A model generated the notes under the pieces. The model worked only from the letters and a program-made list of their open reading frames with translations, did not search any database and was not told where the DNA came from. A DNA stretch of 64,000 nucleotides from Mycobacterium sp. (GTDB lineage Bacteria > Actinomycetota > Actinomycetes > Mycobacteriales > Mycobacteriaceae): positions 1,144 to 65,143 of the forward strand of contig JAVROT010000088.1 of the NCBI GenBank assembly GCA_032162605.1. Direction: 5' to 3'. Shown in pieces: positions 1 to 64,000 of this stretch. Made by a program: the position numbers and the translations under genes. The number at the start of each line of letters is the position of its first letter. Position 1 is the stretch's first letter.

Positions 1-501
1 CCTCCGGTGCCCTACGGCACGCCGGTCACCAACGACCGGAACATCACGCCGCCCAACAAGTTCCCGAACATCCCGCCGGGTGCCGACTACGACCCCGGCC
101 CGCCTGTTGTGCAGCTCCCGCCTGGTGTCCCGCCGGGTCCGGGGCCCGCGCCGAACGCACCCTTCCCGCTGCCCGTGCCGCCGAACGACAACGGCCCGCC
201 GCCGCCGTTGCCGTTCTACGCGCCGCCCGACCAGATCGTGCCGCCGTACGCCAGGACGCCCCCTGAGGCGCCCGCACCGCCGGAGCCGGGACCCCTGCCT
301 GCCGAGGCGCCGCCCCCTGCAGAGGCGCCCCCTGCCGACGCACCGCCACAGGCGAGCGGCCCGGCTGCCGCCACGTACGATTCGAAGACCGGTGTCTTCG
401 TCGACCCCGCCGGGGGAACGGGCGTCTACGCCGATGGCATGGACAAGGTCAGCACCGCGGAGACTTGGGTGGACCTGATGCTGGATCCGAGGCAGGCGTA
501 A
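1..501 (+). CDS. Mce-family protein, proline-rich C-terminal tail (5' end outside window; Mce4F-like by context)
   Basis: The frame is open to the left edge (CCT CCG precede the listed GTG at 7). It has a PPxP low-complexity tail. Two Mce-associated membrane protein genes and convergent otsA follow, as at the end of the mycobacterial mce4 locus. Confidence 0.5.
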   Translation, partial: PPVPYGTPVTNDRNITPPNKFPNIPPGADYDPGPPVVQLPPGVPPGPGPAPNAPFPLPVPPNDNGPPPPLPFYAPPDQIVPPYARTPPEAPAPPEPGPLPAEAPPPAEAPPADAPPQASGPAAATYDSKTGVFVDPAGGTGVYADGMDKVSTAETWVDLMLDPRQA

Positions 502-1224
502 TTGACTAGCGATGACACGACTTCTGGCGACAACACGAGCGAGTCGCCGGAGTCGGTGACAAGGGCAACCGCGCGCAGGCGCGCGTCGCGGGCTGCGGGC
601 CCGGCGGCCGGAGCGGTCGCTGAAGCCCCTCCGCTCGTCACCGTCGACTCACCGTCGGTCGTCAGGGTGCGGCCCGTCAGGCCGGTGGGGCCACCACCGC
701 GCAGGCAGCCGCACCGCGCGCTGGTCGCCGGCCTCGCACTGGGGGTCACGGCAGTCCTGGTGGCGGCGCTGGCCGGGGTGGTGGCGCTGCTCGTCACCCA
801 GCAGCGGCACGCCGAGGTGGCGGCGGCGCGTGACCAGAAGTTCGTCGACACCGCATCGCAGACCGTGGTGAACATGTTCAGCTACACCCAGAACAACATC
901 GACGACAGCGTGAACCGGTTCGTCAACGGCATTAGCGGCCCGCTGCGCGACATGATGAGCCAGGGCAACAACGTCGAGAACCTCAAGGCGATCTTCCGGG
1001 ACACGAACGCCACCTCCGAGGCCGTGATCAACGGCGCGGCGCTGGAGAAGGTCGACGACACCGCGGACAACGCCGCCGTTCTGGTGTCCGTGCGCGTGAC
1101 GGTGACCGACCTCAACGGCGTCAACTCGCCGTCGAAGCCCTACCGGCTGCGGGTGATCGTGCATGAGGACGACAACGGGCACATGACGGGTTACGACCTC
1201 AAATACCCCGACGGAGGCAACTGA
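502..1224 (+). CDS. Mce-associated membrane protein (Mam/Mas family)
   Basis: 240 aa. The TTG start directly follows the upstream TAA. Charged N-terminus, one TM helix (LVAGLALGVTAVLVAALAGVVALLV), then an ectodomain of the type encoded downstream of mce operons. Confidence 0.7.
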   Translation: MTSDDTTSGDNTSESPESVTRATARRRASRAAGPAAGAVAEAPPLVTVDSPSVVRVRPVRPVGPPPRRQPHRALVAGLALGVTAVLVAALAGVVALLVTQQRHAEVAAARDQKFVDTASQTVVNMFSYTQNNIDDSVNRFVNGISGPLRDMMSQGNNVENLKAIFRDTNATSEAVINGAALEKVDDTADNAAVLVSVRVTVTDLNGVNSPSKPYRLRVIVHEDDNGHMTGYDLKYPDGGN

Positions 1225-1718
1225 TGGGTCGCCTGCGCGCCAGGCTGGTCGTCCTCGTCGGCATCGTCCTCGCGGCGGCGCTCATCGCGTTGGGCGGCAT
1301 GGGTGGCACCCTGTACTGGAACCGCGTCGAGCGCGTCGGTGAACAGCAGGCGAGGGCCGAGCTGCCCCAGTTGGCGGCGCAGCAGATCCCCATCATCCTG
1401 GGCTTCGACTACCAGACGATCGAGCGGAGTCGTACCGACGCCTACAACCTGTTGGCTCCAGATTTCCGTCGGGAGTACGAGGACGACACCACCAAGAACG
1501 TCATACCGCAGGCTCGGATGCGTCAGATCGTCAGCCAGGTCAACGTCGTCGGCGTCGGAATGCTTGATGCGCACCGCGATTCGGGCTCGGTGATGGTGTT
1601 CATGAACCGCGTGCTCACCGACAAGACGAAGCAACCGCTGTACGACGGGAGTCGACTGCGCGTCGACTACGAGAAGGTCGGCCGCGACTGGCGGATCAAG
1701 GACATCACTCCGATTTAG
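1224..1718 (+). CDS. Mce-associated membrane protein (Mam/Mas family)
   Basis: 164 aa. The start overlaps the upstream stop (TGATG). N-terminal TM helix ([21 protein letters not shown]). Paralogous ectodomain pattern to the preceding gene. Confidence 0.7.
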
Positions 1719-3231
1719 GGCTGTCTGCACCCTTGGTGGTGGCCAGCGCCTCGAGGAATGAGCGCGCCCACCTGTCGACGTCGTGGGCGAGCACTTGCCG
1801 GCGCATCGCCCGCATCCGTCGTCGTCCCTCGTCAGTGGACTGGGCCAGCGCCGCCTCGATGGAGTCCTTGACACCGTCGAGATGATGCGGATTGGTGAGG
1901 TACGCCTGCCGGAGTTCGGCTGCGGCGCCGGTGAATTCGCTGAGAACCAAGGCTCCGCCGAGGTCGCTGCGGCAGGCGACGTACTCCTTGGCCACCAGGT
2001 TCATTCCGTCCCGTAGTGGCGTCACCAGCATGACGTCGGCAGCGACGAAGAAGGCGATCAGGTCATCGCGCGGTATCGCCTGGTGCAGGTAGTGCACGAC
2101 GGGGTGCCCTACCTTGCCGTACTCGCCGTTGATGTGGCCGACCTGGCGCTCGATGTCCTCGCGCATCGCAATGTAGCTCTCGACGCGCTCGCGGCTGGGC
2201 GTCGCGAGCTGCACCAGCACGGTGTCCTCCGGATCGGCGCGGCCCTCGTCGAGCAGTTCCGAGAAGGCTTCCAACCGAACGTTGATGCCCTTGGTGTAGT
2301 CGAGCCGGTCGACGCCGAGCAGCACCTTGCGCGGGTTACCCAGCTCGACGCGAATCTCCTTCGCGCGCTGCCGGATCGAACGGTTGCGGGCCATGGTGTC
2401 GAGTTCGGCGGAGTCGATGGAGATCGGGAAGGCGCCGACCTTCACGGTGCGGAAGCCGACCTGGATCTCACCGAATCGCGATCGCACCCCGATCGTGGCG
2501 CGTGAGGTGTTGGCGCCGATGAGCCGCCGCGCCAGGATGAGGAAGTTCTGCGCCCCGCCCGGCAGATGGAACCCGACGAGATCGGCACCGAGGAGCCCTT
2601 CGATGATCTCGGTGCGCCACGGCATCTGCATGAAGAGCTCGACAGGCGGGAAGGGGATGTGCAGGAAGAAGCCGATGGTCAGGTCCGGCCGCAGCATCCG
2701 CAACATCTTGGGAACCAACTGCAGCTGGTAGTCCTGGATCCACACCGTTGCGCCCTCGGCCGCTGCGGCGGCCGTCGCCTCGGCGAAGCGTCGGTTCACG
2801 TCGGCGTAGCGGTCCCACCACCTGCGGTGGTAGATCGGCTTGACGATCACGTCGTGATAGAGCGGCCACAGCGTGGCGTTGGAGAAACCTTCGTAGTATT
2901 CGGCGACATCGTCGGCCGACAACCGCACCGGCCGCATCTCGAGGTCGTCCTCGAAGATCGGTTCCTCGTCGCCGTCCGTGATGCCGGGCCAGCCGATCCA
3001 GGCCCCGCGCCGCCTGCGCAACAGTGGCTCGAGCGCCGTCACCAAGCCGCCGGGGCTGCGCTTGTACGTGGTCGTGCCGTCGGGCAGCCGCTCCATGTCG
3101 ATAGGCAACCGATTGGCGACGACGACGAAGTCGGACTCGCCCTCCGCGACGAAGTCGGAGTTTCCGGAGTTGGCGCTCAAGCCTCTTGCTTCGCGGGGCC
3201 GATGCCGAGCATCGAGAGGAAGACCCGACAC
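1705..3231 (-). CDS. otsA: alpha,alpha-trehalose-phosphate synthase (GT20)
   Basis: Motifs [34 protein letters not shown] and [11 protein letters not shown]; collinear with M. tuberculosis OtsA as I recall it. An alternative TTG start at 3180 overlaps the stop of the upstream small ORF (TTGA). Confidence 0.9.
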
Positions 3232-3341
3232 TCGTCGGCGTCGGTCGCATACGCGGCGACTACGCGTCGGGCTTGGCGGGCGGTGCTGTCGGCCAAGGGC
3301 TCGACGTCACCGATTTCGGCGGGATCTGGTTTAGCAGCCAT
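3177..3341 (-). CDS. small conserved-looking ORF (54 aa) upstream of otsA
   Basis: ATG at 3341. Product [54 protein letters not shown]. Its stop overlaps a candidate otsA TTG start. It is below the 60-aa cutoff of the supplied ORF track. Confidence 0.35.
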
Positions 3342-3387
3342 GACACGACTCTAGGCGACTCGTCGAGCCGCCTAGAGCACGTGGGGG

Positions 3388-3753
3388 TTACTGGCCGCCG
3401 TCGATGCTCGTCGGAGGCTGCACGAACTGCGGAGCGTCCTCCTGAAGGCCGATGCACTGACCGCTGTTCCCGCCCGTGCAGGGGATGCCGTCGATCGACG
3501 GCAGATCGGGATTGCCGGGGATGGTCCCGAATGCCGACGCCGGCGCGCCTCCGGTGGGCGAGTTCGGCACGGTGTGGGGCAGGCACGACCCCGAGTACAG
3601 GTCTTCCTCCTCGCCTGCGGGGCACGATGCAGCGGGTGCGCCGAGAGCGGTGAAGGGGACTGCGAACGCGGCCACCGTCGGAGCGGCGGCGACGGCAAGC
3701 GCGAATCCGCCGGCAAGGATGATTCGTTTGGCAGAGAACTCAAGGGGCGCCAT
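3388..3753 (-). CDS. small secreted 4-Cys protein, tandem paralogue 1
   Basis: 121 aa starting MAPLEFSAKRIILAGGFALAVAAAPTVAAFA (signal peptide). Conserved C-x9/10-C ... IPCTGxxSGxCIGL motif. This is the 3' part of the artefactual 432-aa ORF 3388..4686. Confidence 0.7.
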   Translation of the reverse strand: MAPLEFSAKRIILAGGFALAVAAAPTVAAFAVPFTALGAPAASCPAGEEEDLYSGSCLPHTVPNSPTGGAPASAFGTIPGNPDLPSIDGIPCTGGNSGQCIGLQEDAPQFVQPPTSIDGGQ

Positions 3754-3871
3754 GGTCACGCTTTCTGTGGTGTTACCGACATTATTGACGGCTCGTCGCG
3801 TGAATTGTATGGAAGCTGCAAGAAATCTGCACGAGTTCCACCGGTTCACTGAGCGAACGCGGCGCGTTCGC

Positions 3872-4240
3872 CTAGTTCGTCGAGCCGGTGACCGTCGGGC
3901 TGGAACCGACGGACGACTCGGGTGCCACGTACTGCGGTGCGTCCTCGGCCAACCCGATGCACGCCCCAGAATCGTGGCCGGTGCACGGGATGCCGTCGAT
4001 TTCGGGGATGTCCGGGTTCGCGGCGTTGGTGGTGAATGGCGAGGGCGAGTTGGGCACGGCGAAGGGAACGCACTCTCCGGTGAACTGGTCCGCGTCCTCA
4101 CCGGAATCGCACGCCGCCACGACTGAACCGGGGACGCCGGGCTGGAGACCGAATGCGGCCACCGCAGGAGCAGCGACGAGTGCGAGCGCGAACCCTCCGG
4201 CAAGGATGATCCGTCGTGCGGAGAACTCGGTAGGCGGCAT
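3872..4240 (-). CDS. small secreted 4-Cys protein, tandem paralogue 2
   Basis: 122 aa starting MPPTEFSARRIILAGGFALALVAAPAVAAFG. Same Cys pattern. It shares the C-terminal SSPTVTGSTN with paralogue 3. Confidence 0.75.
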   Translation of the reverse strand: MPPTEFSARRIILAGGFALALVAAPAVAAFGLQPGVPGSVVAACDSGEDADQFTGECVPFAVPNSPSPFTTNAANPDIPEIDGIPCTGHDSGACIGLAEDAPQYVAPESSVGSSPTVTGSTN

Positions 4241-4363
4241 GCTCTTGCTTTCTGTCGTCCTGCACTGCTGGTCGCGAGAATTGTAGAGAAACTGCGAGCA
4301 TTCTGCGCAGATACCGTCAGTTCGCTGACCACGTGTCGTGGCGGCCGCCGCCCACGCTGGTGG

Positions 4364-4735
4364 CTAGTTGGTGGAACCGGTGACGGTCGGGCTCGAGCTG
4401 ACGGTCGAATTCGGTTGCGCGATTGGCCCTTCGGACTGCTGCTCCTCCGAGAGGCCGATGCACTGACCCGAGTTCGCGCCGGTGCAGGGGATGCCGCTGA
4501 TCTCGGGCAGTCCGCCTGGCGACGTCTGTTGCAGCGCCGGCGAGTTCGGCACCATGTCCGGGGTGCACGCATTGGTGTAGATGTCCTCGGTCTCGCCGTT
4601 CGGGCATGCCCCGAACGACGGCGCGACCGACGGAACGGCGAACGCGGCGACTGCGGGCGCTGCGGCGATCGCGACTGCGAACCCACCGGCGAGGACGAGT
4701 CGTCGTGCTGAGATCTGAACGGTTGCCATCGCCAT
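4364..4735 (-). CDS. small secreted 4-Cys protein, tandem paralogue 3
   Basis: I chose the internal ATG (MAMATVQISARRLVLAGGFAVAIAAAPAVAAFA) by analogy with paralogues 1 and 2. An ATG at 4729 is equally possible. Same Cys pattern. Confidence 0.7.
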   Translation of the reverse strand: MAMATVQISARRLVLAGGFAVAIAAAPAVAAFAVPSVAPSFGACPNGETEDIYTNACTPDMVPNSPALQQTSPGGLPEISGIPCTGANSGQCIGLSEEQQSEGPIAQPNSTVSSSPTVTGSTN

Positions 4736-4871
4736 GCCTTCTCTAGGTGGGCCCGCTACCGCCACGGGCCGACTGCTTTGCCGACAGTACGCCGCGAAAC
4801 TCCGAATCACCGGTGGATCGCAGCGGCCGCAACCCCACGTGTTCTCCCGACGAGAAGCGTGGTTCTATGAC

Positions 4872-4885
4872 GAGAACGTGTTCTA
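4872..4885. promoter_or_regulatory. KstR-type operator candidate (GAGAACGTGTTCTA)
   Basis: Near-perfect palindrome matching TnnAACnnGTTnnA at 7 of 8 constrained positions. It lies 19 nt upstream of the SDR start at 4904, in a divergent intergenic region next to an mce4-like locus. Confidence 0.45.
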
Positions 4886-4903
4886 GTTCTCTCGTGAGGG
4901 GCA

Positions 4904-5746
4904 ATGGTGCAGCTTTCGTTGGAGGATCGGACCTACATCGTCACCGGAGGTGGCAGCGGCATCGGCAAGGGCGTCGCGGCGGCCATCGTGGCGTCGGGCG
5001 GCAATGCAATGTTGGTCGGCCGCAACGCCGAGCGACTGGCCAGTGTCACCGACGAGCTCAATTCGAAGGCCGGTGACGGCGATGGGTCGGTGATCTACGA
5101 GCCCGCCGACGTCACCAATGAGGATGAGGTCGGTCCGATGGTGGAGGCCGCCACGGCATGGCACGGACGGCTGAACGGTGTAGTGCACTGCGCGGGGGGA
5201 TCCGAGACGATCGGCCCGATCACCCAGGTCGACTCCGAGGCGTGGCGGCGGACCGTCGACCTCAACGTCAACGGAAGCATGTACGTGCTCAAGCACAGCG
5301 CGAGGGAAATGGTGCGCGGCGGCGGAGGGTCATTCATCGGCATCTCGTCGATCGCGGCGAGCAACACGCACCGGTGGTTCGGCGCCTACGGCGTCAGCAA
5401 GTCCGCGATCGACCACCTCATGCAGCTGGGCGCCGACGAGCTCGGGGCCTCCTCGGTGCGAGTCAACGCGATCCGCCCCGGCTTGATCCGCACGGAACTG
5501 GTTGCGCTGGTGATCGATTCGCCGGAGCTCAGCGAGGACTATCGGGTCAGCACACCACTGCCGCGGGTCGGCGAGGTCGCCGACATCGCGAACGCGGCGG
5601 TGTTCCTGCTCAGCGACGCGGCGAGCTGGATCACCGGGCAGGTCATCAACGTGGACGGGGGTCAAATGCTGCGCCGAGGACCTGACTACTCGGCGATGCT
5701 GGAGCCCGTATTCGGCGCCGACGGCCTTCGCGGCGTGGTCAGCTAA
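4904..5746 (+). CDS. SDR-family oxidoreductase
   Basis: TGGGSGIGKG Rossmann motif, NGSMYV, YGVSKSA catalytic Tyr-x3-Lys, C-terminal ITGQVINVDGG. Confidence 0.85.
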   Translation: MVQLSLEDRTYIVTGGGSGIGKGVAAAIVASGGNAMLVGRNAERLASVTDELNSKAGDGDGSVIYEPADVTNEDEVGPMVEAATAWHGRLNGVVHCAGGSETIGPITQVDSEAWRRTVDLNVNGSMYVLKHSAREMVRGGGGSFIGISSIAASNTHRWFGAYGVSKSAIDHLMQLGADELGASSVRVNAIRPGLIRTELVALVIDSPELSEDYRVSTPLPRVGEVADIANAAVFLLSDAASWITGQVINVDGGQMLRRGPDYSAMLEPVFGADGLRGVVS

Positions 5747-6636
5747 GAGCTGACCGGGTTCCTACCGCCCGACTCCCACGCCGCCAGCGCCCCGACCGCC
5801 GACCAGTCGAGACGCTCACCGCCGTTGGCGAGCAGTGTCAGGAAGCGGTCGCGCAGGAGGCTCGCGACGGGCAGTGGCACCCGTAGTTCCTCGCCCGCGG
5901 CCAGCACCAGTTGGACGTCCTTCAAGCCGAGCGGCGCGGCGAATCCTGCGGGTTCGAACTCCTCGCGCGCGATCAGATCGCCGTAGGTCTGGTACACCGG
6001 TGCGCCGAACAGCGTCGAGGTGAGGATCTCGAGGAACTGCTGCTTTTCGACGCCTGCCTTGCCGACCAGCGCCATGGCCTCGCCGAGCGATTCGATGACC
6101 GAGGCGATCAGGAAGTTGCCGCTGAGCTTGATCAGGCTGGCTGCGGTCGGATCATCGGAGACCACGAAGGTGCGCTGTCCAATGGCGTCGAATATCGGCG
6201 AAACACCTTGCACCGCAGCACTAGCGCCAGCGACGACGACGAACAACTTGGCCGCCGCCGCGGCCTCCGGCCTGCCGAACACCGGTGCAGTGACGAAGCT
6301 CTGTCCCGCCCCGGAGTGGGCTGCCGTCAGGCACTCGGCGAGCGCGACGCTGATGGTCGACGACGACACGTGCACCGCACCGTCGGCCAGGTTCGCGATG
6401 ATGCCGTCCGCGCCGAATGACACCGCCTCGACGGCATCGTCGTTGGCCAGCATCGAGACGACGGCCTCGCCACCGCAGGCCTCGGCGACGGTGCGGGCGG
6501 GCCGTGCCCCTTGCGCGGTGAGTGCGTCGACCTTGTCCTTGGAGCGGTTGTACACGGTGACCGCGTGCCCGGCCTTCAGCAGGTTCGAGGCCATGCCCGA
6601 ACCCATGTTTCCCAACCCGACGAATCCGATGTCCAT
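5743..6636 (-). CDS. NAD(P)-dependent oxidoreductase, 3-hydroxyisobutyrate/6-phosphogluconate dehydrogenase-like
   Basis: Starts MDIGFVGLGNMGSGMASNLLKAGH (GxGxxG). The upstream part of the 430-aa track ORF is Arg/Pro-rich read-through and was trimmed. Confidence 0.85.
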   Translation of the reverse strand: MDIGFVGLGNMGSGMASNLLKAGHAVTVYNRSKDKVDALTAQGARPARTVAEACGGEAVVSMLANDDAVEAVSFGADGIIANLADGAVHVSSSTISVALAECLTAAHSGAGQSFVTAPVFGRPEAAAAAKLFVVVAGASAAVQGVSPIFDAIGQRTFVVSDDPTAASLIKLSGNFLIASVIESLGEAMALVGKAGVEKQQFLEILTSTLFGAPVYQTYGDLIAREEFEPAGFAAPLGLKDVQLVLAAGEELRVPLPVASLLRDRFLTLLANGGERLDWSAVGALAAWESGGRNPVSS

Positions 6637-6680
6637 CCGTCCAGTTCTACCCGCGTCCGTCGTATCGAAGCTGTAGGGCC

Positions 6681-7157
6681 TTAGCTCTGCATCTTCTCCG
6701 CTGCGAGGTGAACGGCGTTGACGATGCCCTGGTAGCCGGTGCAACGGCAGAAGTTGCCAGAAAGGCCCTCCCGGATCTCGTCGTCCGTCGGCCGGGGATT
6801 GTCGCGCAGCATCGCCGTGATCGACGTGACGAAACCCGGTGTGCAGAAGCCGCACTGCAGGCCGTGGCATTCGCGCATCGCGGCCTGGACGGGGGACAGC
6901 TGGCCGTCGGCCCCGGCGATCCCCTCGACCGTGGTCACCTCCTGGCCGTCCACCTGGACCGCAAAGATCAGGCATGACCGCACCGCCTGGCCGTCCAGCA
7001 GGACCGTGCACGCACCGCACGCCCCGTGCTCGCACCCGAGATGAGTGCCGGTCAGTCCGCAGTTCTCGCGCAGGAAGTCGGCGAGTGTGACGCGGGGTTC
7101 CACGACGCCGTCGTAGTCGCGGCCGTTGACCGACAATTGAACGGACAGTTCATGCAT
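6681..7157 (-). CDS. (2Fe-2S)-binding small subunit of a xanthine/CO dehydrogenase-family enzyme (CoxS/CutS-like)
   Basis: Starts MHELSVQLSVNGR. Motifs GCEHGACGACTV and CHGLQCGFCTPG. Confidence 0.85.
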   Translation of the reverse strand: MHELSVQLSVNGRDYDGVVEPRVTLADFLRENCGLTGTHLGCEHGACGACTVLLDGQAVRSCLIFAVQVDGQEVTTVEGIAGADGQLSPVQAAMRECHGLQCGFCTPGFVTSITAMLRDNPRPTDDEIREGLSGNFCRCTGYQGIVNAVHLAAEKMQS

Positions 7158-8025
7158 CGAGGGCCTCCGTGGTGGCGTCCGTCCAGGCGCGCGCCACCAT
7201 CGCGGCGCCGACCCGGGTGCGATACGACGCCGAACCCCGTAGATCGGCGGGGACGTCGTCGAGTCCGGACATCGCCAGCTTCCCGATCTCCTCGGCGGTG
7301 ACCTCGGTGATCGCCCGGCCCGTGACGGCGTCTTCCGCAAGGGTGGCGCGCCTCGGGGTGGACCCGAGTCCCAGAAGTCCTATGCCACAGCGGACGACGT
7401 GGTCATCGCCGTCGAGTTCGAGGGCCACCGTGGCGCCCGCGATGGCGAAGTCCCCGTGCCGCCTGGCGAATTCGTGGATGGAGAATCCGCAACGACCCGA
7501 CCACACGGGGAAGTGGACCGACGTCAGAATCTCGTCGGCTTCCAGCGAGGTGGTCCACAGTCCGGAGAAGAACTCCGAAGCCGAGATCTGTCTACGCCCG
7601 CGTGACGAGGTGGCCTCCATGGATGCATCGAGAGTCAGGGCGACGGCGGCGTACTCGGTGACCGGGTCGGCATGGGCGATCGCACCGCCGAGGGTGCCGC
7701 GGGTGCGAATCTGGAAGTGCCCGATGTGCGGCGTCGACAGGGTCAGCAGGGGCACCGAGTCCGCGACTTCGTCGCCCATGCCGACGAAGGCGTGGGGAGT
7801 GGCCGCCCCGATGCGGACCCCGCCGTCCTCGAGGTCGATGCTCTGCAGTTCCGCCACCCGCGAGATGTCGACGAGGTTCTCGAAGGAGGTGAGCCGCATG
7901 GCCAGCAACGGCACCAGGCTCTGCCCGCCCGCCAGTATCTTCGAGTCGTCCCCGTACTCGTCGAGCAGTGCCACCGCCTCCTCGACGGTGTCCGGACGGT
8001 GGTACGCGAAACTCGCCGCCTTCAT
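7150..8025 (-). CDS. FAD-binding medium subunit of a xanthine/CO dehydrogenase-family enzyme (CoxM/CutM-like)
   Basis: MKAASFAYHRPDTVEEAVALL...ILAGGQSL...GTLGG pattern. 8-nt overlap with the start of the small-subunit gene. Confidence 0.85.
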   Translation of the reverse strand: MKAASFAYHRPDTVEEAVALLDEYGDDSKILAGGQSLVPLLAMRLTSFENLVDISRVAELQSIDLEDGGVRIGAATPHAFVGMGDEVADSVPLLTLSTPHIGHFQIRTRGTLGGAIAHADPVTEYAAVALTLDASMEATSSRGRRQISASEFFSGLWTTSLEADEILTSVHFPVWSGRCGFSIHEFARRHGDFAIAGATVALELDGDDHVVRCGIGLLGLGSTPRRATLAEDAVTGRAITEVTAEEIGKLAMSGLDDVPADLRGSASYRTRVGAAMVARAWTDATTEALDA

Positions 8026-8650
8026 GACAGCAGCCGCAACAGGGCGGCGTGAAGATCGTCCGGCCGGCGCTTGCGGCGCCCCAGCAGGAATCCGATCAGG
8101 CCCGCGGCCGCGGCGGCGGCCAACGCTGGGCCGGCCCGCTTGGCCAGCGGCAGGGCCACGACCTTGAGCAGGTCAACGGAGTCCCCGGAGTCGCCTGCCG
8201 TGGCGCCTGCCGCGGACGTCGGCGCAGCCGACGGCGCCGCGCCCCCCAGCAGGTCTGCCTCGAGACTCTTGGCGAACTGGCCGATCAGGTTGGTCGACAC
8301 GTCGGCCAGCACGCCCCGTCCGAACTGCGCCGCCTTGCCCGAGATGGTCAGGTCGGTGGTGATGAAGACCGTGGTGGCGTCGCCCTCGTCCTTCAACTGT
8401 GCCGTCACGACGGCGGCCGCGTTCCCGTTGCCGCGCGTCTCCTTGCCGTTGGCCTTGAGTACCACCCGCTGGGCAGCAGGGTCCTTCTCCTGAAACGCGG
8501 CTTCGCCCTTGTACGACACGGTGATCGGGCCGACCTTGACCTTGACCGCGCCGGTGAACTCGTCGCCGTCGACGGACAGCAGGGTGATAACCGCCCCAAC
8601 GAGAGCGGAGACCCGATGAACACGTGCGGCATCGTTTTGAAGAAGGGCAT
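8022..8650 (-). pseudogene. CoxG-like SRPBCC protein with C-terminal membrane anchor; no usable start codon (5' end apparently lost)
   Basis: Core GDEFTGAVKVKVGPITVSYKG...ISGKAAQFGRG plus the tail AAAAAGLIGFLLGRRKRR. I found no ATG/GTG/TTG in frame between the core and the noise-like upstream part of ORF 8022..9197. The region overlaps the start of a divergent gene. Confidence 0.45.
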
Positions 8651-9068
8651 GACCGTCGTGCTCTGCGCACTCACCGTCGCCGTCGGCGGGACGGCGCTGG
8701 CCGGCGTCGCCCAGGGGGCAACGCTCTGGGTTGGCGACTACAACGCCGTACAGAAGATCTCGGGTCAGCCGGACCAGGTGAGCATCTGGAACGTCACGTC
8801 GTCGTGTGCGTTCCTGTCCTGTGTGGCGCACGTCGCCAACAAAGCGGGCGGTTCCGACTGGATGTTCGACGGCAAGCAGTGGAATCGTCTCGCAGTCCCT
8901 CAGACCGGAGACTGCAACGGCGCGACGGTGCCCGCGAGATCTGCTCGCGAGACCCTCGTGCCGCGGGCCGACGGATCCCTCTCTGGAGAGGTGGCTTCGA
9001 CGGTGGACTGCAACGGCGTGACCGTCGACATGTCGCAGGCGTTCACCCTGACTCCATTGGAACGATGA
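8616..9068 (+). CDS. secreted protein of unknown function
   Basis: GGAG lies 5 nt upstream of the ATG at 8616 (an in-frame ATG at 8649 is the alternative). Signal peptide MTVVLCALTVAVGGTALAGVAQG. Cys-containing mature part with normal composition. Confidence 0.6.
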   Translation: MNTCGIVLKKGMTVVLCALTVAVGGTALAGVAQGATLWVGDYNAVQKISGQPDQVSIWNVTSSCAFLSCVAHVANKAGGSDWMFDGKQWNRLAVPQTGDCNGATVPARSARETLVPRADGSLSGEVASTVDCNGVTVDMSQAFTLTPLER

Positions 9069-9269
9069 CACCGGACGACTAGAGCCGAGAGCCCGTGCAT
9101 CAGTGTGCGCCTGCGGACAGCCCGCGAGCCACAATCCGAGTGTCGTCGACGAGCCCTCCGGCGAGATGATCGCCGCCGCCGCCGCTTCCGGGCCCACGAG
9201 GCCGAGGCTGGCCTTCGCCTCTTCAGCGAGGCCGTCTTCGAAATCGCAGCCGGCCGCCGACCCCTTCGG

Positions 9270-9364
9270 CTTACCCCGCGGATAGGAAAACCTTTCCCAT
9301 CGACAACTGGAATCTGACTCCCCAGCGATTACGGAACAACTGCTCGATCACAACAATTCTCCTC
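9270..9364 (+). promoter_or_regulatory. conserved ~95-nt leader element, copy A (upstream of the MFS operon)
   Basis: About 80% identical by hand alignment to 18777..18870. Contains the imperfect palindrome GATAGGAAA-ACC-TTTCCCATC (9281..9301) and a CGATCAC box. Ends at an ATG in the same register as copy B. Confidence 0.7.
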
Positions 9365-9400
9365 ATGCCCAAACACACGAGGGAAGCCCAGGCCCGATGA
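9365..9400 (+). CDS. 11-codon upstream ORF (MPKHTREAQAR) overlapping the MFS start in ATGA
   Basis: Its ATG is positionally homologous to the ligase start codon of copy B. Its stop TGA (9398..9400) overlaps the MFS ATG (9397). No SD sequence upstream. Confidence 0.25.
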   Translation: MPKHTREAQAR

Positions 9401-10656
9401 AGAAGCTCATGGCACTGCACCGCAATGTCCGGGTCAGGATCGGGTTGGCGTTCGTCCACAAGTTGATCGACGCGATGATCCTCACCTTCATCGCGATCTA
9501 CCTCGCGGCCAGCGTGGGGATCGCGACCACGGGCGCGTTGATCCTGGTGTTCGCCGTGTTCGCGGTCTTCGGCATGCTGCTCGGCGGTCATCTGTCGGAG
9601 CATTGGGGCCGTCGGCCCGTCCTCATCGTCGGGGACGTCATCGGCACCGCCTTCCTGGTGCTGATGTCCGTGGCCTACTTCGCCGACTGGGGCCCGCTCG
9701 CCGTTTACTTCAGCTACGCCATCGTCAAGTTCGGTACCAACCTCGCGCTCCCCGCCAACGACTCGACCATCATCGATGTCACCCCGCCCGAGGACCGCAA
9801 GTACGTCTATACGGTCAACTACTGGGTGATCAACCTCGCGCTCGGCGGCGGCGCACTGCTCGGCGGCTTCCTCTACGGCTCGCACTTCGGCGCGGTGATC
9901 CTGGGCGGCGCGATCGGCATGGGCTTCGCACTCCTCGTCACCGTGCTGCTGGTCGCTGAGACGAAGCCGGAGGCGACCCCGGCCGCCGCACCCGCCAAGC
10001 TCCGCGGGTGGTCCCAGTTCACCGAGGGATACCGAGTGGTGCTGCACGACTCGACATTCCGCCGGTTGATCATCGTCGCCACCCTGGTGCTGACCCTCGA
10101 AGGGCAGCTGAGCACCTCCATCGGGATCCGGCTGTCGAACGACTTCGGAGTCCAGCACGTGTTCCCCTTCGGCCACGTGGACGGCGTGCAGATGCTCGGC
10201 GTGCTCAAGGCGGTGAACACCGTCCTGGTCGTGCTGCTCGCGCTCCAGATCAACACGCTGCTGCGGCGGCTGCCCGACCGGGTCCGGCTCTATACGGGCA
10301 TCCCCCTGTACGCAGGCGGCTTCGCCGTGCTGGCGATCACCGACACCGCCTGGGTGCTGCTGCTCGCCGCCGTGGTCCTGACCATCGGTGAGCTGATGAA
10401 CACGCCAGTCCAACAGGGGCTGCTAGCGGAGCTCGCGCCGGAGCAGGGCCGCCCCCGGTACATGGCTGCGTACTACCTGCACATCCGGTTTGGTCAGGTC
10501 GTCAACTCGTTGCTGATCAGCCTCAGCGCGGTGCTGAGCACCAAGGGGATGGCCGGGATCTACCTGATCTTCGGCGCCGTGATCCTCGTGCAATACCGGG
10601 CGATCCTGGCCCGCCGCCCGGCGCGTGCCGCCGCCCATGCACCGCTGTCCGTCTGA
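9397..10656 (+). CDS. MFS transporter
   Basis: 419 aa with ~12 predicted hydrophobic helices and an MFS-type loop (GHLSEHWGRRPVL). Confidence 0.85.
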   Translation: MKKLMALHRNVRVRIGLAFVHKLIDAMILTFIAIYLAASVGIATTGALILVFAVFAVFGMLLGGHLSEHWGRRPVLIVGDVIGTAFLVLMSVAYFADWGPLAVYFSYAIVKFGTNLALPANDSTIIDVTPPEDRKYVYTVNYWVINLALGGGALLGGFLYGSHFGAVILGGAIGMGFALLVTVLLVAETKPEATPAAAPAKLRGWSQFTEGYRVVLHDSTFRRLIIVATLVLTLEGQLSTSIGIRLSNDFGVQHVFPFGHVDGVQMLGVLKAVNTVLVVLLALQINTLLRRLPDRVRLYTGIPLYAGGFAVLAITDTAWVLLLAAVVLTIGELMNTPVQQGLLAELAPEQGRPRYMAAYYLHIRFGQVVNSLLISLSAVLSTKGMAGIYLIFGAVILVQYRAILARRPARAAAHAPLSV

Positions 10657-10679
10657 CTTTCCACATCTTGGAGGCAATC

Positions 10680-12023
10680 ATGTCGGCACGTTCGAACCAC
10701 GTCACCGAGGCCTACCTGGCCGAATGCGCGACTCCCAGCAGCCGGCTGCGCCACGCGCTGGCCGAGCTCGATGTGTCGGAGACCATGCGTGCGGCATGGC
10801 CGCGGCTGCTGCCCCGCCCGGTCATGGTCGACGAGGCCGAGTTCCGTGCGTTCGGCCGGGATCTCGTCACCATCTTCGACCTGGTCAGCTCACTCCCGCA
10901 GCGTTGCTTCGACGGGGACTTCGAACGGTTCCGCGCGGCCCTTGGCATCGACGACCGGCGCGGCGCCTGGATGCGCCGGCTGCTCGGCGACGGCCCGCCG
11001 CCGCTATACGGCCGGGCCGATATCTATTACGACGGCTCGTCATTCAAGCTGCTCGAGTTCAACATCGGCAGCGCGCTCGGCGGCCTGGACATGGTCGGCC
11101 CGCTGCCGAAGGCCTACCTGCGGATCCCAGCCGTCGCGGAGTTCGCCGCCGAGCACGGCCTTGGCTACCTGGACACGAGCCGGGACCTGGCCGCGGCGCT
11201 GCGCAACGCAGGTGAAGCCATCGATGCCGGCGAGCCCGTGGTCGCGGTGGTGGAGGGACCCGGCGGGATGGGCGTGTACGGACACCAGCGACGGGCGATC
11301 GCGGAGCTGCTGATCGAGCAGGGCATCGAGTGCCGGGTTGGCGAGATCGGCGACCTGACCTTCAGCGCCGGCAAACCGTACCTTCACGGCACCGGGATCG
11401 ACGTGATAGTGCGCTATTACGGGCTCGAGGAGATGCTCGCGCATCCCGACGGCGAGGCTCTCATGGAGCCGGTCTTCCGGGCCCACGAGAACGGCACCGT
11501 AGTGGTGTGGACGCCGACCAACGTGTTCGGGAACAAGGGCACGCTCGCGATGCTGTCCGAGTTCGCCGAGGACACCTCGGTGTTCTCGGCGCAGGAGCGG
11601 ACGGTCATCGAGCGGGTGCTGCCGTGGAGCCGCATGCTCGGCCGACGCGGCGCGGAATTGGATGAACGGTTCGTCTCCGAGTGCATGCAGCGCCGGGAGC
11701 AGCTGGTGTTCAAGCCAACTGGGCTGTTCGGCGGCGAAGGCGTCTTGATCGGACGGGAGGTGGACCCGCGCACCTGGCGGGAGGCGCTGGCGGCGAGCAC
11801 GCAGACCGGCTGCCTCGTACAGGAGATCGTGCAGCCGAACGTGGAGCCGGTGATCGAACCGCAGACCGGTGCCCGCTCCGAGTGGTACGCGCTGTGGGCC
11901 GCCTTCATGACTCCGGCGGGGCTCGCCGGCGGTGGCGTGCGGGCGGTACCGCCCGGTGGCAGCACCGTCATCACGATGATCAACAACACCCAGGTCCGCA
12001 ACACATGCCTCGTGACCTGCTGA
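10680..12023 (+). CDS. ATP-grasp-fold amide ligase, glutathionylspermidine-synthase-like (putative)
   Basis: GGAGG lies 5 nt upstream of the ATG at 10680. Motifs GRADIYYDGSSFKLLEFNIGSALGG and LVFKPTGLFGGEGVLIG resemble the GspS / circularly permuted ATP-grasp families. Confidence 0.65.
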   Translation: MSARSNHVTEAYLAECATPSSRLRHALAELDVSETMRAAWPRLLPRPVMVDEAEFRAFGRDLVTIFDLVSSLPQRCFDGDFERFRAALGIDDRRGAWMRRLLGDGPPPLYGRADIYYDGSSFKLLEFNIGSALGGLDMVGPLPKAYLRIPAVAEFAAEHGLGYLDTSRDLAAALRNAGEAIDAGEPVVAVVEGPGGMGVYGHQRRAIAELLIEQGIECRVGEIGDLTFSAGKPYLHGTGIDVIVRYYGLEEMLAHPDGEALMEPVFRAHENGTVVVWTPTNVFGNKGTLAMLSEFAEDTSVFSAQERTVIERVLPWSRMLGRRGAELDERFVSECMQRREQLVFKPTGLFGGEGVLIGREVDPRTWREALAASTQTGCLVQEIVQPNVEPVIEPQTGARSEWYALWAAFMTPAGLAGGGVRAVPPGGSTVITMINNTQVRNTCLVTC

Positions 12024-12040
12024 GCAAGAGGAGTAGCCCG

Positions 12041-12715
12041 ATGACCCGATTCGTCGACCTGACCCACGGCTTCTACGACGGAATGCCGTCCTACCCCGCC
12101 GACTGGTTTCCGAAGTTCGCCAGCGAGCGCACGATGACCCCGGAGACCGACCCTTACGGCACCAAGCGCACGTTCTCCTATCTGCACGTGTTTCCGCACA
12201 ACGGAACGCACATGGAGTACCGGCTGCATTTCTTCCCCGGGGCGGAGGGGATTGACGAGGTGCCGCTGCACACCCTGATCGGCCGCGCCTGCGTCGCCGA
12301 CCTGTCCGACAAGGGCGAGCTGGAACCGGTCACCGGCGAGGACCTTGAGCGGACGCTGCGCCCGGTGTGGCGGGAGGGTGACCGGCTGCTGGTTCGCACC
12401 GACTACCTGCGGAACAACTGGGGCCGCCCCGACTACTGGGACGTGCCGCCCTACCTGACGCCGTCAGCCGCGGAATGGGCCATCGACAACGGCGCCAGCC
12501 TGTTCGGTCTGGACTGCCTCACCGAGCGGCCCGGCGACGCCGAGTCTCCCGTGCACCACGCGCTGCTGGCGGCCGGCATCCCGCTGCTGGAGTACGTCAC
12601 CAACATGCACGAGCTCACCAGGTCGGTCGTTCAGCTCGTTGCGCTGCCCATGAAGGTGGCCGGCGCCGAGGCGGCTCCCACCAGGGTCATCGCCATGGAG
12701 GACACCGATGACTGA
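12041..12715 (+). CDS. cyclase-family protein (kynurenine formamidase-like metal hydrolase)
   Basis: HNGTHMEYRLH motif (compare HxGTHxDxPxH), plus GLDCLTERPGD and VHHALLAAGIPLLEY. Confidence 0.8.
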   Translation: MTRFVDLTHGFYDGMPSYPADWFPKFASERTMTPETDPYGTKRTFSYLHVFPHNGTHMEYRLHFFPGAEGIDEVPLHTLIGRACVADLSDKGELEPVTGEDLERTLRPVWREGDRLLVRTDYLRNNWGRPDYWDVPPYLTPSAAEWAIDNGASLFGLDCLTERPGDAESPVHHALLAAGIPLLEYVTNMHELTRSVVQLVALPMKVAGAEAAPTRVIAMEDTDD

Positions 12716-13889
12716 ATCGGGCCGGCCCGCGGTTGCGCTCGCTTCCGCGACCGATGACGCCGCGGTGCCCGGTGTGTTGCACCGGCTGCTCGCGCTGCTC
12801 GACGAGCCGCTGGCCGGCCTGCGTCCCGGCGCCGAGGTGCTCATCAAGCCGAACATGTTCCAGACCGCCCCTGGATTTCACGTGAGCCCGGCGCTGCTGG
12901 CCGCCATTGCTCGCGCGGTCGCCGAGCACGGGGCCCGGCCGGTGATAGCGGAGCGTACGCATGCCATCTACGAGATCTTGAATGACCACGAGGCCGCCAA
13001 GTACGCTCGCGTGGTCAGCTTCGATGACCTGCCGTTGCGCATCACCAACATTCCGGGCGCGACGTCGCTTCGGGTGCCGATCGCGGTGCCCGAGATGATC
13101 GAAGACTGCGACTACTTCATCGGGGTGCCGCAGCTGCGCACGCACGCGAGCGTCGTCTACTCCAACGCGATGAAGAACCTGGTCGGGTTGTTGCCCGGCT
13201 ACACGACCCGAATCGTGCACATGGCTGGGGTCGACGAGTCCACCGTGGACCTCAACCTGATGCGCCCGCAGGATCTGGTCATCTGCGACGGAACCACGGT
13301 GATCGAGGGCAACTACCCGATGGACGGGCAAGCGCGCTCGGTGGGCTTCCTGGCGGCCAGCCGAAACGCGGTCGCCCTCGACGTCGCGGTCGGCGTGCTG
13401 GCCGGCTTCGACCCGCGCAGCGTCGCCTATCTGCGCGACGCGCACCAGCGCGGGATGGGCCCACTCGCGCTCGAGGACATCGACCTGCGTGGCACGGCGC
13501 TGACGGAGCTCGCCTTCGACATGGTCAAGGCGCCGGTCGAGATCGTTCCGCCGCGTGCCGGTATCCACGTCTACGCCGAGCATGCCTGCCCGGCGTGCAG
13601 TCGGTTCGTGGCCGCGGCCATGCGTGCCCTCGCCGATGAGCTGTGCGCTTGGGACGGAGAGATGACGATCGTCTCCGGTCCGCAGGTGCAGATGCCGCCG
13701 CTGCGCGGTGCGGTGATCCTCGTCGGCAACTGCCTCTACGAGAGCCGCGATCTCGGCATCTTCATCGAGGGTTGCCCACCACGCGCGATCCAGCTCGCCG
13801 CGTTCCGGTACGCGATGGGCAAACCGGTCGGCGACCATGAGCGCACCCAGTTCCGGGTGCCGCCACGGCTGGCGGGTGTGGCGGGATGA
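12708..13889 (+). CDS. DUF362-family protein with LarA-like motif spacing (candidate NPN-dependent enzyme)
   Basis: VLIKPN..., VPQLRTHASVVYSNAMKNLVGLLPGYTTRIVHMAG and ICDGTTVIEGN. The C-terminal third has CPAC...C...NC...GCPP. 8-nt and 4-nt overlaps with the flanking genes. Confidence 0.75.
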   Translation: MTESGRPAVALASATDDAAVPGVLHRLLALLDEPLAGLRPGAEVLIKPNMFQTAPGFHVSPALLAAIARAVAEHGARPVIAERTHAIYEILNDHEAAKYARVVSFDDLPLRITNIPGATSLRVPIAVPEMIEDCDYFIGVPQLRTHASVVYSNAMKNLVGLLPGYTTRIVHMAGVDESTVDLNLMRPQDLVICDGTTVIEGNYPMDGQARSVGFLAASRNAVALDVAVGVLAGFDPRSVAYLRDAHQRGMGPLALEDIDLRGTALTELAFDMVKAPVEIVPPRAGIHVYAEHACPACSRFVAAAMRALADELCAWDGEMTIVSGPQVQMPPLRGAVILVGNCLYESRDLGIFIEGCPPRAIQLAAFRYAMGKPVGDHERTQFRVPPRLAGVAG

Positions 13890-15259
13890 CGATCAGTACG
13901 GTCACCTCGCCCGGTTCGGCGTTGCCCGCCGGATCGCGGCTGTACCGCCATGTCATGCCGCTGGCGACGCCGATGAACCCGGTGGCGGCGGCCGCCGCGT
14001 TGCGTACCGCCGGTCGGCTCATGCTCACCGCCGGATCCGAGGGTCGCAGCGCAACTCTGGCGGTGGGCGAGCTCGCCGTCCTCTCCCATCCGGGGGGTGC
14101 GGGCCACGCGCCGCTGGCCGACGCCGTGGATTTTCTTGCCGCGCTGGATGTTCCAGTGGGCACCCCGCCTGCCGAGACGGCCTGGTACGGCCTGTTGGGC
14201 TATGACGGGGTGCGGGACTTCGAGCGATTGCCCTGCCGTCACCCGGCGACCGATCGGCCGGTGTACGAGTTCTTCCTGCCCGAGACACTGGTCCAGTTCA
14301 CTGACGGGTATGGGCAGGTGATCGGCCGCGGTCCGTCAGCCGCCGCCGCACGCGCCGCGGCCGAGCGGACCGCGAGGAGGTTGGCGGGGCTGACCGTTGC
14401 GCCGCTCGGCGTCGTCGCCGTGGGTGCCGGCCGGTTCGGCGCCAGCTACGAGGAGTACGCCGCCGCGGTCGACCGCGCAAAGCACCACATCCTCGACGGC
14501 GACGTCTTCCAACTCGTGCTGTCCATCGCCTGGACCGCACCGGCCACCGTGGACGGTCTGGCGGTCTTCGAGCGACTGACGGCGATCAATCCGTCCCCAT
14601 ACCACTTCTGGTACGCCGGGCCGCGGTTCGAGGCGGTCGGCGCCTCACCGGAACCGTGCTTGACGCTGCACGACGGCCGGGCGCTCATCCGTCCGCTCGC
14701 CGGAACCCGACCTCGCGGCCACGACGCCCTCGCCGATCTGCGCGCCGAAGCCGACCTGCGCTCGTCGGCCAAGGAACTGGCCGAGCACCGGATGCTCGTC
14801 GATCTCGCGCGCAACGATCTGGGCCGGGTGTGCCGGCCGGGCAGCGTCTCCGTCGAGCGGCTGATGGACGTGGAGCGCTACTCCCACGTGATGCACCTGA
14901 CCTCGGACGTGCACGGCCAGATCCGCGGCGACCTGCGAACCGACGAACTCATCCGGGCAACGTTCCCGGCGGGCACCATGACCGGCACGCCCAAAGTGCG
15001 CGCCATGGAGCTCATCGACGAACTAGAGCCGACCCGGCGCTGGCTGTACTCAGGCGCGGTCGGGTCATTCGGACTGTCCCACGTCGACTTGTACCTGACG
15101 ATTCGCAGCATGGTGCTGTGCGACGGAGAAATTCGCCTGCAGGCGGGAGGTGGCATCGTGCACGACTCCGAGCCGTCGGCCGAGTACGCCGAATGTCTGG
15201 CGAAGCTCGGCTCGAGTGCCCGGGCCCTTGGGATCACGATCAAGGGGGCCGCGGCATGA
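13886..15259 (+). CDS. chorismate-utilising enzyme, component I (anthranilate/aminodeoxychorismate/ADIC synthase family)
   Basis: FQLVLS, NPSPYHFW, RPLAGTRPRG, AEHRMLVDLARNDLGRVC, FPAGTMTGTPKVRAMELIDELE, GGGIVHDSEP. Confidence 0.85.
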   Translation: MTISTVTSPGSALPAGSRLYRHVMPLATPMNPVAAAAALRTAGRLMLTAGSEGRSATLAVGELAVLSHPGGAGHAPLADAVDFLAALDVPVGTPPAETAWYGLLGYDGVRDFERLPCRHPATDRPVYEFFLPETLVQFTDGYGQVIGRGPSAAAARAAAERTARRLAGLTVAPLGVVAVGAGRFGASYEEYAAAVDRAKHHILDGDVFQLVLSIAWTAPATVDGLAVFERLTAINPSPYHFWYAGPRFEAVGASPEPCLTLHDGRALIRPLAGTRPRGHDALADLRAEADLRSSAKELAEHRMLVDLARNDLGRVCRPGSVSVERLMDVERYSHVMHLTSDVHGQIRGDLRTDELIRATFPAGTMTGTPKVRAMELIDELEPTRRWLYSGAVGSFGLSHVDLYLTIRSMVLCDGEIRLQAGGGIVHDSEPSAEYAECLAKLGSSARALGITIKGAAA

Positions 15260-15858
15260 TCTGCGTCATCGACAACTACGACTCGTTCGTATACAACCTC
15301 GTGCAGTACGCGGGAGATCTCGGCGAGGAGTGTGTCGTATACCGCAACGACGAGGTAACCGTCCAACGGGTGGCCGACCTTGCTCCCGACTTGATCCTCA
15401 TCTCGCCGGGTCCCGGTGATCCGGCCGATGCAGGCATCTCCATCAAGCTGATCCAGCGGCTGGGCCACGACTTCCCGATTTTCGGAGTATGTCTCGGCCA
15501 CCAAGCGATCGGCGCCGCGTTCGGCGCCCGGATCCGGCACGCCGCCGCGCCGATGCACGGTAAGTGCTCGGAGATCAGGCACGACGGAATGGGCGTCTTC
15601 GCGGGACTGCGGAACCCGCTGACGGTTGCGCGCTACCACTCCCTGGTGATCGAGGCCGACACGCTGCCGGCCGAACTGGTGGCGACCGCCTGGTCGCGGG
15701 AAGGCGAGATCATGGGGGTTCGGCACCGGACACTGCCGATCGAGGGTGTGCAGTTCCACCCCGAGTCGCTGTTCACCGAACAGGGCGTCGACATCGTCGG
15801 AAATGCGGTGCGTGGCATCCGCAGCCGGCTGGCCGCGGAGGGGGTGGGGGCCGCATGA
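15256..15858 (+). CDS. glutamine amidotransferase, component II (TrpG/PabA-like)
   Basis: MICVIDNYDSFVYNL, GVCLGHQAIG (catalytic Cys), VQFHPES. ATGA overlap with component I. Confidence 0.9.
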   Translation: MICVIDNYDSFVYNLVQYAGDLGEECVVYRNDEVTVQRVADLAPDLILISPGPGDPADAGISIKLIQRLGHDFPIFGVCLGHQAIGAAFGARIRHAAAPMHGKCSEIRHDGMGVFAGLRNPLTVARYHSLVIEADTLPAELVATAWSREGEIMGVRHRTLPIEGVQFHPESLFTEQGVDIVGNAVRGIRSRLAAEGVGAA

Positions 15859-16691
15859 ACGCCGACCGGCTGCTGGCCCGTCTTCGATCACTCGACGGTG
15901 TGGCCGTCGCGTTTTCCGGTGGTGTCGACTCCACCCTGGTGCTGGCCGCAGCGTTGCGGGCGCTGCCGGCGAACCGGGTGCTGGCGGTGATCGCCGACTC
16001 GCCCAGCCTCGCCCGCACCGAACTCGTCGACGCGCGGCACGTTGCCGCCGATCTGGGCGCGGAGCTGGTCGAAGTGCGGGTCGCCGAGCTCGAGATTCCC
16101 GGCTACCGTGCGAATGCGGGCAACCGCTGCTATTTCTGCAAACACACCGTGCTGAGCGCCGTCAGCGAACTCGCGGTCCGGCGGGGTATCGCGCACGTGG
16201 CCACCGGTACGCATGCCGACGACCATCGGGCCGTGCACCGACCCGGTCTGCGTGCCGCCCGTGAACTGCACGTGGTCGAACCACTGGCCGATGCCGGGCT
16301 CGGCAAGCGCGAGATCCGGATGCTGGCGGCCGCGTGGTCGTTGCCCGTCGCCGACAAGCCGGCGACGCCGTGCCTGGCCTCGCGTATCGCGGTGGGAGTA
16401 CCCGTCTCCATCGGTCGGCTTGGCCTGGTGGAGCGCGCCGAGATCGCGGTGCGAGCGCGGCTGGCCGGTGTCGGCGTGCAACCGCGTGATCTCCGAGTTC
16501 GGTTGCTCGGCGATGGATTTGCCATTGAGCTGGACCGGACGACGCACGCCGCGATGGAGATGTTGCCGGGGTTCACTGCCGAGGTTCTCGCTGCTTTGAA
16601 TGGCCTCGGCCTGACCGGCGCCGGACGGGTGGGGACATACCGCTCTCCCACACTCGCGCCTCCCATCGGTGACACCGCGGTCACTTCGTGA
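15855..16691 (+). CDS. larE: LarE-type PP-loop ATP-dependent sulfur transferase
   Basis: AFSGGVDSTL PP-loop. CYFCK plus PCLASR gives three Cys in total. ATGA overlap with the amidotransferase gene. Confidence 0.85.
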   Translation: MNADRLLARLRSLDGVAVAFSGGVDSTLVLAAALRALPANRVLAVIADSPSLARTELVDARHVAADLGAELVEVRVAELEIPGYRANAGNRCYFCKHTVLSAVSELAVRRGIAHVATGTHADDHRAVHRPGLRAARELHVVEPLADAGLGKREIRMLAAAWSLPVADKPATPCLASRIAVGVPVSIGRLGLVERAEIAVRARLAGVGVQPRDLRVRLLGDGFAIELDRTTHAAMEMLPGFTAEVLAALNGLGLTGAGRVGTYRSPTLAPPIGDTAVTS

Positions 16692-16737
16692 GATCGTCAG
16701 CGAGACACCGGTGCCCCGCACAGCTGAAGGCGGAACC

Positions 16738-17436
16738 ATGACCAGGTCCTCAGAGCCCGATGACCGTTGGAAGCCCGACGAGGCGCTGACCGCCTTCGCC
16801 GACCTCGATGTCGACCGTGCAGCCCGACGCGGTTATCCGGAGGCGGTGTACTGCCGGGGCAAGACGGCCGAGCAGGTCCGGCTCATCGCCGGTGCGCTGC
16901 GCGGCCACCGAGCGCGCACGTTGTTCACCCGGGCGAGCCCGGAGCAGGCCGCAGCGATTCTCGGCGAGCTGCCCGACGCCTTCCACGACGCAGCCAGCGG
17001 GCTGCTGGCGTGGCCGCCCGACCCGCCGGATCCGGTCGGTGGGCAGGTCCTCGTCGTGGCTGCGGGCACGGCCGACCATCCCGTCGCGCGGGAGGCCCTG
17101 CTCACCGCCCGGCACCTGGGCCGCAGCGCCGATCTGATCATGGACGTCGGCGTCGCCGGCCTGCACAGAGTGCTGCGGAGGCTTGACGCGCTCCGTTCGG
17201 CCAGGGTGATCGTCGTGGTGGCGGGTATGGACGGAGCACTGCCCGGGGTGGTCGCCGGACTGGTCGCGGCGCCGGTGGTGGCGGTGCCGACGTCGACCGG
17301 GTACGGCGCGGCGTTCGAGGGCCTGGCGCCACTGTTGACGATGCTCAACAGTTGCGCGCCCGGGGTAGCCGTGGTGAACATCGACAACGGTTACGGCGCA
17401 GGCCACCTTGCCGCTCAGATAGCTGCACCATCCTGA
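16738..17436 (+). CDS. larB: LarB-type nickel-pincer cofactor biosynthesis protein (AIR-carboxylase-like NaAD carboxylase/hydrolase)
   Basis: VVAAGTADHPVAREA, VAGLHR, VVAGMDGALPGVVAGL, VVAVPTSTGYG and NIDNGYGAG. The GTG at 16669 is an alternative start. Confidence 0.85.
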   Translation: MTRSSEPDDRWKPDEALTAFADLDVDRAARRGYPEAVYCRGKTAEQVRLIAGALRGHRARTLFTRASPEQAAAILGELPDAFHDAASGLLAWPPDPPDPVGGQVLVVAAGTADHPVAREALLTARHLGRSADLIMDVGVAGLHRVLRRLDALRSARVIVVVAGMDGALPGVVAGLVAAPVVAVPTSTGYGAAFEGLAPLLTMLNSCAPGVAVVNIDNGYGAGHLAAQIAAPS

Positions 17437-18668
17437 TCGCGAGGCTCGCCCGACCATGGCGCGCCGGGACGGAGCATCGCGGCGTCGGCGGCCGCGATCG
17501 CCTCGTCGAGCACCTGCCGCACCGGTAAGTCGCGGGCCCGGGCCACGGCCGCGGCGTCGTCGAACTCCGGGGTTGCGTGCACGATGCGTCCGGCCCGCAC
17601 CGCCACCTTGATCCGCACCTCGCCGCCGCGCAGCGCGACGGCCCGCCAGCCTCGGTCCAGGGCCACGCGGGACACCGGATACTCCCGTACGCCGATCGTC
17701 GAAGTCAACGCAAAGACGTTGTCGCGCAGTTCTGCCCGCTCGGCGTCCCGGGCGAGCACGCATAGCGTGTGCGCTGGCCGACCCTTCTTCATCACGATCG
17801 GCACCAGCCACGCGTCGGCGGCTCCCGACTCGAGCAGTGCGGCCAGCACCGTCGGCCATACCCGCGGATCCAGGTCGTCGACGTTTGTCTCCAGTACCCA
17901 CATGCCGTCGGCCGTCGGCACATCGGCGATGGGAATGCCGAGGGCCACGCGGACCACGTTGGCCCGCCCCGGGACGTCACGCCCACCCGCGCCCACTCCC
18001 ACCGCGGTGATCTCCATCGGTCCAATCGACCCGCACTCGTTTGCCAGTGCACGGATCAGAGCCATGCCGGTAGGCGTGGCGAGCTCGCCCTCGCCACCCG
18101 CGAGGACACGCCAGCCTCTGGCGAGCTCGAGAACCGCGGGTGGTGGCACCGGCAGATCGCCGTGGGCTGAGCCGACCCGCCCGGAGCCCACCGCTACCGG
18201 GCTGGCCGTCACCCGTGTGACAGCGAGCTCGGCCAGCGCGGCGCACACGCCGACGATGTCGGCAATCGAGTCCCACGAACCCACCTCGTGGAAATGCACG
18301 TCATCGGGTGCGACTCCGTGCACCCGCCCCTCCGCGTCGGCAAGCCGTGCGAACGCCGCGAGCGCGGTGGTGCGCACCGCGCTGGGCAGCTCAGCGTCTT
18401 CGAGCATCGAACGGATGCGTGCCCACGAGCGGTGCGGATGATCCTCGGCACGACTCTCGACGTCAATCTTCAACGCGCGCAGGCCGGCTCGGTGCACTGT
18501 GCTCGTTCGTAGTGCGACCTCGCCGGGCACGACGGCGGACACTGCGGATTCGACCCGGTCGAGCGGGGCGCCGGCGTCGATCAATGCGCCCATCAACATG
18601 TCACCCGCGATGCCCGCGGTGGCGTCCACCCACAGGTGCAAGCCCGCACTGTGCCCCATGACCGCCAC
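17415..18668 (-). CDS. larC: LarC-type nickel insertion (cyclometallase) protein
   Basis: GIAGDMLMGALIDAG, FHEVGSWDSIADIVG and PTGMALI. The C-terminal domain carries KKGRPAHTL. It converges on larB with a 22-nt overlap. The ATG at 18659 is an alternative start. Confidence 0.85.
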   Translation of the reverse strand: MAVMGHSAGLHLWVDATAGIAGDMLMGALIDAGAPLDRVESAVSAVVPGEVALRTSTVHRAGLRALKIDVESRAEDHPHRSWARIRSMLEDAELPSAVRTTALAAFARLADAEGRVHGVAPDDVHFHEVGSWDSIADIVGVCAALAELAVTRVTASPVAVGSGRVGSAHGDLPVPPPAVLELARGWRVLAGGEGELATPTGMALIRALANECGSIGPMEITAVGVGAGGRDVPGRANVVRVALGIPIADVPTADGMWVLETNVDDLDPRVWPTVLAALLESGAADAWLVPIVMKKGRPAHTLCVLARDAERAELRDNVFALTSTIGVREYPVSRVALDRGWRAVALRGGEVRIKVAVRAGRIVHATPEFDDAAAVARARDLPVRQVLDEAIAAADAAMLRPGAPWSGEPRDQDGAAI

Positions 18669-18776
18669 GCTATGCCGTCGACCCGGCCGCGGTGATGACA
18701 GTCGCTAATTCGGTTGTGCCGCAGGATGTTCAGTGCCGAACCTGAGGCAGCCGCAGCACATCGAACGAGCCCGGTG

Positions 18777-18870
18777 CTTACCCCACGGATAGGAAAACCT
18801 TCCCATCGACACGTGGAATCTGGCTTCCCGGCGATTACGCGAGCACGTCGCGATCACCACCATTTCAGTC
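18777..18870 (+). promoter_or_regulatory. conserved ~95-nt leader element, copy B (upstream of the ligase operon; within the divergent larC intergenic region)
   Basis: Aligns with 9270..9364. Palindrome GATAGGAAAACCTTCCCATC at 18788..18807. Same CGATCAC box. Ends at the ligase ATG (18871). Confidence 0.7.
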
Positions 18871-20544
18871 ATGACCCCGTACACACACAAGACGGTCCTG
18901 ACCCCGGAACTGAGGGCCAAGGTGGCCGCGGACTCCGGCATCGGCGGCGGCAACCTGCTGCACTCGATGCTCGCCATCAACCCGTATCCGGATGAGCCGT
19001 TCATCCACTCGCTGACTCCGGTGCCCTACACCGACGGTGAGACGCGGACCGAGTTCAGCCTCCGCGACCTCGACCACCTGGTCCAGAGCTGGTCGGTGTG
19101 GTACCAGGCGCAAGGCGTGCGGCCGAAAGACCGGGTCGCGATCTTTCTGCCCGACTCCATCGCATATTTCGTGCACTACTCGGCCATCGCCCAGCTCGGC
19201 GCCATCGCCGTGCTCATCAACTGGAAGGCGCCGCGGGAGAGTGCGATCGCGTTGTGCGAGCGGACCGGCGCGATCGGCCTGTACACCGATCTGGAGCGAT
19301 TGGACCGGATCGGGCCCGATCTGGACAAGCTGGCGCTGCGGTGGATCAGGACCATCGAAGAGATGCCGAGTCCGGCTTCGGCGACGCTGAGCGACGAGGC
19401 ACGGTTTAGGCATCATCCCGAGGACCCGGTGGGAATGATGCACTCGTCGGGCACGACGGGCCTGCCCAAGCCGGTCATCCACACCCACCGCACGATTCTG
19501 GAGGGTCCCAAGTTCCGTGCCGTCGACTACAAGGAGGAACCCGACGCACTGATCATGACCGCGCTTCCGCAGTCGCATCAGGGCACCATCTCGTTCACCT
19601 CCTACGCGGTCCTGACCGGACAGCCGTTGCTGGCCTGGCGGGATGTCACCGGCGAGGAGCTGGCGGCGGCCATCCCGGAGCACCAGCCGACGATGGTGAT
19701 GGCCTTCGGCCATGCCTACCCCGAGCTCGCCGCGCTGGAGACTCCTACCGGCGCCCTCGACTCAGTGAACATCTGGGTCTCCATGGGGGATGCCGTGCAC
19801 GAGCGGCACCTGAAGAACGTCCTCGCGCGCCGCTCTGCAGACCTCCCACCAGCTGCCTTCCTCGACCGCCTTGGCACCACCGAGCTGGGATGGGGCGTCT
19901 TGATGCATCCACGCACCCTGGCGACCCAGCGCAACGACCGCTGCGTCGGCCGCTCGGTCGGCTTCGCAGAGGTCGCCATCCTTCGGCCGAACGGCACTCT
20001 CGCCGCACCGTACGAGTGCGGGTTCCTCGGGGCGAAACCACCGTCCATGACCGTGGGGTACTGGGGCAACCAGGAGACCTATTACCGGAGCATCCTCGCC
20101 GGTTACTGGCTGACCGGCGACGTCGCCTTTCGCGACGACGACGGCTACTTCTACCAGGTCGACCGCGCGGTCGACGTGGTGCACACCGCGCAGGGGCCCG
20201 GCTACTCGGTGCAGATGGAGGAGCTGGTCCTCAACGAGGTCGTCGGCGTCGAGGACTGCACGGTCGTCGCCGGCGGATATCGAAACGAGACGGTGGCCGT
20301 CGCCGTGGTGACTGGAGCGGACATCGACCCGGAAAAGGTGCTGTCAGCGGCCAATGATGCGTTGCGCGCGACCGGGAAGCCGGAATTGGCCATGGTCGAG
20401 GTCGCGAACGCCGACGGCGACTTCCCACTCGGCGTCACTGGTAAGTCGCTCAAGCGCTACCTGCGCGAGAAGTACGAGGACCTCGTCGTCTACCTCGGCG
20501 ATCACCAAAGCAAAAACCTCGCCACGAGCCCTGCGCTCGCCTAA
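18871..20544 (+). CDS. ANL-superfamily AMP-forming ligase (CreM-like diazotase candidate or acyl/aryl-CoA ligase)
   Basis: MHSSGTTGLPKPVIHTHRT (A3), GTTELG (A5), GDVAFRDDDGYFYQVDR (A8), GVTGKSLKR (A10 Lys). Confidence 0.85.
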   Translation: MTPYTHKTVLTPELRAKVAADSGIGGGNLLHSMLAINPYPDEPFIHSLTPVPYTDGETRTEFSLRDLDHLVQSWSVWYQAQGVRPKDRVAIFLPDSIAYFVHYSAIAQLGAIAVLINWKAPRESAIALCERTGAIGLYTDLERLDRIGPDLDKLALRWIRTIEEMPSPASATLSDEARFRHHPEDPVGMMHSSGTTGLPKPVIHTHRTILEGPKFRAVDYKEEPDALIMTALPQSHQGTISFTSYAVLTGQPLLAWRDVTGEELAAAIPEHQPTMVMAFGHAYPELAALETPTGALDSVNIWVSMGDAVHERHLKNVLARRSADLPPAAFLDRLGTTELGWGVLMHPRTLATQRNDRCVGRSVGFAEVAILRPNGTLAAPYECGFLGAKPPSMTVGYWGNQETYYRSILAGYWLTGDVAFRDDDGYFYQVDRAVDVVHTAQGPGYSVQMEELVLNEVVGVEDCTVVAGGYRNETVAVAVVTGADIDPEKVLSAANDALRATGKPELAMVEVANADGDFPLGVTGKSLKRYLREKYEDLVVYLGDHQSKNLATSPALA

Positions 20545-20561
20545 TTCGATTGGGAACCGCC

Positions 20562-21596
20562 ATGACTACATCAGACATTCTGCTCGTCTTCGACAAGACC
20601 GTTACCCCCGCCGGCGTCGAGGGATGGATGCGGCACCTGGAATCTGCCAACGCACCCACCGATGTGTACCGGCTCGGCACCACTCACGTCCTGTCGGTAT
20701 CCGATGTGGACCTCATCCACCGGGGGGGGCCGGTGCTTCCCGAGCCCACCCACCAGGTGCTGTGGAACACCGACGTCTGGTTGGGGCGCAGGGAACTGCG
20801 CCCCGGCGGGACAGTGGTTTCCTTCGGCACGACCACGATCGGCGACGGTTCCGTCGCGGTCATCGCCGGACCGTGCGCGGTCGAATCTCCCGAGCAAACG
20901 CACGCCACCGCGGCCTTCGTCGCCGAACACGGCGCCGTCGGCCTGCGGGGTGGCGTCTTCAAACCGCGGACCTCGCCGCATTCCTTCCAGGGCCTGCAGT
21001 GGGACGGCCTTGACCTGCTTGCCGAAGCCGGGGAGCGGACCGGCCTACCCGTCGTCACCGAGGTGGTCGACCCGGAGCACGTCAAGCGGCTGGCCGCGGT
21101 GGTCGACGGGTTCCAGATCGGGGCCAGAAACATGCAGAACTTCGCGCTGCTGACCGCGGTGGGTCAGAGCGGCCTGCCGGTCGTGCTCAAGCGCGGCTTC
21201 GGCTGCACCATGGAGGAAACACTCGCCGCGGCCGAGTATCTGCTGGTCGAGGGCAACGACCAGGTGGTGCTGTGCGAGCGGGGGATCCGCACGTTCGAAC
21301 CGTCGGCGCGCTTCACGCTGGACCTCACCGCGGTCGCGCTGTGGAAACAGCGCACCCACCTGCCGGTGATGGTGGATCCCAGCCATTCCGGTGGCCTGCC
21401 CGAACTCGTGGAACCGCTGTCGCTGGCCGCGGTCGCGGCCGGCGCGGACGCGCTACTGATCGACGTCCACGTTGCGCCGGAGAAGGCGTTGTGCGACGGC
21501 AACCAGGCACTTCGCCCACAACAGTTCGCCGACTTGATGACCCGGCTCGCCCCGATGGTGGCCGGACTCGGCCGCCACATGAGCAGCGGCGGGTAG
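20562..21596 (+). CDS. 3-deoxy-7-phosphoheptulonate (DAHP) synthase, type I-beta, with an N-terminal ferredoxin-like domain
   Basis: VIAGPCAVES, GGVFKPRTSPHSFQG, IGARNMQNF, KRG and VDPSH. About 75 extra N-terminal residues precede the barrel, as in regulated Thermotoga-type enzymes. Confidence 0.85.
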   Translation: MTTSDILLVFDKTVTPAGVEGWMRHLESANAPTDVYRLGTTHVLSVSDVDLIHRGGPVLPEPTHQVLWNTDVWLGRRELRPGGTVVSFGTTTIGDGSVAVIAGPCAVESPEQTHATAAFVAEHGAVGLRGGVFKPRTSPHSFQGLQWDGLDLLAEAGERTGLPVVTEVVDPEHVKRLAAVVDGFQIGARNMQNFALLTAVGQSGLPVVLKRGFGCTMEETLAAAEYLLVEGNDQVVLCERGIRTFEPSARFTLDLTAVALWKQRTHLPVMVDPSHSGGLPELVEPLSLAAVAAGADALLIDVHVAPEKALCDGNQALRPQQFADLMTRLAPMVAGLGRHMSSGG

Positions 21597-21608
21597 GGCA
21601 GTGACCCC

Positions 21609-23594
21609 ATGTCCACTGAGAAGCTACAGCTGGCAATCGTCGGATTCGGCCCACGCGGCTTGTCGGTCGCGGAACGCCTCTGCGCCAACGTCGAGTCGCT
21701 CCTGCCGGACGGTCGGGAACTCGTCATCCACCTCGTCGACCCGTACGTGTTCGAGGGCGGCCAGGTATGGCGAAGCACGCAGGACCAGGCGCTGTTGATG
21801 AACACGGTGGCCTGCCAGGTAACCATGTTCGTCGACGACACCGTCGACTGTGCCGGGCCGGTGGTGAGCGGGCCGAGCCTCTACGAGTGGGCCCGCTCGA
21901 TCGCCCTGATCGGCATCCCGAACGTACCGGAGGCGGTTCGCGCCGAAGCCGCCACGCTCGGGCCGGACGATTATCCGTCTCGGGCGTTCTACGGGAGTTA
22001 CCTGCAGTGGACGCGCGACCGGATCATCTGGTCGGCGCCCCCGGCGGTCAGCTTCATCTCGCACCAGGCGACCGCCGCCGACGTTCGGGATACCGCGCCT
22101 GGTTTGCAGGAAGTCGTACTGGACTCCGGGGAGACCATCGGCAATCTGGACGCCGTGGTGCTCGCGCTCGGTCACATGCCGCATCGTCTCGGCAAGTCCG
22201 AGGCGGCCCTCGGCCAGTTCGCCGACCTGCACGGCCTGCGGTATGTCGCACCGAGCAACCCGGCCGACGTGCCACTGGACGCGATCGGAGCGGGTGAGTT
22301 GGTGATCTTGCGCGGCATGGGCCTCAACTTCTTCGACTACATGGCGCTGTTGACCATCGGTCGTGGTGGCACGTTCACGCGCGAACTCGGCGGCACCCTG
22401 AGCTACCTGCCGTCGGGTCGGGAACCGCGCCTGGTTGCGGGATCACGGCGTGGAGTGCCCTACCAGGCTCGCGGCAAGAATCAGAAGGGGCCGTCCGGCA
22501 GGCACGAGCCGCGGTACCTGACCGCCGAGGTGATCGAGCGGCTGCGAGCCCGCGCCGACGCCGGGGTACCCGCAGGCTTCCGGCGGGACATCTGGCCGAT
22601 GATCGACCAGGAAGTCCGCACGGTGTACTACGCGACGCTGGTGCGGGAGCGTCGCTGCACCTGCGACGCCGAGGAGTTCACCGCCCTGTTCGCCGCGGCG
22701 GAGCGCGCGCTGGTGCCGACCCTCGGAGATCCTCTGGCCATCCAGGAGAGCGACGCCCAGCGCACCGTGCTCAGCAAGTTCGACATCTATCCCGACGAAA
22801 GCTGGGACTGGCGCAAGATCGCGGCGCCGTTCGTCGACGACGATCTCCGCTCGACCCAGAGCTTCCGCAGCTGGCTGCGGTCCTATCTGGACAGTGAAGT
22901 CCGGGAGGCCGGGAAGGGGAACGTGGCCGGTCCGCGCAAGGCCGCCCTGGATGTGCTGCGGGACCTGCGCAACGAGATCCGGTTGCTGGTCGACCACGGT
23001 GGCCTTTCCGGCGACTCCTACCGGGACGAACTGCAGCGTTGGTACATGCCGTTGAACGCCCACCTCTCCATCGGGCCACCGGCCGAACGCATCGAGCAGT
23101 TCGCCGCGCTGGTGGATGCCGGCGTGCTCGAGGTCCTCGGCCCGGACCTGCGCGTCGACTGCTCGGACGGACACTTCGTCGCGTACTCCCGAACCTGTCC
23201 CGACCTCACGGTGCGGGCTACCACGCTGATCGAGGCGCGCCTGCCGGAAGTCGACCTGCACCGGACGACAGATCCCCTGCTGCGGACGCTGCTGGACCGG
23301 GGCGAGTGCCAGCCGTACCGCATGCCGATCCGCGGCGGCGGTCAGTACGTGGCAGGTGGTGTCGCGGTCACCCGGCGGCCGTACCGGCTGCTCGACGCTG
23401 CAGATCGCCCGCACGCGCGGCGTTTCATGTTCGGCGTGCCCACCGAGTCGGTGCACTGGGTGACCGCGGCGGGCATCCGTCCCGGCGTCAACTCCGTGAT
23501 CCTCGGTGATGCGGACGCCATCGCCCGGTCCTGCCTGCGACCGCTGCTGCTCGCCGATGATCGCGGCGACCACCGGACCGAGACATCGGCGTGA
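21609..23594 (+). CDS. FAD/NAD(P)-binding protein (CreE/FzmM-like flavin N-oxygenase candidate)
   Basis: 661 aa. N-terminal LAIVGFGPRGLSVAERL dinucleotide-binding motif and a second GxG (ILRGMGLNFFD). The size and layout match the FAD-NAD(P)-binding family found next to fumarase-fold lyases. Confidence 0.7.
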   Translation: MSTEKLQLAIVGFGPRGLSVAERLCANVESLLPDGRELVIHLVDPYVFEGGQVWRSTQDQALLMNTVACQVTMFVDDTVDCAGPVVSGPSLYEWARSIALIGIPNVPEAVRAEAATLGPDDYPSRAFYGSYLQWTRDRIIWSAPPAVSFISHQATAADVRDTAPGLQEVVLDSGETIGNLDAVVLALGHMPHRLGKSEAALGQFADLHGLRYVAPSNPADVPLDAIGAGELVILRGMGLNFFDYMALLTIGRGGTFTRELGGTLSYLPSGREPRLVAGSRRGVPYQARGKNQKGPSGRHEPRYLTAEVIERLRARADAGVPAGFRRDIWPMIDQEVRTVYYATLVRERRCTCDAEEFTALFAAAERALVPTLGDPLAIQESDAQRTVLSKFDIYPDESWDWRKIAAPFVDDDLRSTQSFRSWLRSYLDSEVREAGKGNVAGPRKAALDVLRDLRNEIRLLVDHGGLSGDSYRDELQRWYMPLNAHLSIGPPAERIEQFAALVDAGVLEVLGPDLRVDCSDGHFVAYSRTCPDLTVRATTLIEARLPEVDLHRTTDPLLRTLLDRGECQPYRMPIRGGGQYVAGGVAVTRRPYRLLDAADRPHARRFMFGVPTESVHWVTAAGIRPGVNSVILGDADAIARSCLRPLLLADDRGDHRTETSA

Positions 23595-23667
23595 CCGCCC
23601 GAAGGCGACCGCGAGTGAGGATCGCAGCGAGGGACGAGCGAGGACCGGAGCGAGTGGGAGCGGAGGC

Positions 23668-25065
23668 ATGACTATGGACTATGGAATTCTGGCGCCCGCA
23701 TGGGCGGCGACGGGAGCGGCTGACCTCGTCGACGACAACGCATTGCTGACAGCCATGCTCGCTACGGAAGTCGCCCTGGCCGAGGCGCAGGCCGAGTTGG
23801 GCGTGATTCCGGCCGGCGCAGCGAAGGCGATCAGGGTCGCCGCCGTGCCCGCCGCCATCGACCTTGCAGTGGTGGCTGCGGGAGTGCGGGAGACGGCCAA
23901 CCCCGTCGTATCGTTCGTCGAGCAGCTCACCGCTGCGGTCCGGTCCGTCGACACGTCCGCCGCCGAGTATGTACACCGCGGCAGCACCAGCCAGGACATC
24001 CTGGACACCGCACTGACCCTGCTGTGCGCGGCGACGCTGAACCGAATCGAAAGCGACCTACTGGCGTGCGCCGACAGCCTGGCTGGACACGCCGATCGAC
24101 ATCGCGCGACACCGATGGCCGGGCGCACCCTGACCCAGCACGCCGTGCCCGTCACCTTCGGGCTGAAGGCGGCCACCTGGCTGCATCTGGTGCTCGACGC
24201 CGTGGAGCGGGTGCGCCGGACCCGCGCGGCGCTGCCGGTCTCGCTGGGCGGCGCGGCGGGCACGCTTGCCGCATACCACCAGTACGCGGTCGACACCGGC
24301 GATCCGGTTGACGCGACGCTGCGCTTGCCCGAGTTGGTGGCCCGTCGCCTTGGGCTGGCCGAGCCGACCCTTCCCTGGCACGGCATTCGCACGCCCCTGG
24401 CCGACGTTGCTGCGAGCTTGATGGTCACCACCGGAGCGCTCGGCAAGCTGGCCGCCGACGTCCTGGTGCTCACCCGGACCGAGATCGGGGAGGTCACCGA
24501 GGAACCGGCGCCGGGACGGGGCGCGTCCTCGGCCATGCCGCAGAAGCACAACCCGGTGTTCTCGACGCTCGTCGCGACCGCGGCCCGCCAGCTGCCACCG
24601 ATCGCCCTCGTGCTGTTCGGTTCCATGGCCGTGGAGGACGAGCGGTCTTCGGGTGGGTGGCATGCCGAGTGGCAACCTCTGCGGGAGTGCCTGCGCATCG
24701 GTGCCGGTGCCGCCGCCAATGCCGCTCACCTCGCGGCATCGCTTCGGGTCTCACCCGAGGCGATGGCGGCGAACCTGCGGCTGACCCGTGGCGCCATCGT
24801 CTCCGAGCGCGTCAACGTGGTTCTGGCGCCGTTGCTCGGCAAGGCCAAGGCCAAACAACTGCTGACCGAGGTGACCGCGGCGGCCGAGCGGGACGGTGCC
24901 GACGTCGCCGACCTGCTCGCGGTCGCGCTTGAGGAGGCCGGAGTAGCTGTCCCCAACGTGCCGGGACTGTTCGATCCGTCCGGCTACACCGGGGTGTCCG
25001 GTCCGCTGGTCGACCGGGCGCTCCAGCGTTTCGACGATGTCTTGAAGGAGATCTCCCATGGCTGA
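23668..25065 (+). CDS. fumarase/aspartase-superfamily lyase (CreD-like nitrosuccinate lyase candidate; PcaB/PurB-like)
   Basis: GSTSQDILDT, GRTLTQHAVPVTFG and the signature GASSAMPQKHNP. GGAGG lies just upstream of the ATG at 23668. Confidence 0.8.
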   Translation: MTMDYGILAPAWAATGAADLVDDNALLTAMLATEVALAEAQAELGVIPAGAAKAIRVAAVPAAIDLAVVAAGVRETANPVVSFVEQLTAAVRSVDTSAAEYVHRGSTSQDILDTALTLLCAATLNRIESDLLACADSLAGHADRHRATPMAGRTLTQHAVPVTFGLKAATWLHLVLDAVERVRRTRAALPVSLGGAAGTLAAYHQYAVDTGDPVDATLRLPELVARRLGLAEPTLPWHGIRTPLADVAASLMVTTGALGKLAADVLVLTRTEIGEVTEEPAPGRGASSAMPQKHNPVFSTLVATAARQLPPIALVLFGSMAVEDERSSGGWHAEWQPLRECLRIGAGAAANAAHLAASLRVSPEAMAANLRLTRGAIVSERVNVVLAPLLGKAKAKQLLTEVTAAAERDGADVADLLAVALEEAGVAVPNVPGLFDPSGYTGVSGPLVDRALQRFDDVLKEISHG

Positions 25066-26198
25066 TGTCGCCCCGCTGGAGTTCGACTGGCAGCGTGCAC
25101 GGCCGATCCCGGCCAGGCGGCGGGCAGAACTGCTCGCGCTGCCGGGGTTCGGCGACACCTACTCCGATCACATGGTGACCGTGCGGTGGAATGCCGAGCT
25201 GGGCTGGCACGACGCCGGGATCGGCCCGCTTGCCGCGTTCGCACTGCACCCCGCCACCATGGCGTTGCACTACGGCCAGACGGTTTTCGAGGGCTTGAAG
25301 GCCTTCTGGCGCCCCAACGGTCACCGGGCCTTGTTCCGGCCCGTCGACCATGCCCGCCGATTCGCCCGCTCGGCGCGCCGGATGGCCATGCCCACGCTGC
25401 CCGAGCAGGACTTCGTCGCGGCATTGGAGGCGCTGCTGCGGGCCGACGGTGACTGGGTACCTCGCACTCGAGGACACAGCTTCTATCTGCGGCCGTTCAT
25501 GATTGCGTCGGAGGCGCAGCTGGGCAACCGCCCCGCCGAGGAGTACCTGTTCGCCGTGATCGGCGGCCCGGCACGGCCCCCATCCGCGGAGCCGAAGCCG
25601 ATGCGGTTGTGGGCAGCCACCGAGTACATCCGTGCGGCGCCGGGCGGTACCGGTGCGGCCAAGTGTGGCGGCAACTACGGCGGCTCCTACATCGCCCAGC
25701 GACAGGCCGCGGCCAACGACTGCGACCAAGTCGTGTGGCTGGACGCGCGGGAGCGCCGGTACATCGAGGAAGCGGGCGGTTCCAACCTGTTCTTCGTGGA
25801 GTCGACCACCGAAGGCCCCCGCCTGCGCACGCCTCCGTTGAGCGGAACCCTGCTGGCGGGCGTCACCCGGGACACGATCCTGCGGTTGGCGGGACGACTC
25901 GGTTACCCGGTCGCCGAGGAGCCGCTCACGCTCGACGAGTGGGAGCAAGGGCTGCCGAGACGGGCGTATCACCGAGACCTTCGCGTGTGGCACCGCCCGG
26001 GCCATTGCCCCGGTCGGGCACGTGGTCTCCGCGCAGCGGGACTGGCCGGTGGGGGACGGCACTGCGGGGCCGGTCACGTCGCGGCTGCTGAAGGCATTAC
26101 TCGACATCCATTGCGGCCAGACTCCAGACGAATTCGGCTGGATACGTCTCGTCGACACCTACGGCGAGGCCTCCACACCCCGCCTCGAGGAGGGATGA
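25058..26198 (+). pseudogene. class IV (IlvE-like) aminotransferase, frameshifted near 25946-25968
   Basis: Frame 1 gives DHMVTVRW, FEGLKAF, YLRPF, GGTGAAKCGGNY ... DEWEQG. The conserved C-terminus ITETFACGTARAIAPVGHV...GWIRLV is in the +1 frame and ends at the TGA at 26196..26198. Confidence 0.75.
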
Positions 26199-26201
26199 TC
26201 C

Positions 26202-26810
26202 ATGTCCACGACTCCCAAGGTCGACTTCTACTTCGACCCGGCCTGCCCCTTCGCCTGGATCGCCTCCCGGTGGATTCTCGAGGTGGAACACAGGCGGAAA
26301 ATCGATCTGCGGTTCCGGGTGATGAGCGTGTCCGTGCTCAACGAGGATCGGGAGATCTCCGAGTGGTACCGGGACTTCTGCGACCGTGCGTGGGGGCCCG
26401 CGCGGGTCTGCATCGCCGCCACCCAGCACCATGGCGAGGAGGCGCTGCGTCACCTCTACACCGCGCTCGGCACCCGAATCCACAACGGGCGCAACAAGAA
26501 CTACCCGGAGGTGGTCGGGCAGGCCCTCGCCGAGGTGGGCCTGCCAGCCGAGCTCGCCGAAGCGGCTGACGGGACCGACTACGACGAGGTCCTGCGCAAG
26601 AGCCACGCGGCGGCGCTGGAACCCGTCGGTGCGGATGTCGGCACCCCGACGATCCACATCGACGGCATCGGGTTCTTCGGGCCGGTGCTGACCGCCATAC
26701 CGCGGGGCGTCGAGGCGGCACGCCTTTTCGACAGCGCCAGGACGCTGGCCGCCAACCCTCATTTCTTCGAGCTGAAGCGGGCTCGCTCCGGCGACCTGAA
26801 CTACGACTGA
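26202..26810 (+). CDS. DsbA-family oxidoreductase, Rv2466c-like (mycothiol-dependent reductase family)
   Basis: [53 protein letters not shown] and PHFFELKR. Collinear with M. tuberculosis Rv2466c as I recall it. Confidence 0.85.
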
Positions 26811-26828
26811 CAGAACGGACGTGTGCAC

Positions 26829-28085
26829 ATGAAACGTATCGGGATTGTGGAGTCGAACCGCTCCGGATCCGGGTTCGACACCTTACGGGCGGCCAGGAAG
26901 CTGGGTTTGCACGTCACCTTCTTCAGCTGCGGGCTGGATCGCTACCACGCGACGCCCGGTGGCACGGAGGTATTGCGCACCTGCGTCGACGAGGTCGTTT
27001 CCTGTCCGACCCACGAGCTGGCGCCGTTGCTGGCGGCGGTGAAGGAGGTCGACGCCACGCATCCGCTCGACGCGTTGCTCTCGGTCGCCGAGTACGAGGT
27101 GGTTCAGACCGCCGAGGTCGCCCGCCAGCTCGGCCTGCCCGGCCCGGATCCGGACGCCGTCCGGATCGCGCGCAACAAGGCCGACCAACGACGGCGCTGG
27201 GCCGAACGCGGCGTGCCCATCCCGGCATTTCGCGCCGTGACCACGGCTGAGCAGGCGGCGCGGGCCGCCGAGGAGATCGGGCTGCCGTGCGTGGTCAAGC
27301 CCGTCGACGAGACCAGCGGGGCGAATGTCGTCCGGTGCACGACCGTGCCCGAGGTGATCGACGCCTTCTCGGCGGTGCGGTCCGAACCGACCAACCGCCG
27401 CGGTCAGCCCCGCCATCCAGAGGTGCTCGTCGAGGAATGCCTGGTCGGCTTCGAGGTCAGCGTGGAGGTTCTGGCCGAGGCCGGATCCGTCCGCGTGCTC
27501 GGGGTGACCGACAAGCTGGTCGGGGGCGGCAACCGGTTCATCGAGCTCGGACACAGCTTCCCGACGGCACTGCCTGCACGGATTCGGGACGAGCTGGAAC
27601 AGGCCGCGGTGGCCGCGACCATGGCGGTGGGCTTCGACCTCGGCATCGCGCACGTCGAGCTCAAGTACACCGCCACGGGTCCCACGCTGATCGAGATCAA
27701 TCCACGGCCGGCCGGTGACCAGATCACCGAGCTGATGGACCGCAGCCTCGGGCTGTCCACCATGGAGCTGTTGATTCGCCAGTACCTTGGCGAGTTCGTC
27801 GGCGCCATCGAAGCGGATCCGGTACGGGGCGCGGCGATCCGGTACCTCACCGCACCTGCCGGTGTCGTGAGCAGCGTGACCGGATTGGAGATCGCCGCTG
27901 CCGTGCCCGGGATCTGCGAGGCCGTGGTGTCCATCGAGCCCGGTGGGCGGATCAACCCGTTGCGGGTGAACGAGGACCGGATCGGCCACGTCCTGGCCAC
28001 CGCCGACGATCCATACCTGGCCGGCCGGATCGCCGAGGCCGCGGCCCAGCAAATCGAGGTGCGAGTCCTAGGAGTAGCGACATGA
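26829..28085 (+). CDS. ATP-grasp domain protein (carboxylate-amine / L-amino-acid ligase type)
   Basis: KADQRRRWAERGVP, GLPCVVKPVDETSGANV, LVEECLVGFEVSVE, AHVELKYT and LIEINPRPAGD. Confidence 0.8.
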   Translation: MKRIGIVESNRSGSGFDTLRAARKLGLHVTFFSCGLDRYHATPGGTEVLRTCVDEVVSCPTHELAPLLAAVKEVDATHPLDALLSVAEYEVVQTAEVARQLGLPGPDPDAVRIARNKADQRRRWAERGVPIPAFRAVTTAEQAARAAEEIGLPCVVKPVDETSGANVVRCTTVPEVIDAFSAVRSEPTNRRGQPRHPEVLVEECLVGFEVSVEVLAEAGSVRVLGVTDKLVGGGNRFIELGHSFPTALPARIRDELEQAAVAATMAVGFDLGIAHVELKYTATGPTLIEINPRPAGDQITELMDRSLGLSTMELLIRQYLGEFVGAIEADPVRGAAIRYLTAPAGVVSSVTGLEIAAAVPGICEAVVSIEPGGRINPLRVNEDRIGHVLATADDPYLAGRIAEAAAQQIEVRVLGVAT

Positions 28086-29314
28086 CGAACTTGGTGATGG
28101 TGATGCCCTACCAGGCATACATACGGAAGGCCCAAGCCGAAGGGTTCCGGATCCACGCGATCTGGGACCCCGCCGAGGCCGAGCGACTGTTCGGTGCGGA
28201 ATCCGCCCAGTACCTCCGGGACGTCGAGGCACTCGCCGACGGCTTCCGGTTGGTGGACTTCACCGATCACGCCGCCTATGCCGACGCGATCCGCGCGGCT
28301 GTGCGAGAGACCGACGCCGACCACGTCTGGCACGTCGGCTGCGAGGAATCGATGATGCTCGCCTACGAGGTAGCCGACGATCTGGGAAGAGCGGTCAACT
28401 CACCGCGGTCGGTCGAGCTGCTCAACGACAAGCTCGCCATGCGCACCCTCCTGCGCGACAAGGGCGTCTCCGCGGTCCGGTTCGCCATCGCGGAGCACTG
28501 GTCCGACGTGGCGGCACTGCTGGCGGACTTCACGCTGCCCGTAGTCGTCAAGCCGACCACGTTGTCCGCCAGCCGGGGGACCTACTTGCTCACCGACCCC
28601 GCCGACTTGCCTGCTTGGGGCGAGTCGCTGACCGCCTACCAATATGACGGGCCGCTGCTCGTCGAGGAGTACCTGCGCGGCCCGGAGTTCAGCGTAGAGA
28701 CGTTGACAGTGCGCGGCGAGCACCACGTCATCGGCGTCACCCGCAAGCTGCTCGGCCCGCTGCCGCACTTCGTGGAGCGGGGGCACCTGTTCGGCGCGGC
28801 GGCCACGGCGGAGACCAGCCGGGTGGCCGCCCTCGCGGTGGAACTGCTCGACGCCGTCGGGTACCAGTGCGGCCCGGCGCACACTGAGATCATCCTCACC
28901 GCGGACGGGCCGCGGATCGTGGAGTCGCAAGCTCGGCTCGGCGGGGACAAGATCCCCGACATCATCCAGATCGCCCGGGGTTTCGACATCAAGCGGGCGA
29001 TGTTCGGCGCCCTCGCCGGCAGGGCGCCCCGGCCGGCGAGGGCGCAGTCCATCGGGCACATCGCCTACCTGAGCTTCCCCAGTGGGGTTCTTCGGTCGGT
29101 GTCCGGCCTCGACGAGGCCCGCGGGCTGGATTTCGTCGCCACCCTGAACTTCCCGTTCGCGGTCGGGGACGTGCTCCCGGAGACGGTGAGCTCGAAGACC
29201 CGGCACGGCTTCGCGATCCTCACCGCGTCCGAGAATGCCGCGCAGGCCTTGGCTCGCGCGGACCGGGTGCGCGAACTGATCAGGGTCGAGGTGTCGGCAC
29301 CCGGTTGCGAATGA
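28082..29314 (+). CDS. ATP-grasp domain protein (carboxylate-amine ligase type), second copy
   Basis: ATGA overlap with the preceding gene. DKLAMRTLLRDKGV, LPVVVKPTTLSASRG, LVEEYLRGPEFSVE, AHTEIILT and IVESQARLGGD. Confidence 0.8.
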   Translation: MTNLVMVMPYQAYIRKAQAEGFRIHAIWDPAEAERLFGAESAQYLRDVEALADGFRLVDFTDHAAYADAIRAAVRETDADHVWHVGCEESMMLAYEVADDLGRAVNSPRSVELLNDKLAMRTLLRDKGVSAVRFAIAEHWSDVAALLADFTLPVVVKPTTLSASRGTYLLTDPADLPAWGESLTAYQYDGPLLVEEYLRGPEFSVETLTVRGEHHVIGVTRKLLGPLPHFVERGHLFGAAATAETSRVAALAVELLDAVGYQCGPAHTEIILTADGPRIVESQARLGGDKIPDIIQIARGFDIKRAMFGALAGRAPRPARAQSIGHIAYLSFPSGVLRSVSGLDEARGLDFVATLNFPFAVGDVLPETVSSKTRHGFAILTASENAAQALARADRVRELIRVEVSAPGCE

Positions 29315-31247
29315 CCCGCTCAAGCGCCGCAATGTCGGATTCGATCTGCCGCGACAGCCAATACACCAGTACGAACCCGGCAATTCCGCCGATACACAGC
29401 ATTCTGATCGCCACGATGATTTCGGCGATCTCGGGGGCGGTCAGGAAGCTCACTGCCACGATGCCGAGCAACGGCACCGAGGCCGCGACTGCCAAATAGC
29501 GTGACAGCCGACGGCGGAGTGCGCGAAGCTGTTCTGCCTCTCGTGGATCGGTCTGTCCGTGTGCCACCAGTTCCGGATAGACGCTGCGCACGATGTAGAA
29601 GGTGAACAGGAAGAACGGGTACGCGATCGCGATTGCGCCACACACCGCAAGCGATCCCACGAAGTGGATTGCCGACGTCCCGGGGATTCCACCCGCGACG
29701 AACTGCAAGGTGATCGCAAACGTCAGCCCGGCGAGCAACCACATCCCGAACACCACGAACACCACCCGATCACTTGCGACGAGACAGTCGTGGCGCGCTC
29801 GGGCCAAGGTCTCTCCGGGCGGTGCAGGCCCACGCCGCAGGCGCCGCGGGACAAGGATCACGTAACGGCACCAGTAGACCAGCACCACGAAGGCAAGCGG
29901 AAAGAAAATAACGTTCAGCAGTGTCATGACCAGGTCGAAGCGGCCCTGGCCCTGCTCGGAGAGCTTGCTGACGATGAGGAGCTGATTGTGGTTGATGTTG
30001 TATGCGGTGGCCAGCAGGTTGGGAATCAGGATGGCCAGCGAACCAATCGGCAGAAAGAACGGCCGCAGCCGCAGCCGCCAACTTCGGGCGGGCGGATCCA
30101 CCAGGTCACGGGCTTGCGGATCAAGGCACAACTGCAGGTGCTCGGCGAGTTCAGCGCCCGATGCCCAGCGCTGATCACGATCGGCGCTCAGTGCCTTCAG
30201 CAGCACTCTGCGTAGCGCGGCAGGGCAGTCCGCCGGTAGCGCGGCGAGTGCCTCCGAGGAAATACCTTGGCTGCGGGTGGCAAGCATCAGCTCTAGCGCG
30301 GTGGTGTCTGAGACCGATCCGCCCGAGCGCGCCCGAGCGGCTTGCGCCTCGGAATCATCGAACGGTTTCAGGCCGGTCAGCAGTTCCCACAGCACGACCG
30401 CCAGCGAGTAGATGTCGCTGCGGGTATCGAGCTTCGCCGCATCTTGCATGTGCTCGGGCCGGCAAGCCACGAGCTGCTCGGGCGACATATAGGACAGTGA
30501 GCCGCCGAAATAGGTGAACGGGCTTGCGCCGGATATGTTGCGGGCGAAGCTGATGTTGAAGTCCGCCAGTTTGGGGGTGCCATCGGGTGCGAGTAGGACG
30601 TTCGCGAGCTTGACGTCGCGGTGCAGGACACCCCGTGAAGTCGCATAGTGCAACGCCTGAGCTAGTCGTTTCCCCAGCCACGCGACCGTCTCGGGCCAGG
30701 ATAGGGTGGCGAGCTCAGCGCGGGTCGATGAATCGGTTGGCCGGATCTCGCCGCGCGACTCCAGTGACTCGTCGACCGCGTCGAGCAACGCCTGACCGGA
30801 GTCGGGTGTTCGCCCCGCTCGGCGTATGGCTTGAACGACGTTGAGCAGCGTTCCGCCTGGCAAATACTGCATGTACAGCAGCCGCCAGTCTCGATCGCGG
30901 ACGATTCGCTGGTCGAAGACCCGGACGATGTAATCGTGATCAAGCTGGGCCAGGGTTTGTGGTTCGTCGCCTCGGTTCGCGGAGATCTTGACTGCCACCA
31001 GACGTTGCAGCGACCGTTGCCGGGCCAGAAAGACTCTTGCGAATACGCCGCTGCCGAGTTCGATGAGCAAATCGAAGTCGTCGAGTCGCTGGCCGACCTC
31101 GATCTCGGTGAGGCGGGTGCATGGGGTGGTTATGACAGACGATGATCCGAGTGTTCCGGTGCCGTTTTCCGTCTCGTCGACGGTGTGGGCCGCCGTTTGA
31201 GTCGCAGTGAGCTCGGCGGGGTGGGTGGCAGTCGGATCTGTCGTCAT
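29280..31247 (-). CDS. Ser/Thr protein kinase with a polytopic (about 6-TM) C-terminal membrane domain
   Basis: GSGVFARVFLA...VAVK, HRDVKLANVLL, DFNISF and SPEQ (Hanks motifs). The C-terminal 270 aa contain about six hydrophobic helices. GAGG lies 7 nt upstream of the ATG at 31247. Confidence 0.85.
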   Translation of the reverse strand: MTTDPTATHPAELTATQTAAHTVDETENGTGTLGSSSVITTPCTRLTEIEVGQRLDDFDLLIELGSGVFARVFLARQRSLQRLVAVKISANRGDEPQTLAQLDHDYIVRVFDQRIVRDRDWRLLYMQYLPGGTLLNVVQAIRRAGRTPDSGQALLDAVDESLESRGEIRPTDSSTRAELATLSWPETVAWLGKRLAQALHYATSRGVLHRDVKLANVLLAPDGTPKLADFNISFARNISGASPFTYFGGSLSYMSPEQLVACRPEHMQDAAKLDTRSDIYSLAVVLWELLTGLKPFDDSEAQAARARSGGSVSDTTALELMLATRSQGISSEALAALPADCPAALRRVLLKALSADRDQRWASGAELAEHLQLCLDPQARDLVDPPARSWRLRLRPFFLPIGSLAILIPNLLATAYNINHNQLLIVSKLSEQGQGRFDLVMTLLNVIFFPLAFVVLVYWCRYVILVPRRLRRGPAPPGETLARARHDCLVASDRVVFVVFGMWLLAGLTFAITLQFVAGGIPGTSAIHFVGSLAVCGAIAIAYPFFLFTFYIVRSVYPELVAHGQTDPREAEQLRALRRRLSRYLAVAASVPLLGIVAVSFLTAPEIAEIIVAIRMLCIGGIAGFVLVYWLSRQIESDIAALERVIRNRVPTPRP

Positions 31248-31354
31248 GGAAACCTCGTTCCAGGTCACCTAGATCGTAGGAGCCAGGGCCGCCCGGCATC
31301 GGGGAAATCGTCGTGATCAGGCGTGGTCCGCTAACTACCCAATAGGCTATCCAC

Positions 31355-31978
31355 ATGCCGTCCCACCTGGAAATCTGGAAACCGTCAGGACGGGAGCTGA
31401 TCACTCTGAGCGGCCAACGGGTGACCATTGGCAAGGCCGCGACCAACCTCGTGTCGCTCAAACACGATTCGACCGTCTCACGCTTGCATGCCGTCTTGGA
31501 CAACCTCGGGTTCGCTTGGTCGGTACGGGATGTGGGCAGCCGCAATGGCACCTATCTCAACGGCGAGAAGATCTCTGCCGAACGGGTCATGCGTTCCGGG
31601 GACGAGTTGCGAGTCGGCAAGTCACGGTTGGTCTTCTGGGAGGTGAAGGAAGGCGACGAAGCCACAGCGGACGCGACGATGTCTGCCGCCCCCACCCAGC
31701 TCCCGCCCCGCCTGACCCGGCGCGAACTCGAGGTCCTGATGGTGTTGTGTCGCCCGCTGGTTTCCGAGGACCCATTTCCCGAGGCGATATCCGTTCGTCA
31801 GATGGCTCAGGAGCTGTTCGTCACCGAGGCAGCCATCAAGCAGCACCTGCAAAACCTGTACGACAAATTCGCGATCCCCACCGAGGGAGAGCGCCGGGTC
31901 CGTCTCGCCAATGAAGCCATCCGGCGTGGGGCTATCACCATCGCCATGCTGCGCGATACCGGTACTCCCGAAGAGTGA
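31355..31978 (+). CDS. FHA-domain / LuxR-type HTH transcriptional regulator
   Basis: The N-terminus has VTIGKA...VSRLHAVL...DVGSRNGTYLNG (FHA). The C-terminus has LTRRELEVL...ELFVTEAAIKQHLQNLYDKF (LuxR/FixJ HTH). Confidence 0.85.
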   Translation: MPSHLEIWKPSGRELITLSGQRVTIGKAATNLVSLKHDSTVSRLHAVLDNLGFAWSVRDVGSRNGTYLNGEKISAERVMRSGDELRVGKSRLVFWEVKEGDEATADATMSAAPTQLPPRLTRRELEVLMVLCRPLVSEDPFPEAISVRQMAQELFVTEAAIKQHLQNLYDKFAIPTEGERRVRLANEAIRRGAITIAMLRDTGTPEE

Positions 31979-32077
31979 GCGCACTCATGATGACGTTCAT
32001 TGAGGAGTCGCGCAGCGGGCTACTCGCGCATTGCCTGCGTGGGTTCTCACTGAATGTGGTGTGGTGGTGACGAGTTG

Positions 32078-32106
32078 AGCCCCCTGTCAGGATTGAACTG
32101 ACGACC
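32078..32106 (-). other. tRNA 3'-end-like remnant (T-arm plus acceptor strand)
   Basis: The minus strand reads GTCAG-TTCAATC-CTGAC-AGGGGGC-T: a 5-bp T-stem with G53/C61, a TTCRANY loop, a 7-nt acceptor strand and a discriminator. No matching anticodon, D-arm or 5' acceptor strand lies upstream. Confidence 0.35.
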
Positions 32107-32244
32107 TTTCGCCTTCTGGCCGGCGGGTCTGCGAGGCAGCCGCACGACGCGGCGACCGCGACGGCTAGGGCCCCGGTTCGAGCTGGCCGCGCGACTTCAG
32201 GAATTGCCCCGTCGTAGAATCATCACGGCTCATCAAGCCGGACC

Positions 32245-32320
32245 GCCGCGTTAGCTCAGTTGGTAGAGCGTCGCTCTTGTAAAGCGGATGTCGAGAGTTC
32301 GAATCTCTCACGCGGCTCCA
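32245..32320 (+). tRNA. tRNA-Thr (anticodon UGU), CCA encoded
   Basis: Manual cloverleaf: acceptor GCCGCGT/ACGCGGC, D-arm GCTC-AGTTGGTA-GAGC, anticodon arm TCGCT-CTTGTAA-AGCGG, variable ATGTC, T-arm GAGAG-TTCGAAT-CTCTC, discriminator T, then CCA. Confidence 0.95.
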
Positions 32321-32545
32321 CTTGTTGGCACTCGTAGTCATCGTTCAACTGTGTCGACGACTTGTCTCGGGTGCGGCGCCTGCTCTTGGCTGCCTGGCTC
32401 GAGTCCGGCGTCTGCGGCCTTCGGCGACCGATTCCCGGCAGCAGAAACCCACTGATGAAAACCGCCGAAACACCGTTGCGGAGATAGTCCCCCACTAGCC
32501 GTGAACGCGCCGAGCCGGGTCGACTGCCTGGCCGGGGCGCACCGA

Positions 32546-34195
32546 CTACTTGATTCGAAGTGCCGAGAAGTCCTCCACGAACACCACATGGCTGTAGGCC
32601 GCGTCGAAGTCGATCCGGTCGGAGACGAACGTGGCGTACAGCTCATTCCCGTAGGGCGCCCACACGGCCTGTTCCATGTATGACCTGTCCAGGGCGGCGT
32701 ATTGCTTCTCCACGTCATCGCTCAGCTGGGCTTCCAGCAAACGATCCATGATCTCGTCGAGCTCGGGAAGCGCCGTCTGTGAGTGGTTGCTGCTGTTGGT
32801 GGGCAAGATGCTCCCTCCGTTGAGTAGCGGCCGGAAGAAGTCGTCCGGGTGTGGGAAGTCTTGGAACCAGTTCGCGAAGCCAGTGTCCAGGTCGGGTGTC
32901 GTCTGGTTGCCGATGGTCGTGAAGTAGACGTCGCCTGCGATGACCTTCAGCGTGGCGTTGAAGCCCAACTGCGCGAGCACGTCGTGGTAGTACTCGCCGA
33001 TGTGCCTGCGGTTGGGCTCGTCGTCGGTCCACACCGTGATGTTCATGTCGGCAGGCTTGGCCTCGGCGATCAGCGCCTTGGCCTTGACCATGTCGGGGCC
33101 GGGGTAGAGCTCGTACTCCTCGTACCCGGGCATACCCGGCGGGAGGATCTGCTGGGTCGCGTGCAGTCGGCCGCCGAAGATCCGGTTGAGCGCCTCGGGA
33201 TCGATGGCGTAGTTGATCGCCTGGCGGACCTTGAGGTCGTTGAACGGCGCGGTCTGACCGTTCATCCAGAAGTAGTAGGTGTTGATCGACTCCTCCAGCC
33301 GGAACCGGTTGCCGTACTTGGCCTTTATCTCTGGCAGCCGGTCGGCGTCCGGCGGATCGCTCATGAAGTCGACGCTGTTCTGCATGACCCCGGTCACCTG
33401 AGCGCTGTTGCTCTTGTTCTGCGTCACCGTGATGGTGTCGACCTGGGCATCCACCACATCGGTGGCACCGGCGTCCTTGACTGTCTGGAAGTGCGGGTTG
33501 CGCTTCATCGTAAGATGTTGCGGCGCTTCGACTTCAGTGATCTCGAACGGACCGCTGGCCGGCGGAGGGTTGTTGGTGGCGTCTTCGTTCAGCGGGGTCG
33601 ACGGTGGGACCGGCGCGGCGAATGGCAATGCCAACACGCTGTCGAAGGTTCCATTGGGCTCTTCGAGACGGATCGTGATGGCGCCCGTCACGTCGTCGGC
33701 CGTGATCCCGGTGATCTGATCCTGCTGTCCGTCGGCGAAGGGGACCGCGCCGACGATGCCTTCGAAGAACACCGATCCGCCGGAGTCCGTCTTGAACAGC
33801 CGTTTGATCGCGTAGGTGAAGTCAGAAGCCTTGATCGGGGTGCCATCCGAGTACTTCATGTTCGGGCGCAGGGTGAGCTCGTAGGTCTTGCCGTCGTCCG
33901 ATATCCGGGGCATCCCGTCGGCCAGCCCGGGAACGACTTCGGTCCCCGAATCGCCCTTGGCGTGCTTGTAGGTGAGCAACGGCACGTAAACGTTCCAGAG
34001 CACCTCCCAACCCTGAACCGTGTACGAGAGCTGAGGGTCGACGTGGTCGGGGAACGACGTCATGGTGACGTTGATGTCACCGTGTGCTGGCCCGACGCCC
34101 TCGTTGTTTCTTGAAGGCCCACCGCACGCAACGACGCCGAACGCCATCAACGCGTTGACGCTACCGATCGCTAGGACCGCCCGCAGCTTCTTCAT
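32546..34195 (-). CDS. ABC transporter substrate-binding lipoprotein, family 5 (peptide/nickel type)
   Basis: I chose the start at MKKLRAVLAIGSVNALMAFGVVAC (lipobox). Typical SBP_bac_5 body. No permease or ATPase genes are adjacent. Confidence 0.85.
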   Translation of the reverse strand: MKKLRAVLAIGSVNALMAFGVVACGGPSRNNEGVGPAHGDINVTMTSFPDHVDPQLSYTVQGWEVLWNVYVPLLTYKHAKGDSGTEVVPGLADGMPRISDDGKTYELTLRPNMKYSDGTPIKASDFTYAIKRLFKTDSGGSVFFEGIVGAVPFADGQQDQITGITADDVTGAITIRLEEPNGTFDSVLALPFAAPVPPSTPLNEDATNNPPPASGPFEITEVEAPQHLTMKRNPHFQTVKDAGATDVVDAQVDTITVTQNKSNSAQVTGVMQNSVDFMSDPPDADRLPEIKAKYGNRFRLEESINTYYFWMNGQTAPFNDLKVRQAINYAIDPEALNRIFGGRLHATQQILPPGMPGYEEYELYPGPDMVKAKALIAEAKPADMNITVWTDDEPNRRHIGEYYHDVLAQLGFNATLKVIAGDVYFTTIGNQTTPDLDTGFANWFQDFPHPDDFFRPLLNGGSILPTNSSNHSQTALPELDEIMDRLLEAQLSDDVEKQYAALDRSYMEQAVWAPYGNELYATFVSDRIDFDAAYSHVVFVEDFSALRIK

Positions 34196-34472
34196 CGTCC
34201 CCCCCGGGATTGTTGCCATCGGATGCCGACGCGCATCCGACACTCCGTTCGAAGGGTTCCCTCGCGACGCGGAAATTTCAAGGCCTGCGCATTCGTGAAT
34301 CATGCGAACCGACCGGCGGGTCTTTGTCAGCCGATCGACGACGAGTTTGCTTGGGACAGCGGGGACCTCGCAGATGACGGTGGCGAGAGCCATTGTCGGC
34401 AAAGGTTCAACAAGTCATGAAAAGGGTCCGGGTCGGACGATATGCTTGACGCCGAGCGGCTAGGAGGAGCAC

Positions 34473-37400
34473 GTGGGCTCAGGTGGGCGTGATGCGTCGC
34501 TCGATGTCCCGGATGGTCGTCCTGGGCCGGACATTGCCCAGGGCGGAGATGCGTCCGAGGTCTCGCGGCCGAGGCGGTCCTTCCATCTTCCAGAACACGA
34601 GGGCGCCGCCGATTTGCTGGCCTATCCGGCTGATGCCGGCCAGATGCGCCGGCTGACGATCCTCTTCGCCGACCTCGTCGACTCGACCAGATTGTCCACC
34701 CGCGTGGAGCCCGAGATCTATCGGATGCTCGTCGGCAGCTACCGGGACGAAGTGGTCCAAAATGTGAACCGCTATGAGGGCCATATCGGTTCGACCAAGG
34801 GCGACGGTCTGCTCGCAGTGTTCGGCTACCCCACCGCGCACGAGGACGACGTTCGGCGTGCTGTGCTTGCCGGGCTGGCGATCGTTCGAGAAGTGGTGCG
34901 CATCTGCGAGATATCCAAGCGGCAGTGGGGGATTGAGATCGCCGTGCGTGTCGGAGTGCACCGTGGACACGTGTACTTGGACACCGCGCAGGATGACGTG
35001 TACGGGCTGGCGGCCAATCTGGCGGCGCGCGTGTCGGGCTTGGCGCCGCCCAACTCGGTGGTGATCTCCGACGCTGTAGAACCCTTGGTGCGCCGAGACT
35101 TTGATTTGGAGGAACATACGCCGGCCGTGGTGAAGGGAGTCCGGGAGCCCATCGCGCACTACCGGGTTCTCGGCGAGCGGCTGGAACCCGAGAAGGTGCA
35201 GGATCGACCAATGGTGGGCCGGCAACGGCAGCGTGGCCGGTTGCGGGAGGCTTGGGCGCAGGCGGGGGACGGGACTCTGTCGACGCCGGGAATCGCGTTC
35301 GTCGGTGAGCCGGGAATCGGGAAGTCCCGCCTCGCTGGGCTGGCCGTCGCCATGGCGGAGCGTTCGGGGGCAACGGTTCTCGAGATGAACGGTTCGGCGT
35401 TTCACTCGAGTGCAGGCATGCACCCGGTACGCACCCTCCTGGAACGCCGCAGCGGAATCAACCGCTTGACCGATCAGACCGAGCGGTTGCGACTGCTTAC
35501 CGCTGAAGTAGCCCGACGGGGACTGGATCCGTCGGCCGTCGCGGCCCTGGCGCCGGTCGTCGGCATCGCGCCGGAAGCCGGCTACGACCCGCTCGAGGTC
35601 GAGGGGGTGAAGTTGTATCACCTGATCGCCGCGTCCGTTCAGGAGTATCTTCTGGCGAGTCTCGGCGGTGGCCCTGGTCTGGTGGTGGCCGAGGACGTGC
35701 ACTGGTTCGACCCGTCCACGTTGGAGGTTCTCGGGTCGTTGCTCGGCGCTGCCGACGGTCGACTGCTCGTGGTCATGACCGCAAGGCCTGGGGCGGCTCC
35801 GGACGACGGCTGGCCGGTGAAGGTGATCAAACTCAAGGCACTGACGCACAAGCAGACGGATGCCTTGATCGTGTCGTTGAATCCGCTACTGACGGTCGGT
35901 GAGCGAATGGCCGTGCATCATCGCTGCGACGGGGTGCCGTTCTACGTCGAACAGCTGGTGGCCGGGCTGGGTGGGCCGGGAGTTCCCGAGGCGCTCTACG
36001 ATCCGTTGTTCGCCAGGCTGAGGGCGAGCGCCAATGCGGTGCCGGTGGTCGAGGCAGCGGGCATCATCGGCCGCAACGTCGACCGTGTACTGCTAGGGAC
36101 GGTATGCACGCTGAGCGATGCGGAAGTCAACGAGGTCATCGACGAGCTCGAGAGGGCACTGGTCTTCGAGCAGCAGGGCACCGACGGATGGCGGTTTCGA
36201 CACGAGTTGCTGCGCGAGGTAGCGGTGGAGCTGGCTCCCCCGAGCGTGCGCAGGGGACTGCACGCGAGGGTCGCCGATGCCTTGGTCGACACGGGCGGCG
36301 ATCCCGACTGGGGAGTTGTGGCAGGTCACTACGAGCGTGCCGACCGATTCGGCGACGCGGCAAAGGCGTACTGGGAGGCCTCGACGATCGCGCGCCGTCG
36401 TGGCGCCCTTGTCGAGGCGCGTGGCTATCTGACGCGGGCCCTTGCACTGCTCGAACGCGTGGCGCCGGGCACCATGCCCAACCAGACCGAGACGGCGTTC
36501 CGGATGGAGCGCGGCTTGCTCTTTGCCGCCGCCGACGGTGCGTTGAGTGAGGATGCCGCCGCCGACTTCGCACGGAGCGTTGAACTCACCGAGGTCGATC
36601 GGCTGAACGAAGGGGTGCTGGAGACACGGCTCGATCTAGTGGAGTCATTCGTCATGCGGGCGGATCTGCGCGGAGCGTCCCAGCTGCTGGCGACACTGCG
36701 CCAGGACATCGGGATCGGGCGTTCGTGGATGCAGATGATCGTCGACATCTGGTCGGGGGTCGTGGCGTGTCTTCGTGGCACCTTCGACTCGGCGCTGACC
36801 CAACTCACTGCGGCGACCACCAGATTCGCCGCGGCCAGCCCCGACGACGTCGAGGCCTATGCACTCAACGTGTTGATCGTGCAGGCCTACACCCAGCTGG
36901 CATCGGTCTACCTGGTTCGCGGTGACCTCGCGAGTGCGGGAACCGAATTGAGCCGCGCAGAGCAGCTGCTCCAAGGGCTCGGCTACCCAGAGGGCCCATT
37001 CAACATCGCCTACGTGCGATTCGGGCAGATCTGGCTGCTCGTCGAAGCTGGTGACCTCGACCGCGCCGCGGGGGTGGCGGCCGACGTGACGGCACTCGCA
37101 GAGCGACACGGCCTCGATGTACTTCAACTCTTCGGCGCCACCTGGCAGGCAAGCATCCGCGCCCTTGCCGCTGTCACGAACGACACACCGCACCAGCCGA
37201 ATTCGCTGACTGACCCCGTCGCCGCCGTGACCGACCTGGTTGACGCGTTGCGCGCAGTCGAACTCAACGAGGTGGTCATGTACTTCTGCGGCATCGTTGC
37301 CAGGGCCATGACCGCCGCAGGTCAGCCCGAGCAAGCCCGGGCGCGCCTCGACTCTGCGCTCCAGATCGCCGAAGACACCGAATTGTGTTTCTACAAATCC

Positions 37401-37646
37401 GAATTGCTACGGCTGCGCGGTCACACCCAGGCCGACGGGGAAGCCCGCAGCGCCGACTTCGCCGCTGCTCGCGAGCTCGCTCGGGCACAGGGCGCGACCT
37501 TGTTCGAACTGCGCGCAGCGCTCGACGAGTGCGACGCCGGTGCCGCGCACGTCCATGTGCGGGACGTGATCGGTCGCTTCCCGCAGGGAAGCGATTCTCC
37601 GGAATTCGCTCGAGCCCGAGCATTGCTCGACGACTGGCTCGAGTGA
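34473..37646 (+). CDS. class III adenylate/guanylate cyclase domain fused to an AAA/STAND ATPase and a TPR-like C-terminus
   Basis: LTILFADLVDST...GDGLLAVFG...VRVGVHRG...AARV (cyclase domain), then FVGEPGIGKSRL (P-loop) and a long helical-repeat C-terminus. The exact start is uncertain. Confidence 0.85.
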   Translation: MGSGGRDASLDVPDGRPGPDIAQGGDASEVSRPRRSFHLPEHEGAADLLAYPADAGQMRRLTILFADLVDSTRLSTRVEPEIYRMLVGSYRDEVVQNVNRYEGHIGSTKGDGLLAVFGYPTAHEDDVRRAVLAGLAIVREVVRICEISKRQWGIEIAVRVGVHRGHVYLDTAQDDVYGLAANLAARVSGLAPPNSVVISDAVEPLVRRDFDLEEHTPAVVKGVREPIAHYRVLGERLEPEKVQDRPMVGRQRQRGRLREAWAQAGDGTLSTPGIAFVGEPGIGKSRLAGLAVAMAERSGATVLEMNGSAFHSSAGMHPVRTLLERRSGINRLTDQTERLRLLTAEVARRGLDPSAVAALAPVVGIAPEAGYDPLEVEGVKLYHLIAASVQEYLLASLGGGPGLVVAEDVHWFDPSTLEVLGSLLGAADGRLLVVMTARPGAAPDDGWPVKVIKLKALTHKQTDALIVSLNPLLTVGERMAVHHRCDGVPFYVEQLVAGLGGPGVPEALYDPLFARLRASANAVPVVEAAGIIGRNVDRVLLGTVCTLSDAEVNEVIDELERALVFEQQGTDGWRFRHELLREVAVELAPPSVRRGLHARVADALVDTGGDPDWGVVAGHYERADRFGDAAKAYWEASTIARRRGALVEARGYLTRALALLERVAPGTMPNQTETAFRMERGLLFAAADGALSEDAAADFARSVELTEVDRLNEGVLETRLDLVESFVMRADLRGASQLLATLRQDIGIGRSWMQMIVDIWSGVVACLRGTFDSALTQLTAATTRFAAASPDDVEAYALNVLIVQAYTQLASVYLVRGDLASAGTELSRAEQLLQGLGYPEGPFNIAYVRFGQIWLLVEAGDLDRAAGVAADVTALAERHGLDVLQLFGATWQASIRALAAVTNDTPHQPNSLTDPVAAVTDLVDALRAVELNEVVMYFCGIVARAMTAAGQPEQARARLDSALQIAEDTELCFYKSELLRLRGHTQADGEARSADFAAARELARAQGATLFELRAALDECDAGAAHVHVRDVIGRFPQGSDSPEFARARALLDDWLE

Positions 37647-37686
37647 GTTCGCCATTCTTGAACATTCGAGGATTCGAGGAGTCTGC

Positions 37687-37815
37687 ATGCCCGCTGCATA
37701 CCCGAAGAGTTCTATACACGGGGCCATTCCCGGCGTAGCGTACGGCATGTTGTTGATCTTGAATAGTGCTGCAATTGTGGCCGAGCATCGGGGGATGAGA
37801 AATGGACGAAGTTGA
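37687..37815 (+). CDS. candidate small ORF (42 aa, hydrophobic core)
   Basis: AGGAG lies 5 nt upstream of the ATG. Product MPAAYPKSSIHGAIPGVAYGMLLILNSAAIVAEHRGMRNGRS. GC3 is low and it overlaps the next small ORF by 14 nt. It is below the track cutoff. Confidence 0.2.
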   Translation: MPAAYPKSSIHGAIPGVAYGMLLILNSAAIVAEHRGMRNGRS

Positions 37816-38011
37816 TACGACCCAGGTCGTGGGGAATGCTCTTGGGGACGTGGAGGATATCGAGCTTCCCGTCCATACGCCGGCGAAGAATGACACGCCA
37901 ACGGGCGTGCTCTTCGTTCCGGATACGTTCAAACCAGGGGACAGGTTGAACATCCAGGTGGTGAAGGTCGTGGAAGACACGTACAACGACTTGGCCCGAC
38001 GCCGTACCTAG
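37802..38011 (+). CDS. candidate small protein (69 aa; acidic N-terminal half, basic C-terminus)
   Basis: GGGGGA lies upstream of the ATG. Product MDEVDTTQVVGNALGDVEDIELPVHTPAKNDTPTGVLFVPDTFKPGDRLNIQVVKVVEDTYNDLARRRT. Same strand as, and 35 nt before, the SBP-like gene. Confidence 0.4.
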   Translation: MDEVDTTQVVGNALGDVEDIELPVHTPAKNDTPTGVLFVPDTFKPGDRLNIQVVKVVEDTYNDLARRRT

Positions 38012-38046
38012 TAATCGTCGAGAACCGCCGCCTTCGCGGGCCGTCG

Positions 38047-39309
38047 GTGAATAACGAGAACCGCGTCGTATTCGAATTGGATACCGCGCCGGCGACGGTC
38101 GATCCATTGGTGGCAGGCGACTATGTGGAGCGTTGCATGTCGTCGGCGCTCCATTGTCCAGTGCTGCTGCTTTCTTCGGCGAGCGCGGCTCGTGACGAGT
38201 TCACGTTCGTCGTGGCCGAGGACCGTCGGTTCTCGGATGGCTCGAGAGTGCTCGTCGACGACGTTCTCCGCACCCTGGTACGGAGTGCGTCGTCGCCGTT
38301 GTGGGCGCGTTGCATCCGGTACCTCGAGCGGGCCGAGGTTGCGGGCGACCGCCTTCGGCTGACGATGCGGCAACCCGCCGCCTTCTTCCCGGACATGTTG
38401 CAGGCGATGGACTTCGCGCCGACCCATCCCGATGGCGTACTGGGCAACGGCCCGTACCGACTGATGAATGAGTTCAACGCCGATGAGCGCTGTCATCGTC
38501 TGACACCGAACCCGTTCTTTCCCGGTGCATCGAGCAGGCCGGACGTGGTCTTCATCGTCCAGGGAGACGTGGACGGGACCCCCGACCGATTTCTGCGCGG
38601 CGAGGTAGACATCACCTGTAACACCGCCTTTCCGCTCGGTCGACTGGCCGACTGGCAGGACCACCCGGCCTTGCGAACTGCGTCGACGGGGATCTACATG
38701 CAGCTGGAGCCGAATCCGACGGGCGGCGCACTCGCGGATCCCCGTATGCGACAGACACTTCGGGATTGTCTCGACCTCGCCGAGATCGCGGCCAGGTTCG
38801 ATGGTGGGTTTCGGCCTACGACGTACCGCCGCCCAAGGGACCGGAAGTCGCAGTCGCGAAACCGATTTCGCCAACGGGTGCGGATCGCCTATCACGACTT
38901 CCCGCCCAATCGTGAGGTACTGGAGGAGGTGCGCGGTCAGTGGCGGGTGCGCTTGGGAGTCGATACTGAGCTCGTCGAACGCGACTATGCCGATCGGTCC
39001 CGCGCGGGCGTCGACGCGTCATTCGTCCTGGGCTACGCCGCCTTCACACATCCCTATTCCGAGTTCGATCAGTACGCCGGCCCGTTGAGAGATCCGGAGT
39101 TCGATCGACTGTTGCAAGCCTTTGCCGCTGAGGCGCCCGGATCGCGGCATGCACTCGAACATCACATCGACACCGCGGTTCCCGTGATTCGGTTGTTCGA
39201 GGTGATCGGGCACTGGCTGGCGAGTCCGCGAGTCGAGGGCTTCGATTGGCCCACCGATTCGATGTTCGACTTCACCGGACTCCGACTGGTTGATCGAGGA
39301 CAGTCGTGA
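38047..39309 (+). CDS. family-5 solute-binding-protein homologue without signal peptide (cytoplasmic)
   Basis: 420 aa with SBP_bac_5-like segments (GNGPYRL, LTPNPFF, GEVDI and the FDxxxxxxG ends) but no signal sequence or lipobox. GTGA-coupled to the ThiF-like gene. Confidence 0.7.
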   Translation: MNNENRVVFELDTAPATVDPLVAGDYVERCMSSALHCPVLLLSSASAARDEFTFVVAEDRRFSDGSRVLVDDVLRTLVRSASSPLWARCIRYLERAEVAGDRLRLTMRQPAAFFPDMLQAMDFAPTHPDGVLGNGPYRLMNEFNADERCHRLTPNPFFPGASSRPDVVFIVQGDVDGTPDRFLRGEVDITCNTAFPLGRLADWQDHPALRTASTGIYMQLEPNPTGGALADPRMRQTLRDCLDLAEIAARFDGGFRPTTYRRPRDRKSQSRNRFRQRVRIAYHDFPPNREVLEEVRGQWRVRLGVDTELVERDYADRSRAGVDASFVLGYAAFTHPYSEFDQYAGPLRDPEFDRLLQAFAAEAPGSRHALEHHIDTAVPVIRLFEVIGHWLASPRVEGFDWPTDSMFDFTGLRLVDRGQS

Positions 39310-40271
39310 TCCGCCTGTCGCCCGCGATGACCTGGAGCCGCAGGGACGCCGAAGTCTTCGTCCACGGGGAGACTCAGATCCTATTGGTGAGCGATTGTCC
39401 ACCCGACGTCGACGCCATGATGCGGTTGCTCGTGCGCGGTTGCGACTCGACGGCCTTCGCCGGACTGGACATCGAAACATCCTGTGTGACCGGCATCTTG
39501 GAAATTCTTCGTGAGGCCAACTGCCTGATCGACGTCAGCTCCGACCGGTGGGCGGGCACCGCGCTCGAACGCCAGGCGGACTACTTCGCCGCGCTGGGAG
39601 CCGATCCGGACGAGGTTCACGCGAACCTCGGGACGGCGACCGTTGCGCTACTTGGCCTCGGCGGCATCGGTTCGATGACGTTGGCGCATCTCGTGTCCGC
39701 CGGATTGCAGCGGTTCACGCTCGTCGATGGCGACGTCGTACAGATCCACAACCTCAACCGGCAGTTCCTCTACCGGCCATCCGACGTGGGTCGGCGCAAG
39801 GTCGATGCCGTGGCCGACTGGGTGCGTGAGCGACATCCGACGGCCGTGATCCGCTCTGTGCCGCGGATGATCACCGAGCAGTCGGAGTTGACGTCGCTCC
39901 TGGGGGAGCACACCGCATTGCTCGTCCAAGCCGCGGACTCGCCGAGTGACATCGCCTTGCTGGCTGCCCAGGCGTGTCTCGCCACCGGTACTCCGTTGAT
40001 CAGTGCGGACTGCGGGTTACGAACGGCGAGCTGGGGTCCACTGGTAGAAACCGCGGACCTCCAGACCCATACGTCGGCGCTACTCGAACGACGCGGTCGT
40101 GCTCCCGTTCCACCTGCCGCGCAGGCGATGAGCGCGTCATTTGGTCCCACGAATGCGATCGTCGCCTCGTACCTGGCGAAGGAGATTCTGTCGTGGTTCG
40201 CCGGGCTGCCGGTTGCTTCTCGTGGGGTAAAGGTGGTGGTCGACCTCGATCAGTTCCGCAGGCTGCAGTGA
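39306..40271 (+). CDS. ThiF/MoeB (E1-like) adenylyltransferase with an extra ~100-aa N-terminal domain (RRE/peptide-clamp-like)
   Basis: VALLGLGGIGS, LVDGDVVQIHNLNRQFLY and DVGRRKV. The N-terminal 100 aa (RLSPAMTWSRRDAEVFVHGETQILLVSDCPPDVDAMMRLLVRG) lie outside the E1 fold. Confidence 0.8.
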   Translation: MIRLSPAMTWSRRDAEVFVHGETQILLVSDCPPDVDAMMRLLVRGCDSTAFAGLDIETSCVTGILEILREANCLIDVSSDRWAGTALERQADYFAALGADPDEVHANLGTATVALLGLGGIGSMTLAHLVSAGLQRFTLVDGDVVQIHNLNRQFLYRPSDVGRRKVDAVADWVRERHPTAVIRSVPRMITEQSELTSLLGEHTALLVQAADSPSDIALLAAQACLATGTPLISADCGLRTASWGPLVETADLQTHTSALLERRGRAPVPPAAQAMSASFGPTNAIVASYLAKEILSWFAGLPVASRGVKVVVDLDQFRRLQ

Positions 40272-40272
40272 G

Positions 40273-41091
40273 TCACTCATCGGTGTCCATGACGCGTTGT
40301 GAGCTCACCGGCCGGGGCGTCGACCTGCGACCGGACCGTCGCCCTGGCAGCGGAATCCGGTTGGCGATGTTGCTCAGCGGATTCACCACCTGGCTCAGGG
40401 TGATGACGGCCTCGTGCAGGGCATCGATCGTTGGTGCCAACGCTTCGAGGCCCGGGGCCAGGCGGTTGAGCGTGTCGGCGACGTCCGCCAGCTTGAGCAG
40501 CGGCCCGTCCTCGGCCGTGATGGTATCGAGCAGGCCGCCCTCGGCAAGAAGGCGGTCGGCAACGCCGTCCTCTCGGAGCACCCGCTCGAACAGGCCGTCA
40601 TTGGCCAGCAGCTGATCGGCGAGACCACCTGGCGCGATCACCCGCGACACGGCACCGTCGTCGGTGGTCAGCCTGTCGATCAGCCCACCCTCGGATGTCA
40701 CCTGATCGATCAGCCCACCGGGAGCCACCGCGCGCGCGACGGGCCCGTTCTCCGTCGTCAACCGGTCGAGCAGCCCACCCTCGGCAGTTAACTGGTCCAC
40801 GATGCCGCCGGGTCTGAGCAGTCGGTTGATCGGGCCATCCGGCGCCAACGCGCGTCCCAGCGGCGCGTCGTCGTCCATCAGGTGCGCCAATCGATTGGCG
40901 CGCTCGACCGCGTCCTCGAGCCCAAGCAGCTGCGCGAACGATGAGCCGCTGTTCAGCGACTTTCCGTCGCTGAGCCCCCGCTGGACGACGCTGATCGTCT
41001 CACCGGCAATGCCGAGGCCCACGTCGGCGACGGCGAGACCGATGCGTACCGGTGCGGTGGCCATGTCGACCAGGGCTTTGCCGAGATTCAT
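40273..41091 (-). CDS. conserved repeat protein (about 12 tandem decapeptide xGG[LIV]xD[RQ]Lxx units), positional counterpart of Rv0756c
   Basis: 272 aa. Repeats include PGGIVDQLTA, EGGLLDRLTT, PGGLIDQVTS, EGGLIDRLTT and PGGLADQLLA. It lies divergently upstream of phoP. Confidence 0.7.
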   Translation of the reverse strand: MNLGKALVDMATAPVRIGLAVADVGLGIAGETISVVQRGLSDGKSLNSGSSFAQLLGLEDAVERANRLAHLMDDDAPLGRALAPDGPINRLLRPGGIVDQLTAEGGLLDRLTTENGPVARAVAPGGLIDQVTSEGGLIDRLTTDDGAVSRVIAPGGLADQLLANDGLFERVLREDGVADRLLAEGGLLDTITAEDGPLLKLADVADTLNRLAPGLEALAPTIDALHEAVITLSQVVNPLSNIANRIPLPGRRSGRRSTPRPVSSQRVMDTDE

Positions 41092-41200
41092 GCGATCAGT
41101 CTATGGCGGGGGTCACATCGGCGAACCTGAGAATGAACTCACAGGAAGCTCACAGCGTTCCTGCAGCGTCAATGCAACCGAATGGGAGGACATTGTTGAC

Positions 41201-41920
41201 ATGGCCATGGCTGCAGTCCCCGAGTCCGTACCCGAAGCGCGGGTTCTCGTCGTCGACGACGAAACCAACATCGTCGAGCTGCTCTCGGTGAGCCTGAAGT
41301 TCCAGGGCTTCGAGGTGTACACCGCCTCCAGCGGACCAGCTGCGCTGGACAAGGCGCGCGAGGTGCGGCCGGATGCCGTCATCCTCGACGTGATGATGCC
41401 CGGGATGGACGGCTTCGGAGTGCTGCGCCGGCTGCGCGCCGACGGCATCGACTCGCCCGCGCTGTTCCTGACCGCTCGCGACTCGCTGCAGGACAAGATC
41501 GCCGGGCTCACCCTCGGCGGCGACGACTACGTCACCAAGCCTTTCAGCCTTGAAGAGGTGGTGGCCCGGCTGCGCGTCATCCTCCGCCGCTCCGGCCGGG
41601 GCGTCGAGGAGCCCCGCAGCGCACGGCTGACGTTTGCCGACATCGAGCTAGACGAGGACACCCACGAGGTGTGGAAGGCCGGCGAGCCCGTCTCGCTGTC
41701 ACCGACCGAGTTCACCCTCCTGCGTTACTTCATCATCAACGCTGGGACGGTGCTCTCCAAGCCCAAGATCCTCGATCACGTCTGGCGTTACGACTTCGGC
41801 GGCGACGTCAACGTCGTCGAGTCCTACGTGTCGTATCTGCGGCGCAAGATCGACACCGGCGAGAAGCGCCTCCTTCACACCCTGCGCGGTGTGGGATACG
41901 TGCTGCGCGAACCGCGCTAG
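41201..41920 (+). CDS. phoP: two-component response regulator PhoP (OmpR family)
   Basis: Near-identical over its length to M. tuberculosis PhoP as I recall it (RVLVVDDEANIVELLSVSLKFQGFEV...VWRYDFGGDVNVVESYVSYLRRKID...GVGYVLREPR). Confidence 0.95.
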   Translation: MAMAAVPESVPEARVLVVDDETNIVELLSVSLKFQGFEVYTASSGPAALDKAREVRPDAVILDVMMPGMDGFGVLRRLRADGIDSPALFLTARDSLQDKIAGLTLGGDDYVTKPFSLEEVVARLRVILRRSGRGVEEPRSARLTFADIELDEDTHEVWKAGEPVSLSPTEFTLLRYFIINAGTVLSKPKILDHVWRYDFGGDVNVVESYVSYLRRKIDTGEKRLLHTLRGVGYVLREPR

Positions 41921-41976
41921 CCCCACCAATGCGTGAGTTCGCCAGCCATCGGCCACGCTTCTTGGACAATGGGAGG

Positions 41977-43410
41977 ATGGCGAGTCTTCGCGGGCGGGGC
42001 ATTCCACTCCGAGTCGGGCTGGTCGCGGCGACCTTGGTGCTGGTGGCGTGTGGCCTGCTCGCCTCGGGCATCGCCGTCACGTCGATCATGCGGCACAGTC
42101 TGATCAACCGCGTCGACGAGACGTTGCTCGATGCCTCGAGGGGCTGGGCACAGGCGCCCCGGCGGATGCCCACCACTCCCGTCGAGGACCCGAACCCCGC
42201 CAGGCCACCGTCGAACTTCTACGTCCGCGGTATCGACTCCGATGGGCGCATCTGGATGGCGGTCAACGACCGCGAGGCCGAGCCCGCGCTGCCCGACAGC
42301 AACGACGTCGGCCCGGTGCCCGTCACGGTCGGATCCGTCGACCACTCGAAGGTGGAGTGGCGGGCGATGACCGTGCGCGGTCTGCACGGCGAACTCACCA
42401 CCGTCGCCATCGATCTCTCTGACGTGTCGTCGACCGCCGACGCGCTCCTGTGGTCGCAGGTCGGCATCGGCGTCGCGGTGCTCCTGGTACTCGGCATCGC
42501 CGGATATGCAGTGGTACACCGCAGTCTCAGACCGCTGGTCGAGGTGGAGCAGACGGCGGCGGCGATCGCGGACGGTGAGCTCGACCGACGCATCCCGCAG
42601 CGCGACTCGCGCACCGAGGTCGGCCGATTGTCGTTGGCGCTCAACGGAATGCTCGCACAGATCCAACGAGCCGTCGCGTCGTCGGAGGCATCGGCGGAGA
42701 AGGCGCGCACGTCCGAGGACCGGATGCGACGGTTCATCACCGATGCCAGCCACGAGCTCCGCACACCGCTGACCACCATCCGCGGCTTCGCCGAGCTGTA
42801 CCGCCAGGGCGCCGCCCGAGACGTCGAACTCCTGATGAGCCGAATCGAGAGCGAATCCCAGCGCATGGGCCTGCTCGTCGAGGATCTCCTGCTGTTGGCC
42901 CGCCTCGACGCGCAACGGCCCATGGAACGTCGCCGCGTCGACCTGCTGGCGCTCGCCAGCGACGCCGTGCACGACGCCCGTTCGATCGCCCCGAAGCGCA
43001 CCATCTCGATGGAGGTGTTCGACGGCCCTGGTATCCCCGAGGTGCTCGGGGACGAAGCGCGGTTGCGGCAGGTTCTTGGCAACCTGGTGGCCAATGCGCT
43101 GCAACATACCCCGGAGTCCGCCAGCATCGCGATCCGGGTCGGCACCGAACAGGACAGCACCATCCTGGAGGTGTCCGACGAGGGTCCGGGGATGAGCCGC
43201 GAGGATGCGCACCGCGTGTTCGAACGCTTCTACCGAACCGACTCCTCGCGGGCACGCACCAGTGGAGGCACGGGTCTCGGGCTCTCGATCGTCGACTCGC
43301 TGGTCTTCGCACATGGCGGCACGGTGAGCGTCACCACCGCGCCCGGTCAGGGCTGTCGTTTCACGGTGCAACTGCCCCGTATCGCCGACGTGCCAGCACC
43401 CGTCACCTGA
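41977..43410 (+). CDS. phoR: sensor histidine kinase PhoR
   Basis: GGAGG lies upstream. Starts MASLRGRGIPLRVGLVAATLVLVACGL. Two TM helices, HAMP, H-box FITDASHELRTPLT, N/G boxes (LGNLVANALQHT, GGTGLGLSIV). Confidence 0.9.
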   Translation: MASLRGRGIPLRVGLVAATLVLVACGLLASGIAVTSIMRHSLINRVDETLLDASRGWAQAPRRMPTTPVEDPNPARPPSNFYVRGIDSDGRIWMAVNDREAEPALPDSNDVGPVPVTVGSVDHSKVEWRAMTVRGLHGELTTVAIDLSDVSSTADALLWSQVGIGVAVLLVLGIAGYAVVHRSLRPLVEVEQTAAAIADGELDRRIPQRDSRTEVGRLSLALNGMLAQIQRAVASSEASAEKARTSEDRMRRFITDASHELRTPLTTIRGFAELYRQGAARDVELLMSRIESESQRMGLLVEDLLLLARLDAQRPMERRRVDLLALASDAVHDARSIAPKRTISMEVFDGPGIPEVLGDEARLRQVLGNLVANALQHTPESASIAIRVGTEQDSTILEVSDEGPGMSREDAHRVFERFYRTDSSRARTSGGTGLGLSIVDSLVFAHGGTVSVTTAPGQGCRFTVQLPRIADVPAPVT

Positions 43411-43413
43411 CGG

Positions 43414-43875
43414 TCAGGCATCTCCCCGAGTCGCTTCGCTCTCCCCCTCGAGCGGGGGGACCCCCAGCGCCGAATCCAGTTCCGCGAGCGCCGCTTTGAT
43501 CTTCTCCTGCGCCTCGTCGAGTGACTTCTGCGACGGGTTTCGGTCCACGTTCGCGAAGCCGAAGTCGGCGAGATCGCGGGCCGGGAAGACGTGGACGTGC
43601 AGATGCGGCACCTCGAGGCCGGCGATGATCACCCCCGATCGCTGCGTGCCGAACGCCTTGCTGACGGCCTTGCCGATGCGCTGGGACACCGCCATCACGC
43701 GGTTGAAGGCCGCGGGGTCGACGTCTTGCCAGTTGTCGATCTCGGCACGCGGCACGACGAGCGTGTGCCCCTGCGTCATGGGTTCGATCGTCAGGAACGC
43801 GACGACCTCATCGTCCTCGTAAACGAATCGACCAGGGATTTCACGGTTGATGATCTTGGTGAAGACGGACGCCAT
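43414..43875 (-). CDS. HIT-family protein (Rv0759c-like)
   Basis: Starts [14 protein letters not shown] and carries the histidine triad HLHVHVF. Confidence 0.85.
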
Positions 43876-43931
43876 GGCATCGAGCATGCCAGACGGCTCA
43901 TGCAGGTAGTTGCCAGCTCCGCGCCAGACCC

Positions 43932-45200
43932 GTGGCAGCTTGCTCGGCGACGGTAGACGCCATGACCGACCTGGCGAATTCGCGCTCGGCCGGGGTTCAG
44001 TCACGCCCGTCGCGACTCTTCGCCCCCGGCAGCAGCTATGTCCTGGATATCGTCATTCCGGTGTACAACGAGGAACGAGATCTCCCGGGAAGCGTCCGTC
44101 GGCTGCACCACTTTCTGGCCACCGAGGTGCCCTACGCCGCGCGAATCACCGTGGCCGACAACGCCAGTACCGACAGCACCCTGGACGTGGCGCGCCGGCT
44201 CGCCGAGGAGCTGCCGCACGTGGACGTCATCCACCTCGACGCCAAAGGCCGCGGGGGAGCGTTGCGCGCCGCGTGGACGTCGTCGACGGCCGAGGTGGTC
44301 GCGTACATGGACGTCGACCTCTCGACCGATCTCACGGCGTTGATGCCGCTGGTCGCACCATTGGTCTCCGGACACTCCGACGTCGCCATCGGATCGCGCC
44401 TGTCGGCGTCGTCGCGGGTGGTTCGTGGGCCGAAGCGTGAATTCGTCTCGCGCAGTTACAACTTGATCCTCCGGAGCATGCTGGGTGCACACTTCTCCGA
44501 TGCTCAGTGCGGGTTCAAGGCGGTCCGAGCCGACGTGGCGCGGCAGTTGCTGCCGCTGGTGGTCGATACCGGCTGGTTCTTCGACACCGAGTTGCTGGTG
44601 ATCGCGGAACGCGCGGGCCTGCGCATTCACGAGGTACCCGTCGACTGGATCGACGATCCCGACTCCAGGGTCGACGTCGTGCGCACCGCGATCGACGACC
44701 TCAAGGGCTGCTGGCGGGTGGGCCGCGCGCTCGCCACCGGCGCGCTTCCATTGTGCGAGCTGCGGGCTGCCCTCGGCCGTGAGCCTCTGGTGCCGGGTGT
44801 TCCCAAGGGGATGGTCGGGCAGCTGGTCCGCTTCGGGATCATCGGCGTGGCAAGCACACTCGCGTACGCGCTGCTCTATCTGGTGTTGCATCCCGCGGTG
44901 GGTGCGCAGGCCGCCAACCTGGTCGCGTTGCTGATCACCGCGGTGGCCAACACCGCGGCCAACCGGGCATTCACGTTCGGCGTGCGCGGCCACGATGGGG
45001 CGGGTCGCCACCAGTTGCACGGGCTGGTCGTCTTCGCGTTCGGCCTGGCGATCACCAGTGGGTCGCTGTTCGTCCTGCACCGGTTCGACCCGACGATCGA
45101 CAAGGTCGCCGAACTGTCCGTGCTGGTGGTTGCGAACCTGGTCGCGACGATGGTGCGGTTCGTCGCGCTGCGACGGGTGTTCGGAGTGCACCGCCGTTAG
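43932..45200 (+). CDS. bifunctional glycosyltransferase family 2 / GtrA-like membrane protein (polyprenol-phosphate glycosyltransferase type)
   Basis: [28 protein letters not shown], then C-terminal GtrA-like helices ([12 protein letters not shown]...). The ATG at 43962 is an alternative start. Confidence 0.85.
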
Positions 45201-45395
45201 AACGGTGGCGGATCCGGATCCTTGGTGAAGGTGTCTTGGTAGGCGATGTGTTCGTCGTAGCCGGGGTGTTTCCTTGGGGCGGTGCGTTCGGGTTCCTGGC
45301 CGAACATCGGCGGGAGTTGTCTCCCGATGAGACGTTCGAGATTGTTCCCCAGCGGTCGGGGCCGGCTCAGGGTCCCTGCTGACGTCCCTGCTGAC

Positions 45396-45611
45396 GGGGT
45401 GGCCGCGGTGATCACGCTGCAGGCTTGCACGGCTTGTCCGATAGCGGAGACCGCAGACGCGTTGACCTTTGATCTGCGGTGGAAGACCGCGTGCGGGATG
45501 GTTGTCACCGATGTTGGGCTTCATGCCACGACGTTGTGGCATTGGGGGCGCCGGTTGGCGGTCTCGCAGTCCCTGAACCACTGGTGCTCGAGATCAGGGA
45601 TCGATACTTGA
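45396..45611 (+). mobile_element. IS1182/IS5-family transposase N-terminal remnant (DUF772-like), degraded
   Basis: VITLQA...ETADALTFDLRWKTACG...HATTLWHWGRRL resembles the InsH-type N-terminal domain. The expected LHGLSD segment is in another frame, so there are at least two frameshifts. No DDE domain and no inverted repeats were found. Confidence 0.45.
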
Positions 45612-45725
45612 CAACTTCAGATCCAATATCCAGAATCAAATCCGCCGCCAAGGCGGCGGGGCGCGGAACCCTGGGCGTGCTGAGTGCTACCCACACATGT
45701 ACGACGGAAGGAAACTCTGTTGCCG

Positions 45726-46772
45726 ATGGTCTGCGGGCGTCTAGTGAGGTCCCTTTCAGCTGTCGCGATCGGCACCGCCCTGGTGGCCGGGTGCTCCGGC
45801 GGCAACGCCCCGGCACCGTCGGGACCATTTGGCGCGACGGCCGATGAAGCCTGTACGGCCGCCGCCAAGGAGAGCGGTGCGGTGAACTATGTGGCGTCCA
45901 CCGACGCCGCTGTCTTCGCCAAGGAGATCGAAGCCTTCAAGGCGAAATACCCCGACATCGCCGTCTCCTACACCAACCTGCGCTCGCAGGATGCCAGCCA
46001 GCGGCTGCTCGCCGAATCGCAAGTCGGGCGGGGCCTTTCGTTCGATGCGCTGGCCGGCGAGCTACCCGGATTCCAACCTCTGTTCGACGAGGATCTGGTG
46101 CTCAAGGTGGATTGGCCCAAGCTCGGTCTCGGAGAGGATCTAGTCATCGAACAGGGGAAGGCCAACGCATTCCGGAACTATCGGTTGCTCACTGGTCTCG
46201 GGTACAACACCAACCTGGTCAAGCCGGAGGAGCTGCCCACCACCTGGGCCGAGCTCGTCAACCCGAAGTGGGCGGGCAAGGTGATCGTCGACCCGCGTGG
46301 CCAATATCTTGGGACGATGGCGCCCGCAGTCGGTCAGCAGGAGACCATCGATTGGTTCAAGAAGTTCATGGACGTGGACAAGCCGCTGATCATCCAGGGT
46401 GCGACCGCCTCTGCGCAGAAGGTCATCTCCGGTGAGGCACTGTTGACAACCAGCGCCGCCGACGCCAACGTTCGGGAATCACAGGCGGCCGGGGCGCCGA
46501 TCGGCATCAAGTACCTTGACTTCGTACCCACCAGCGACTACTACACGCTGGTGATGAAGGACACGCCTCGGCCGAACAAGACGGCCTGCTTCCTGGCTTG
46601 GCTGGGCGGTCCGGAGGGACGCGCGCAGAAGGAGAAGCTGGAGTTCCAGAAGAACGAATCCAAGCCCACCGAACTCCCGGTCGGCTCCACGCTCGTCCTC
46701 ACCGACACCCCGGAGGCGCGGAAGACCTCGGCTGACACGTCAGACGCGCTGGCGAAGATCATGGCTGGATAG
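45726..46772 (+). CDS. ABC transporter substrate-binding lipoprotein (family 1, iron(III)/polyamine type)
   Basis: Lipobox LVAGCSG. First gene of a three-gene ABC importer operon. The start is uncertain (45684 or 45726). Confidence 0.8.
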   Translation: MVCGRLVRSLSAVAIGTALVAGCSGGNAPAPSGPFGATADEACTAAAKESGAVNYVASTDAAVFAKEIEAFKAKYPDIAVSYTNLRSQDASQRLLAESQVGRGLSFDALAGELPGFQPLFDEDLVLKVDWPKLGLGEDLVIEQGKANAFRNYRLLTGLGYNTNLVKPEELPTTWAELVNPKWAGKVIVDPRGQYLGTMAPAVGQQETIDWFKKFMDVDKPLIIQGATASAQKVISGEALLTTSAADANVRESQAAGAPIGIKYLDFVPTSDYYTLVMKDTPRPNKTACFLAWLGGPEGRAQKEKLEFQKNESKPTELPVGSTLVLTDTPEARKTSADTSDALAKIMAG

Positions 46773-48560
46773 ATGGCAGCAACCCCCGCGATAGCAGCGA
46801 CCCCCGGGATGGCAGCGAACGAAACTCACCCGAACGCGGCACCCATGAGGGGACGGCGACGGTGGCTGACCGGCCGCAAGATCTTCATCGCCGTAACACT
46901 GCTGGTGTTGCTCTACCTCGTACTGGGACCGCTGGCGGTGCTGATCATCGCCAGCGTGCAGAAGACGACGCTCGGCCTCGATATCAGGCCGCCCGTGGTG
47001 TGGACCCTGCAGAACTACATCGACGCGTTCCTCAGCTCGGAGTTCTTCGGAGTTCTGGGGACGACGGTGATCTTCACCGTGGGCAGCCTGTTGTTCGCGT
47101 TCGTGTTCAGCTTCGCGTTGTCGATGCTGATCGAGCGCACCGACATCCCGCTGCGCAACGTGATGTTCCTGCTCGTCGTCGCGCCCTCGGGCATCCCGGC
47201 AGTCATCCTGGCGATCTCGTGGAGCCTGCTGGTGAACCCGACCAACGGTGTCCTGAACGTGCTGTTGCGGAGGGTTTTCGGACTCACCGGTGATGCCGGC
47301 CCGTTCAACGTCTACTCGGTGCCCTGGATGATCATCGTCCAGGGGATGGCGCTGGTGCCGTTGACGTTCCTGCTGATCACCGCGTCGCTGCGAGGTATGA
47401 GCAACACTCTGGAAGAGGCGGGGCGAACATCCGGCGCTCCCGCTTCCGTCGTGCTGCGCACCGTGACCATCCCGCTGCTGAAGCCGGCTCTGGTGGGTGC
47501 GCTGGTGTATCAGTTCGTCACGGTGGTGTCCGTGCTGGACATCCCGCTGCTTCTCGGCAAACCCGGTGGCGTGTCGGTGCTGAGCACCAGGATCTATGAC
47601 GCCTCCAACCCGGCGACCGGTCTGCCCAACAACGGCGTCGCGAGTGCCTACGGCGTCTTCCTGCTGCTTGTCTCGCTGGTGCCACTGTGGGTGTACAACC
47701 GCATAATCAGCCGGACGGGCGCCTATGTGACGGTCACCGGGAAGAGTCGGCCGCCACGACGGCTTGTGCTCGGCAGATGGAAACCGGTGGCGTTGATCTT
47801 CGGCATGGGGTACATCGCAGTGTCGTTCGTGCTGCCTGCACTCATCCTGTTGTGGACGAGTACGCAGCCCTACCTGGGCGCGTTGACGCTGGACAGCTTG
47901 CAGCACACCACGCTGGCGGCCTACCGAAGCACCCTCGGCGACAGCCAGTTCCATCTGTCGCTGTGGAACACCTTCGTGCTCGGTGTCACCGCATCCGTAG
48001 TGGCGATGGTGATTTCGACGGCGGTGTCCTGGATCATCGTCCGGGTCAAGTCGCGGTACACGCCGCTCGTCGATCTACTGGCCTTCATGCCGCACGCCTT
48101 TCCCGGAGTCGTGATCGGCCTGGCCACCCTGTTCGTCTATCTACTGCTTCCGCTGCCCGTGTACGGGACCATCTGGATCATCGTGCTGGCGATGGCCACC
48201 CAGTTCATCGGGCTCGGAACCCGGATCACGACCAGCGGCATCGCCCAGATCCAGGTCGGCCTGGAGGAGGCATCGTACATCTCGGGTGGCTCGGGATTCC
48301 AGACGACATGGCGGGTCCTGGTGCCAATCCTGCGGCCCGTTCTGTTCAACGGGTTGCTGGTGGTGTTCCTCGCGAGCATCCAGAACCTGACGCTGCCACT
48401 GATGCTTGGTAGCGGCAACAACATCGTGATGTCGACGCTGATCTACGGGCGGTGGTTCGCCGGCGACGGGCCAGGCACGGCTGCGCTGGGCGTGGTGCTG
48501 ACCATCGCCACCCTGGCGATGACGCTGTTCCTGCGCCGCTCATCGGAAGTCAGGGTGTGA
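46773..48560 (+). CDS. ABC transporter permease, duplicated (two-module) type
   Basis: 595 aa with two BPD_transp_1-like modules, each carrying an EAA-type loop (EEAGRTSGA; EEASYISGG). Confidence 0.85.
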   Translation: MAATPAIAATPGMAANETHPNAAPMRGRRRWLTGRKIFIAVTLLVLLYLVLGPLAVLIIASVQKTTLGLDIRPPVVWTLQNYIDAFLSSEFFGVLGTTVIFTVGSLLFAFVFSFALSMLIERTDIPLRNVMFLLVVAPSGIPAVILAISWSLLVNPTNGVLNVLLRRVFGLTGDAGPFNVYSVPWMIIVQGMALVPLTFLLITASLRGMSNTLEEAGRTSGAPASVVLRTVTIPLLKPALVGALVYQFVTVVSVLDIPLLLGKPGGVSVLSTRIYDASNPATGLPNNGVASAYGVFLLLVSLVPLWVYNRIISRTGAYVTVTGKSRPPRRLVLGRWKPVALIFGMGYIAVSFVLPALILLWTSTQPYLGALTLDSLQHTTLAAYRSTLGDSQFHLSLWNTFVLGVTASVVAMVISTAVSWIIVRVKSRYTPLVDLLAFMPHAFPGVVIGLATLFVYLLLPLPVYGTIWIIVLAMATQFIGLGTRITTSGIAQIQVGLEEASYISGGSGFQTTWRVLVPILRPVLFNGLLVVFLASIQNLTLPLMLGSGNNIVMSTLIYGRWFAGDGPGTAALGVVLTIATLAMTLFLRRSSEVRV

Positions 48561-48623
48561 CAGCGTTATCCGCGCATCGGTCCATCAACGCTTACATACG
48601 AATCGATTCGAGAGGGTGACCCA

Positions 48624-49769
48624 GTGACGGCGATTCGGGTGAAGAACCTCTTTCACAATTACAGCACCAATCCCAACGACCGCCCGTCGGTGGATGACGT
48701 CTCCTTCGAGGTGGCCGACGGCGAGTTCTACACACTGCTCGGCCCGAGCGGCTGCGGAAAGACGACTACGCTGAGATGTATTGCAGGCCTTGAGGACCCG
48801 TCGAGCGGGCTGATCGAGCTCGACGGACAGCCGGTGGTCTCGGGTAAGTACGTCATCGCTGCCAACAAGCGCGACATCGGCCTGGTGTTCCAGGACTACG
48901 CGGTGTGGCCGCACATGACCGCGTTCGAGAATGTCGCCTACCCGCTGCGGGTGGGGCGCAAAACGCCGCGGGCCCAGATCAAGTCCAAGGTCGAGGAGGC
49001 CCTGACACTGGTCGGGCTGGAGCAGTTCGCCAGCCGGCGCGCCACCCAGCTGTCCGGTGGTCAGCAGCAACGGCTTTCGCTGGCCAGAGCGCTGGTACGA
49101 CAACCAAAGGTACTGCTGCTCGACGAGCCGTTGTCCAACCTGGATGCCACCTTGCGCGAGCAGATGCGCGTGGAGTTGCGCTCGATCCAGCGTCGGCTCA
49201 AGATCGCGACGTTGTTCGTAACCCACGACCAGGTCGAGGCGTTGTCGATGTCGAACCGGATCGCGGTGATGCGCAACGGGAAGATCGTGCAGGAGGCCGC
49301 ACCGCGGGAGATCTATCACGAGCCGAACAGCGAGTTCGTGGCCCGGTTCGTCGGCGTCGCGACGTTCATCCGCGGCACCGCGGTCGAAGGCGCTGCCGAA
49401 TCCGCCCGGGCGTCGGTGCTGACCTCGATGGGCACGCTGCAGATCACCACCAACCGCGCGGTGAGTGCGGGTGAGCCAGTCACCGTGGTGATCCGGCCGG
49501 AGGATGTGACAGTCGTGGAGGCCGCGGCGTCGCCGCAGATCGAAACGCAGAACGGGTTCGACGGTGAGATCGAGTCATTCTTCTTCGTCGGCGACGCGGT
49601 CGACTACCGCGTGCGGGTGGGCGATGAGGTCTTGCGGGCGCGGGGCCAGGGTCGGGACAGCTTGCGGCGCGGCGACCGGGTGCGGATCACCGTGCCTGCG
49701 GCGGCCTGTGCGCTGCTGCGCGACGACGAGCCGACAACTCATTCGGTCGGCAACGCGGTGTCGGTGTGA
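48624..49769 (+). CDS. ABC transporter ATP-binding protein (PotA/FbpC-like)
   Basis: GPSGCGKTT (Walker A), LSGGQQQR (signature), LLLDEP (Walker B), and a C-terminal TOBE-like domain. Confidence 0.9.
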   Translation: MTAIRVKNLFHNYSTNPNDRPSVDDVSFEVADGEFYTLLGPSGCGKTTTLRCIAGLEDPSSGLIELDGQPVVSGKYVIAANKRDIGLVFQDYAVWPHMTAFENVAYPLRVGRKTPRAQIKSKVEEALTLVGLEQFASRRATQLSGGQQQRLSLARALVRQPKVLLLDEPLSNLDATLREQMRVELRSIQRRLKIATLFVTHDQVEALSMSNRIAVMRNGKIVQEAAPREIYHEPNSEFVARFVGVATFIRGTAVEGAAESARASVLTSMGTLQITTNRAVSAGEPVTVVIRPEDVTVVEAAASPQIETQNGFDGEIESFFFVGDAVDYRVRVGDEVLRARGQGRDSLRRGDRVRITVPAAACALLRDDEPTTHSVGNAVSV

Positions 49770-50626
49770 CGACGACCGACTTCTGGGTCGATTCCGGTGG
49801 AGTCGTCATCCACGGGGTGGATTGGGGTGGTGCCCCCGACGGTGCCCTGATTGTCATGCTGCACGGGATCGGCGGCACTGCCATGTCGTTCAACATGCTA
49901 GGTCCACGTCTGGCCGCCTCGCTGGGCGATCGATACCGCGTCATCTCAATTGACCAGCGCGGCAGTGGCGATAGCGATAAGCCTCGGCGCGGTTACGAGC
50001 AGGAGTTCTTTGCGGCCGACGTGCTGGCCGTGATCGAGGCGACCGGCGGGGGCGGTGCCGTGCTGGTCGGCCATTCACGTGGGGGCTGGCTCGCGCCCTA
50101 CGTCGCCGCGAAGGCGCCTGGAGTTGTTGAAAGGCTTGTCCTCATCGACCCGGCCCGCATGTCCTACGACTCCGCCCAGGCTCAGGACGCGTTCTACTCA
50201 CGGGTCCGCGAGGGACTTGGGCCGTTCACATCGGTCGGTGACGCGCTGGACCGCGCGATCCGCGATACCCCGGACGCGTACTGGGGCGAAGAGCGCAAGC
50301 AGTCCGTGCTGGCCGGGCTCTATACGGCGTTCGACGGGACTCTGTTTGGCAAGATGCCGCAACGGGTGCTCGACGAACTGGAACGTGTTCGCGGCGATGA
50401 TGTGCTGCGGCCCCTGACCGCAACCGTCACCGCGCCGACACTGCTGCTGGTGTCGTCGCGGTCTGACGCGCACCGGCAGTCACAGAAGCTGGAGTACGCC
50501 GAGCGCATCCACGGCACGAGGGTGGTGATGCTCGACGGCACGCACAGCCTCCAACACGACTGTGTACAAGAGGTGGTCGCGGAGATTGAGACGCACCTGA
50601 CGGAACCCCTGCCGATTGGGCGTTAG
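49766..50626 (+). CDS. alpha/beta-fold hydrolase
   Basis: HGIGG and GHSRGG (nucleophile elbow). GTGA overlap with the ATPase gene. Confidence 0.85.
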   Translation: MTTTDFWVDSGGVVIHGVDWGGAPDGALIVMLHGIGGTAMSFNMLGPRLAASLGDRYRVISIDQRGSGDSDKPRRGYEQEFFAADVLAVIEATGGGGAVLVGHSRGGWLAPYVAAKAPGVVERLVLIDPARMSYDSAQAQDAFYSRVREGLGPFTSVGDALDRAIRDTPDAYWGEERKQSVLAGLYTAFDGTLFGKMPQRVLDELERVRGDDVLRPLTATVTAPTLLLVSSRSDAHRQSQKLEYAERIHGTRVVMLDGTHSLQHDCVQEVVAEIETHLTEPLPIGR

Positions 50627-50657
50627 CCCGATTCGAACGCGAGTGTCTTCGCTGTGA

Positions 50658-50960
50658 CGCCGCTCCACACGTACGAGAACGTCCCACTTCAAACGCTGGA
50701 TCGAGCGGTTCCTGGCCACGGTCGACGACCTGCACCTCGAAGTGCTCGAGTCGTTCCAAAACGCCGACGGCAGCCGGGTGACTTCGCGCTGGCTGTTGAC
50801 CGGCAGGAACAACGGCGTCCTTGGCACGCAGACGGACAAGCGGGACATCGCGATGACCGGAACCGCCGTCTGGGCCGTCCGAGAGGACGGGAAGCTGCTG
50901 ACGAACTGGGTCGAGCGTTCGTCGTGGGAGCTGCATCGGCGGCTTACCGCTTCTGAATGA
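50658..50960 (+). pseudogene. SnoaL-like ester cyclase, C-terminal fragment only
   Basis: FKRWIERFLATVDDLHLEVLESFQNADGSRVTSRWLLTG...GTAVWAVREDGKLLTNW matches the C-terminal two thirds of the fold. An in-frame stop at 50655 lies only 28 nt after the upstream gene, so the N-terminus is missing. The GTG at 50742 is the only start in the track. Confidence 0.4.
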
Positions 50961-51831
50961 CCCCGTCCAGCTCGGCGATGGACCACGGAGGCGAGTCGTG
51001 GTGATCGCGATAGGCGACGATGCTCGGAGTCTGTCGGCCGAAGCGGCCTACGAATCCTCCTGCGGCGATGAAGATCTGACCGGTCACGTCCTTGGCGAGG
51101 TCACTCGCGAGGTATGCGTAGACGGTTGCGGCGTACTCGGGCGGGGCGGCGTCGAGTGCCCCCTGCATGCTGACTTCGTCGAGCAGGCCGCGCTGGTGCA
51201 GATCCACGATCTGGGCTTCGTAGTCGGCGCCGGTGGACAGCCGCGTTCTGGCGCCGGGGCACACCACGTTCGCGCGCACGCGCTCAGTCTTCAGCTCGGC
51301 GGCGATGGCGAGGGTCAGCCCATTGACTGCGCCCTTGCCAGCCGGATACCCGGTGCCGCCGTAGTCGCCGAGGAACGCGAACGAGCTGGTGTTGACGATC
51401 GCGCCGCCGCCTTGGGCGACCATCTTCGGCGCGGCCGCCCGGCAGGTCTCGAAGACCGTACCGAGATGTGCGTCGAGCAGGTCGCGAAACTGGCCCGAGG
51501 TCACGTTGAGGATCGACGAGCCCGCCGGCTCGGCCGTCCCCGCGCAGTTGATCAGCGTGTCGATGCCACCGAATTCACTGACGCACTTTGCGATGAGGGC
51601 ATGAGCGGTCTTCGGATCGGCGGGTGAGCCGGGGAAGCCGATCGCGCGGCCCCCGACGCGTGTGACGGCTTCGTCGACCGCGACGTCGTCACGACCGTTG
51701 ATGACCACCCCTACGCCGTCGGCGGCGAGGAGTTCTGCGACCGCCAGGCCGATGCCGCGGGAACCGCCGACGACGACCGCGCCGGTCAGCTCTCGTCCTC
51801 CTGGCCGAACTGCATCGCGTCCATGTTCCAA
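50944..51831 (-). CDS. SDR-family oxidoreductase
   Basis: VVVGGSRGIGLA, NCAG and YPAGKGA. The only upstream start is the TTG at 51831, which gives a 46-nt overlap with the preceding gene, so the start is uncertain. Confidence 0.8.
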   Translation of the reverse strand: MEHGRDAVRPGGRELTGAVVVGGSRGIGLAVAELLAADGVGVVINGRDDVAVDEAVTRVGGRAIGFPGSPADPKTAHALIAKCVSEFGGIDTLINCAGTAEPAGSSILNVTSGQFRDLLDAHLGTVFETCRAAAPKMVAQGGGAIVNTSSFAFLGDYGGTGYPAGKGAVNGLTLAIAAELKTERVRANVVCPGARTRLSTGADYEAQIVDLHQRGLLDEVSMQGALDAAPPEYAATVYAYLASDLAKDVTGQIFIAAGGFVGRFGRQTPSIVAYRDHHDSPPWSIAELDGVIQKR

Positions 51832-52217
51832 TAGCCGCGCAGGTTGATGATCAGACCCTCATCGTTGACCCGGTAGGTGAACACGCCGCGCACAGCGGCG
51901 GTGAAGCCGTTCGGAAACTTGGTGTGCAGCACCAGGATGTAGGCGATCTCGGTCGGCGAACTCGATGGGAAGGTCTCCTCGCGAGTCACCGTCAACTGAT
52001 TCGGCCCGATGTTCGCGTCGTAGAAGGCCGCCACGGCCTCCTTGCCGCGCACGCCGGTGCCATCGGGGTTGGTGACGGACTCGCCGATCGGATCCTCGAT
52101 CACGACGTCGTCCGTCATCAGGGCCAGCCAACCCTCACGGTCGCCTGACTGAACGCACCGCCACGACGATTCCGAGGCGACGAGCACCGGTGACTTCTCG
52201 GCTGTCTCCTGGGACAT
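51786..52217 (-). CDS. NTF2-fold steroid delta-isomerase-like protein (Rv0760c-like)
   Basis: 143 aa starting MSQETAEKSPVLV. Position and size match Rv0760c, next to adhB. Confidence 0.8.
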   Translation of the reverse strand: MSQETAEKSPVLVASESSWRCVQSGDREGWLALMTDDVVIEDPIGESVTNPDGTGVRGKEAVAAFYDANIGPNQLTVTREETFPSSSPTEIAYILVLHTKFPNGFTAAVRGVFTYRVNDEGLIINLRGYWNMDAMQFGQEDES

Positions 52218-52219
52218 GA

Positions 52220-53347
52220 TTACCTGTCGGCGTCGGTGTAGCGGATGATGCCGCGGATGTTGCGGCCCTCCAGCATGTCCGTGTAGCCGTCGTTGATCTG
52301 TTCGAGCTTGTACTGGCGGGTGACCATGTCGTCGAGGTTGAGCTTGCCCGCCTTGTACATCGACAGCAGCTGAGGAATGTCGAAGTGTGGGTTGCCACCG
52401 CCGAAGATGGTGCCCTGCAGGTTCTTCTGCATCAGGGTCAGCATCGCCAGGTTCAACGTCACCTCGGTGTCCGTCATGCTGCCGATGGCCGTCAGGACTG
52501 TGGTGCCGCCCTTGGACGTCAGGTTCACGTAGCTGTCGACGTCCTTGCCGTGCAGTTCGCCCACAGTGACGATGACCTGCTTGGCCATCAGTCCCTGGGT
52601 CACCTCGGCGACCCCCGCGAACGCGGCCTCCAGGTCGGGATAGGCGTGCGTGGCACCGAACTTCAGGGCAGCGTCGCGCTTCCACTCCACCGGCTCGATG
52701 ACGAAGACGTTGCGCGCGCCCGCGTTGACCGCTCCTTGCAGCGCCGACATGCCGACACCGCCGACTCCGATCACCGCGACGTCGTCGCCGGGCCGGACGT
52801 TGCCCGCCCGGACGGCGGAGCCGTAGCCGGTCGTGACACCGCAGCCGACCAGGCAGGCCACCTCGAACGGAATCGACTCGTCGATCTTGACGACGGAGCT
52901 GCGGTGCACCACCATGTACGGGCTGAACGTGCCGAGCAGCGTCATCGGGAAGACGGGCTGGCCCTTGGCGGTGATGCGGTGGGTGCCGTCGGAGACCGCG
53001 GTGCCGCTGAGCAGACCGGCACCCAGGTCACACAGGTTGCGCAGGCCGGCCTGACAGGACGGGCACTTGCCACACGACGGGATGAACGACAGCACGACGT
53101 GGTCACCCGGCGCGAGGTCCTCGACGCCTGGCCCAACCTCGGTGACGATGCCTGCGCCCTCGTGGCCGCCGAGCACCGGGAAGCCCATCATCGGGATACC
53201 GCCGGTCACCAGGTGGTGGTCGGAGTGGCACATGCCCGCCGCTTCCATCTGGATCTTGACCTCGTCCTTGACGGGGTCGCCGATCTCGATGTCCTCGACG
53301 GACCACGGCTGGTTGAACTCCCAGATGAGAGCACCTTTTGTCTTCAT
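52220..53347 (-). CDS. adhB: zinc-type, NDMA-dependent alcohol dehydrogenase
   Basis: GMCHSDHH, GHEGAGIV, CGKCPSC and GVGGVG. Syntenic with M. tuberculosis Rv0761c. Confidence 0.9.
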   Translation of the reverse strand: MKTKGALIWEFNQPWSVEDIEIGDPVKDEVKIQMEAAGMCHSDHHLVTGGIPMMGFPVLGGHEGAGIVTEVGPGVEDLAPGDHVVLSFIPSCGKCPSCQAGLRNLCDLGAGLLSGTAVSDGTHRITAKGQPVFPMTLLGTFSPYMVVHRSSVVKIDESIPFEVACLVGCGVTTGYGSAVRAGNVRPGDDVAVIGVGGVGMSALQGAVNAGARNVFVIEPVEWKRDAALKFGATHAYPDLEAAFAGVAEVTQGLMAKQVIVTVGELHGKDVDSYVNLTSKGGTTVLTAIGSMTDTEVTLNLAMLTLMQKNLQGTIFGGGNPHFDIPQLLSMYKAGKLNLDDMVTRQYKLEQINDGYTDMLEGRNIRGIIRYTDADR

Positions 53348-53441
53348 CGGTACGTGCCTTCCGCTAGAGCCAGTGAAGCCAGACTAGAGCCATTAGTTAG
53401 GTGCGTCACAAGCACCCCCAAGCAACCGCTTGGCCGGGAGG

Positions 53442-53987
53442 TCACCAGATCGGGATGGGACTTTGGCCGAGCGGGTAGTAGCCAGGAAGCTTCTCTCCGG
53501 CGACGCTGCGTTCGATGCGCTTCTGCATGGTCGGGGTGAGGTCGCCGGATTCGATGAGCTTGATGAACGCCTTCTGCACATGGCCGAAGTCGAAGAAGTC
53601 GCGCTGCCACTCGATCAGCAGGTCGTCATTCAGCCGGAACCAGCTGCCGCCGATGCCGTAGATCTCGTCCCGGGCGCCGTCGCTCTTGTTGGCGATCTGC
53701 TTCCAGAACCCGACGATCTCGCCGACCTTCTCGTCCACGATCACCTTCTGGTACTCGTAGGCCCAGTTCTCCAGACCTTGCATCTCCAAACCCAGTGCGA
53801 CATCGCGGATTTCATCCTTGCCGATGCACATCACGTCTTCCTTCGGGCCGATGTTCCAGCCGTAGGTGGCGTCGTCAGTGTAGAAGTCCGCCAACGGCCT
53901 CCAGTCGCCCGCGGCCTCGGCGTCGCGGTTGACCTGCAACCACCGCTCCACCCAATCGTCCAGTTGAGCACGTGTAAACGACGCCAT
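53442..53987 (-). CDS. conserved hypothetical NTF2-like protein (Rv0762c-like)
   Basis: 181 aa with normal composition. It sits between the ferredoxin gene and adhB, as in M. tuberculosis. Confidence 0.75.
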   Translation of the reverse strand: MASFTRAQLDDWVERWLQVNRDAEAAGDWRPLADFYTDDATYGWNIGPKEDVMCIGKDEIRDVALGLEMQGLENWAYEYQKVIVDEKVGEIVGFWKQIANKSDGARDEIYGIGGSWFRLNDDLLIEWQRDFFDFGHVQKAFIKLIESGDLTPTMQKRIERSVAGEKLPGYYPLGQSPIPIW

Positions 53988-53990
53988 TGT

Positions 53991-55559
<1,569 letters not shown>

Positions 55560-55563
<4 letters not shown>

Positions 55564-56384
55564 GAAGGAATACCTTCCTCACCGAGCTTGAGCTGTTGAC
55601 GTTCCTTCACCGTGGCCAACGGAGCCTCCGGCTGCAACTCCATGTTGGCGATGAAACCGCCGCGCGGAGTTTCGGCGACGAATGTGATGGCGCGCGCCAG
55701 ATCCGATGCGCGCAGGAAGTAGTCGTGCCGGGCCTGGCCCCACTTGGCCCAGTCCTCCAGCGCGGGCCCGATGGCATCTGCGGGCAGGCTCCAGCCCATC
55801 GACGTCTTGGTCGGTCCCGGGTGCACGATCGACGCGCGCACCCCGGTGCCCTCGAGCTCCATCTGGTAGTTGGTCACCATCGCGACCAGCGCAGCCTTGG
55901 CCGCCCCGTAGGCGCCCATGTGGGGACGTTGGCGCAATGCGACGTCGGAGCCGACGAAGATCAGGTCGCCGCGCTGGCGCTCGATCATGCCCGGCAGGAC
56001 CGCGCCTGCCAGTCGGTTGGCCCCGACCAGGTGGATTTGCAGCTGCGAGTTGAAGTCGTCGGTACTGATCTCGGCGAGCTTGCCGAAGTAGGTGTCGCCC
56101 GCGCCTGCCACCAGCACCTCGATGTCACCGAGTGCGTCAACGGCACTGGCCACGAACGACTTCACCGAGTTGGGGTCGGTGACGTCGAGATGGAATCCGA
56201 CGGCTTCGCCGCCATCGGCGCGGATCTTCCCGACGAGGTCGTCGAGCTTCTCGACTCGGCGGGCGCCCAGCGCGACGGGAAAGCCACGCGCGGCGAGTTC
56301 GATCGCGGTGGCCTCACCGATGCCTGCTGAAGCGCCGGCCACGATGGCGGGTCGACGGTCGGGGAGCGGTGCGAAACGTGGCAT
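55560..56384 (-). CDS. SDR-family oxidoreductase (Rv0765c-like)
   Basis: VAGASAGIGEA and YGAAKAA. ATGA overlap with cyp51. Confidence 0.85.
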
Positions 56385-57587
56385 CTAGCGGGCCTTCACG
56401 GCGATGGGCAGATGGGCGAAACCGCGCACGTTGCTCGAGTGGACGCGGACGGAACCGGCCTCGTCCACCTCGTAGCCACGAACGCGCTTGAAGAACTCGG
56501 TGAGTGCGACCTGGGCCTCCATGCGTGCCAGGTGTGCCCCGAGGCAGAAGTGCGCCCCGCTGCCGAAACTCACCAGCTTGGAACTGATGTCACGGCTGAT
56601 GCGATAGGTGTCGGGGTCGGAGAAGACGCGGTCGTCGCGGTTGGCCGAGCCGGGCAGCAGCAGCAGGACGTCGCCGGCGGGAATCGTGGTGTCGTACAGC
56701 GTCATGTCGGCGGAGACGGCGCGGGCCAGAATCTGGCTCGACGTGTCGTAGCGCAGCGTCTCCTCCACCCATGGCTTCACCAGTGCGTGATCGTCGAAGA
56801 CCGGGGCGAGCTCGTCGGGATTCTTGAACCCCCAATAAACGGCGTTGGCAAGCAGTTTCGTGGTGGTCTCGTTACCCGCTACGACCATCAGGAACAGGAA
56901 CGCCATGATCTCTTCGTCGGTGAGCCGGTCACCGTCGATCTCGGCCTCCACGAGCGCCGAGGTCAAATCGTCCGAGAGCTTCTCGCGTCGCTGCGCAACC
57001 ATGTCGGAGTAGTAGATCAGCAGCTCGGCCGAGGCCTGCATCGCCTCGGCGGGTACGTCGGACACGCCGTCCTCGCGATGCATCACACCGTCGGCGAGAG
57101 CGCGGATCCTGACCCTGTCCTCGTCGGGCACGCCCATGAGTTCGGAGATGACGTCCATCGGCAGCTTGCCTGCGAAATCGTCGACGTAGTCGAACTCCTC
57201 CGACTGGAGCGCCGCGTCGAGGTGCTGTACCGCGATTTCGGTGACCCGCCCCTCCAGTTCGCGAATCCGCCTCGGAGTGAAGCCCTTCGAGACCAGGGTG
57301 CGCAGTCGGAGATGGCCAGGATCGTCGAGCGCGAGGAACGACATCACCTTGTGCGCGTGCTCGTTGCGCGAGATCGGGTCCAGCGATACGCCGTGCTTGT
57401 TGGACAGCGACGTGCTGTTGCGGAAGCCCTGCGCGACGTCCGTGTGGCGGGACACCGCCCAGAACTTCAGGTCCGCGTTGTGGTAGAGCGGCGCCTCGTC
57501 ACGCAATCGGCGGTAGTACGGATACGGATCTTCGTGGAAGTCGTAATCATACGGGTCGAGCAACACGGCGGACGTGTCGACTGTCAT
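56385..57587 (-). CDS. cyp123: cytochrome P450 (CYP123-like by synteny)
   Basis: FGSGAHFCLGAHLAR (haem Cys) and AGNETT (I-helix). Its position between the TetR and SDR genes matches Rv0766c. Confidence 0.85.
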   Translation of the reverse strand: MTVDTSAVLLDPYDYDFHEDPYPYYRRLRDEAPLYHNADLKFWAVSRHTDVAQGFRNSTSLSNKHGVSLDPISRNEHAHKVMSFLALDDPGHLRLRTLVSKGFTPRRIRELEGRVTEIAVQHLDAALQSEEFDYVDDFAGKLPMDVISELMGVPDEDRVRIRALADGVMHREDGVSDVPAEAMQASAELLIYYSDMVAQRREKLSDDLTSALVEAEIDGDRLTDEEIMAFLFLMVVAGNETTTKLLANAVYWGFKNPDELAPVFDDHALVKPWVEETLRYDTSSQILARAVSADMTLYDTTIPAGDVLLLLPGSANRDDRVFSDPDTYRISRDISSKLVSFGSGAHFCLGAHLARMEAQVALTEFFKRVRGYEVDEAGSVRVHSSNVRGFAHLPIAVKAR

Positions 57588-58195
57588 ACGTGTTCTCCCA
57601 AGATTAGGCCGACCGCGTAGGTCAGCCGATCGGCAATCTGGTGGTAGCTGAAGTAGCCGCTGCCTGCCTGGACCAGGGCGCCGAAGAACGTCATCTCCAG
57701 TGCCGACAACACGCGCTGGTCTGGATCGGGGCCGTACGCCGACGTGATGCGACGGTGGATCTCGGCACCGATGCGTTCACGCACGCGGCCCACGGCGTCG
57801 TCGTTGCCGCCGCCCAGCAGTGCGGTGGTGCAGGCAGCAGCGACCTCGGGTTCGTCGGCGACTGCCAGAGCCAACGAATGCAGCGTGCGGTCCAGGCGCG
57901 TCAACCTGCTCTCGTTGACGTCGGTGAAGTACGGCGTCTGGCGGACCAGGTCGAGGTAGACCTCCGCGATCAGGTGGTTCTTGGAGGAGAAGTAGGTGTA
58001 GGCGGTGGCAGGCGCGACCTTGGCCCTGGCGGCGACGGCGCGCACGGTGAGGTCGGTGTACGACGATTCGCGCAGCATCTCCACGCCCGCGGCGAGTACC
58101 TTGCGGAAGGTCTCCTCCTGGCGGCGGTTGCGCGGAATCTCGCCGGGGTCGGCGTCGATCACCTCTGTGGTCGCGACCACTGCATCACTGGACAC
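57584..58195 (-). CDS. TetR-family transcriptional regulator (Rv0767c-like)
   Basis: N-terminal HTH (YTDLTVRAVAARAKVAPATAYTYFSSKNHL). 4-nt overlap with the P450 gene. Confidence 0.9.
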   Translation of the reverse strand: MSSDAVVATTEVIDADPGEIPRNRRQEETFRKVLAAGVEMLRESSYTDLTVRAVAARAKVAPATAYTYFSSKNHLIAEVYLDLVRQTPYFTDVNESRLTRLDRTLHSLALAVADEPEVAAACTTALLGGGNDDAVGRVRERIGAEIHRRITSAYGPDPDQRVLSALEMTFFGALVQAGSGYFSYHQIADRLTYAVGLILGEHV

Positions 58196-58379
58196 ATGTC
58201 CAAGTTATCCGACGGCGCCGCATTTAGGCAAGCCGATCAGTCGAAATCCCTGTACAAACGCTATTTCACAAAATTCGTCCCAGCTAGGTCACGTCCAACC
58301 TTGCCACCGGCAGGTCGCTGCGGTTATGGTTCGACACAATACAGTCGGACAGTTGTCCAGAAGATGAACGGGAGTTCGA

Positions 58380-59849
58380 ATGGCGCTACTGGGCGATCGC
58401 GAGAGTCGACTGCTCATCGACGGCAAGCTGGTGGCCGGAAGCGGGGGAACCTTTCCGACGCTCAATCCAGCTACCGAGGAGGTTCTCGGCGTCTCGGCCG
58501 ATGCGAGCGCCGATGACGTGGAGGCGGCGATCGGGGCCGCGCGTCGGGCGTTCGACGAGACGGATTGGGCCACCAACGTCGAGCAACGGGTGCGTTGCAT
58601 TCGCCAGTTGCAGCAGGCGATGCGCGATCATGTCGAGGAACTGCGGGACCTGACGATCGCCGAGGTCGGCGCGCCGCGCATGCTCACTTCGGGTGCGCAA
58701 CTGGAGGGCCCGGTCGAGGATCTGAGCTTCTGCGCGGACACGGCTGAGTCCTATCGGTGGACCACCGACTTGGGCATTGCGTCGCCGATGGGCATGAAGA
58801 CTCACCGCACGGTCGCAAGGGAGGCGATCGGCGTGGTTGGAGCCATCACGCCGTGGAACTTCCCGCACCAGATCAACCTGGCCAAGATCGGGCCTGGGCT
58901 GGCCGCGGGAAACACCCTGGTGCTCAAGGCCGCTCCCGACACACCCTGGGCTGCCGCCGTTCTCGGCGAACTGATCGCGGAGCACACCGACTTCCCCGCG
59001 GGCGTCATCAACATCGTCACCGCCAGTGACCATGGCGTCGGGGCGCTGCTGTCGAGGGACCCGCGTGTCGACATGGTGTCGTTCACCGGTTCCACGAACA
59101 CCGGGCGGGCCGTCATGTCCGACGGCTCGGCCACGCTCAAGAAGGTGTTCCTCGAGCTCGGCGGTAAGTCGGCGTTCCTCGTGCTCGACGACGCGGATCT
59201 GGCTGGGGCGTGCTCGATGTCGGCGTTCACGGCTGCCATGCATGCCGGGCAGGGCTGTGCGATCACCACCCGCCTGGTGGTGCCCCGCGCCCGCTACGAC
59301 GAGGCGGTCGAAGCCGCCGCGGCCACGATGGCCGGGCTGAAGCCGGGCGATCCGAACGAGCCGGGCACCATCTGCGGTCCGGTGATCTCCGAGCGCCAGC
59401 GTGATCGCATTCAGGGCTACCTGGATTCGGCGATCGCCGAGGGCGGCAGGTTCGCCTGTGGCGGTGGCCGGCCGGCCGACCGCGACACCGGGTTCTTCAT
59501 CGAGCCGACCGTGATCGCCGGCCTCGACAACGGCGCGAAGGTCGCGCGGGAAGAGATCTTCGGTCCGGTGCTGACGGTCATCGCGCACGACGGCGACGAC
59601 GACGCGATCCGCATCGCGAACGACTCGCCGTACGGCCTGTCCGGCACGGTGTTCTCGGGCGACGACGAGCGCGCCGCGGGGATTGCCGCACGCCTGCGCG
59701 TCGGCACGGTCAACATCAACGGTGGCGTCTGGTACTCGGCGGACATGCCGTTCGGCGGCTACAAGCAATCCGGGATCGGCCGGGAGATGGGGCTCGCTGG
59801 CTTCGAGGAGTACCTCGAGATCAAAGCGATTGCCACGCTGGCGAATTAG
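58380..59849 (+). CDS. aldA: NAD-dependent aldehyde dehydrogenase
   Basis: ITPWNFP, FLELGGKSA, HAGQGCA (catalytic Cys) and EEIFGPV. Syntenic with Rv0768. Confidence 0.9.
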   Translation: MALLGDRESRLLIDGKLVAGSGGTFPTLNPATEEVLGVSADASADDVEAAIGAARRAFDETDWATNVEQRVRCIRQLQQAMRDHVEELRDLTIAEVGAPRMLTSGAQLEGPVEDLSFCADTAESYRWTTDLGIASPMGMKTHRTVAREAIGVVGAITPWNFPHQINLAKIGPGLAAGNTLVLKAAPDTPWAAAVLGELIAEHTDFPAGVINIVTASDHGVGALLSRDPRVDMVSFTGSTNTGRAVMSDGSATLKKVFLELGGKSAFLVLDDADLAGACSMSAFTAAMHAGQGCAITTRLVVPRARYDEAVEAAAATMAGLKPGDPNEPGTICGPVISERQRDRIQGYLDSAIAEGGRFACGGGRPADRDTGFFIEPTVIAGLDNGAKVAREEIFGPVLTVIAHDGDDDAIRIANDSPYGLSGTVFSGDDERAAGIAARLRVGTVNINGGVWYSADMPFGGYKQSGIGREMGLAGFEEYLEIKAIATLAN

Positions 59850-59863
59850 AGAAAGCAGAGGGC

Positions 59864-60631
59864 TTGTGCATGGGTCTTTATGGTGATCAGTTCAAGGACA
59901 AGGTGGCGATCGTCACCGGTTCCGGCGGCGGCATCGGCCAGGCGTACGCGGAGGCGCTGGCGCGTGAGGGCGCCGCGGTGGTGGTGGCTGACATCAACAC
60001 TGGCGGCGCACAGAAGGTGGCCGACGCGATCAAGGGCGAAGGCGGCACCGCACTCGCCCTGCGGGTGGACGTCAGCGATCCCGATTCCGCCAAGGAGATG
60101 GCCGCGCAGGCCCTTTCCGAATTCGGCGGTATCGACTACCTGGTGAACAACGCCGCGATCTTCGGCGGGATGAAGCTCGATTTTCTCGTCACCGTCGACT
60201 GGGACTACTACAAGAAGTTCATGAGCGTGAACATGGACGGCGCGCTGCTGTGTACCCGTGCCGTCTACCGCAAGATGGCCAAGCGTGGCGGCGGTGCCAT
60301 CGTCAACCAGTCTTCCACTGCAGCGTGGCTGTACTCGAACTTCTACGGTCTGGCCAAGGTCGGCATCAACGGCCTGACCCAGCAGCTGGCCACTGAACTC
60401 GGCGGACAGAACATCCGGATCAACGCCATCGCGCCGGGGCCCATCGACACCGAGGCCAACCGGACCACAACGCCGCAAGAGATGGTCGCCGACATCGTCA
60501 AGGGAATTCCGTTGTCGCGCATGGGACAACCGGAGGATCTGGTCGGCATGTGCCTGTTCCTGTTGTCGGATCAGGCCAAGTGGATCACCGGGCAGATCTT
60601 CAACGTCGACGGTGGACAGATCATCCGATGA
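59864..60631 (+). CDS. SDR-family oxidoreductase (Rv0769-like)
   Basis: TGSGGGIGQA, NNAA, YGLAKVG and ITGQIFNVDGG. The ATG at 59870 is an alternative start. Confidence 0.9.
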   Translation: MCMGLYGDQFKDKVAIVTGSGGGIGQAYAEALAREGAAVVVADINTGGAQKVADAIKGEGGTALALRVDVSDPDSAKEMAAQALSEFGGIDYLVNNAAIFGGMKLDFLVTVDWDYYKKFMSVNMDGALLCTRAVYRKMAKRGGGAIVNQSSTAAWLYSNFYGLAKVGINGLTQQLATELGGQNIRINAIAPGPIDTEANRTTTPQEMVADIVKGIPLSRMGQPEDLVGMCLFLLSDQAKWITGQIFNVDGGQIIR

Positions 60632-61503
60632 CCGAAACGCCTGACAATGAGGTCAAGCTCGGGTACATCGGGCTCGGCAACATGGGCGCGCCGATGGCCA
60701 AACGGCTCGTCGAATGGCCCGGCGGTGTCACCGTCTTCGACATCCGCACCGAGGCCATGACGCCGCTCGCCGAACTCGGTGCGACACTGGCCGACAACGT
60801 CGCCGACGTGGCCGCCGCCGACATCGTCAGTGTGACGGTCCTCAACGATGCGCAGGTCCGTGAGGTGGTAGCCGAGCTGGCCGCGCACGCCAAGCCGGGC
60901 ACCGTGATCGCGATCCACTCCACGATCAGTCCCGAGACGGCCGTCGAGCTCGCGGCCGAGCTGAAGCCCAAGGGAATTCACGTCGTCGACGCGCCCATCA
61001 GCGGTGGCGGCGGAGCAGCTGAAAAGGGTGAGCTGGCCGTGATGGTCGGTGCCGACCGCGAGGTCTACGAGCGGATCAAGCCTGCGTTCAAGCAATTCGC
61101 GTCGGTCGTGATCCACGCCGGAGAGCCGGGTGCGGGAACGCGAATGAAGTTGGCCCGCAACATGTTGGCGTTCACCAGCTACGTTGCCGCGTGTGAGGCG
61201 ATGAAGCTGGCCGAGGCCGCAGGCATCGACCTGAAGCAACTGGGCCGGGTCGTCCGTCACACCGATGCGCTCACCGGCGGGCCCGGCGCGATCATGGTGC
61301 GGGACGACACGTCCAACCTCGCCCCCGATCACTGGCTTCATGACACGTTCGTCCACACCCGCGGTCTCGGCGAGAAGGATCTGAGTCTGGCGTTGGCCCT
61401 CGGCGAGGCGACGGGCACCGAGCTGCCGCTCGCCGAAGTGGCGCTCAAGAACCTGGCAGCGGGACTCGGCGTGCCGCATGCCGCGCAGAGCACGAAGGAG
61501 TGA
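60628..61503 (+). CDS. NAD-binding 3-hydroxyisobutyrate-dehydrogenase-like oxidoreductase (Rv0770-like)
   Basis: ATGA overlap with the upstream gene. LGYIGLGNMGAPMA Rossmann motif. Confidence 0.85.
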   Translation: MTETPDNEVKLGYIGLGNMGAPMAKRLVEWPGGVTVFDIRTEAMTPLAELGATLADNVADVAAADIVSVTVLNDAQVREVVAELAAHAKPGTVIAIHSTISPETAVELAAELKPKGIHVVDAPISGGGGAAEKGELAVMVGADREVYERIKPAFKQFASVVIHAGEPGAGTRMKLARNMLAFTSYVAACEAMKLAEAAGIDLKQLGRVVRHTDALTGGPGAIMVRDDTSNLAPDHWLHDTFVHTRGLGEKDLSLALALGEATGTELPLAEVALKNLAAGLGVPHAAQSTKE

Positions 61504-61961
61504 CCATGGACGACTTGCGCCGCAAGGGCCTCGAGAAGATGAACGAGGTCTACTCGTGGGAGATGCCGAACATCGAGGGCGACCCCTACTTCGATCTCAC
61601 CGTCGATCACCTCTTCGGCAGCATCTGGACCCGCCCTGGCCTCTCGATGCGCGACAAGCGGCTGATGACGCTGACCGTGGTCACCGCACTCGGGCTGCAA
61701 GACCTGACCGAGGTCCAGGTGAACGCCGCGCTGGCGAACGACGAGCTCACCGAGGAGGAGCTCAAGGAGATGTCGATATTCCTCACCCACTACGTCGGCT
61801 TCCCGTTGGCCTCGGGGCTCAACGGGGTGGTGGGCCGCGTGGTGGGCAAGCGTAGTAAGGCTGACAAAGCCGGTAGCGGGAAGGACACGGCCGAGGATAG
61901 GCGAGCGAACGTCAACGCGGCCGTCAAGATGAATACCGGGAAGCCACTCGATGATGAGTAG
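61500..61961 (+). CDS. carboxymuconolactone decarboxylase-family protein (Rv0771-like)
   Basis: 153 aa with WTRPGLSMRDKRLMTLTV and LTHYVGFP, the CMD-family pattern. Confidence 0.85.
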   Translation: MTMDDLRRKGLEKMNEVYSWEMPNIEGDPYFDLTVDHLFGSIWTRPGLSMRDKRLMTLTVVTALGLQDLTEVQVNAALANDELTEEELKEMSIFLTHYVGFPLASGLNGVVGRVVGKRSKADKAGSGKDTAEDRRANVNAAVKMNTGKPLDDE

Positions 61962-63177
61962 ATATGCCGCGCTGTCGCGCGACGAACTGGCGACCCTGGT
62001 CCCCGAGCTGCTGCTGATCGGTCAATTGATCGACCGGTCCGGAATGGCCCACTGCATCAGCGCGTGGGGCCGCGACGAGATGTTGCAGATCGCGATCGAG
62101 GAATGGGCCGCGTCCAGCCCGCTCTACACCAAGCGGATGCAGAAGGCGCTGAAGTACGAGGGCGTCGACGTCATCACCATCTTCAAGGGGCTGCAGCTCG
62201 ACATCGGCGCCCCACCGCAGTTCATGGACTTCCGGTACACCGTGCACGACCGGTGGCACGGCGAGTTCCACCTCGACCACTGTGGGGCGCTGCTCGACGT
62301 CGAGCCGATGGGCGAGGACTACGTCCAGGGCCTGTGCCACGACATCGAGGACCCCACCTTCGACGCGACCGCGCTGGCCACCAATCGCAAGACCCAGGTC
62401 CGGCCGATCCACCGGCCGCCGAGGACGCCCTCCGACCGGCACCCGCACTGTCGGTGGACGGTCATCATCGACGAGTCCTATCGCGAGGTGGCGTTCATCC
62501 CGGCGATGGACGTCGTTGGCGCCAGCCGCGCGTACTCGTGCGAACTCGACCCGATCGATCCGAATGACGAAGGCATGGAGGACTATTCGGGCCCGCTGTT
62601 GTCCGACGTCGACTTCGGCGCGTTCTCCCATTCGGCGCTGGTCCGCATCGCCGACGAGGTGTGCCTCCAGATGCATCTCCTGGTGCTGTCCTTCACGCTC
62701 GCCGTCAGGGCGCGTGCGGGTGGCGACGTGGCGCTGGAGGAATCGATCCGCACCAAGCAGTTGATCGGCATCGCAGGCATCGCCGCCGAGCGTATTCACG
62801 AGGCGTTGAAGCTGCCCGGCGGAGTCAAGGGCGCGCTCCGCGTCCTCGAACTGCACCCGCTACTGAACCCGGCGGCCTATGTGTCGGTGGACGTCGACTC
62901 CGAGTTCCTGCACGTTCGCCGCTCACCTGCCTACGAGGACGGTGCCTGGATCTCGCTGGTCTCCCCGGTGGCCGACAAGCCGCTGCAGGCCATCGTCAAC
63001 GCCGTCGATCCGTACCTGCGGGCGGAGGTCACCGGCACGGGATCCGACTGGACGGTGCGCGTGATCGAGACCGACACCCCGGCAAAGGAGTTGGGCGAGG
63101 TCGCCGTGACTAGGTTCTCAGGCGGTGCGTCGTGGGTCTTCGAGAATCGGAAGTCGTTGCCGCTTACGGTTGTTTGA
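61951..63177 (+). CDS. hypothetical protein (408 aa)
   Basis: Long ORF with normal composition. 11-nt overlap with the upstream gene. I recognise no family. Confidence 0.65.
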   Translation: MMSRYAALSRDELATLVPELLLIGQLIDRSGMAHCISAWGRDEMLQIAIEEWAASSPLYTKRMQKALKYEGVDVITIFKGLQLDIGAPPQFMDFRYTVHDRWHGEFHLDHCGALLDVEPMGEDYVQGLCHDIEDPTFDATALATNRKTQVRPIHRPPRTPSDRHPHCRWTVIIDESYREVAFIPAMDVVGASRAYSCELDPIDPNDEGMEDYSGPLLSDVDFGAFSHSALVRIADEVCLQMHLLVLSFTLAVRARAGGDVALEESIRTKQLIGIAGIAAERIHEALKLPGGVKGALRVLELHPLLNPAAYVSVDVDSEFLHVRRSPAYEDGAWISLVSPVADKPLQAIVNAVDPYLRAEVTGTGSDWTVRVIETDTPAKELGEVAVTRFSGGASWVFENRKSLPLTVV

Positions 63178-64000
63178 TCAATCGATCACCGGCCCAGACG
63201 GCGAGGGCGACTACGGCGAACGCGGTTCCGACGATGCTCGCCCCTGTCCATCCGGCATGGGCGTAGGCGACGGTGGCCGCGACGGCCCCAGCGCCGGTGC
63301 CGATCGAGTAGTAGACCATGTAGCCGCCGATGAGACGGGTGGTCGCGGTGGGGTCGGACTCCACTATGAGGTGCTGGTTGATGACGTGAATTGCTTCGCC
63401 GGCGAAGTCGAGGACGACGAGGCCGATCGCGAGCACTAGTAGCGAATTCGGGGTTTGGGCGATGGCCAGCCACGACCCGAGGAAGGCGATGAGCGTCGCG
63501 CCGGTGGCGACCTCGGCGCGGCCGCGGTCGGCCCACCGGCCCGCGCCCGACGCGCCGAGCGCCCCTGCCGCCCCGACGATGCCGAAGAGTCCGATCTGCG
63601 ACGTCGTCAAGTCCCACGGTGCGGCAGCCAGTGGCAACGCCATCGACCCCCATGCCGCGCCGAAACTGGCGAACATCAGTCCGCCGATGAGGCTTCGTGT
63701 GCGAAAAGTCCTGTCGCGCATAGTCAGCACCACGACCGTGGCAACGGCGAGGTGGTACGGCACGACGTCCTTGGCGATGGTGTCGCGCGGCAGCGCAAAG
63801 GCCAGCCATCCGGTGACGCCGAGCATGACCACCGCGGCGATTCCGAAGACCGCACGCCACCCCAAAAGGTCGGCGATGGACCCGGAGACGGTGCGCGCCA
63901 GCAGGATACCGATGACCACGCCGCTGGTCACCACGCCGACGGTGCGTCCGCGTCGGCCGGATGGACTGGCCGCTGCGGCGAACGCGGTGATCACCTGAAC
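63164..64000 (-). CDS. MFS transporter (5' end outside window)
   Basis: The frame is open to the right edge. Successive hydrophobic helices with an MFS-like composition. Confidence 0.75.
   Translation of the reverse strand, partial: VQVITAFAAAASPSGRRGRTVGVVTSGVVIGILLARTVSGSIADLLGWRAVFGIAAVVMLGVTGWLAFALPRDTIAKDVVPYHLAVATVVVLTMRDRTFRTRSLIGGLMFASFGAAWGSMALPLAAAPWDLTTSQIGLFGIVGAAGALGASGAGRWADRGRAEVATGATLIAFLGSWLAIAQTPNSLLVLAIGLVVLDFAGEAIHVINQHLIVESDPTATTRLIGGYMVYYSIGTGAGAVAATVAYAHAGWTGASIVGTAFAVVALAVWAGDRLIKQP

Follow-up and report, generated by a model that had tools for sequence, protein, structure and literature searches.

A conserved actinobacterial gene cluster in a mycobacterium-like genome, with probable formation of nitrite from aspartate and ATP-dependent N–N bond formation on an aromatic amine

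Genes resembling those of an aspartate N-hydroxylase, a nitrosuccinate lyase and an AMP-forming ANL enzyme lie side by side in the window, that is, the whole stretch of 64,000 nucleotides of mycobacterial DNA analyzed here, and they raise the question of whether nitrite is made and used at this locus, and on what substrate. An actinobacterial biosynthetic cluster of 18 genes, conserved and shared horizontally, is present in full in the window (9397–29314, Table 1), its sole defect being a single-base frameshift in the gene for the aminotransferase. The host genome is mycobacterium-like and the cluster of an antibiotic type, with nitrite predicted to be made from aspartate and an N–N bond probably formed on an aromatic amine via an ATP-dependent enzyme. 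Chemistry of this kind is known; the cluster and its product are undescribed, and no paper on this cluster type was found in the literature searched.

Table 1. Features of the cluster, in positions of the window, with the principal evidence for each assignment.
Feature	Coordinates	Strand	Evidence
MFS transporter, putative exporter	9397–10656	+	NCBIfam MFS and tetracycline-efflux-like matches
451-aa protein, weakly glutathionylspermidine-synthetase-like (pre-ATP-grasp), putative third amide ligase	10668–12023	+	Pfam GSP_synth 26.6 bits, below cut-off
Cyclase-family (PF04199) metal hydrolase	12041–12715	+	Pfam Cyclase 91.6 bits
DUF362 protein, LarA (lactate racemase) fold	12708–13889	+	Pfam DUF362 113 bits
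TrpE/PabB-like chorismate-aminating enzyme (component I)	13886–15259	+	Chorismate_bind 282 bits
TrpG/PabA-like glutamine amidotransferase (component II)	15256–15858	+	GATase 188 bits
LarE, sulfur transferase for nickel-pincer cofactor	15855–16691	+	TIGR00268 237 bits, cut-off 150
LarB, nickel-pincer cofactor biosynthesis	16669–17436	+	NF033503 270 bits, cut-off 175
LarC, nickel insertion; divergent from ANL operon	17415–18668	-	PF01969 436 bits
Divergent intergenic region larC/ANL operon, 202 nt	18669–18870	.	Presumed promoter region
ANL-superfamily enzyme, putative nitrite-activating (type I diazotase/N-nitrosylase) group	18871–20544	+	557 aa, PF00501
Type I-beta DAHP synthase, shikimate pathway entry	20550–21596	+	PRK08673 388 bits, cut-off 335
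Predicted CreE/FzmM-type L-aspartate N-hydroxylase (nitrosuccinate synthase)	21609–23594	+	661 aa, similarity to 8CP2
Predicted CreD/FzmL-type nitrosuccinate lyase (nitrite and fumarate release)	23668–25065	+	465 aa, fumarase fold
Branched-chain-type (fold IV) aminotransferase, frameshifted	25058–26198	+	PRK13357 322 bits
Rv2466c-like DsbA-fold (mycothiol-dependent reductase family) protein	26202–26810	+	PF22234 286.7 bits
ATP-grasp L-amino-acid-ligase-type enzyme 1	26823–28085	+	LAL_C2 77.5 bits, ATP-grasp_4, ATPgrasp_N
ATP-grasp L-amino-acid-ligase-type enzyme 2, final operon gene	28082–29314	+	LAL_C2 53.9 bits, ATP-grasp_4

All of the reading frames that a preliminary description had placed on the forward strand at 18871–25065 are present, and both the lengths that it gave for the flavoprotein and the lyase and the gap between them were confirmed. 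The ANL, DAHP synthase, flavoprotein and lyase genes are separated by 5, 12, and 73 nt, and the last of them overlaps the aminotransferase gene by 8 nt. The DAHP synthase gene, positioned between those of the ANL enzyme and the flavoprotein, is absent from the text of that description. The order ANL–DAHPS–CreE–CreD–aminotransferase was found again at more than 12 loci of various genera, so the arrangement is conserved and not a chance juxtaposition.

The flavoprotein, which starts with MSTEKLQLAIVGFGPRGLSVAERL and matches PF13454, shares 55% identity over its entire length with the crystallized L-aspartate N-hydroxylase of Streptomyces sp. V2 (8CP2; 640 bits over residues 6–644, E 3e-191). All 11 of the catalytic and entry-chamber residues named for aspartate N-hydroxylase (PMC10404684) are kept (R16, N65, R288, R298, R451, R454, N455, R458, R624, R640, and R644), and the CreE/FzmM assignment proposed earlier holds on both counts. 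Sequence-level tests thus support a reaction in which L-aspartate would be converted to nitrosuccinate with FAD, NADPH and O2. The lyase, read from ATG 23668 to its stop at 25065 and containing GASSAMPQKHNP, is 55.5% identical to CreD (5XNY), scoring 431 bits against it vs. 256 bits against PcaB; the NCBIfam models give 534 bits for nitrosuccinate lyase, below the Streptomyces cut-off of 650, and 360 for PcaB. It retains the whole nitrosuccinate lyase fingerprint (PMC13411527), E49/H118/D125/H253/R341 (also given as E34/H103/D110/H238/R326), and likewise S287, S288, K293, and N295, which agrees with its earlier placement as CreD/FzmL; the large score margin favoring CreD speaks against a true PcaB or PurB. 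Tests of the same kind support the splitting of nitrosuccinate into nitrite and fumarate as its predicted reaction. A longer reading of the lyase, from GTG 23506, was rejected, since it adds only an Arg/Pro-rich stretch without CreD homology.

The highest-scoring NCBIfam model for the ANL enzyme is the AvaA6 diazotase (337 bits), followed by the best ligase model at 159, although 337 bits is far below the AvaA6 equivalog cut-off of 975. The top structural match, the unpublished 9XB8, is 60% identical (720 bits), and the next nearest solved relatives, CmaA6 (267 bits) and Tri17 (8TF7/9BQ0, 255 bits), outscore all acyl-CoA ligases of the PDB by ~170 bits (FadD13, 92 bits). The ANL enzyme is ~33% identical to the diazotase CmaA6 and belongs to a distinct subfamily. 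Residues H236, F279, K525, and R216, invariant in the 24 aligned members of the ANL subfamily, correspond to H224, F267, K533, and R204 of CmaA6. Mutation of the His/Phe/Lys nitrite triad abolishes the activity of CmaA6; the Phe is conserved in AvaA6/CmaA6-type enzymes and not in CreM or Aha11, whereas the His and Lys also occur in ordinary ANL enzymes (PMC12207350) and therefore do not discriminate by themselves. R216 is the counterpart of the carboxylate-binding Arg of CmaA6, and in the substrate site Asn225 and Gln201 of CmaA6 are replaced by Gln237 and Pro213. Comparison at the sequence level supports the grouping of this enzyme with the nitrite-activating AvaA6/CmaA6/Tri17 enzymes and not with acyl-CoA ligases. 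The CreM/AvaA6 label given to it earlier stands as a likeness to AvaA6, CmaA6 and Tri17, seen in the family model, the structures and the kept nitrite-site residues, and falls short of AvaA6 equivalence; considered at the time the weakest link, the assignment is better supported than expected, also by the neighboring nitrite source. The enzyme would be expected to form AMP-nitrite from ATP and nitrite and to pass its nitroso group on to an amine. Most likely this amine is aromatic and carries a carboxylate, and a diazonium or diazo intermediate would result, as with CmaA6 and AvaA6.

The surroundings of related ANL genes bear on the same question. The ANL–DAHPS–CreE–CreD order is retained in Mycolicibacterium, Mycobacterium, Pseudonocardia, Geodermatophilus, Amycolatopsis, and metagenome loci, while in Microbispora the CreE/CreD slot is occupied by a NasC-type nitrate reductase, a NirB-like electron-transfer subunit and a NarK transporter, a replacement that argues independently for the use of nitrite by the ANL enzyme. 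The subfamily has a genomic tie to CreE/CreD or nitrate reductase as a source of nitrite, and the DAHP synthase gene beside ANL is conserved in both cluster types. CreE/CreD are present again in three PapABC-type metagenome loci; at three PapABC-type loci no nitrite source was found within 10 kb, and locus L011, with an ANL enzyme 82% identical, has no CreE, CreD, or Rv2466c-like gene. None of ~58 loci with generic ANL enzymes (23–28% identity, same scan) carries CreE, CreD, or NasC. An ANL clade of 41–43% identity is located in a 3-hydroxyanthranilate-type aryl-amine/type II PKS cluster.

An aryl-amine supply by the sister operon, as previously predicted, is plausible. One metagenome contig preserves the canonical order without a break between larE and TrpG and has larC–larB divergent immediately upstream, which places the sister-operon genes in the same cluster as the trio; in Amycolatopsis and metagenome relatives, too, the ANL operon is bordered by LarC, LarB, and LarE. 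The amine may come from chorismate, with the DAHP synthase raising precursor supply and the TrpE/TrpG-like pair carrying out the amination; the ATG of TrpG overlaps the stop of TrpE, and the start of LarE that of TrpG. The TrpE-like enzyme, which is under every NCBIfam equivalog cut-off and ties in the PDB between B. subtilis-type ADC synthase (218 bits) and TrpE (218), cannot be typed from its sequence as an anthranilate, ADIC, or ADC synthase. Its motif is PLAGT, with Ala, where PapA/PabB have PIKGT, with Lys; this substitution and the absence of PapB and PapC from the cluster suggest that the amine may be of an ortho-amino (anthranilate or 3-hydroxyanthranilate) and not a para type. In distant ANL relatives the amine-supply role is filled by PapA/PapB/PapC, makers of 4-aminophenylalanine, which makes a 4-aminophenyl amino acid the leading candidate substrate.

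The aminated product might then be processed by the cyclase-family hydrolase (refined start ATG 12041, preceded by GAGGAG) and the DUF362 protein, with a nickel-pincer cofactor from LarB/E/C. These two genes are always paired, also in the Streptomyces L018 and Brevibacillus L019 loci, both at 56–57% identity. In a Foldseek search with the AF2 model of DUF362 (pLDDT 87.9), the top 18 PDB matches are all LarA, malate racemase, or LarA-like (probability 1.00), and its invariant motif H146-x9-K156-x14-H171 resembles H174/K184/H200 of LarA1 (PMC11770544), making it a candidate nickel-pincer-cofactor enzyme. LarC scores above cut-off with both the LarC1 and LarC2 models, and LarB has an alternative ATG start at 16738. 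An amino acid could be formed next by the aminotransferase, and the Rv2466c-like oxidoreductase, whose orthologues in Streptomyces and metagenome clusters (62–69% identity) are immediate neighbors of ANL or PapABC genes, might reduce the diazonium to a hydrazine, dediazoniate or otherwise handle it, or protect the producer. Neither this gene, nor the aminotransferase frameshift, nor the link between LarA-like DUF362 and larBCE is mentioned in the preliminary description. Amino acids may be attached by the two L-amino-acid ligases and the GSP-synthetase-like protein. Ligase 1 is 85–94% identical in 9 of the 10 related loci holding it and 76% in L011; ligase 2, overlapping it by 4 nt, is 55% identical to that of Microbispora (L013). 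The 451-residue protein has homologues in Kutzneria (L017, 37% identity) and Streptomyces (L018, 32%), and its faint GSP_synth match recurs in the L021 and L103 orthologues. The MFS protein, 47–49% identical to that of the Microbispora cluster, might export a small peptide-like product; in relatives its gene comes after the second ATP-grasp gene.

We regard this explanation as a whole, from nitrite made from aspartate through nitrite activation by ANL and an amine from chorismate to ligation and export, as likely. The nitrite module could also serve a Tri17-type N-nitrosylase acting on a hydrazine, hydrazone, aliphatic or alpha-amine and leading to an N-nitroso, triazene, azide, or aliphatic diazo product: Tri17 scores nearly as high as CmaA6, the amine substrate is a candidate only, and the two substrate-site replacements would fit. 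Such a role appears unlikely, however, as no hydrazine-forming genes (cupin/MetRS-like, FzmN/O/P-type) were seen in the cluster, genes for aromatic-amine supply (PapABC, TrpE/G, or DAHPS) consistently accompany the subfamily, and the carboxylate-binding Arg is invariant among its members. Public annotations, including the 9XB8 title 'Fatty-acid-CoA ligase FadD', would instead make ANL and its relatives ordinary carboxylate-adenylating enzymes (aryl or amino-acyl CoA ligases or amide synthetases) feeding the peptide ligases, with CreE/CreD supplying nitrite or nitrosuccinate for a different enzyme, for a spontaneous reaction, or for nitration. The score under the AvaA6 cut-off and the L011 locus are in keeping with this, but the far lower similarity to true acyl-CoA ligases, the invariant Phe279 and the lack of a carrier protein or CoA-dependent partner in the cluster make it quite improbable, and the exchange of CreE/CreD for nitrate reductase and NarK in the same slot is hard to explain unless the operon centers on nitrite.

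Even if nitrite activation by ANL is accepted, the pathway may be impaired in this genome by the +1 frameshift at ~25947, where one extra A is present compared with four relatives. A tblastn search with the intact Geodermatophilus orthologue returned two frames only in the window, and the gene is intact in all 10 related loci holding it. The intergenic region upstream of ANL, which in Amycolatopsis and metagenome relatives holds a SARP regulator gene, contains none here, and neither an Rfam family nor a consensus sigma-70 site was found in it. A decaying remnant with a non-functional trio and no product is nevertheless very unlikely: the extra base might stem from an error in sequencing, housekeeping IlvE could stand in for the aminotransferase, the layout without SARP is common to the close mycobacterial relatives (L001, L002, and L004), and none of the remaining 17 genes is truncated, their catalytic residues being kept.

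The ANL enzyme, the FAD/NAD(P)-binding protein (flavoprotein) and the fumarase-fold lyase belong to a closely packed operon of eight genes on the + strand (18871–29314), listed in the table below. All of the open reading frames, the peptide strings quoted in the preliminary description and the 73-nt spacing between the flavoprotein and lyase genes are present in the sequence, and that account of the trio stands as given, except that it left out the DAHP synthase (DAHPS) gene located between the ANL enzyme and the flavoprotein. A second block of genes, running from MFS to TrpG, lies upstream (9397–15858) and is joined to larE-larB. The neighbors outside positions 9397 and 29314 are housekeeping genes. 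Rfam and consensus promoter/terminator scans of the cluster revealed no riboswitch and no convincing signal. A tRNA gene (32245–32317, + strand, Rfam 71 bits) is found approximately 3 kb downstream of the cluster, separated from it by a Ser/Thr kinase gene and a gene with an FHA domain; the G+C content is ~0.68–0.71 in the cluster and ~0.63 near this tRNA gene.

Genes of the operon carrying the ANL enzyme, the flavoprotein and the lyase, with window coordinates
Gene product	Position	Strand
ANL enzyme, 557 aa	18871-20544	+
DAHP synthase	20550-21596	+
FAD/NAD(P)-binding protein, 661 aa	21609-23594	+
Fumarase-fold lyase, 465 aa	23668-25065	+
Fold-IV aminotransferase	25058-26198	+
Rv2466c-like DsbA-fold protein, 202 aa	26202-26810	+
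ATP-grasp L-amino-acid-ligase-type gene 1	26823-28085	+
ATP-grasp L-amino-acid-ligase-type gene 2	28082-29314	+

The flavoprotein aligns with 8CP2 over residues 6–644 of 661 (E 3e-191, 640 bits, 55% identity), and 8CP2/8CP5 is its sole PDB match, even at E ≤ 10. The structure 8CP2 is that of the L-aspartate N-hydroxylase from Streptomyces sp. V2, the product of which is nitrosuccinate; the residues named for this enzyme are Arg13, Asn62 (catalytic), Arg266, Arg276, Arg409, Arg412, Asn413, Arg416, Arg577, Arg593, and Arg597, with an arginine cluster and Asn among them making up the aspartate entry chamber (PMC10404684). All 11 are identical in the window protein, which is firmly predicted to be a CreE-type enzyme oxidizing aspartate to nitrosuccinate. 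Its partner, the lyase, matches CreD (5XNY) with 431 bits and 55.5% identity, whereas PcaB, next in the PDB ranking, obtains 256 bits and the adenylosuccinate lyases (PurB) reach 114 at most. The best NCBIfam model is likewise the nitrosuccinate lyase (NF052556, 534 bits, compared to 360 for the PcaB model), although the score stays below the curated equivalog cut-off of 650; the short name of the model, NtrsucLyaStm, suggests that it was built on Streptomyces sequences. A fingerprint proposed for nitrite-handling members, E49/H118/D125/H253/R341, as well as the essential residues Ser302, Ser303, Lys308, and Asn310 of the loop SSxMPxKRNP, have been described (PMC13411527), and the window lyase keeps all of them as E34, H103, D110, H238, R326, S287, S288, K293, and N295. 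The numbering was anchored on the SS loop, and the mapping is considered valid since each checked position carries the residue type expected in CreD. The loop itself reads SSAMPQKHNP, with His at the position of Arg309. Because parts of the fingerprint are also present in PcaB (PMC13411527), it is supportive of a nitrosuccinate lyase, yet not exclusive. Assignment of the protein as PcaB or PurB, the check proposed at the outset, is ruled out by the score margins taken together with the fingerprint, and the protein is firmly predicted from its sequence to be a CreD-type lyase that would free nitrite from nitrosuccinate. The flavin N-oxygenase of CreE/FzmM type and the lyase of CreD/FzmL type named in the preliminary description are both upheld. 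CreD adjoins CreE not only in the window but also in 14 further loci that have both genes (L001, L002, L004, L006–L010, L020, L021, L025, L026, L029, and L057). A longer lyase of 519 aa, starting from GTG 23506, was considered and rejected, as the 54 residues thereby added are rich in Arg and Pro and show no alignment with CreD.

The ANL enzyme had been regarded as the weakest link of the trio. Among the NCBIfam models, the 3-aminoavenalumate diazotase AvaA6 (NF058622) ranks first with 337 bits, followed by a long-chain acyl-CoA ligase with 159 bits, and the PDB ranking is headed by 9XB8/9XBS (720 bits, ~60% identity), ahead of 8ZTZ/9IJF (267), Tri17 (255), and FadD13 (92). These margins place it in the nitrite-using group of ANL enzymes, as had been proposed. 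The score of 337 bits is, however, far under the NF058622 equivalog cut-off of 975, and the window enzyme, judged by its sequence, is not an AvaA6 orthologue and represents a separate subfamily, ~33% identical to CmaA6. The subfamily covers a range of 52–94% identity and has 9XB8 as its structural representative; the latter was deposited under the title ‘Fatty-acid-CoA ligase FadD’, a Microbispora protein is 92% identical to it, and a literature search by PDB code found no paper citing it. The entries 8ZTZ/9IJF are taken to be CmaA6, since the residue numbering of PMC12207350 fits the chain at 8/8 checked positions, and 8TF7/9BQ0 are taken to be Tri17 because the same paper lists 9BQ0 as Tri17, in an ATP-bound form.

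The nitrite site of CmaA6 consists of His224, Phe267, and Lys533, all of them essential, whereas Arg204 holds the carboxylate of the substrate (PMC12207350). The corresponding residues of the window enzyme, with the numbering offset validated at 8/8 checked positions, are His236, Phe279, Lys525, and Arg216, and they are invariant in 24 aligned members of the subfamily. The His and Lys of the nitrite site are also found in ordinary ANL enzymes, while Phe267 is kept in enzymes of the AvaA6/CmaA6 type and absent from CreM and Aha11, which are only ~21% identical to CmaA6 (PMC12207350). NybO, another member of the CreM clade, is 45.5% identical to CreM and only 21.5% to CmaA6 (PMC12836137); enzymes of that clade share in general 21–25% identity with the CmaA6/AvaA6 group. 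With ~33% identity to CmaA6 and the Phe267 position kept, the window enzyme is classified by sequence as AvaA6/CmaA6/Tri17-like, in a subfamily of its own that probably lies outside the CreM clade; this corrects the CreM-like label of the preliminary description. The gene is also tied to a nitrite source, as it shares its operon with CreE/CreD both in the window and in most close relatives, and none of the ~58 generic ANL loci from the same scan (23–28% identity) has CreE, CreD, or NasC. A clade of ANL genes with 41–43% identity is found in another aryl-amine context, together with PhzE-, PhzD-, and DhbA-like genes and type II PKS genes. Such 41–43%-identical genes, in a different (aryl-polyene-like) cluster, were the only ones present in the plasmid collection.

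In a scan of species-representative genomes, 12 loci were found with ANL enzymes 82–92% identical to that of the window, in Mycolicibacterium pyrenivorans, Mycobacterium spp., Pseudonocardia asaccharolytica, Geodermatophilus chilensis, Microlunatus, and uncultured Actinomycetota. These close relatives retain the gene order ANL-DAHPS-CreE-CreD-aminotransferase-(Rv2466c-like)-ligase-ligase-MFS. The full canonical layout is present in an Amycolatopsis genome and in a 78-kb metagenome contig, where larC-larB on the opposite strand is followed by larE-SARP-ANL-DAHPS-CreE-CreD-aminotransferase-Rv2466c-like-ligase1-ligase2-MFS-GSP-synthetase-like-cyclase-DUF362-TrpE-TrpG and then by unrelated genes. 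The window includes the same gene set minus the SARP regulator. With the MFS-to-TrpG block merely shifted upstream, the sister operon, credited earlier with the supply of an aryl amine, is thus part of the same cluster, and its pairing with the trio is borne out by both canonical loci.

More distant relatives provide additional variants. Genes for ANL enzymes with 52–60% identity directly follow PapB-PapA-PapC, the 4-aminophenylalanine route, in loci that share the DAHPS, Rv2466c-like, ligase, and MFS families with the window and in which PapA carries the lysine of a PIKGT motif. Three metagenome contigs have CreE/CreD downstream of PapBAC-ANL; two of them have DAHPS, CreE, and CreD that are 81–92% identical to those of the window, and so is the aminotransferase in one contig, L025. 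No nitrite source was detected within 10 kb in three loci of the PapABC type. In the Microbispora locus L013, which has a homologue of 9XB8, the slot after DAHPS that CreE/CreD take in the window is filled (12981–18097) by an assimilatory nitrate reductase of the NasC type (748 bits), a reductase subunit resembling the N-terminal part of NirB, and a NarK nitrate/nitrite transporter, which would seem to provide a secondary-metabolite cluster with nitrite by another route. The swap between CreE/CreD and a nitrate reductase backs the use of nitrite independently of sequence similarity. CreE and CreD, as well as the Rv2466c-like gene, are absent from L011, a locus in a metagenome-assembled genome with an ANL enzyme 82% identical to that of the window. 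This locus retains ANL, DAHPS, the aminotransferase, both ligases, MFS, a 451-aa protein, the cyclase, and DUF362, and carries upstream a large HAMP/GAF hybrid histidine kinase and response regulators.

The DUF362 protein (12708–13889, + strand) matches PF04015 only, and not Pfam DUF2088 (Lar_N); sequence-only PDB searches returned nothing for it or for the 451-aa protein, and only the fold search was informative. [quoted passage not shown] The model predicts a LarA fold. In its spacing, the invariant motif H146-x9-K156-x14-H171 resembles H174-x9-K184-x15-H200 of LarA1, in which Lys184 tethers the cofactor, His200 is a nickel ligand, and His174 is the catalytic histidine (PMC11770544). The same motif comparison gave no evident counterpart of LarA His108, and the DUF362 protein has four invariant Cys. 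DUF362 and DUF2088 share the Pfam clan CL0471, and a published study in which DUF362 served as an outgroup only assigned it no function (PMC11770544). The genes larE, larB, and larC (15855–18668) are complete and score above cut-off, larE and larB lying in the operon of DUF362 and larC adjacent to it; they adjoin the cluster also in the Amycolatopsis and metagenome relatives. These features mark DUF362 proteins as candidate users of the nickel-pincer cofactor and point to a step dependent on it in the making of a chorismate-derived building block. The cyclase–DUF362 pair recurs with DAHPS, ATP-grasp, aldehyde dehydrogenase, and MFS genes in Streptomyces sp. NBC_01435 (L018) and Brevibacillus ruminantium (L019), the latter locus continuing with TrpE and TrpG. 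Neither of these loci has ANL or CreE/CreD, nor lar genes within 10 kb. This distribution, which spans phyla, indicates that the cyclase–DUF362 pair moves on its own, as a module for a building block derived from chorismate.

In the proposed chemistry, the CreE-type protein would oxidize aspartate and the CreD-type lyase would then free nitrite, which the ANL enzyme would activate with ATP in order to N-nitrosate an amine bearing a carboxylate; we infer this last step with good support. As to the amine, a 4-aminophenyl amino acid is tentatively the leading candidate, because the aminotransferase co-occurs with PapABC in L025 and because the ANL, Rv2466c-like, ligase, and MFS proteins are orthologous across both types of cluster. 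PapB and PapC, however, were not found by tblastn in the window or in close relatives, and an ortho-amino substrate of the anthranilate or 3-hydroxyanthranilate type is the alternative. The TrpE-like enzyme of the window, in which the motif is PLAGT, scores equally as anthranilate synthase (TrpE) and as clade-2 ADC synthase; typing it as one or the other failed on these tied NCBIfam and PDB scores.

The Rv2466c-like protein, of the mycothiol-dependent nitroreductase family with the DsbA fold, has orthologues 62–69% identical in clusters from Streptomyces and metagenomes, where they adjoin ANL or PapABC genes; this suggests that the product of the diazotase undergoes a thiol-dependent reaction. 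It might convert a diazonium to a hydrazine, catalyze dediazoniation, or serve in self-protection. The AvaA7-type deamination step of the avenalumic acid pathway is one of two precedents; the other is NybC, which turns a diazo compound into a hydrazine by reduction (PMC12836137). The putative roles of this protein and of the three ligases are inferred from family membership and such precedent. We can speculate, while considering it rather unlikely, that the product is a peptide with an N–N-bonded or deaminated aromatic amino acid, the amine being made by the cyclase-family hydrolase and an NPN-using DUF362 protein instead of PapB/PapC, coupled to nitrite-dependent diazotization and to a mycothiol-type processing of the diazonium by the Rv2466c-like protein. 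If true, DUF362 would thereby gain its first function. To our knowledge, there is no earlier role of the LarB/C/E cofactor in secondary metabolism, and the one considered here, if true, would be the first.

Comparison with known systems shows both shared and distinct features. As in the aspartate-nitrosuccinate (ANS) pathways (CreE/CreD, FzmM/FzmL, NybB/NybA), the hydroxylase and lyase are adjacent with an ANL gene alongside, and each of the two is ~55% identical to a crystallized member, with all published substrate and catalytic residues kept; the differences are the Mycobacterium/Mycolicibacterium-like host in place of Streptomyces, the His for Arg309 in the SS loop, and the NCBIfam score of the lyase under cut-off. 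With the type I ANL diazotases AvaA6, CmaA6, and SpiA7, as well as the N-nitrosylase Tri17, the window shares the nitrite site, the carboxylate Arg, a nitrite source, and a supply of aromatic amine. Its subfamily is nevertheless accompanied by PapABC or TrpE/G-DUF362 and ATP-grasp ligases rather than by 3,4-AHBA/type II PKS aryl-polyene genes, and instead of an AvaA7-type partner it has the Rv2466c-like protein. The logic of the 2,4,3-DAHBA module of nybomycin, streptonigrin, and diazaquinomycin (NybA/B, NybO, NybC, NybN, NybD/E/F/F2; PMC12836137) also matches, from DAHPS, chorismate amination, and ANS to an ANL diazotase on a chorismate-derived aryl amine and then a diazo reductase; in place of PhzD-like, DhbA-like, SRPBCC (NybN), and NybC-like genes, however, the window has cyclase/DUF362/Lar genes, the Rv2466c-like protein, and peptide ligases. 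Unlike clusters for ATP-grasp dipeptide antibiotics (bacilysin BacD or dapdiamide DdaF type), it has no prephenate decarboxylase or anticapsin genes, and the literature searched gave no case of ATP-grasp dipeptide ligases combined with nitrite chemistry. The LarA superfamily (NPN 2-hydroxy-acid racemases with LarB/LarC/LarE) is similar in the presence of larB, larC, and larE, in the predicted fold, and in the His-Lys-His spacing, but the window protein belongs to DUF362 (PF04015) instead of DUF2088, has the four invariant Cys, and is located in a secondary-metabolite cluster.

Neither the ANS pathway nor the class of ATP-dependent diazotases is new. Within the literature that could be searched, the novel aspects are the architecture of the cluster, the distinct ANL subfamily, with its links to peptide ligases and to modules of the PapABC or TrpE/G-DUF362 kind, and the occurrence in mycobacteria; searches for ANS or diazotases with mycobacteria, aminophenylalanine, PapABC, or ATP-grasp returned no paper on this type of cluster, in agreement with the preliminary description, which knew of no mycobacterial example. 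A whole, portable cluster type is thereby recognized in Mycolicibacterium, Mycobacterium, Amycolatopsis, Pseudonocardia, Geodermatophilus, and many soil metagenomes, with its own subfamily of ATP-dependent diazotase-like enzymes; since a structure from this subfamily has been solved (9XB8, for which no publication was found), it may already be under study elsewhere. The comparative data yield candidate amines, either of the 4-aminophenylalanine type or the ortho-amino alternative, the replacement of CreE/CreD by a nitrate reductase amounts to a natural experiment, and the cluster connects the uncharacterized DUF362 family with the nickel-pincer cofactor. Biocatalysis and bio-orthogonal chemistry would benefit from an enzyme that forms a diazonium on an amino acid.

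Although Mycolicibacterium, Pseudonocardia, Geodermatophilus, and Microlunatus are genera of different orders, their cluster proteins are 80–94% identical (loci L001–L012 compared to the window), and a Mutator-family transposase is located upstream of the cluster in L007; both suggest that the cluster may have moved recently by horizontal transfer. In the window, the branched-chain-type aminotransferase gene has one extra A at ~25947 (GAGCAAGGGC, compared to GAGCAGGGC in relatives), splitting it into two frames, whereas it is intact, with ~370 aa, in all ten related loci that have the gene. The single extra A results in a mechanically called ORF of 503 aa, which was rejected as a fusion, its C-terminal 200 residues being an out-of-frame, Arg/Pro-rich nonsense tail. 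The frameshift may be a true inactivation (pseudogene) or a sequencing error.

Several related loci carry further genes. A gene of the isocitrate-lyase/PEP-mutase superfamily is inserted between the aminotransferase and the Rv2466c-like gene in L010 (14335–15186), L003 (17362–18228), and L007 (17255–18106). It matches PF13714 with 255 bits, as scored on the copy in L010, and true PEP mutase with 37 bits; with this poor latter score, and with no such gene in the window, it was dismissed as a sign of phosphonate synthesis and is considered accessory. In L103, the metagenome contig with the canonical cluster, the genes that come next (11442–14909) encode a terpene synthase, a SAM methyltransferase, and a cNMP-binding protein, a set that resembles the usual 2-methylisoborneol genes and that places the end of the cluster there.

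Follow-up and report, generated by a model that had tools for sequence, protein, structure and literature searches.

Does the GC-poor interval in this actinobacterial DNA hold a working module for modifying a ribosomal peptide, which genes belong to it and what could it make? A preliminary description of the window (the whole 64,000-nucleotide stretch of DNA analysed) had proposed a RiPP-like module consisting of small ORFs, a signal-less solute-binding-protein homologue and an enzyme with a ThiF domain. Our analysis supported that reading on the three points at which it could have failed: a small ORF (the 69-aa ORF) was conserved beside homologous SBP5-ThiF pairs, the N-terminal domain of the enzyme resembled an RRE or peptide clamp and the enzyme did not group with MoeB or MoeZ. 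We consider it probable that the region is a four-gene RiPP-type cassette, made up of a regulator, a precursor, an SBP5-like protein and an RRE-E1 enzyme and working by the mechanism proposed below. The predicted activity of the cassette is very probably the chemical modification of a small ribosomal peptide at its last amino acid. The gene set is rare, actinobacterial and apparently undescribed, with no description of such a cassette found in the family libraries and literature searched.

Table 1. Coordinates of the cassette features and of the neighbouring lipoprotein gene within the window.
Feature	Position	Strand	Basis
Neighbouring SBP5 lipoprotein gene	32546-34195		signal peptide and lipobox
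Cassette-linked regulator, 1057 aa	34473..37646	+	Pfam, conserved linkage
42-aa ORF, probably not a gene	37687..37815	+	excluded from system
Candidate precursor peptide gene, 69 aa	37802..38011	+	positional homologues, coding signature, alignment A4
VLFV motif of the precursor (residues 36-39)	37907-37918		
Precursor tail RRRT (Arg66 and the C-terminal Arg-Arg-Thr, residues 67-69)	37997-38008		
Cytoplasmic family-5 solute-binding-protein homologue, 420 aa	38047..39309	+	Pfam, profile, model, linkage
GTGA overlap of SBP-like and ThiF genes	39306-39309		
RRE-ThiF enzyme, N-terminal domain	39306..39620	+	AlphaFold2 and Foldseek
E1-like (ThiF/MccB-type) adenylyltransferase domain, residues ~104-321	39615..40271	+	Pfam, alignments, profile

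Composition and extent of the cassette

The GC content was 0.557 at positions 37650-37949 and 0.583 at 37800-38099 compared to 0.664 for the whole window, which confirms the drop reported near 37650-38050; the dip corresponds to the intergenic region and the 69-aa small ORF. GC at third codon positions (GC3) was 0.743 for both the precursor and the SBP-like gene, 0.783 for the ThiF gene and 0.779 for the regulator, compared to a mean of 0.82 (sd 0.057) over 59 ORFs of the window. The lower GC3 also claimed for the cassette genes held in direction, with all values slightly below the mean, but is a weak observation because they lie within ~1.4 sd of it.

The edges of the cassette were set by comparison of related loci, in which a constant core is found amid changing flanks. 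The unit reaches upstream to the regulator, beyond the module first described. Every mycobacterium-like locus has this gene (56-67% identity) immediately before the precursor, whereas the remaining flanking genes vary. Domain analysis with Pfam revealed a class III nucleotide cyclase (residues 57-230), an AAA_16 STAND-type ATPase (247-434) and a MalT-like TPR region (799-970), with no DNA-binding domain found in the protein. A partial match to TIGR03903 (TOMM kinase/cyclase fusion) spanned model positions 283-1261 only, indicating a protein without the N-terminal kinase, and scored 247.5 bits against a cutoff of 705.75; membership of this family was rejected on the score and the missing kinase part.

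The window neighbours identified by Pfam and NCBIfam were limited to a kinase, an FHA protein, a lipoprotein SBP, a two-component system, a HIT protein and a GT2. These scans detected no protease, exporter or Ubl ending in GG in the window flanks, in agreement with what had been said of the cassette itself. As the window cassette comes without a protease or exporter, its product may remain inside the cell, or the 69-aa protein in its entirety may be the product.

A conserved 69-aa ORF as candidate precursor

Both small ORFs previously reported were recovered with the same positions, translations and SD-like sequences, but only one could be retained as part of the module. The 69-aa ORF displayed a coding signature (GC1/2/3 of 0.64/0.34/0.74) and the identical protein was called on 18 metagenome contigs. 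In every related locus that included the relevant DNA, a homologue preceded the SBP5-like/ThiF pair, adjoining the pair directly or with one radical-SAM gene between. Position, orientation, motif and C-terminus were conserved over at least 14 distinct sequences, with lengths across the family of 53-88 aa. The N-terminal half of the 69-aa protein is acidic and variable, and conservation is confined to the ~35 C-terminal residues. The homologues have in common the VLFV motif and an RR[C/T] C-terminus, with a terminal Ser in the distant locus L036; V36, F38, R67 and R68 were invariant in alignment A4, where the terminal residue was C or T, and the alignment contained no invariant Asp or Glu. The protein matched no Pfam or NCBIfam family, and comparison with the ThiS, MoaD and ubiquitin families gave no match even at E up to 10. 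On its conservation and codon signature the 69-aa ORF, putatively expressed, is the candidate precursor.

The 42-aa ORF, by contrast, had no codon-position signature (GC1/2/3 of 0.51/0.54/0.56) and no tblastn match in any related locus except ~99%-identical contigs, in which gene callers called it inconsistently. It is probably spurious and, lacking both the signature and a homologue beyond near-identical contigs, was rejected as a part of the system.

An MccB-like RRE-ThiF enzyme

The 321-aa ThiF protein matched Pfam ThiF at residues 104-301 (E 1.3e-35), which bears out the E1 fold proposed for its C-terminal ~220 aa. The E1-like ATP site is predicted to be competent, with the Gly-rich loop (G117xGGxG122) and the Asp/Arg/Lys/Asp ligands all present; these ATP/Mg ligands (D141, R152, K165, D211) align to MoeB D62, R73, K86 and D130 and are invariant in 31 family members. 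CxxC zinc pairs were absent from both the translation and the family alignment. A nearly invariant Cys236 lies beside the active-site strand and is replaced by Val in the distant member P0040.

No sequence-level Pfam, RRE or PqqD match was obtained for the N-terminal domain. The AlphaFold2 model (mean pLDDT 86.4), however, displayed strands at residues 2-4 (short), 9-13, 16-20 and 25-28 followed by helices at 35-44, 48-53 and 58-70, which is the secondary-structure order of an RRE. Foldseek identified MccB as the best match of the model (E 2.6e-19, 311-323 of 321 columns), with PaaA at 1e-16 (321 columns); only these two aligned over the full length, ThiF and MoeB covering ~200-240 columns. 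Together with the strand and helix order, this full-length alignment upholds the suspected likeness to an RRE or peptide clamp. The family profile searched against the PDB also gave MccB as the best match (6e-36, positions 49-321) compared to 4.6e-24 for PaaA and 8.9e-24 for MoeB, the last over the E1 core only. The NCBIfam scores were 81.2 bits for ThiF (cutoff 159), 65.7 for MoeB (266) and 43.3 for MoeZ (647), and a sulfur-carrier activator of the MoeB, ThiF or MoeZ type was rejected on these scores and on the preference of the profile for MccB. A CBASS Cap2 or Bil anti-phage system was also rejected, as PADLOC matched the E1 core only (at most 58 bits); PADLOC gave no match for the SBP-like protein or the precursor. 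On sequence comparison and the predicted structure, the ThiF protein is an MccB-like RRE-ThiF enzyme and not MoeB-like.

A signal-less SBP5-like partner protein

The SBP-like protein matched Pfam SBP_bac_5 at residues 45-258 (E 1.8e-13; 50.8 bits, cutoff 32.4), covering HMM positions 12-243 of 368. It starts at the first strand of the mature fold, MNNENRVVFELDTAPATVDPL, with an upstream in-frame start impossible, and the consensus of 20 homologues likewise begins at the mature fold; neither N-terminus contains a signal peptide or lipobox. The neighbouring SBP5 lipoprotein has both, MKKLRAVLAIGSVNALMAFGVVAC, so that the distinction drawn earlier between the two proteins is correct. The protein has in common with OppA, MppA, DppA and NikA (family 5, cluster C) the SBP_bac_5 domain and the FSDG and GNGPY motifs. 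The family profile matched OppA, MppA and NikA weakly (from 1.4e-6), the structural matches were to OppA, MppA, DppE and NikA only, and a low-confidence model (pLDDT 60) matched only cluster-C SBPs (MppA/OppA, 1e-15 to 1e-13). No NCBIfam SBP model matched at E <= 0.01. Compared to OppA and DppA the protein is ~100 aa shorter and lacks the signal peptide and lipobox. Unlike family-5 SBPs in general, its translation is coupled to that of a cytoplasmic enzyme and its gene adjoins no transporter genes, with no permease or ATPase gene found by Pfam among the window neighbours.

The coupling is the GTGA overlap already reported, and a 4-nt overlap of the two genes is found in the window and in L002. 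The SBP-like gene occurred with the ThiF gene in all 30+ loci and the two were adjacent in all loci but one; in L036 the triad was ordered SBP-like, radical SAM, ThiF. The SBP-like protein is an obligate partner of the ThiF enzyme, and its role would be peptide binding or scaffolding.

Fuller cassettes and the terminal residue of the precursor

The SBP5-like/ThiF pair was present in only 7 of 185,579 species genomes. Most relatives carry a B12-radical-SAM enzyme that is absent from the window, with best NCBIfam matches to the RiPP C-methyltransferases ApyD (195 against a cutoff of 750) and TIGR03975 (102 against 282). The mycobacterium-like fuller loci, whose precursor ends in Cys, also carry a class-I methyltransferase. 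An RRC terminus occurred with an intact radical-SAM gene in six lineages (L002/L007, L006/L012-L018/L022, L008, L009, L003/L004/L010, L011), the mycobacterium-like members of which also carry the methyltransferase, and a terminal Ser occurred with the radical-SAM gene in L036. An RRT terminus occurred with neither enzyme in seven lineages (window, L033, L001, L047, L005/L034, L035, L020). L037 has kept RRC though its radical-SAM gene is a 94-aa remnant. The Thr-type loci form one clade, and the association of Thr with the lack of the radical-SAM enzyme therefore represents a single evolutionary event. The window contains a reduced form of a larger cassette, which in its ancestral form had a precursor ending in Cys and carried both the B12-radical-SAM enzyme and the class-I methyltransferase.

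Purifying selection on the Thr-type genes was equal to that on the Cys-type genes (dN/dS ~0.2; range 0.14-0.27), with values of 0.14-0.27 for the ThiF gene and 0.17-0.24 for the SBP-like gene. The distant members lie in obvious biosynthetic clusters, which contain MFS and ABC exporters, a SARP-type regulator, a P450 (flanking only the Streptomyces locus L011), a second B12-radical-SAM enzyme plus DUF5825 and a carbamoyltransferase.

Known systems and alternative explanations

MccB, the E. coli microcin C7 synthetase (PDB 3H5A, 3H9G, 6OM4), is the closest solved relative of the window enzyme by both profile and fold. The two have the same N-terminal RRE/peptide clamp and E1-like domain as well as motifs beyond the E1 core (AADsP/ADHP, wGPL/FGPL, SFGPTN/TFAPVN), both are presumed to act on the precursor C-terminus, and their identity is only ~20% in fold alignments. 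The E. coli MccB substrate, MccA, is a heptapeptide ending in Asn. This relationship raises the question of a microcin-C-like Trojan horse, in which the C-terminal residue would receive a stable AMP or NMP (e.g., as a Thr-AMP mimic) and the product, imported into target cells perhaps by an Opp-type system, would inhibit an aminoacyl-tRNA synthetase. As with MccA, the modification would fall on the C-terminal residue, and the partner protein is akin to oligopeptide-binding proteins. We nevertheless regard such a product as very unlikely. The MccB phosphoramidate needs the C-terminal Asn (stated for MccA in PMC12150305), which forms a succinimide (PMC12596934), and an N-P bond made by this route is impossible with the Thr, Cys or Ser termini found here. 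The precursors are also 53-88 aa long, the enzyme lacks the zinc pairs, and the cassette has its obligate SBP5-like partner and, in most relatives, the B12-radical-SAM enzyme. No MccC, D, E or F partners accompany it; as no exporter or peptidase match was obtained among the window neighbours (Pfam, NCBIfam), MccC-, MccE- and MccF-type functions are apparently absent. Membership of the microcin C family was rejected because the precursor does not end in Asn and the accessory export and immunity genes were not found.

The pairing of an E1-type enzyme with a small protein of invariant C-terminus could also indicate a ubiquitin-like modifier or sulfur carrier of 69 aa, adenylated at its C-terminus and then thiocarboxylated or conjugated. 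Weak generic matches of the E1 core to Cap2 E1-E2, BilD, ThiF and MoeB models are in line with this, as is Cys236 adjoining the active-site strand. The adjacent small protein, however, ends in RRT without GG and does not match ThiS, MoaD or ubiquitin, though a beta-grasp partner might be encoded at another site in the genome, and its ~35 conserved residues were judged too few for a beta-grasp fold. The enzyme scores far under the ThiF, MoeB and MoeZ cutoffs, has a RiPP-type RRE, groups with MccB and has Val in place of Cys236 in P0040, and Pfam scans of the window's neighbouring genes identified no E2, JAB or rhodanese partner. A modifier or carrier is very unlikely indeed.

Loss of the radical-SAM and methyltransferase genes might have left the window cassette a decaying, non-functional remnant; it lacks two of the enzymes found in the fuller cassette and has no exporter or protease gene, and frameshifts occur in some related loci (L001, L009, L038). 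Against this, at least three Thr-type lineages that have diverged to 60-82% protein identity (window, L005/L034, L035) retain all three ORFs intact, the invariant residues are kept in the Thr-type members included in the alignments and dN/dS is the same as for the full cassette. The frameshifted loci come from assemblies in which other genes are fragmented too, making sequencing error the likelier cause. Decay is highly improbable. Finally, the source annotations ('molybdopterin/thiamine biosynthesis adenylyltransferase', 'peptide/nickel transport system substrate-binding protein') would make the SBP a transport component, the ThiF protein a Moco or thiamin enzyme and the small ORF a chance occurrence, a reading to which we give almost no credence and which is already contradicted by the missing signal peptide and permease/ATPase genes, the rarity of the pair, the RRE domain and MccB grouping and the conserved small ORF.

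A RiPP-type cassette, the reading we prefer, places the enzyme beside four other RRE-ThiF fusions: PaaA (pantocin A), GrcB (streptococcal thiolactone RiPP), EnfB (enterofaecin) and IndF (indolylamide). PaaA, which comes from Pantoea, was the second-best structural and profile match; the other three are from Firmicutes, and the precursors of all four are unrelated to that of the cassette. For GrcB, which works beside radical-SAM enzymes, the nucleophile is the thiol of a C-terminal Cys, but the adenylated group is a Glu side chain, whereas the cassette precursor has no invariant acidic residue; EnfB and IndF activate the C-terminal carboxylate. All four combine ATP-dependent carboxylate activation with a subsequent intramolecular attack (PMC12596934, PMC12150305), and the reviews searched describe no SBP-like partner or B12-radical-SAM enzyme for them. 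The nearest families of the relatives' radical-SAM enzyme, absent from the window, are of the aminopyruvatide and polytheonamide type (ApyD/TIGR03975). ApyD adds a methyl group to C-beta of the penultimate Tyr in its precursor, and the MNIO ApyH, RRE partner ApyI and P450 ApyO of that pathway (PMC10635010) were not found in the mycobacterium-like cassettes.

Proposed mechanism

The VLFV segment of the 69-aa precursor would be held by the RRE domain at the N-terminus of the MccB-like enzyme, and the tail ending in Arg-Arg-Thr would thread into the ATP site for adenylation of its terminal alpha-carboxylate. This carboxylate is the presumed target because the ThiF-like chemistry is universal and the precursor has no invariant Asp or Glu. 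Known RiPP ThiF-like enzymes all activate a carboxylate by adenylation for attack by an internal nucleophile (PMC12596934, PMC12150305). Here the acyl-adenylate would be captured by a nucleophile for which the Thr beta-hydroxyl, or the beta-thiol in Cys-type relatives, is the leading candidate, since the terminal residue is the sole position that changes together with the accessory enzymes. Other candidates are the Arg guanidine, a backbone amide or carbonyl (giving an imide or oxazolone) and an external nucleophile. The result would be a C-terminal lactone or thiolactone under ring strain, or some other product of dehydration. The SBP5-like protein most probably would bind the peptide tail or a second substrate and present it to the enzyme. 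As a working hypothesis, a terminal Cys or Ser would be the residue that the radical-SAM enzyme methylates at C-beta, in which case a genetically encoded Thr would make it dispensable.

Taken furthest, the cassette could be the first member of a new class of RiPPs, in which an MccB-like E1 and a cytoplasmic oligopeptide-binding homologue build a C-terminal electrophile (a Thr beta-lactone or beta-methyl-Cys beta-thiolactone), the B12-radical-SAM enzyme pre-installs the beta-methyl group on Cys or Ser, and the Thr-type window would be nature's shortcut. We consider this version unlikely; no ThiF-like enzyme is known to close a four-membered ring from an acyl-adenylate (chemistries reviewed in PMC12596934).

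Significance

RRE-ThiF fusions are a large and mostly uncharacterised pool of RiPP enzymes, a survey having counted 27,400 candidates with about five chemistries known (PMC12150305, PMC12596934). The cassette would add to it a new precursor family with an invariant Arg-Arg-(Thr/Cys/Ser) end and, as an accessory protein of a new kind, a family-5 solute-binding-protein homologue that is intracellular. The minimal three-gene version seen in the window would be an unusually simple system for reconstitution; it occurs in mycobacterium-like soil actinobacteria, from which, to our knowledge, few RiPPs have been characterised. The cassettes also offer a natural comparison between Cys-ending precursors with two methyl-transfer enzymes and Thr-ending precursors with none, and the role of the methyl-transfer enzymes therefore becomes a directly testable prediction.

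Gene content and composition of the cassette

All four ORFs of the preliminary description were recovered at exactly the positions it proposed, including the overlap of the genes for the SBP-like and ThiF proteins in GTGA. The dip in base composition that it reported was also present, with a GC content of 0.56-0.58 across 37650-38100 compared to 66% for the whole window, an interval made up of the gap 3' of the regulator gene and the small ORF. The reported lowering of GC3 held in direction and was weak in size (0.74-0.78 for cassette genes against a window mean of 0.82, ~1 sd less). No attenuator hairpin was supported in the gap between the precursor and SBP-like genes, where the fold was not better than that of shuffled sequence (z = +0.84).

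Positions of the cassette genes and of neighbouring features in the window
Feature	Position	Strand	Length	Annotation
ATP-grasp genes, tandem pair	26823-29314			mutually 32% identical
Second ATP-grasp gene	28082-29314			Pfam LAL_C2, L-amino-acid-ligase-type C-terminal domain
Ser/Thr kinase	29280-31268	-		
FHA protein	31355-31978			weak sub-threshold GerE/LuxR-type match
Lipoprotein SBP5	32546-34195	-		signal peptide and lipobox
Regulator	34473-37646		1057 aa	Pfam nucleotide cyclase, AAA_16 and MalT-type TPR
Small ORF	37687-37815		42 aa	confirmed as open frame
Precursor gene	37802-38011		69 aa	coding GC signature present
SBP-like protein	38047-39309		420 aa	Pfam SBP_bac_5, 1.8e-13
ThiF protein	39306-40271		321 aa	Pfam ThiF on residues 104-301, 1.3e-35
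Repeat ORF	40273-41091	-	272 aa	convergent to ThiF gene, stops 1 nt apart

The ThiF protein resembles MccB

An AlphaFold2 model of the ThiF protein, built on 31 homologues (mean pLDDT 86.4), was compared with the PDB using Foldseek. Ranks 1-24 were occupied by the microcin C synthetase MccB (E down to 2.6e-19; 307-323 of 321 columns) and ranks 25-26 by the pantocin A enzyme PaaA (E 1e-16; 321 and 262 columns), with ThiF and MoeB following from rank 27 on (E 7e-12 and weaker; ~200-240 columns). A family profile run against PDB sequences also gave MccB as the best match (6e-36, positions 49-321), followed by PaaA (4.6e-24, positions 53-209) and MoeB (8.9e-24, positions 105-236), and every score against the NCBIfam ThiF, MoeB and MoeZ models was far under cutoff. 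The grouping with MoeB/MoeZ sulfur-carrier activators that had been considered at the outset was thus not seen, MccB being best by both fold and profile.

The N-terminal domain, previously described as resembling an RRE, is modelled as four strands (2-4, 9-13, 16-20, 25-28) followed by three helices (35-44, 48-53, 58-70), an order that agrees with that description. No PqqD or RRE match appeared when this domain alone was scanned against Pfam (E up to 10), so it is the predicted structure that identifies the domain as a probable RRE. The Gly-rich loop and residues D141, R152, K165 and D211, which match D62, R73, K86 and D130 of MoeB, are invariant in the family, and the zinc CxxC pairs are absent. 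As the loop and the ATP/Mg ligands are invariant, the enzyme should, judged from its sequence, be catalytically competent. On the features tested, the ThiF protein belongs with the RRE-ThiF fusions among RiPP enzymes.

A divergent precursor with an invariant Arg-Arg

Single-sequence searches with the precursor (word-indexed, and exhaustive phmmer over 1.84 billion representatives) returned the query and one relative only. Because the family is too divergent for such searches, precursors were read from 47 fetched loci (L001-L047) in which genes were mapped by tblastn and upstream regions were read frame by frame. In every locus with upstream DNA present, a small ORF matched the 69-aa ORF in position and orientation, which bears out the expectation that a small ORF would be conserved beside the SBP5-ThiF pair. 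The 42-aa ORF, also proposed as part of the module, carries no coding GC signature and has homologues only in ~99%-identical contigs; it was rejected as a second precursor and treated as spurious.

An alignment of 11 precursors showed a variable N-terminal half, acidic or proline-rich, an invariant V-L-F-V ~30 residues before the end, a strand-like (I/V)xVVxV segment and an invariant Arg-Arg before the last residue, with no invariant Asp or Glu. The precursors matched no family in Pfam or NCBIfam, those of ThiS, MoaD and ubiquitin included. RiPP clusters typically hold multiple precursor copies, and locus L047 carries two tandem precursor-like ORFs (1104-1310 and ~1660-1790) ending ...MVRRRT and ...VVERRT.

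The terminal residue tracks a B12-radical-SAM enzyme

In most relatives the precursor and SBP-like genes are separated by a gene for a B12-binding radical-SAM enzyme (rSAM, ~630-680 aa), and in all mycobacterium-like relatives bearing it a 274-aa class-I SAM methyltransferase (MT) gene is convergent to the ThiF gene. This convergent MT was undetected in L003/L004/L010, L011 and L036. Regulator, precursor, rSAM, SBP-like protein, ThiF protein and MT formed a constant unit among differing flanks, and since the genes around it are unrelated, the regulator belongs to the system. The window cassette, which has neither rSAM nor MT, is a reduced form of this larger cassette. The nearest NCBIfam models to the rSAM were ApyD and TIGR03975, both RiPP C-methyltransferases and both under cutoff; in its own precursor, ApyD methylates the penultimate Tyr at C-beta (PMC10635010).

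The terminal precursor residue tracked the accessory-enzyme content of the loci.

Terminal precursor residue and accessory enzymes
Terminal residue	Accessory enzymes	Lineages
Cys (RRC)	rSAM intact	L002/L007, L006/L012-L018/L022, L008, L009, L003/L004/L010, L011
Thr (RRT)	rSAM and MT absent	window/L031/L039-L046, L033, L001, L047 (two tandem copies), L005/L034, L035, L020
Ser (HNRS)	rSAM intact	L036 (distant)

In the ThiF tree and the SBP tree alike, the Thr loci grouped as a single clade, so the association of Thr with rSAM absence reflects one evolutionary event. One exception to the Cys-with-rSAM rule was found in L037 (6227-6717), where the precursor ends ...VARRC and the rSAM is cut to a 94-aa in-frame remnant, in which parts of both ends of the L003 enzyme survive; the cause is a deletion of recent date or an artefact of assembly.

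Decay of the cassette after rSAM loss was rejected on dN/dS (NG86), which was 0.17-0.24 for the SBP-like protein and 0.14-0.27 for the ThiF protein among Thr-type pairs, and in the same range (0.16-0.25) among Cys-type pairs. Frameshifts in the SBP-like, rSAM or ThiF genes occurred in L001 (6657-7983), L009 and L038, from ENA and MFD long-read assemblies; unrelated neighbours in L038 were also fragmented, which makes sequencing error likelier than pseudogenisation.

The SBP-like protein

The lack of a signal peptide noted in the preliminary description was upheld, as the N-terminus coincides with the first strand of the mature fold, with no upstream extension possible, in contrast to the true SBP5 gene of the window. 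Its AlphaFold2 model was poor (pLDDT 60.4) and served fold-class assignment only. The simplest role for the protein would be that of a subunit binding peptide or presenting substrate, and it may alternatively confer immunity by sequestration; that it is universally coupled to the ThiF gene favours a biosynthetic role.

Distribution and genomic neighbourhood

The system is rare, with homologues in ~40 clusters (ThiF) and ~25 clusters (SBP-like) among 5.8 billion proteins. A one-genome-per-species set of 185,579 species yielded 7 loci (five uncultured Actinomycetota MAGs, an Actinocrinis MAG and Streptomyces sp. Y7), JGI metagenomes yielded 19, and two homologues carried a Mycobacterium sp. annotation. 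The Streptomyces sp. Y7 locus (L011; NZ_JBIDDQ010000002.1, 584-13025) was the sole one found in a cultured isolate. In the metagenome contig L036 (4530-16524), a 43-aa acidic ORF ending HNRS is followed by SBP5-like, B12-rSAM and ThiF genes, with the ThiF protein 32-37% and the SBP-like protein 24% identical to those of the window. The triad stands here in a different gene order from the other relatives, and from it the module appears to be old and to range more widely than the mycobacterium-like clade.

Distant members sit in recognisable biosynthetic clusters. The Actinocrinis MAG (L003/L010) carries an ABC-type ATPase, an MFS exporter and a SARP/NB-ARC/TPR regulator; L011 carries a P450, DUF5825, a second B12-rSAM, an MFS exporter and a serine hydrolase; and L036 has, 3' of ThiF, a NodU-like carbamoyltransferase and then a 671-aa protein, MFS and ABC genes and a 2OG-Fe(II) oxygenase. 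The window flanks (Ser/Thr kinase, FHA, lipoprotein SBP5, OmpR-type response regulator with its histidine kinase, HIT, GT2) vary between cassette loci, are not conserved with the cassette and include no protease or exporter.

Some neighbours were considered individually. The lipoprotein SBP5 recurs only in L001 (527-2186; 72-77% identity) and was rejected as a cassette member, the shared gene probably being neighbourhood synteny. The 272-aa ORF, which fills the MT position of Cys-type cassettes, has a good coding GC signature (0.74/0.48/0.82) and ~13-aa tandem repeats of the type GGL(I/L)D(R/Q)LT(T/S)E(D/N)G, with no Pfam family above threshold; found only in the near-identical L031, L032 and L039-L044, it was likewise rejected. 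In the Thr-type loci L005 (13638-16805) and L034 (7703-10870) a second cyclase/AAA regulator paralogue, 28% identical to that of the cassette, stands ~1.4 kb downstream of ThiF. The ATP-grasp pair of the window, just upstream of the Ser/Thr kinase and FHA genes, may be another small peptide-ligase module; the LAL_C2 domain comes from a Pfam scan of the second gene alone.

Proposed mechanism

The RRE would bind the VLFV segment of the precursor and the E1 domain would adenylate the terminal alpha-carboxylate, which we infer to be the target because the precursor has no other invariant carboxylate. What ThiF-like enzymes share is the nucleotidylation of a carboxylate (PMC12596934). Side-chain activation of the GrcB type was judged less likely, the precursor having no invariant acidic residue. 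A nucleophile would then displace AMP. Known RiPP nucleophiles are the Asn amide (MccB), a backbone amide (EnfB), the Trp indole (IndF) and the C-terminal Cys thiol (GrcB) (PMC12596934, PMC12150305); candidates here would be the terminal beta-OH or beta-SH, the two Arg guanidines and the backbone. The terminal residue alone changes with the accessory enzymes, which favours, speculatively, its beta-OH or beta-SH. The rSAM occurs with Cys and Ser, which have no beta-methyl, and is missing with Thr, which bears one; this pattern of three states with one exception suggests C-beta-methylation of the terminal residue by the rSAM.

Relation to known systems

The cassette differs from the microcin C family in lacking the terminal Asn, the partner genes and the zinc site. 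The ThiF protein does not qualify as a sulfur-carrier E1 enzyme or as part of a defence E1-E2 system, nor the SBP-like protein as a transport SBP, and a defence identity was rejected as PADLOC gave only generic cyclase and E1-core matches. Neither the 2025 reviews of ThiF-like RiPP enzymes nor the global survey paper on RRE-ThiF mining mentions an SBP-like partner, a B12-rSAM or an actinobacterial example. Literature searches covering ThiF, SBP5, B12-rSAM, RiPP and Mycobacterium found no account of the system, and neither the precursor nor the SBP-like protein is represented by a model in NCBIfam release 20. The cassette is a well-supported candidate lead for genome mining; its partner protein is unusual, and its Cys- and Thr-type forms offer a natural comparison.
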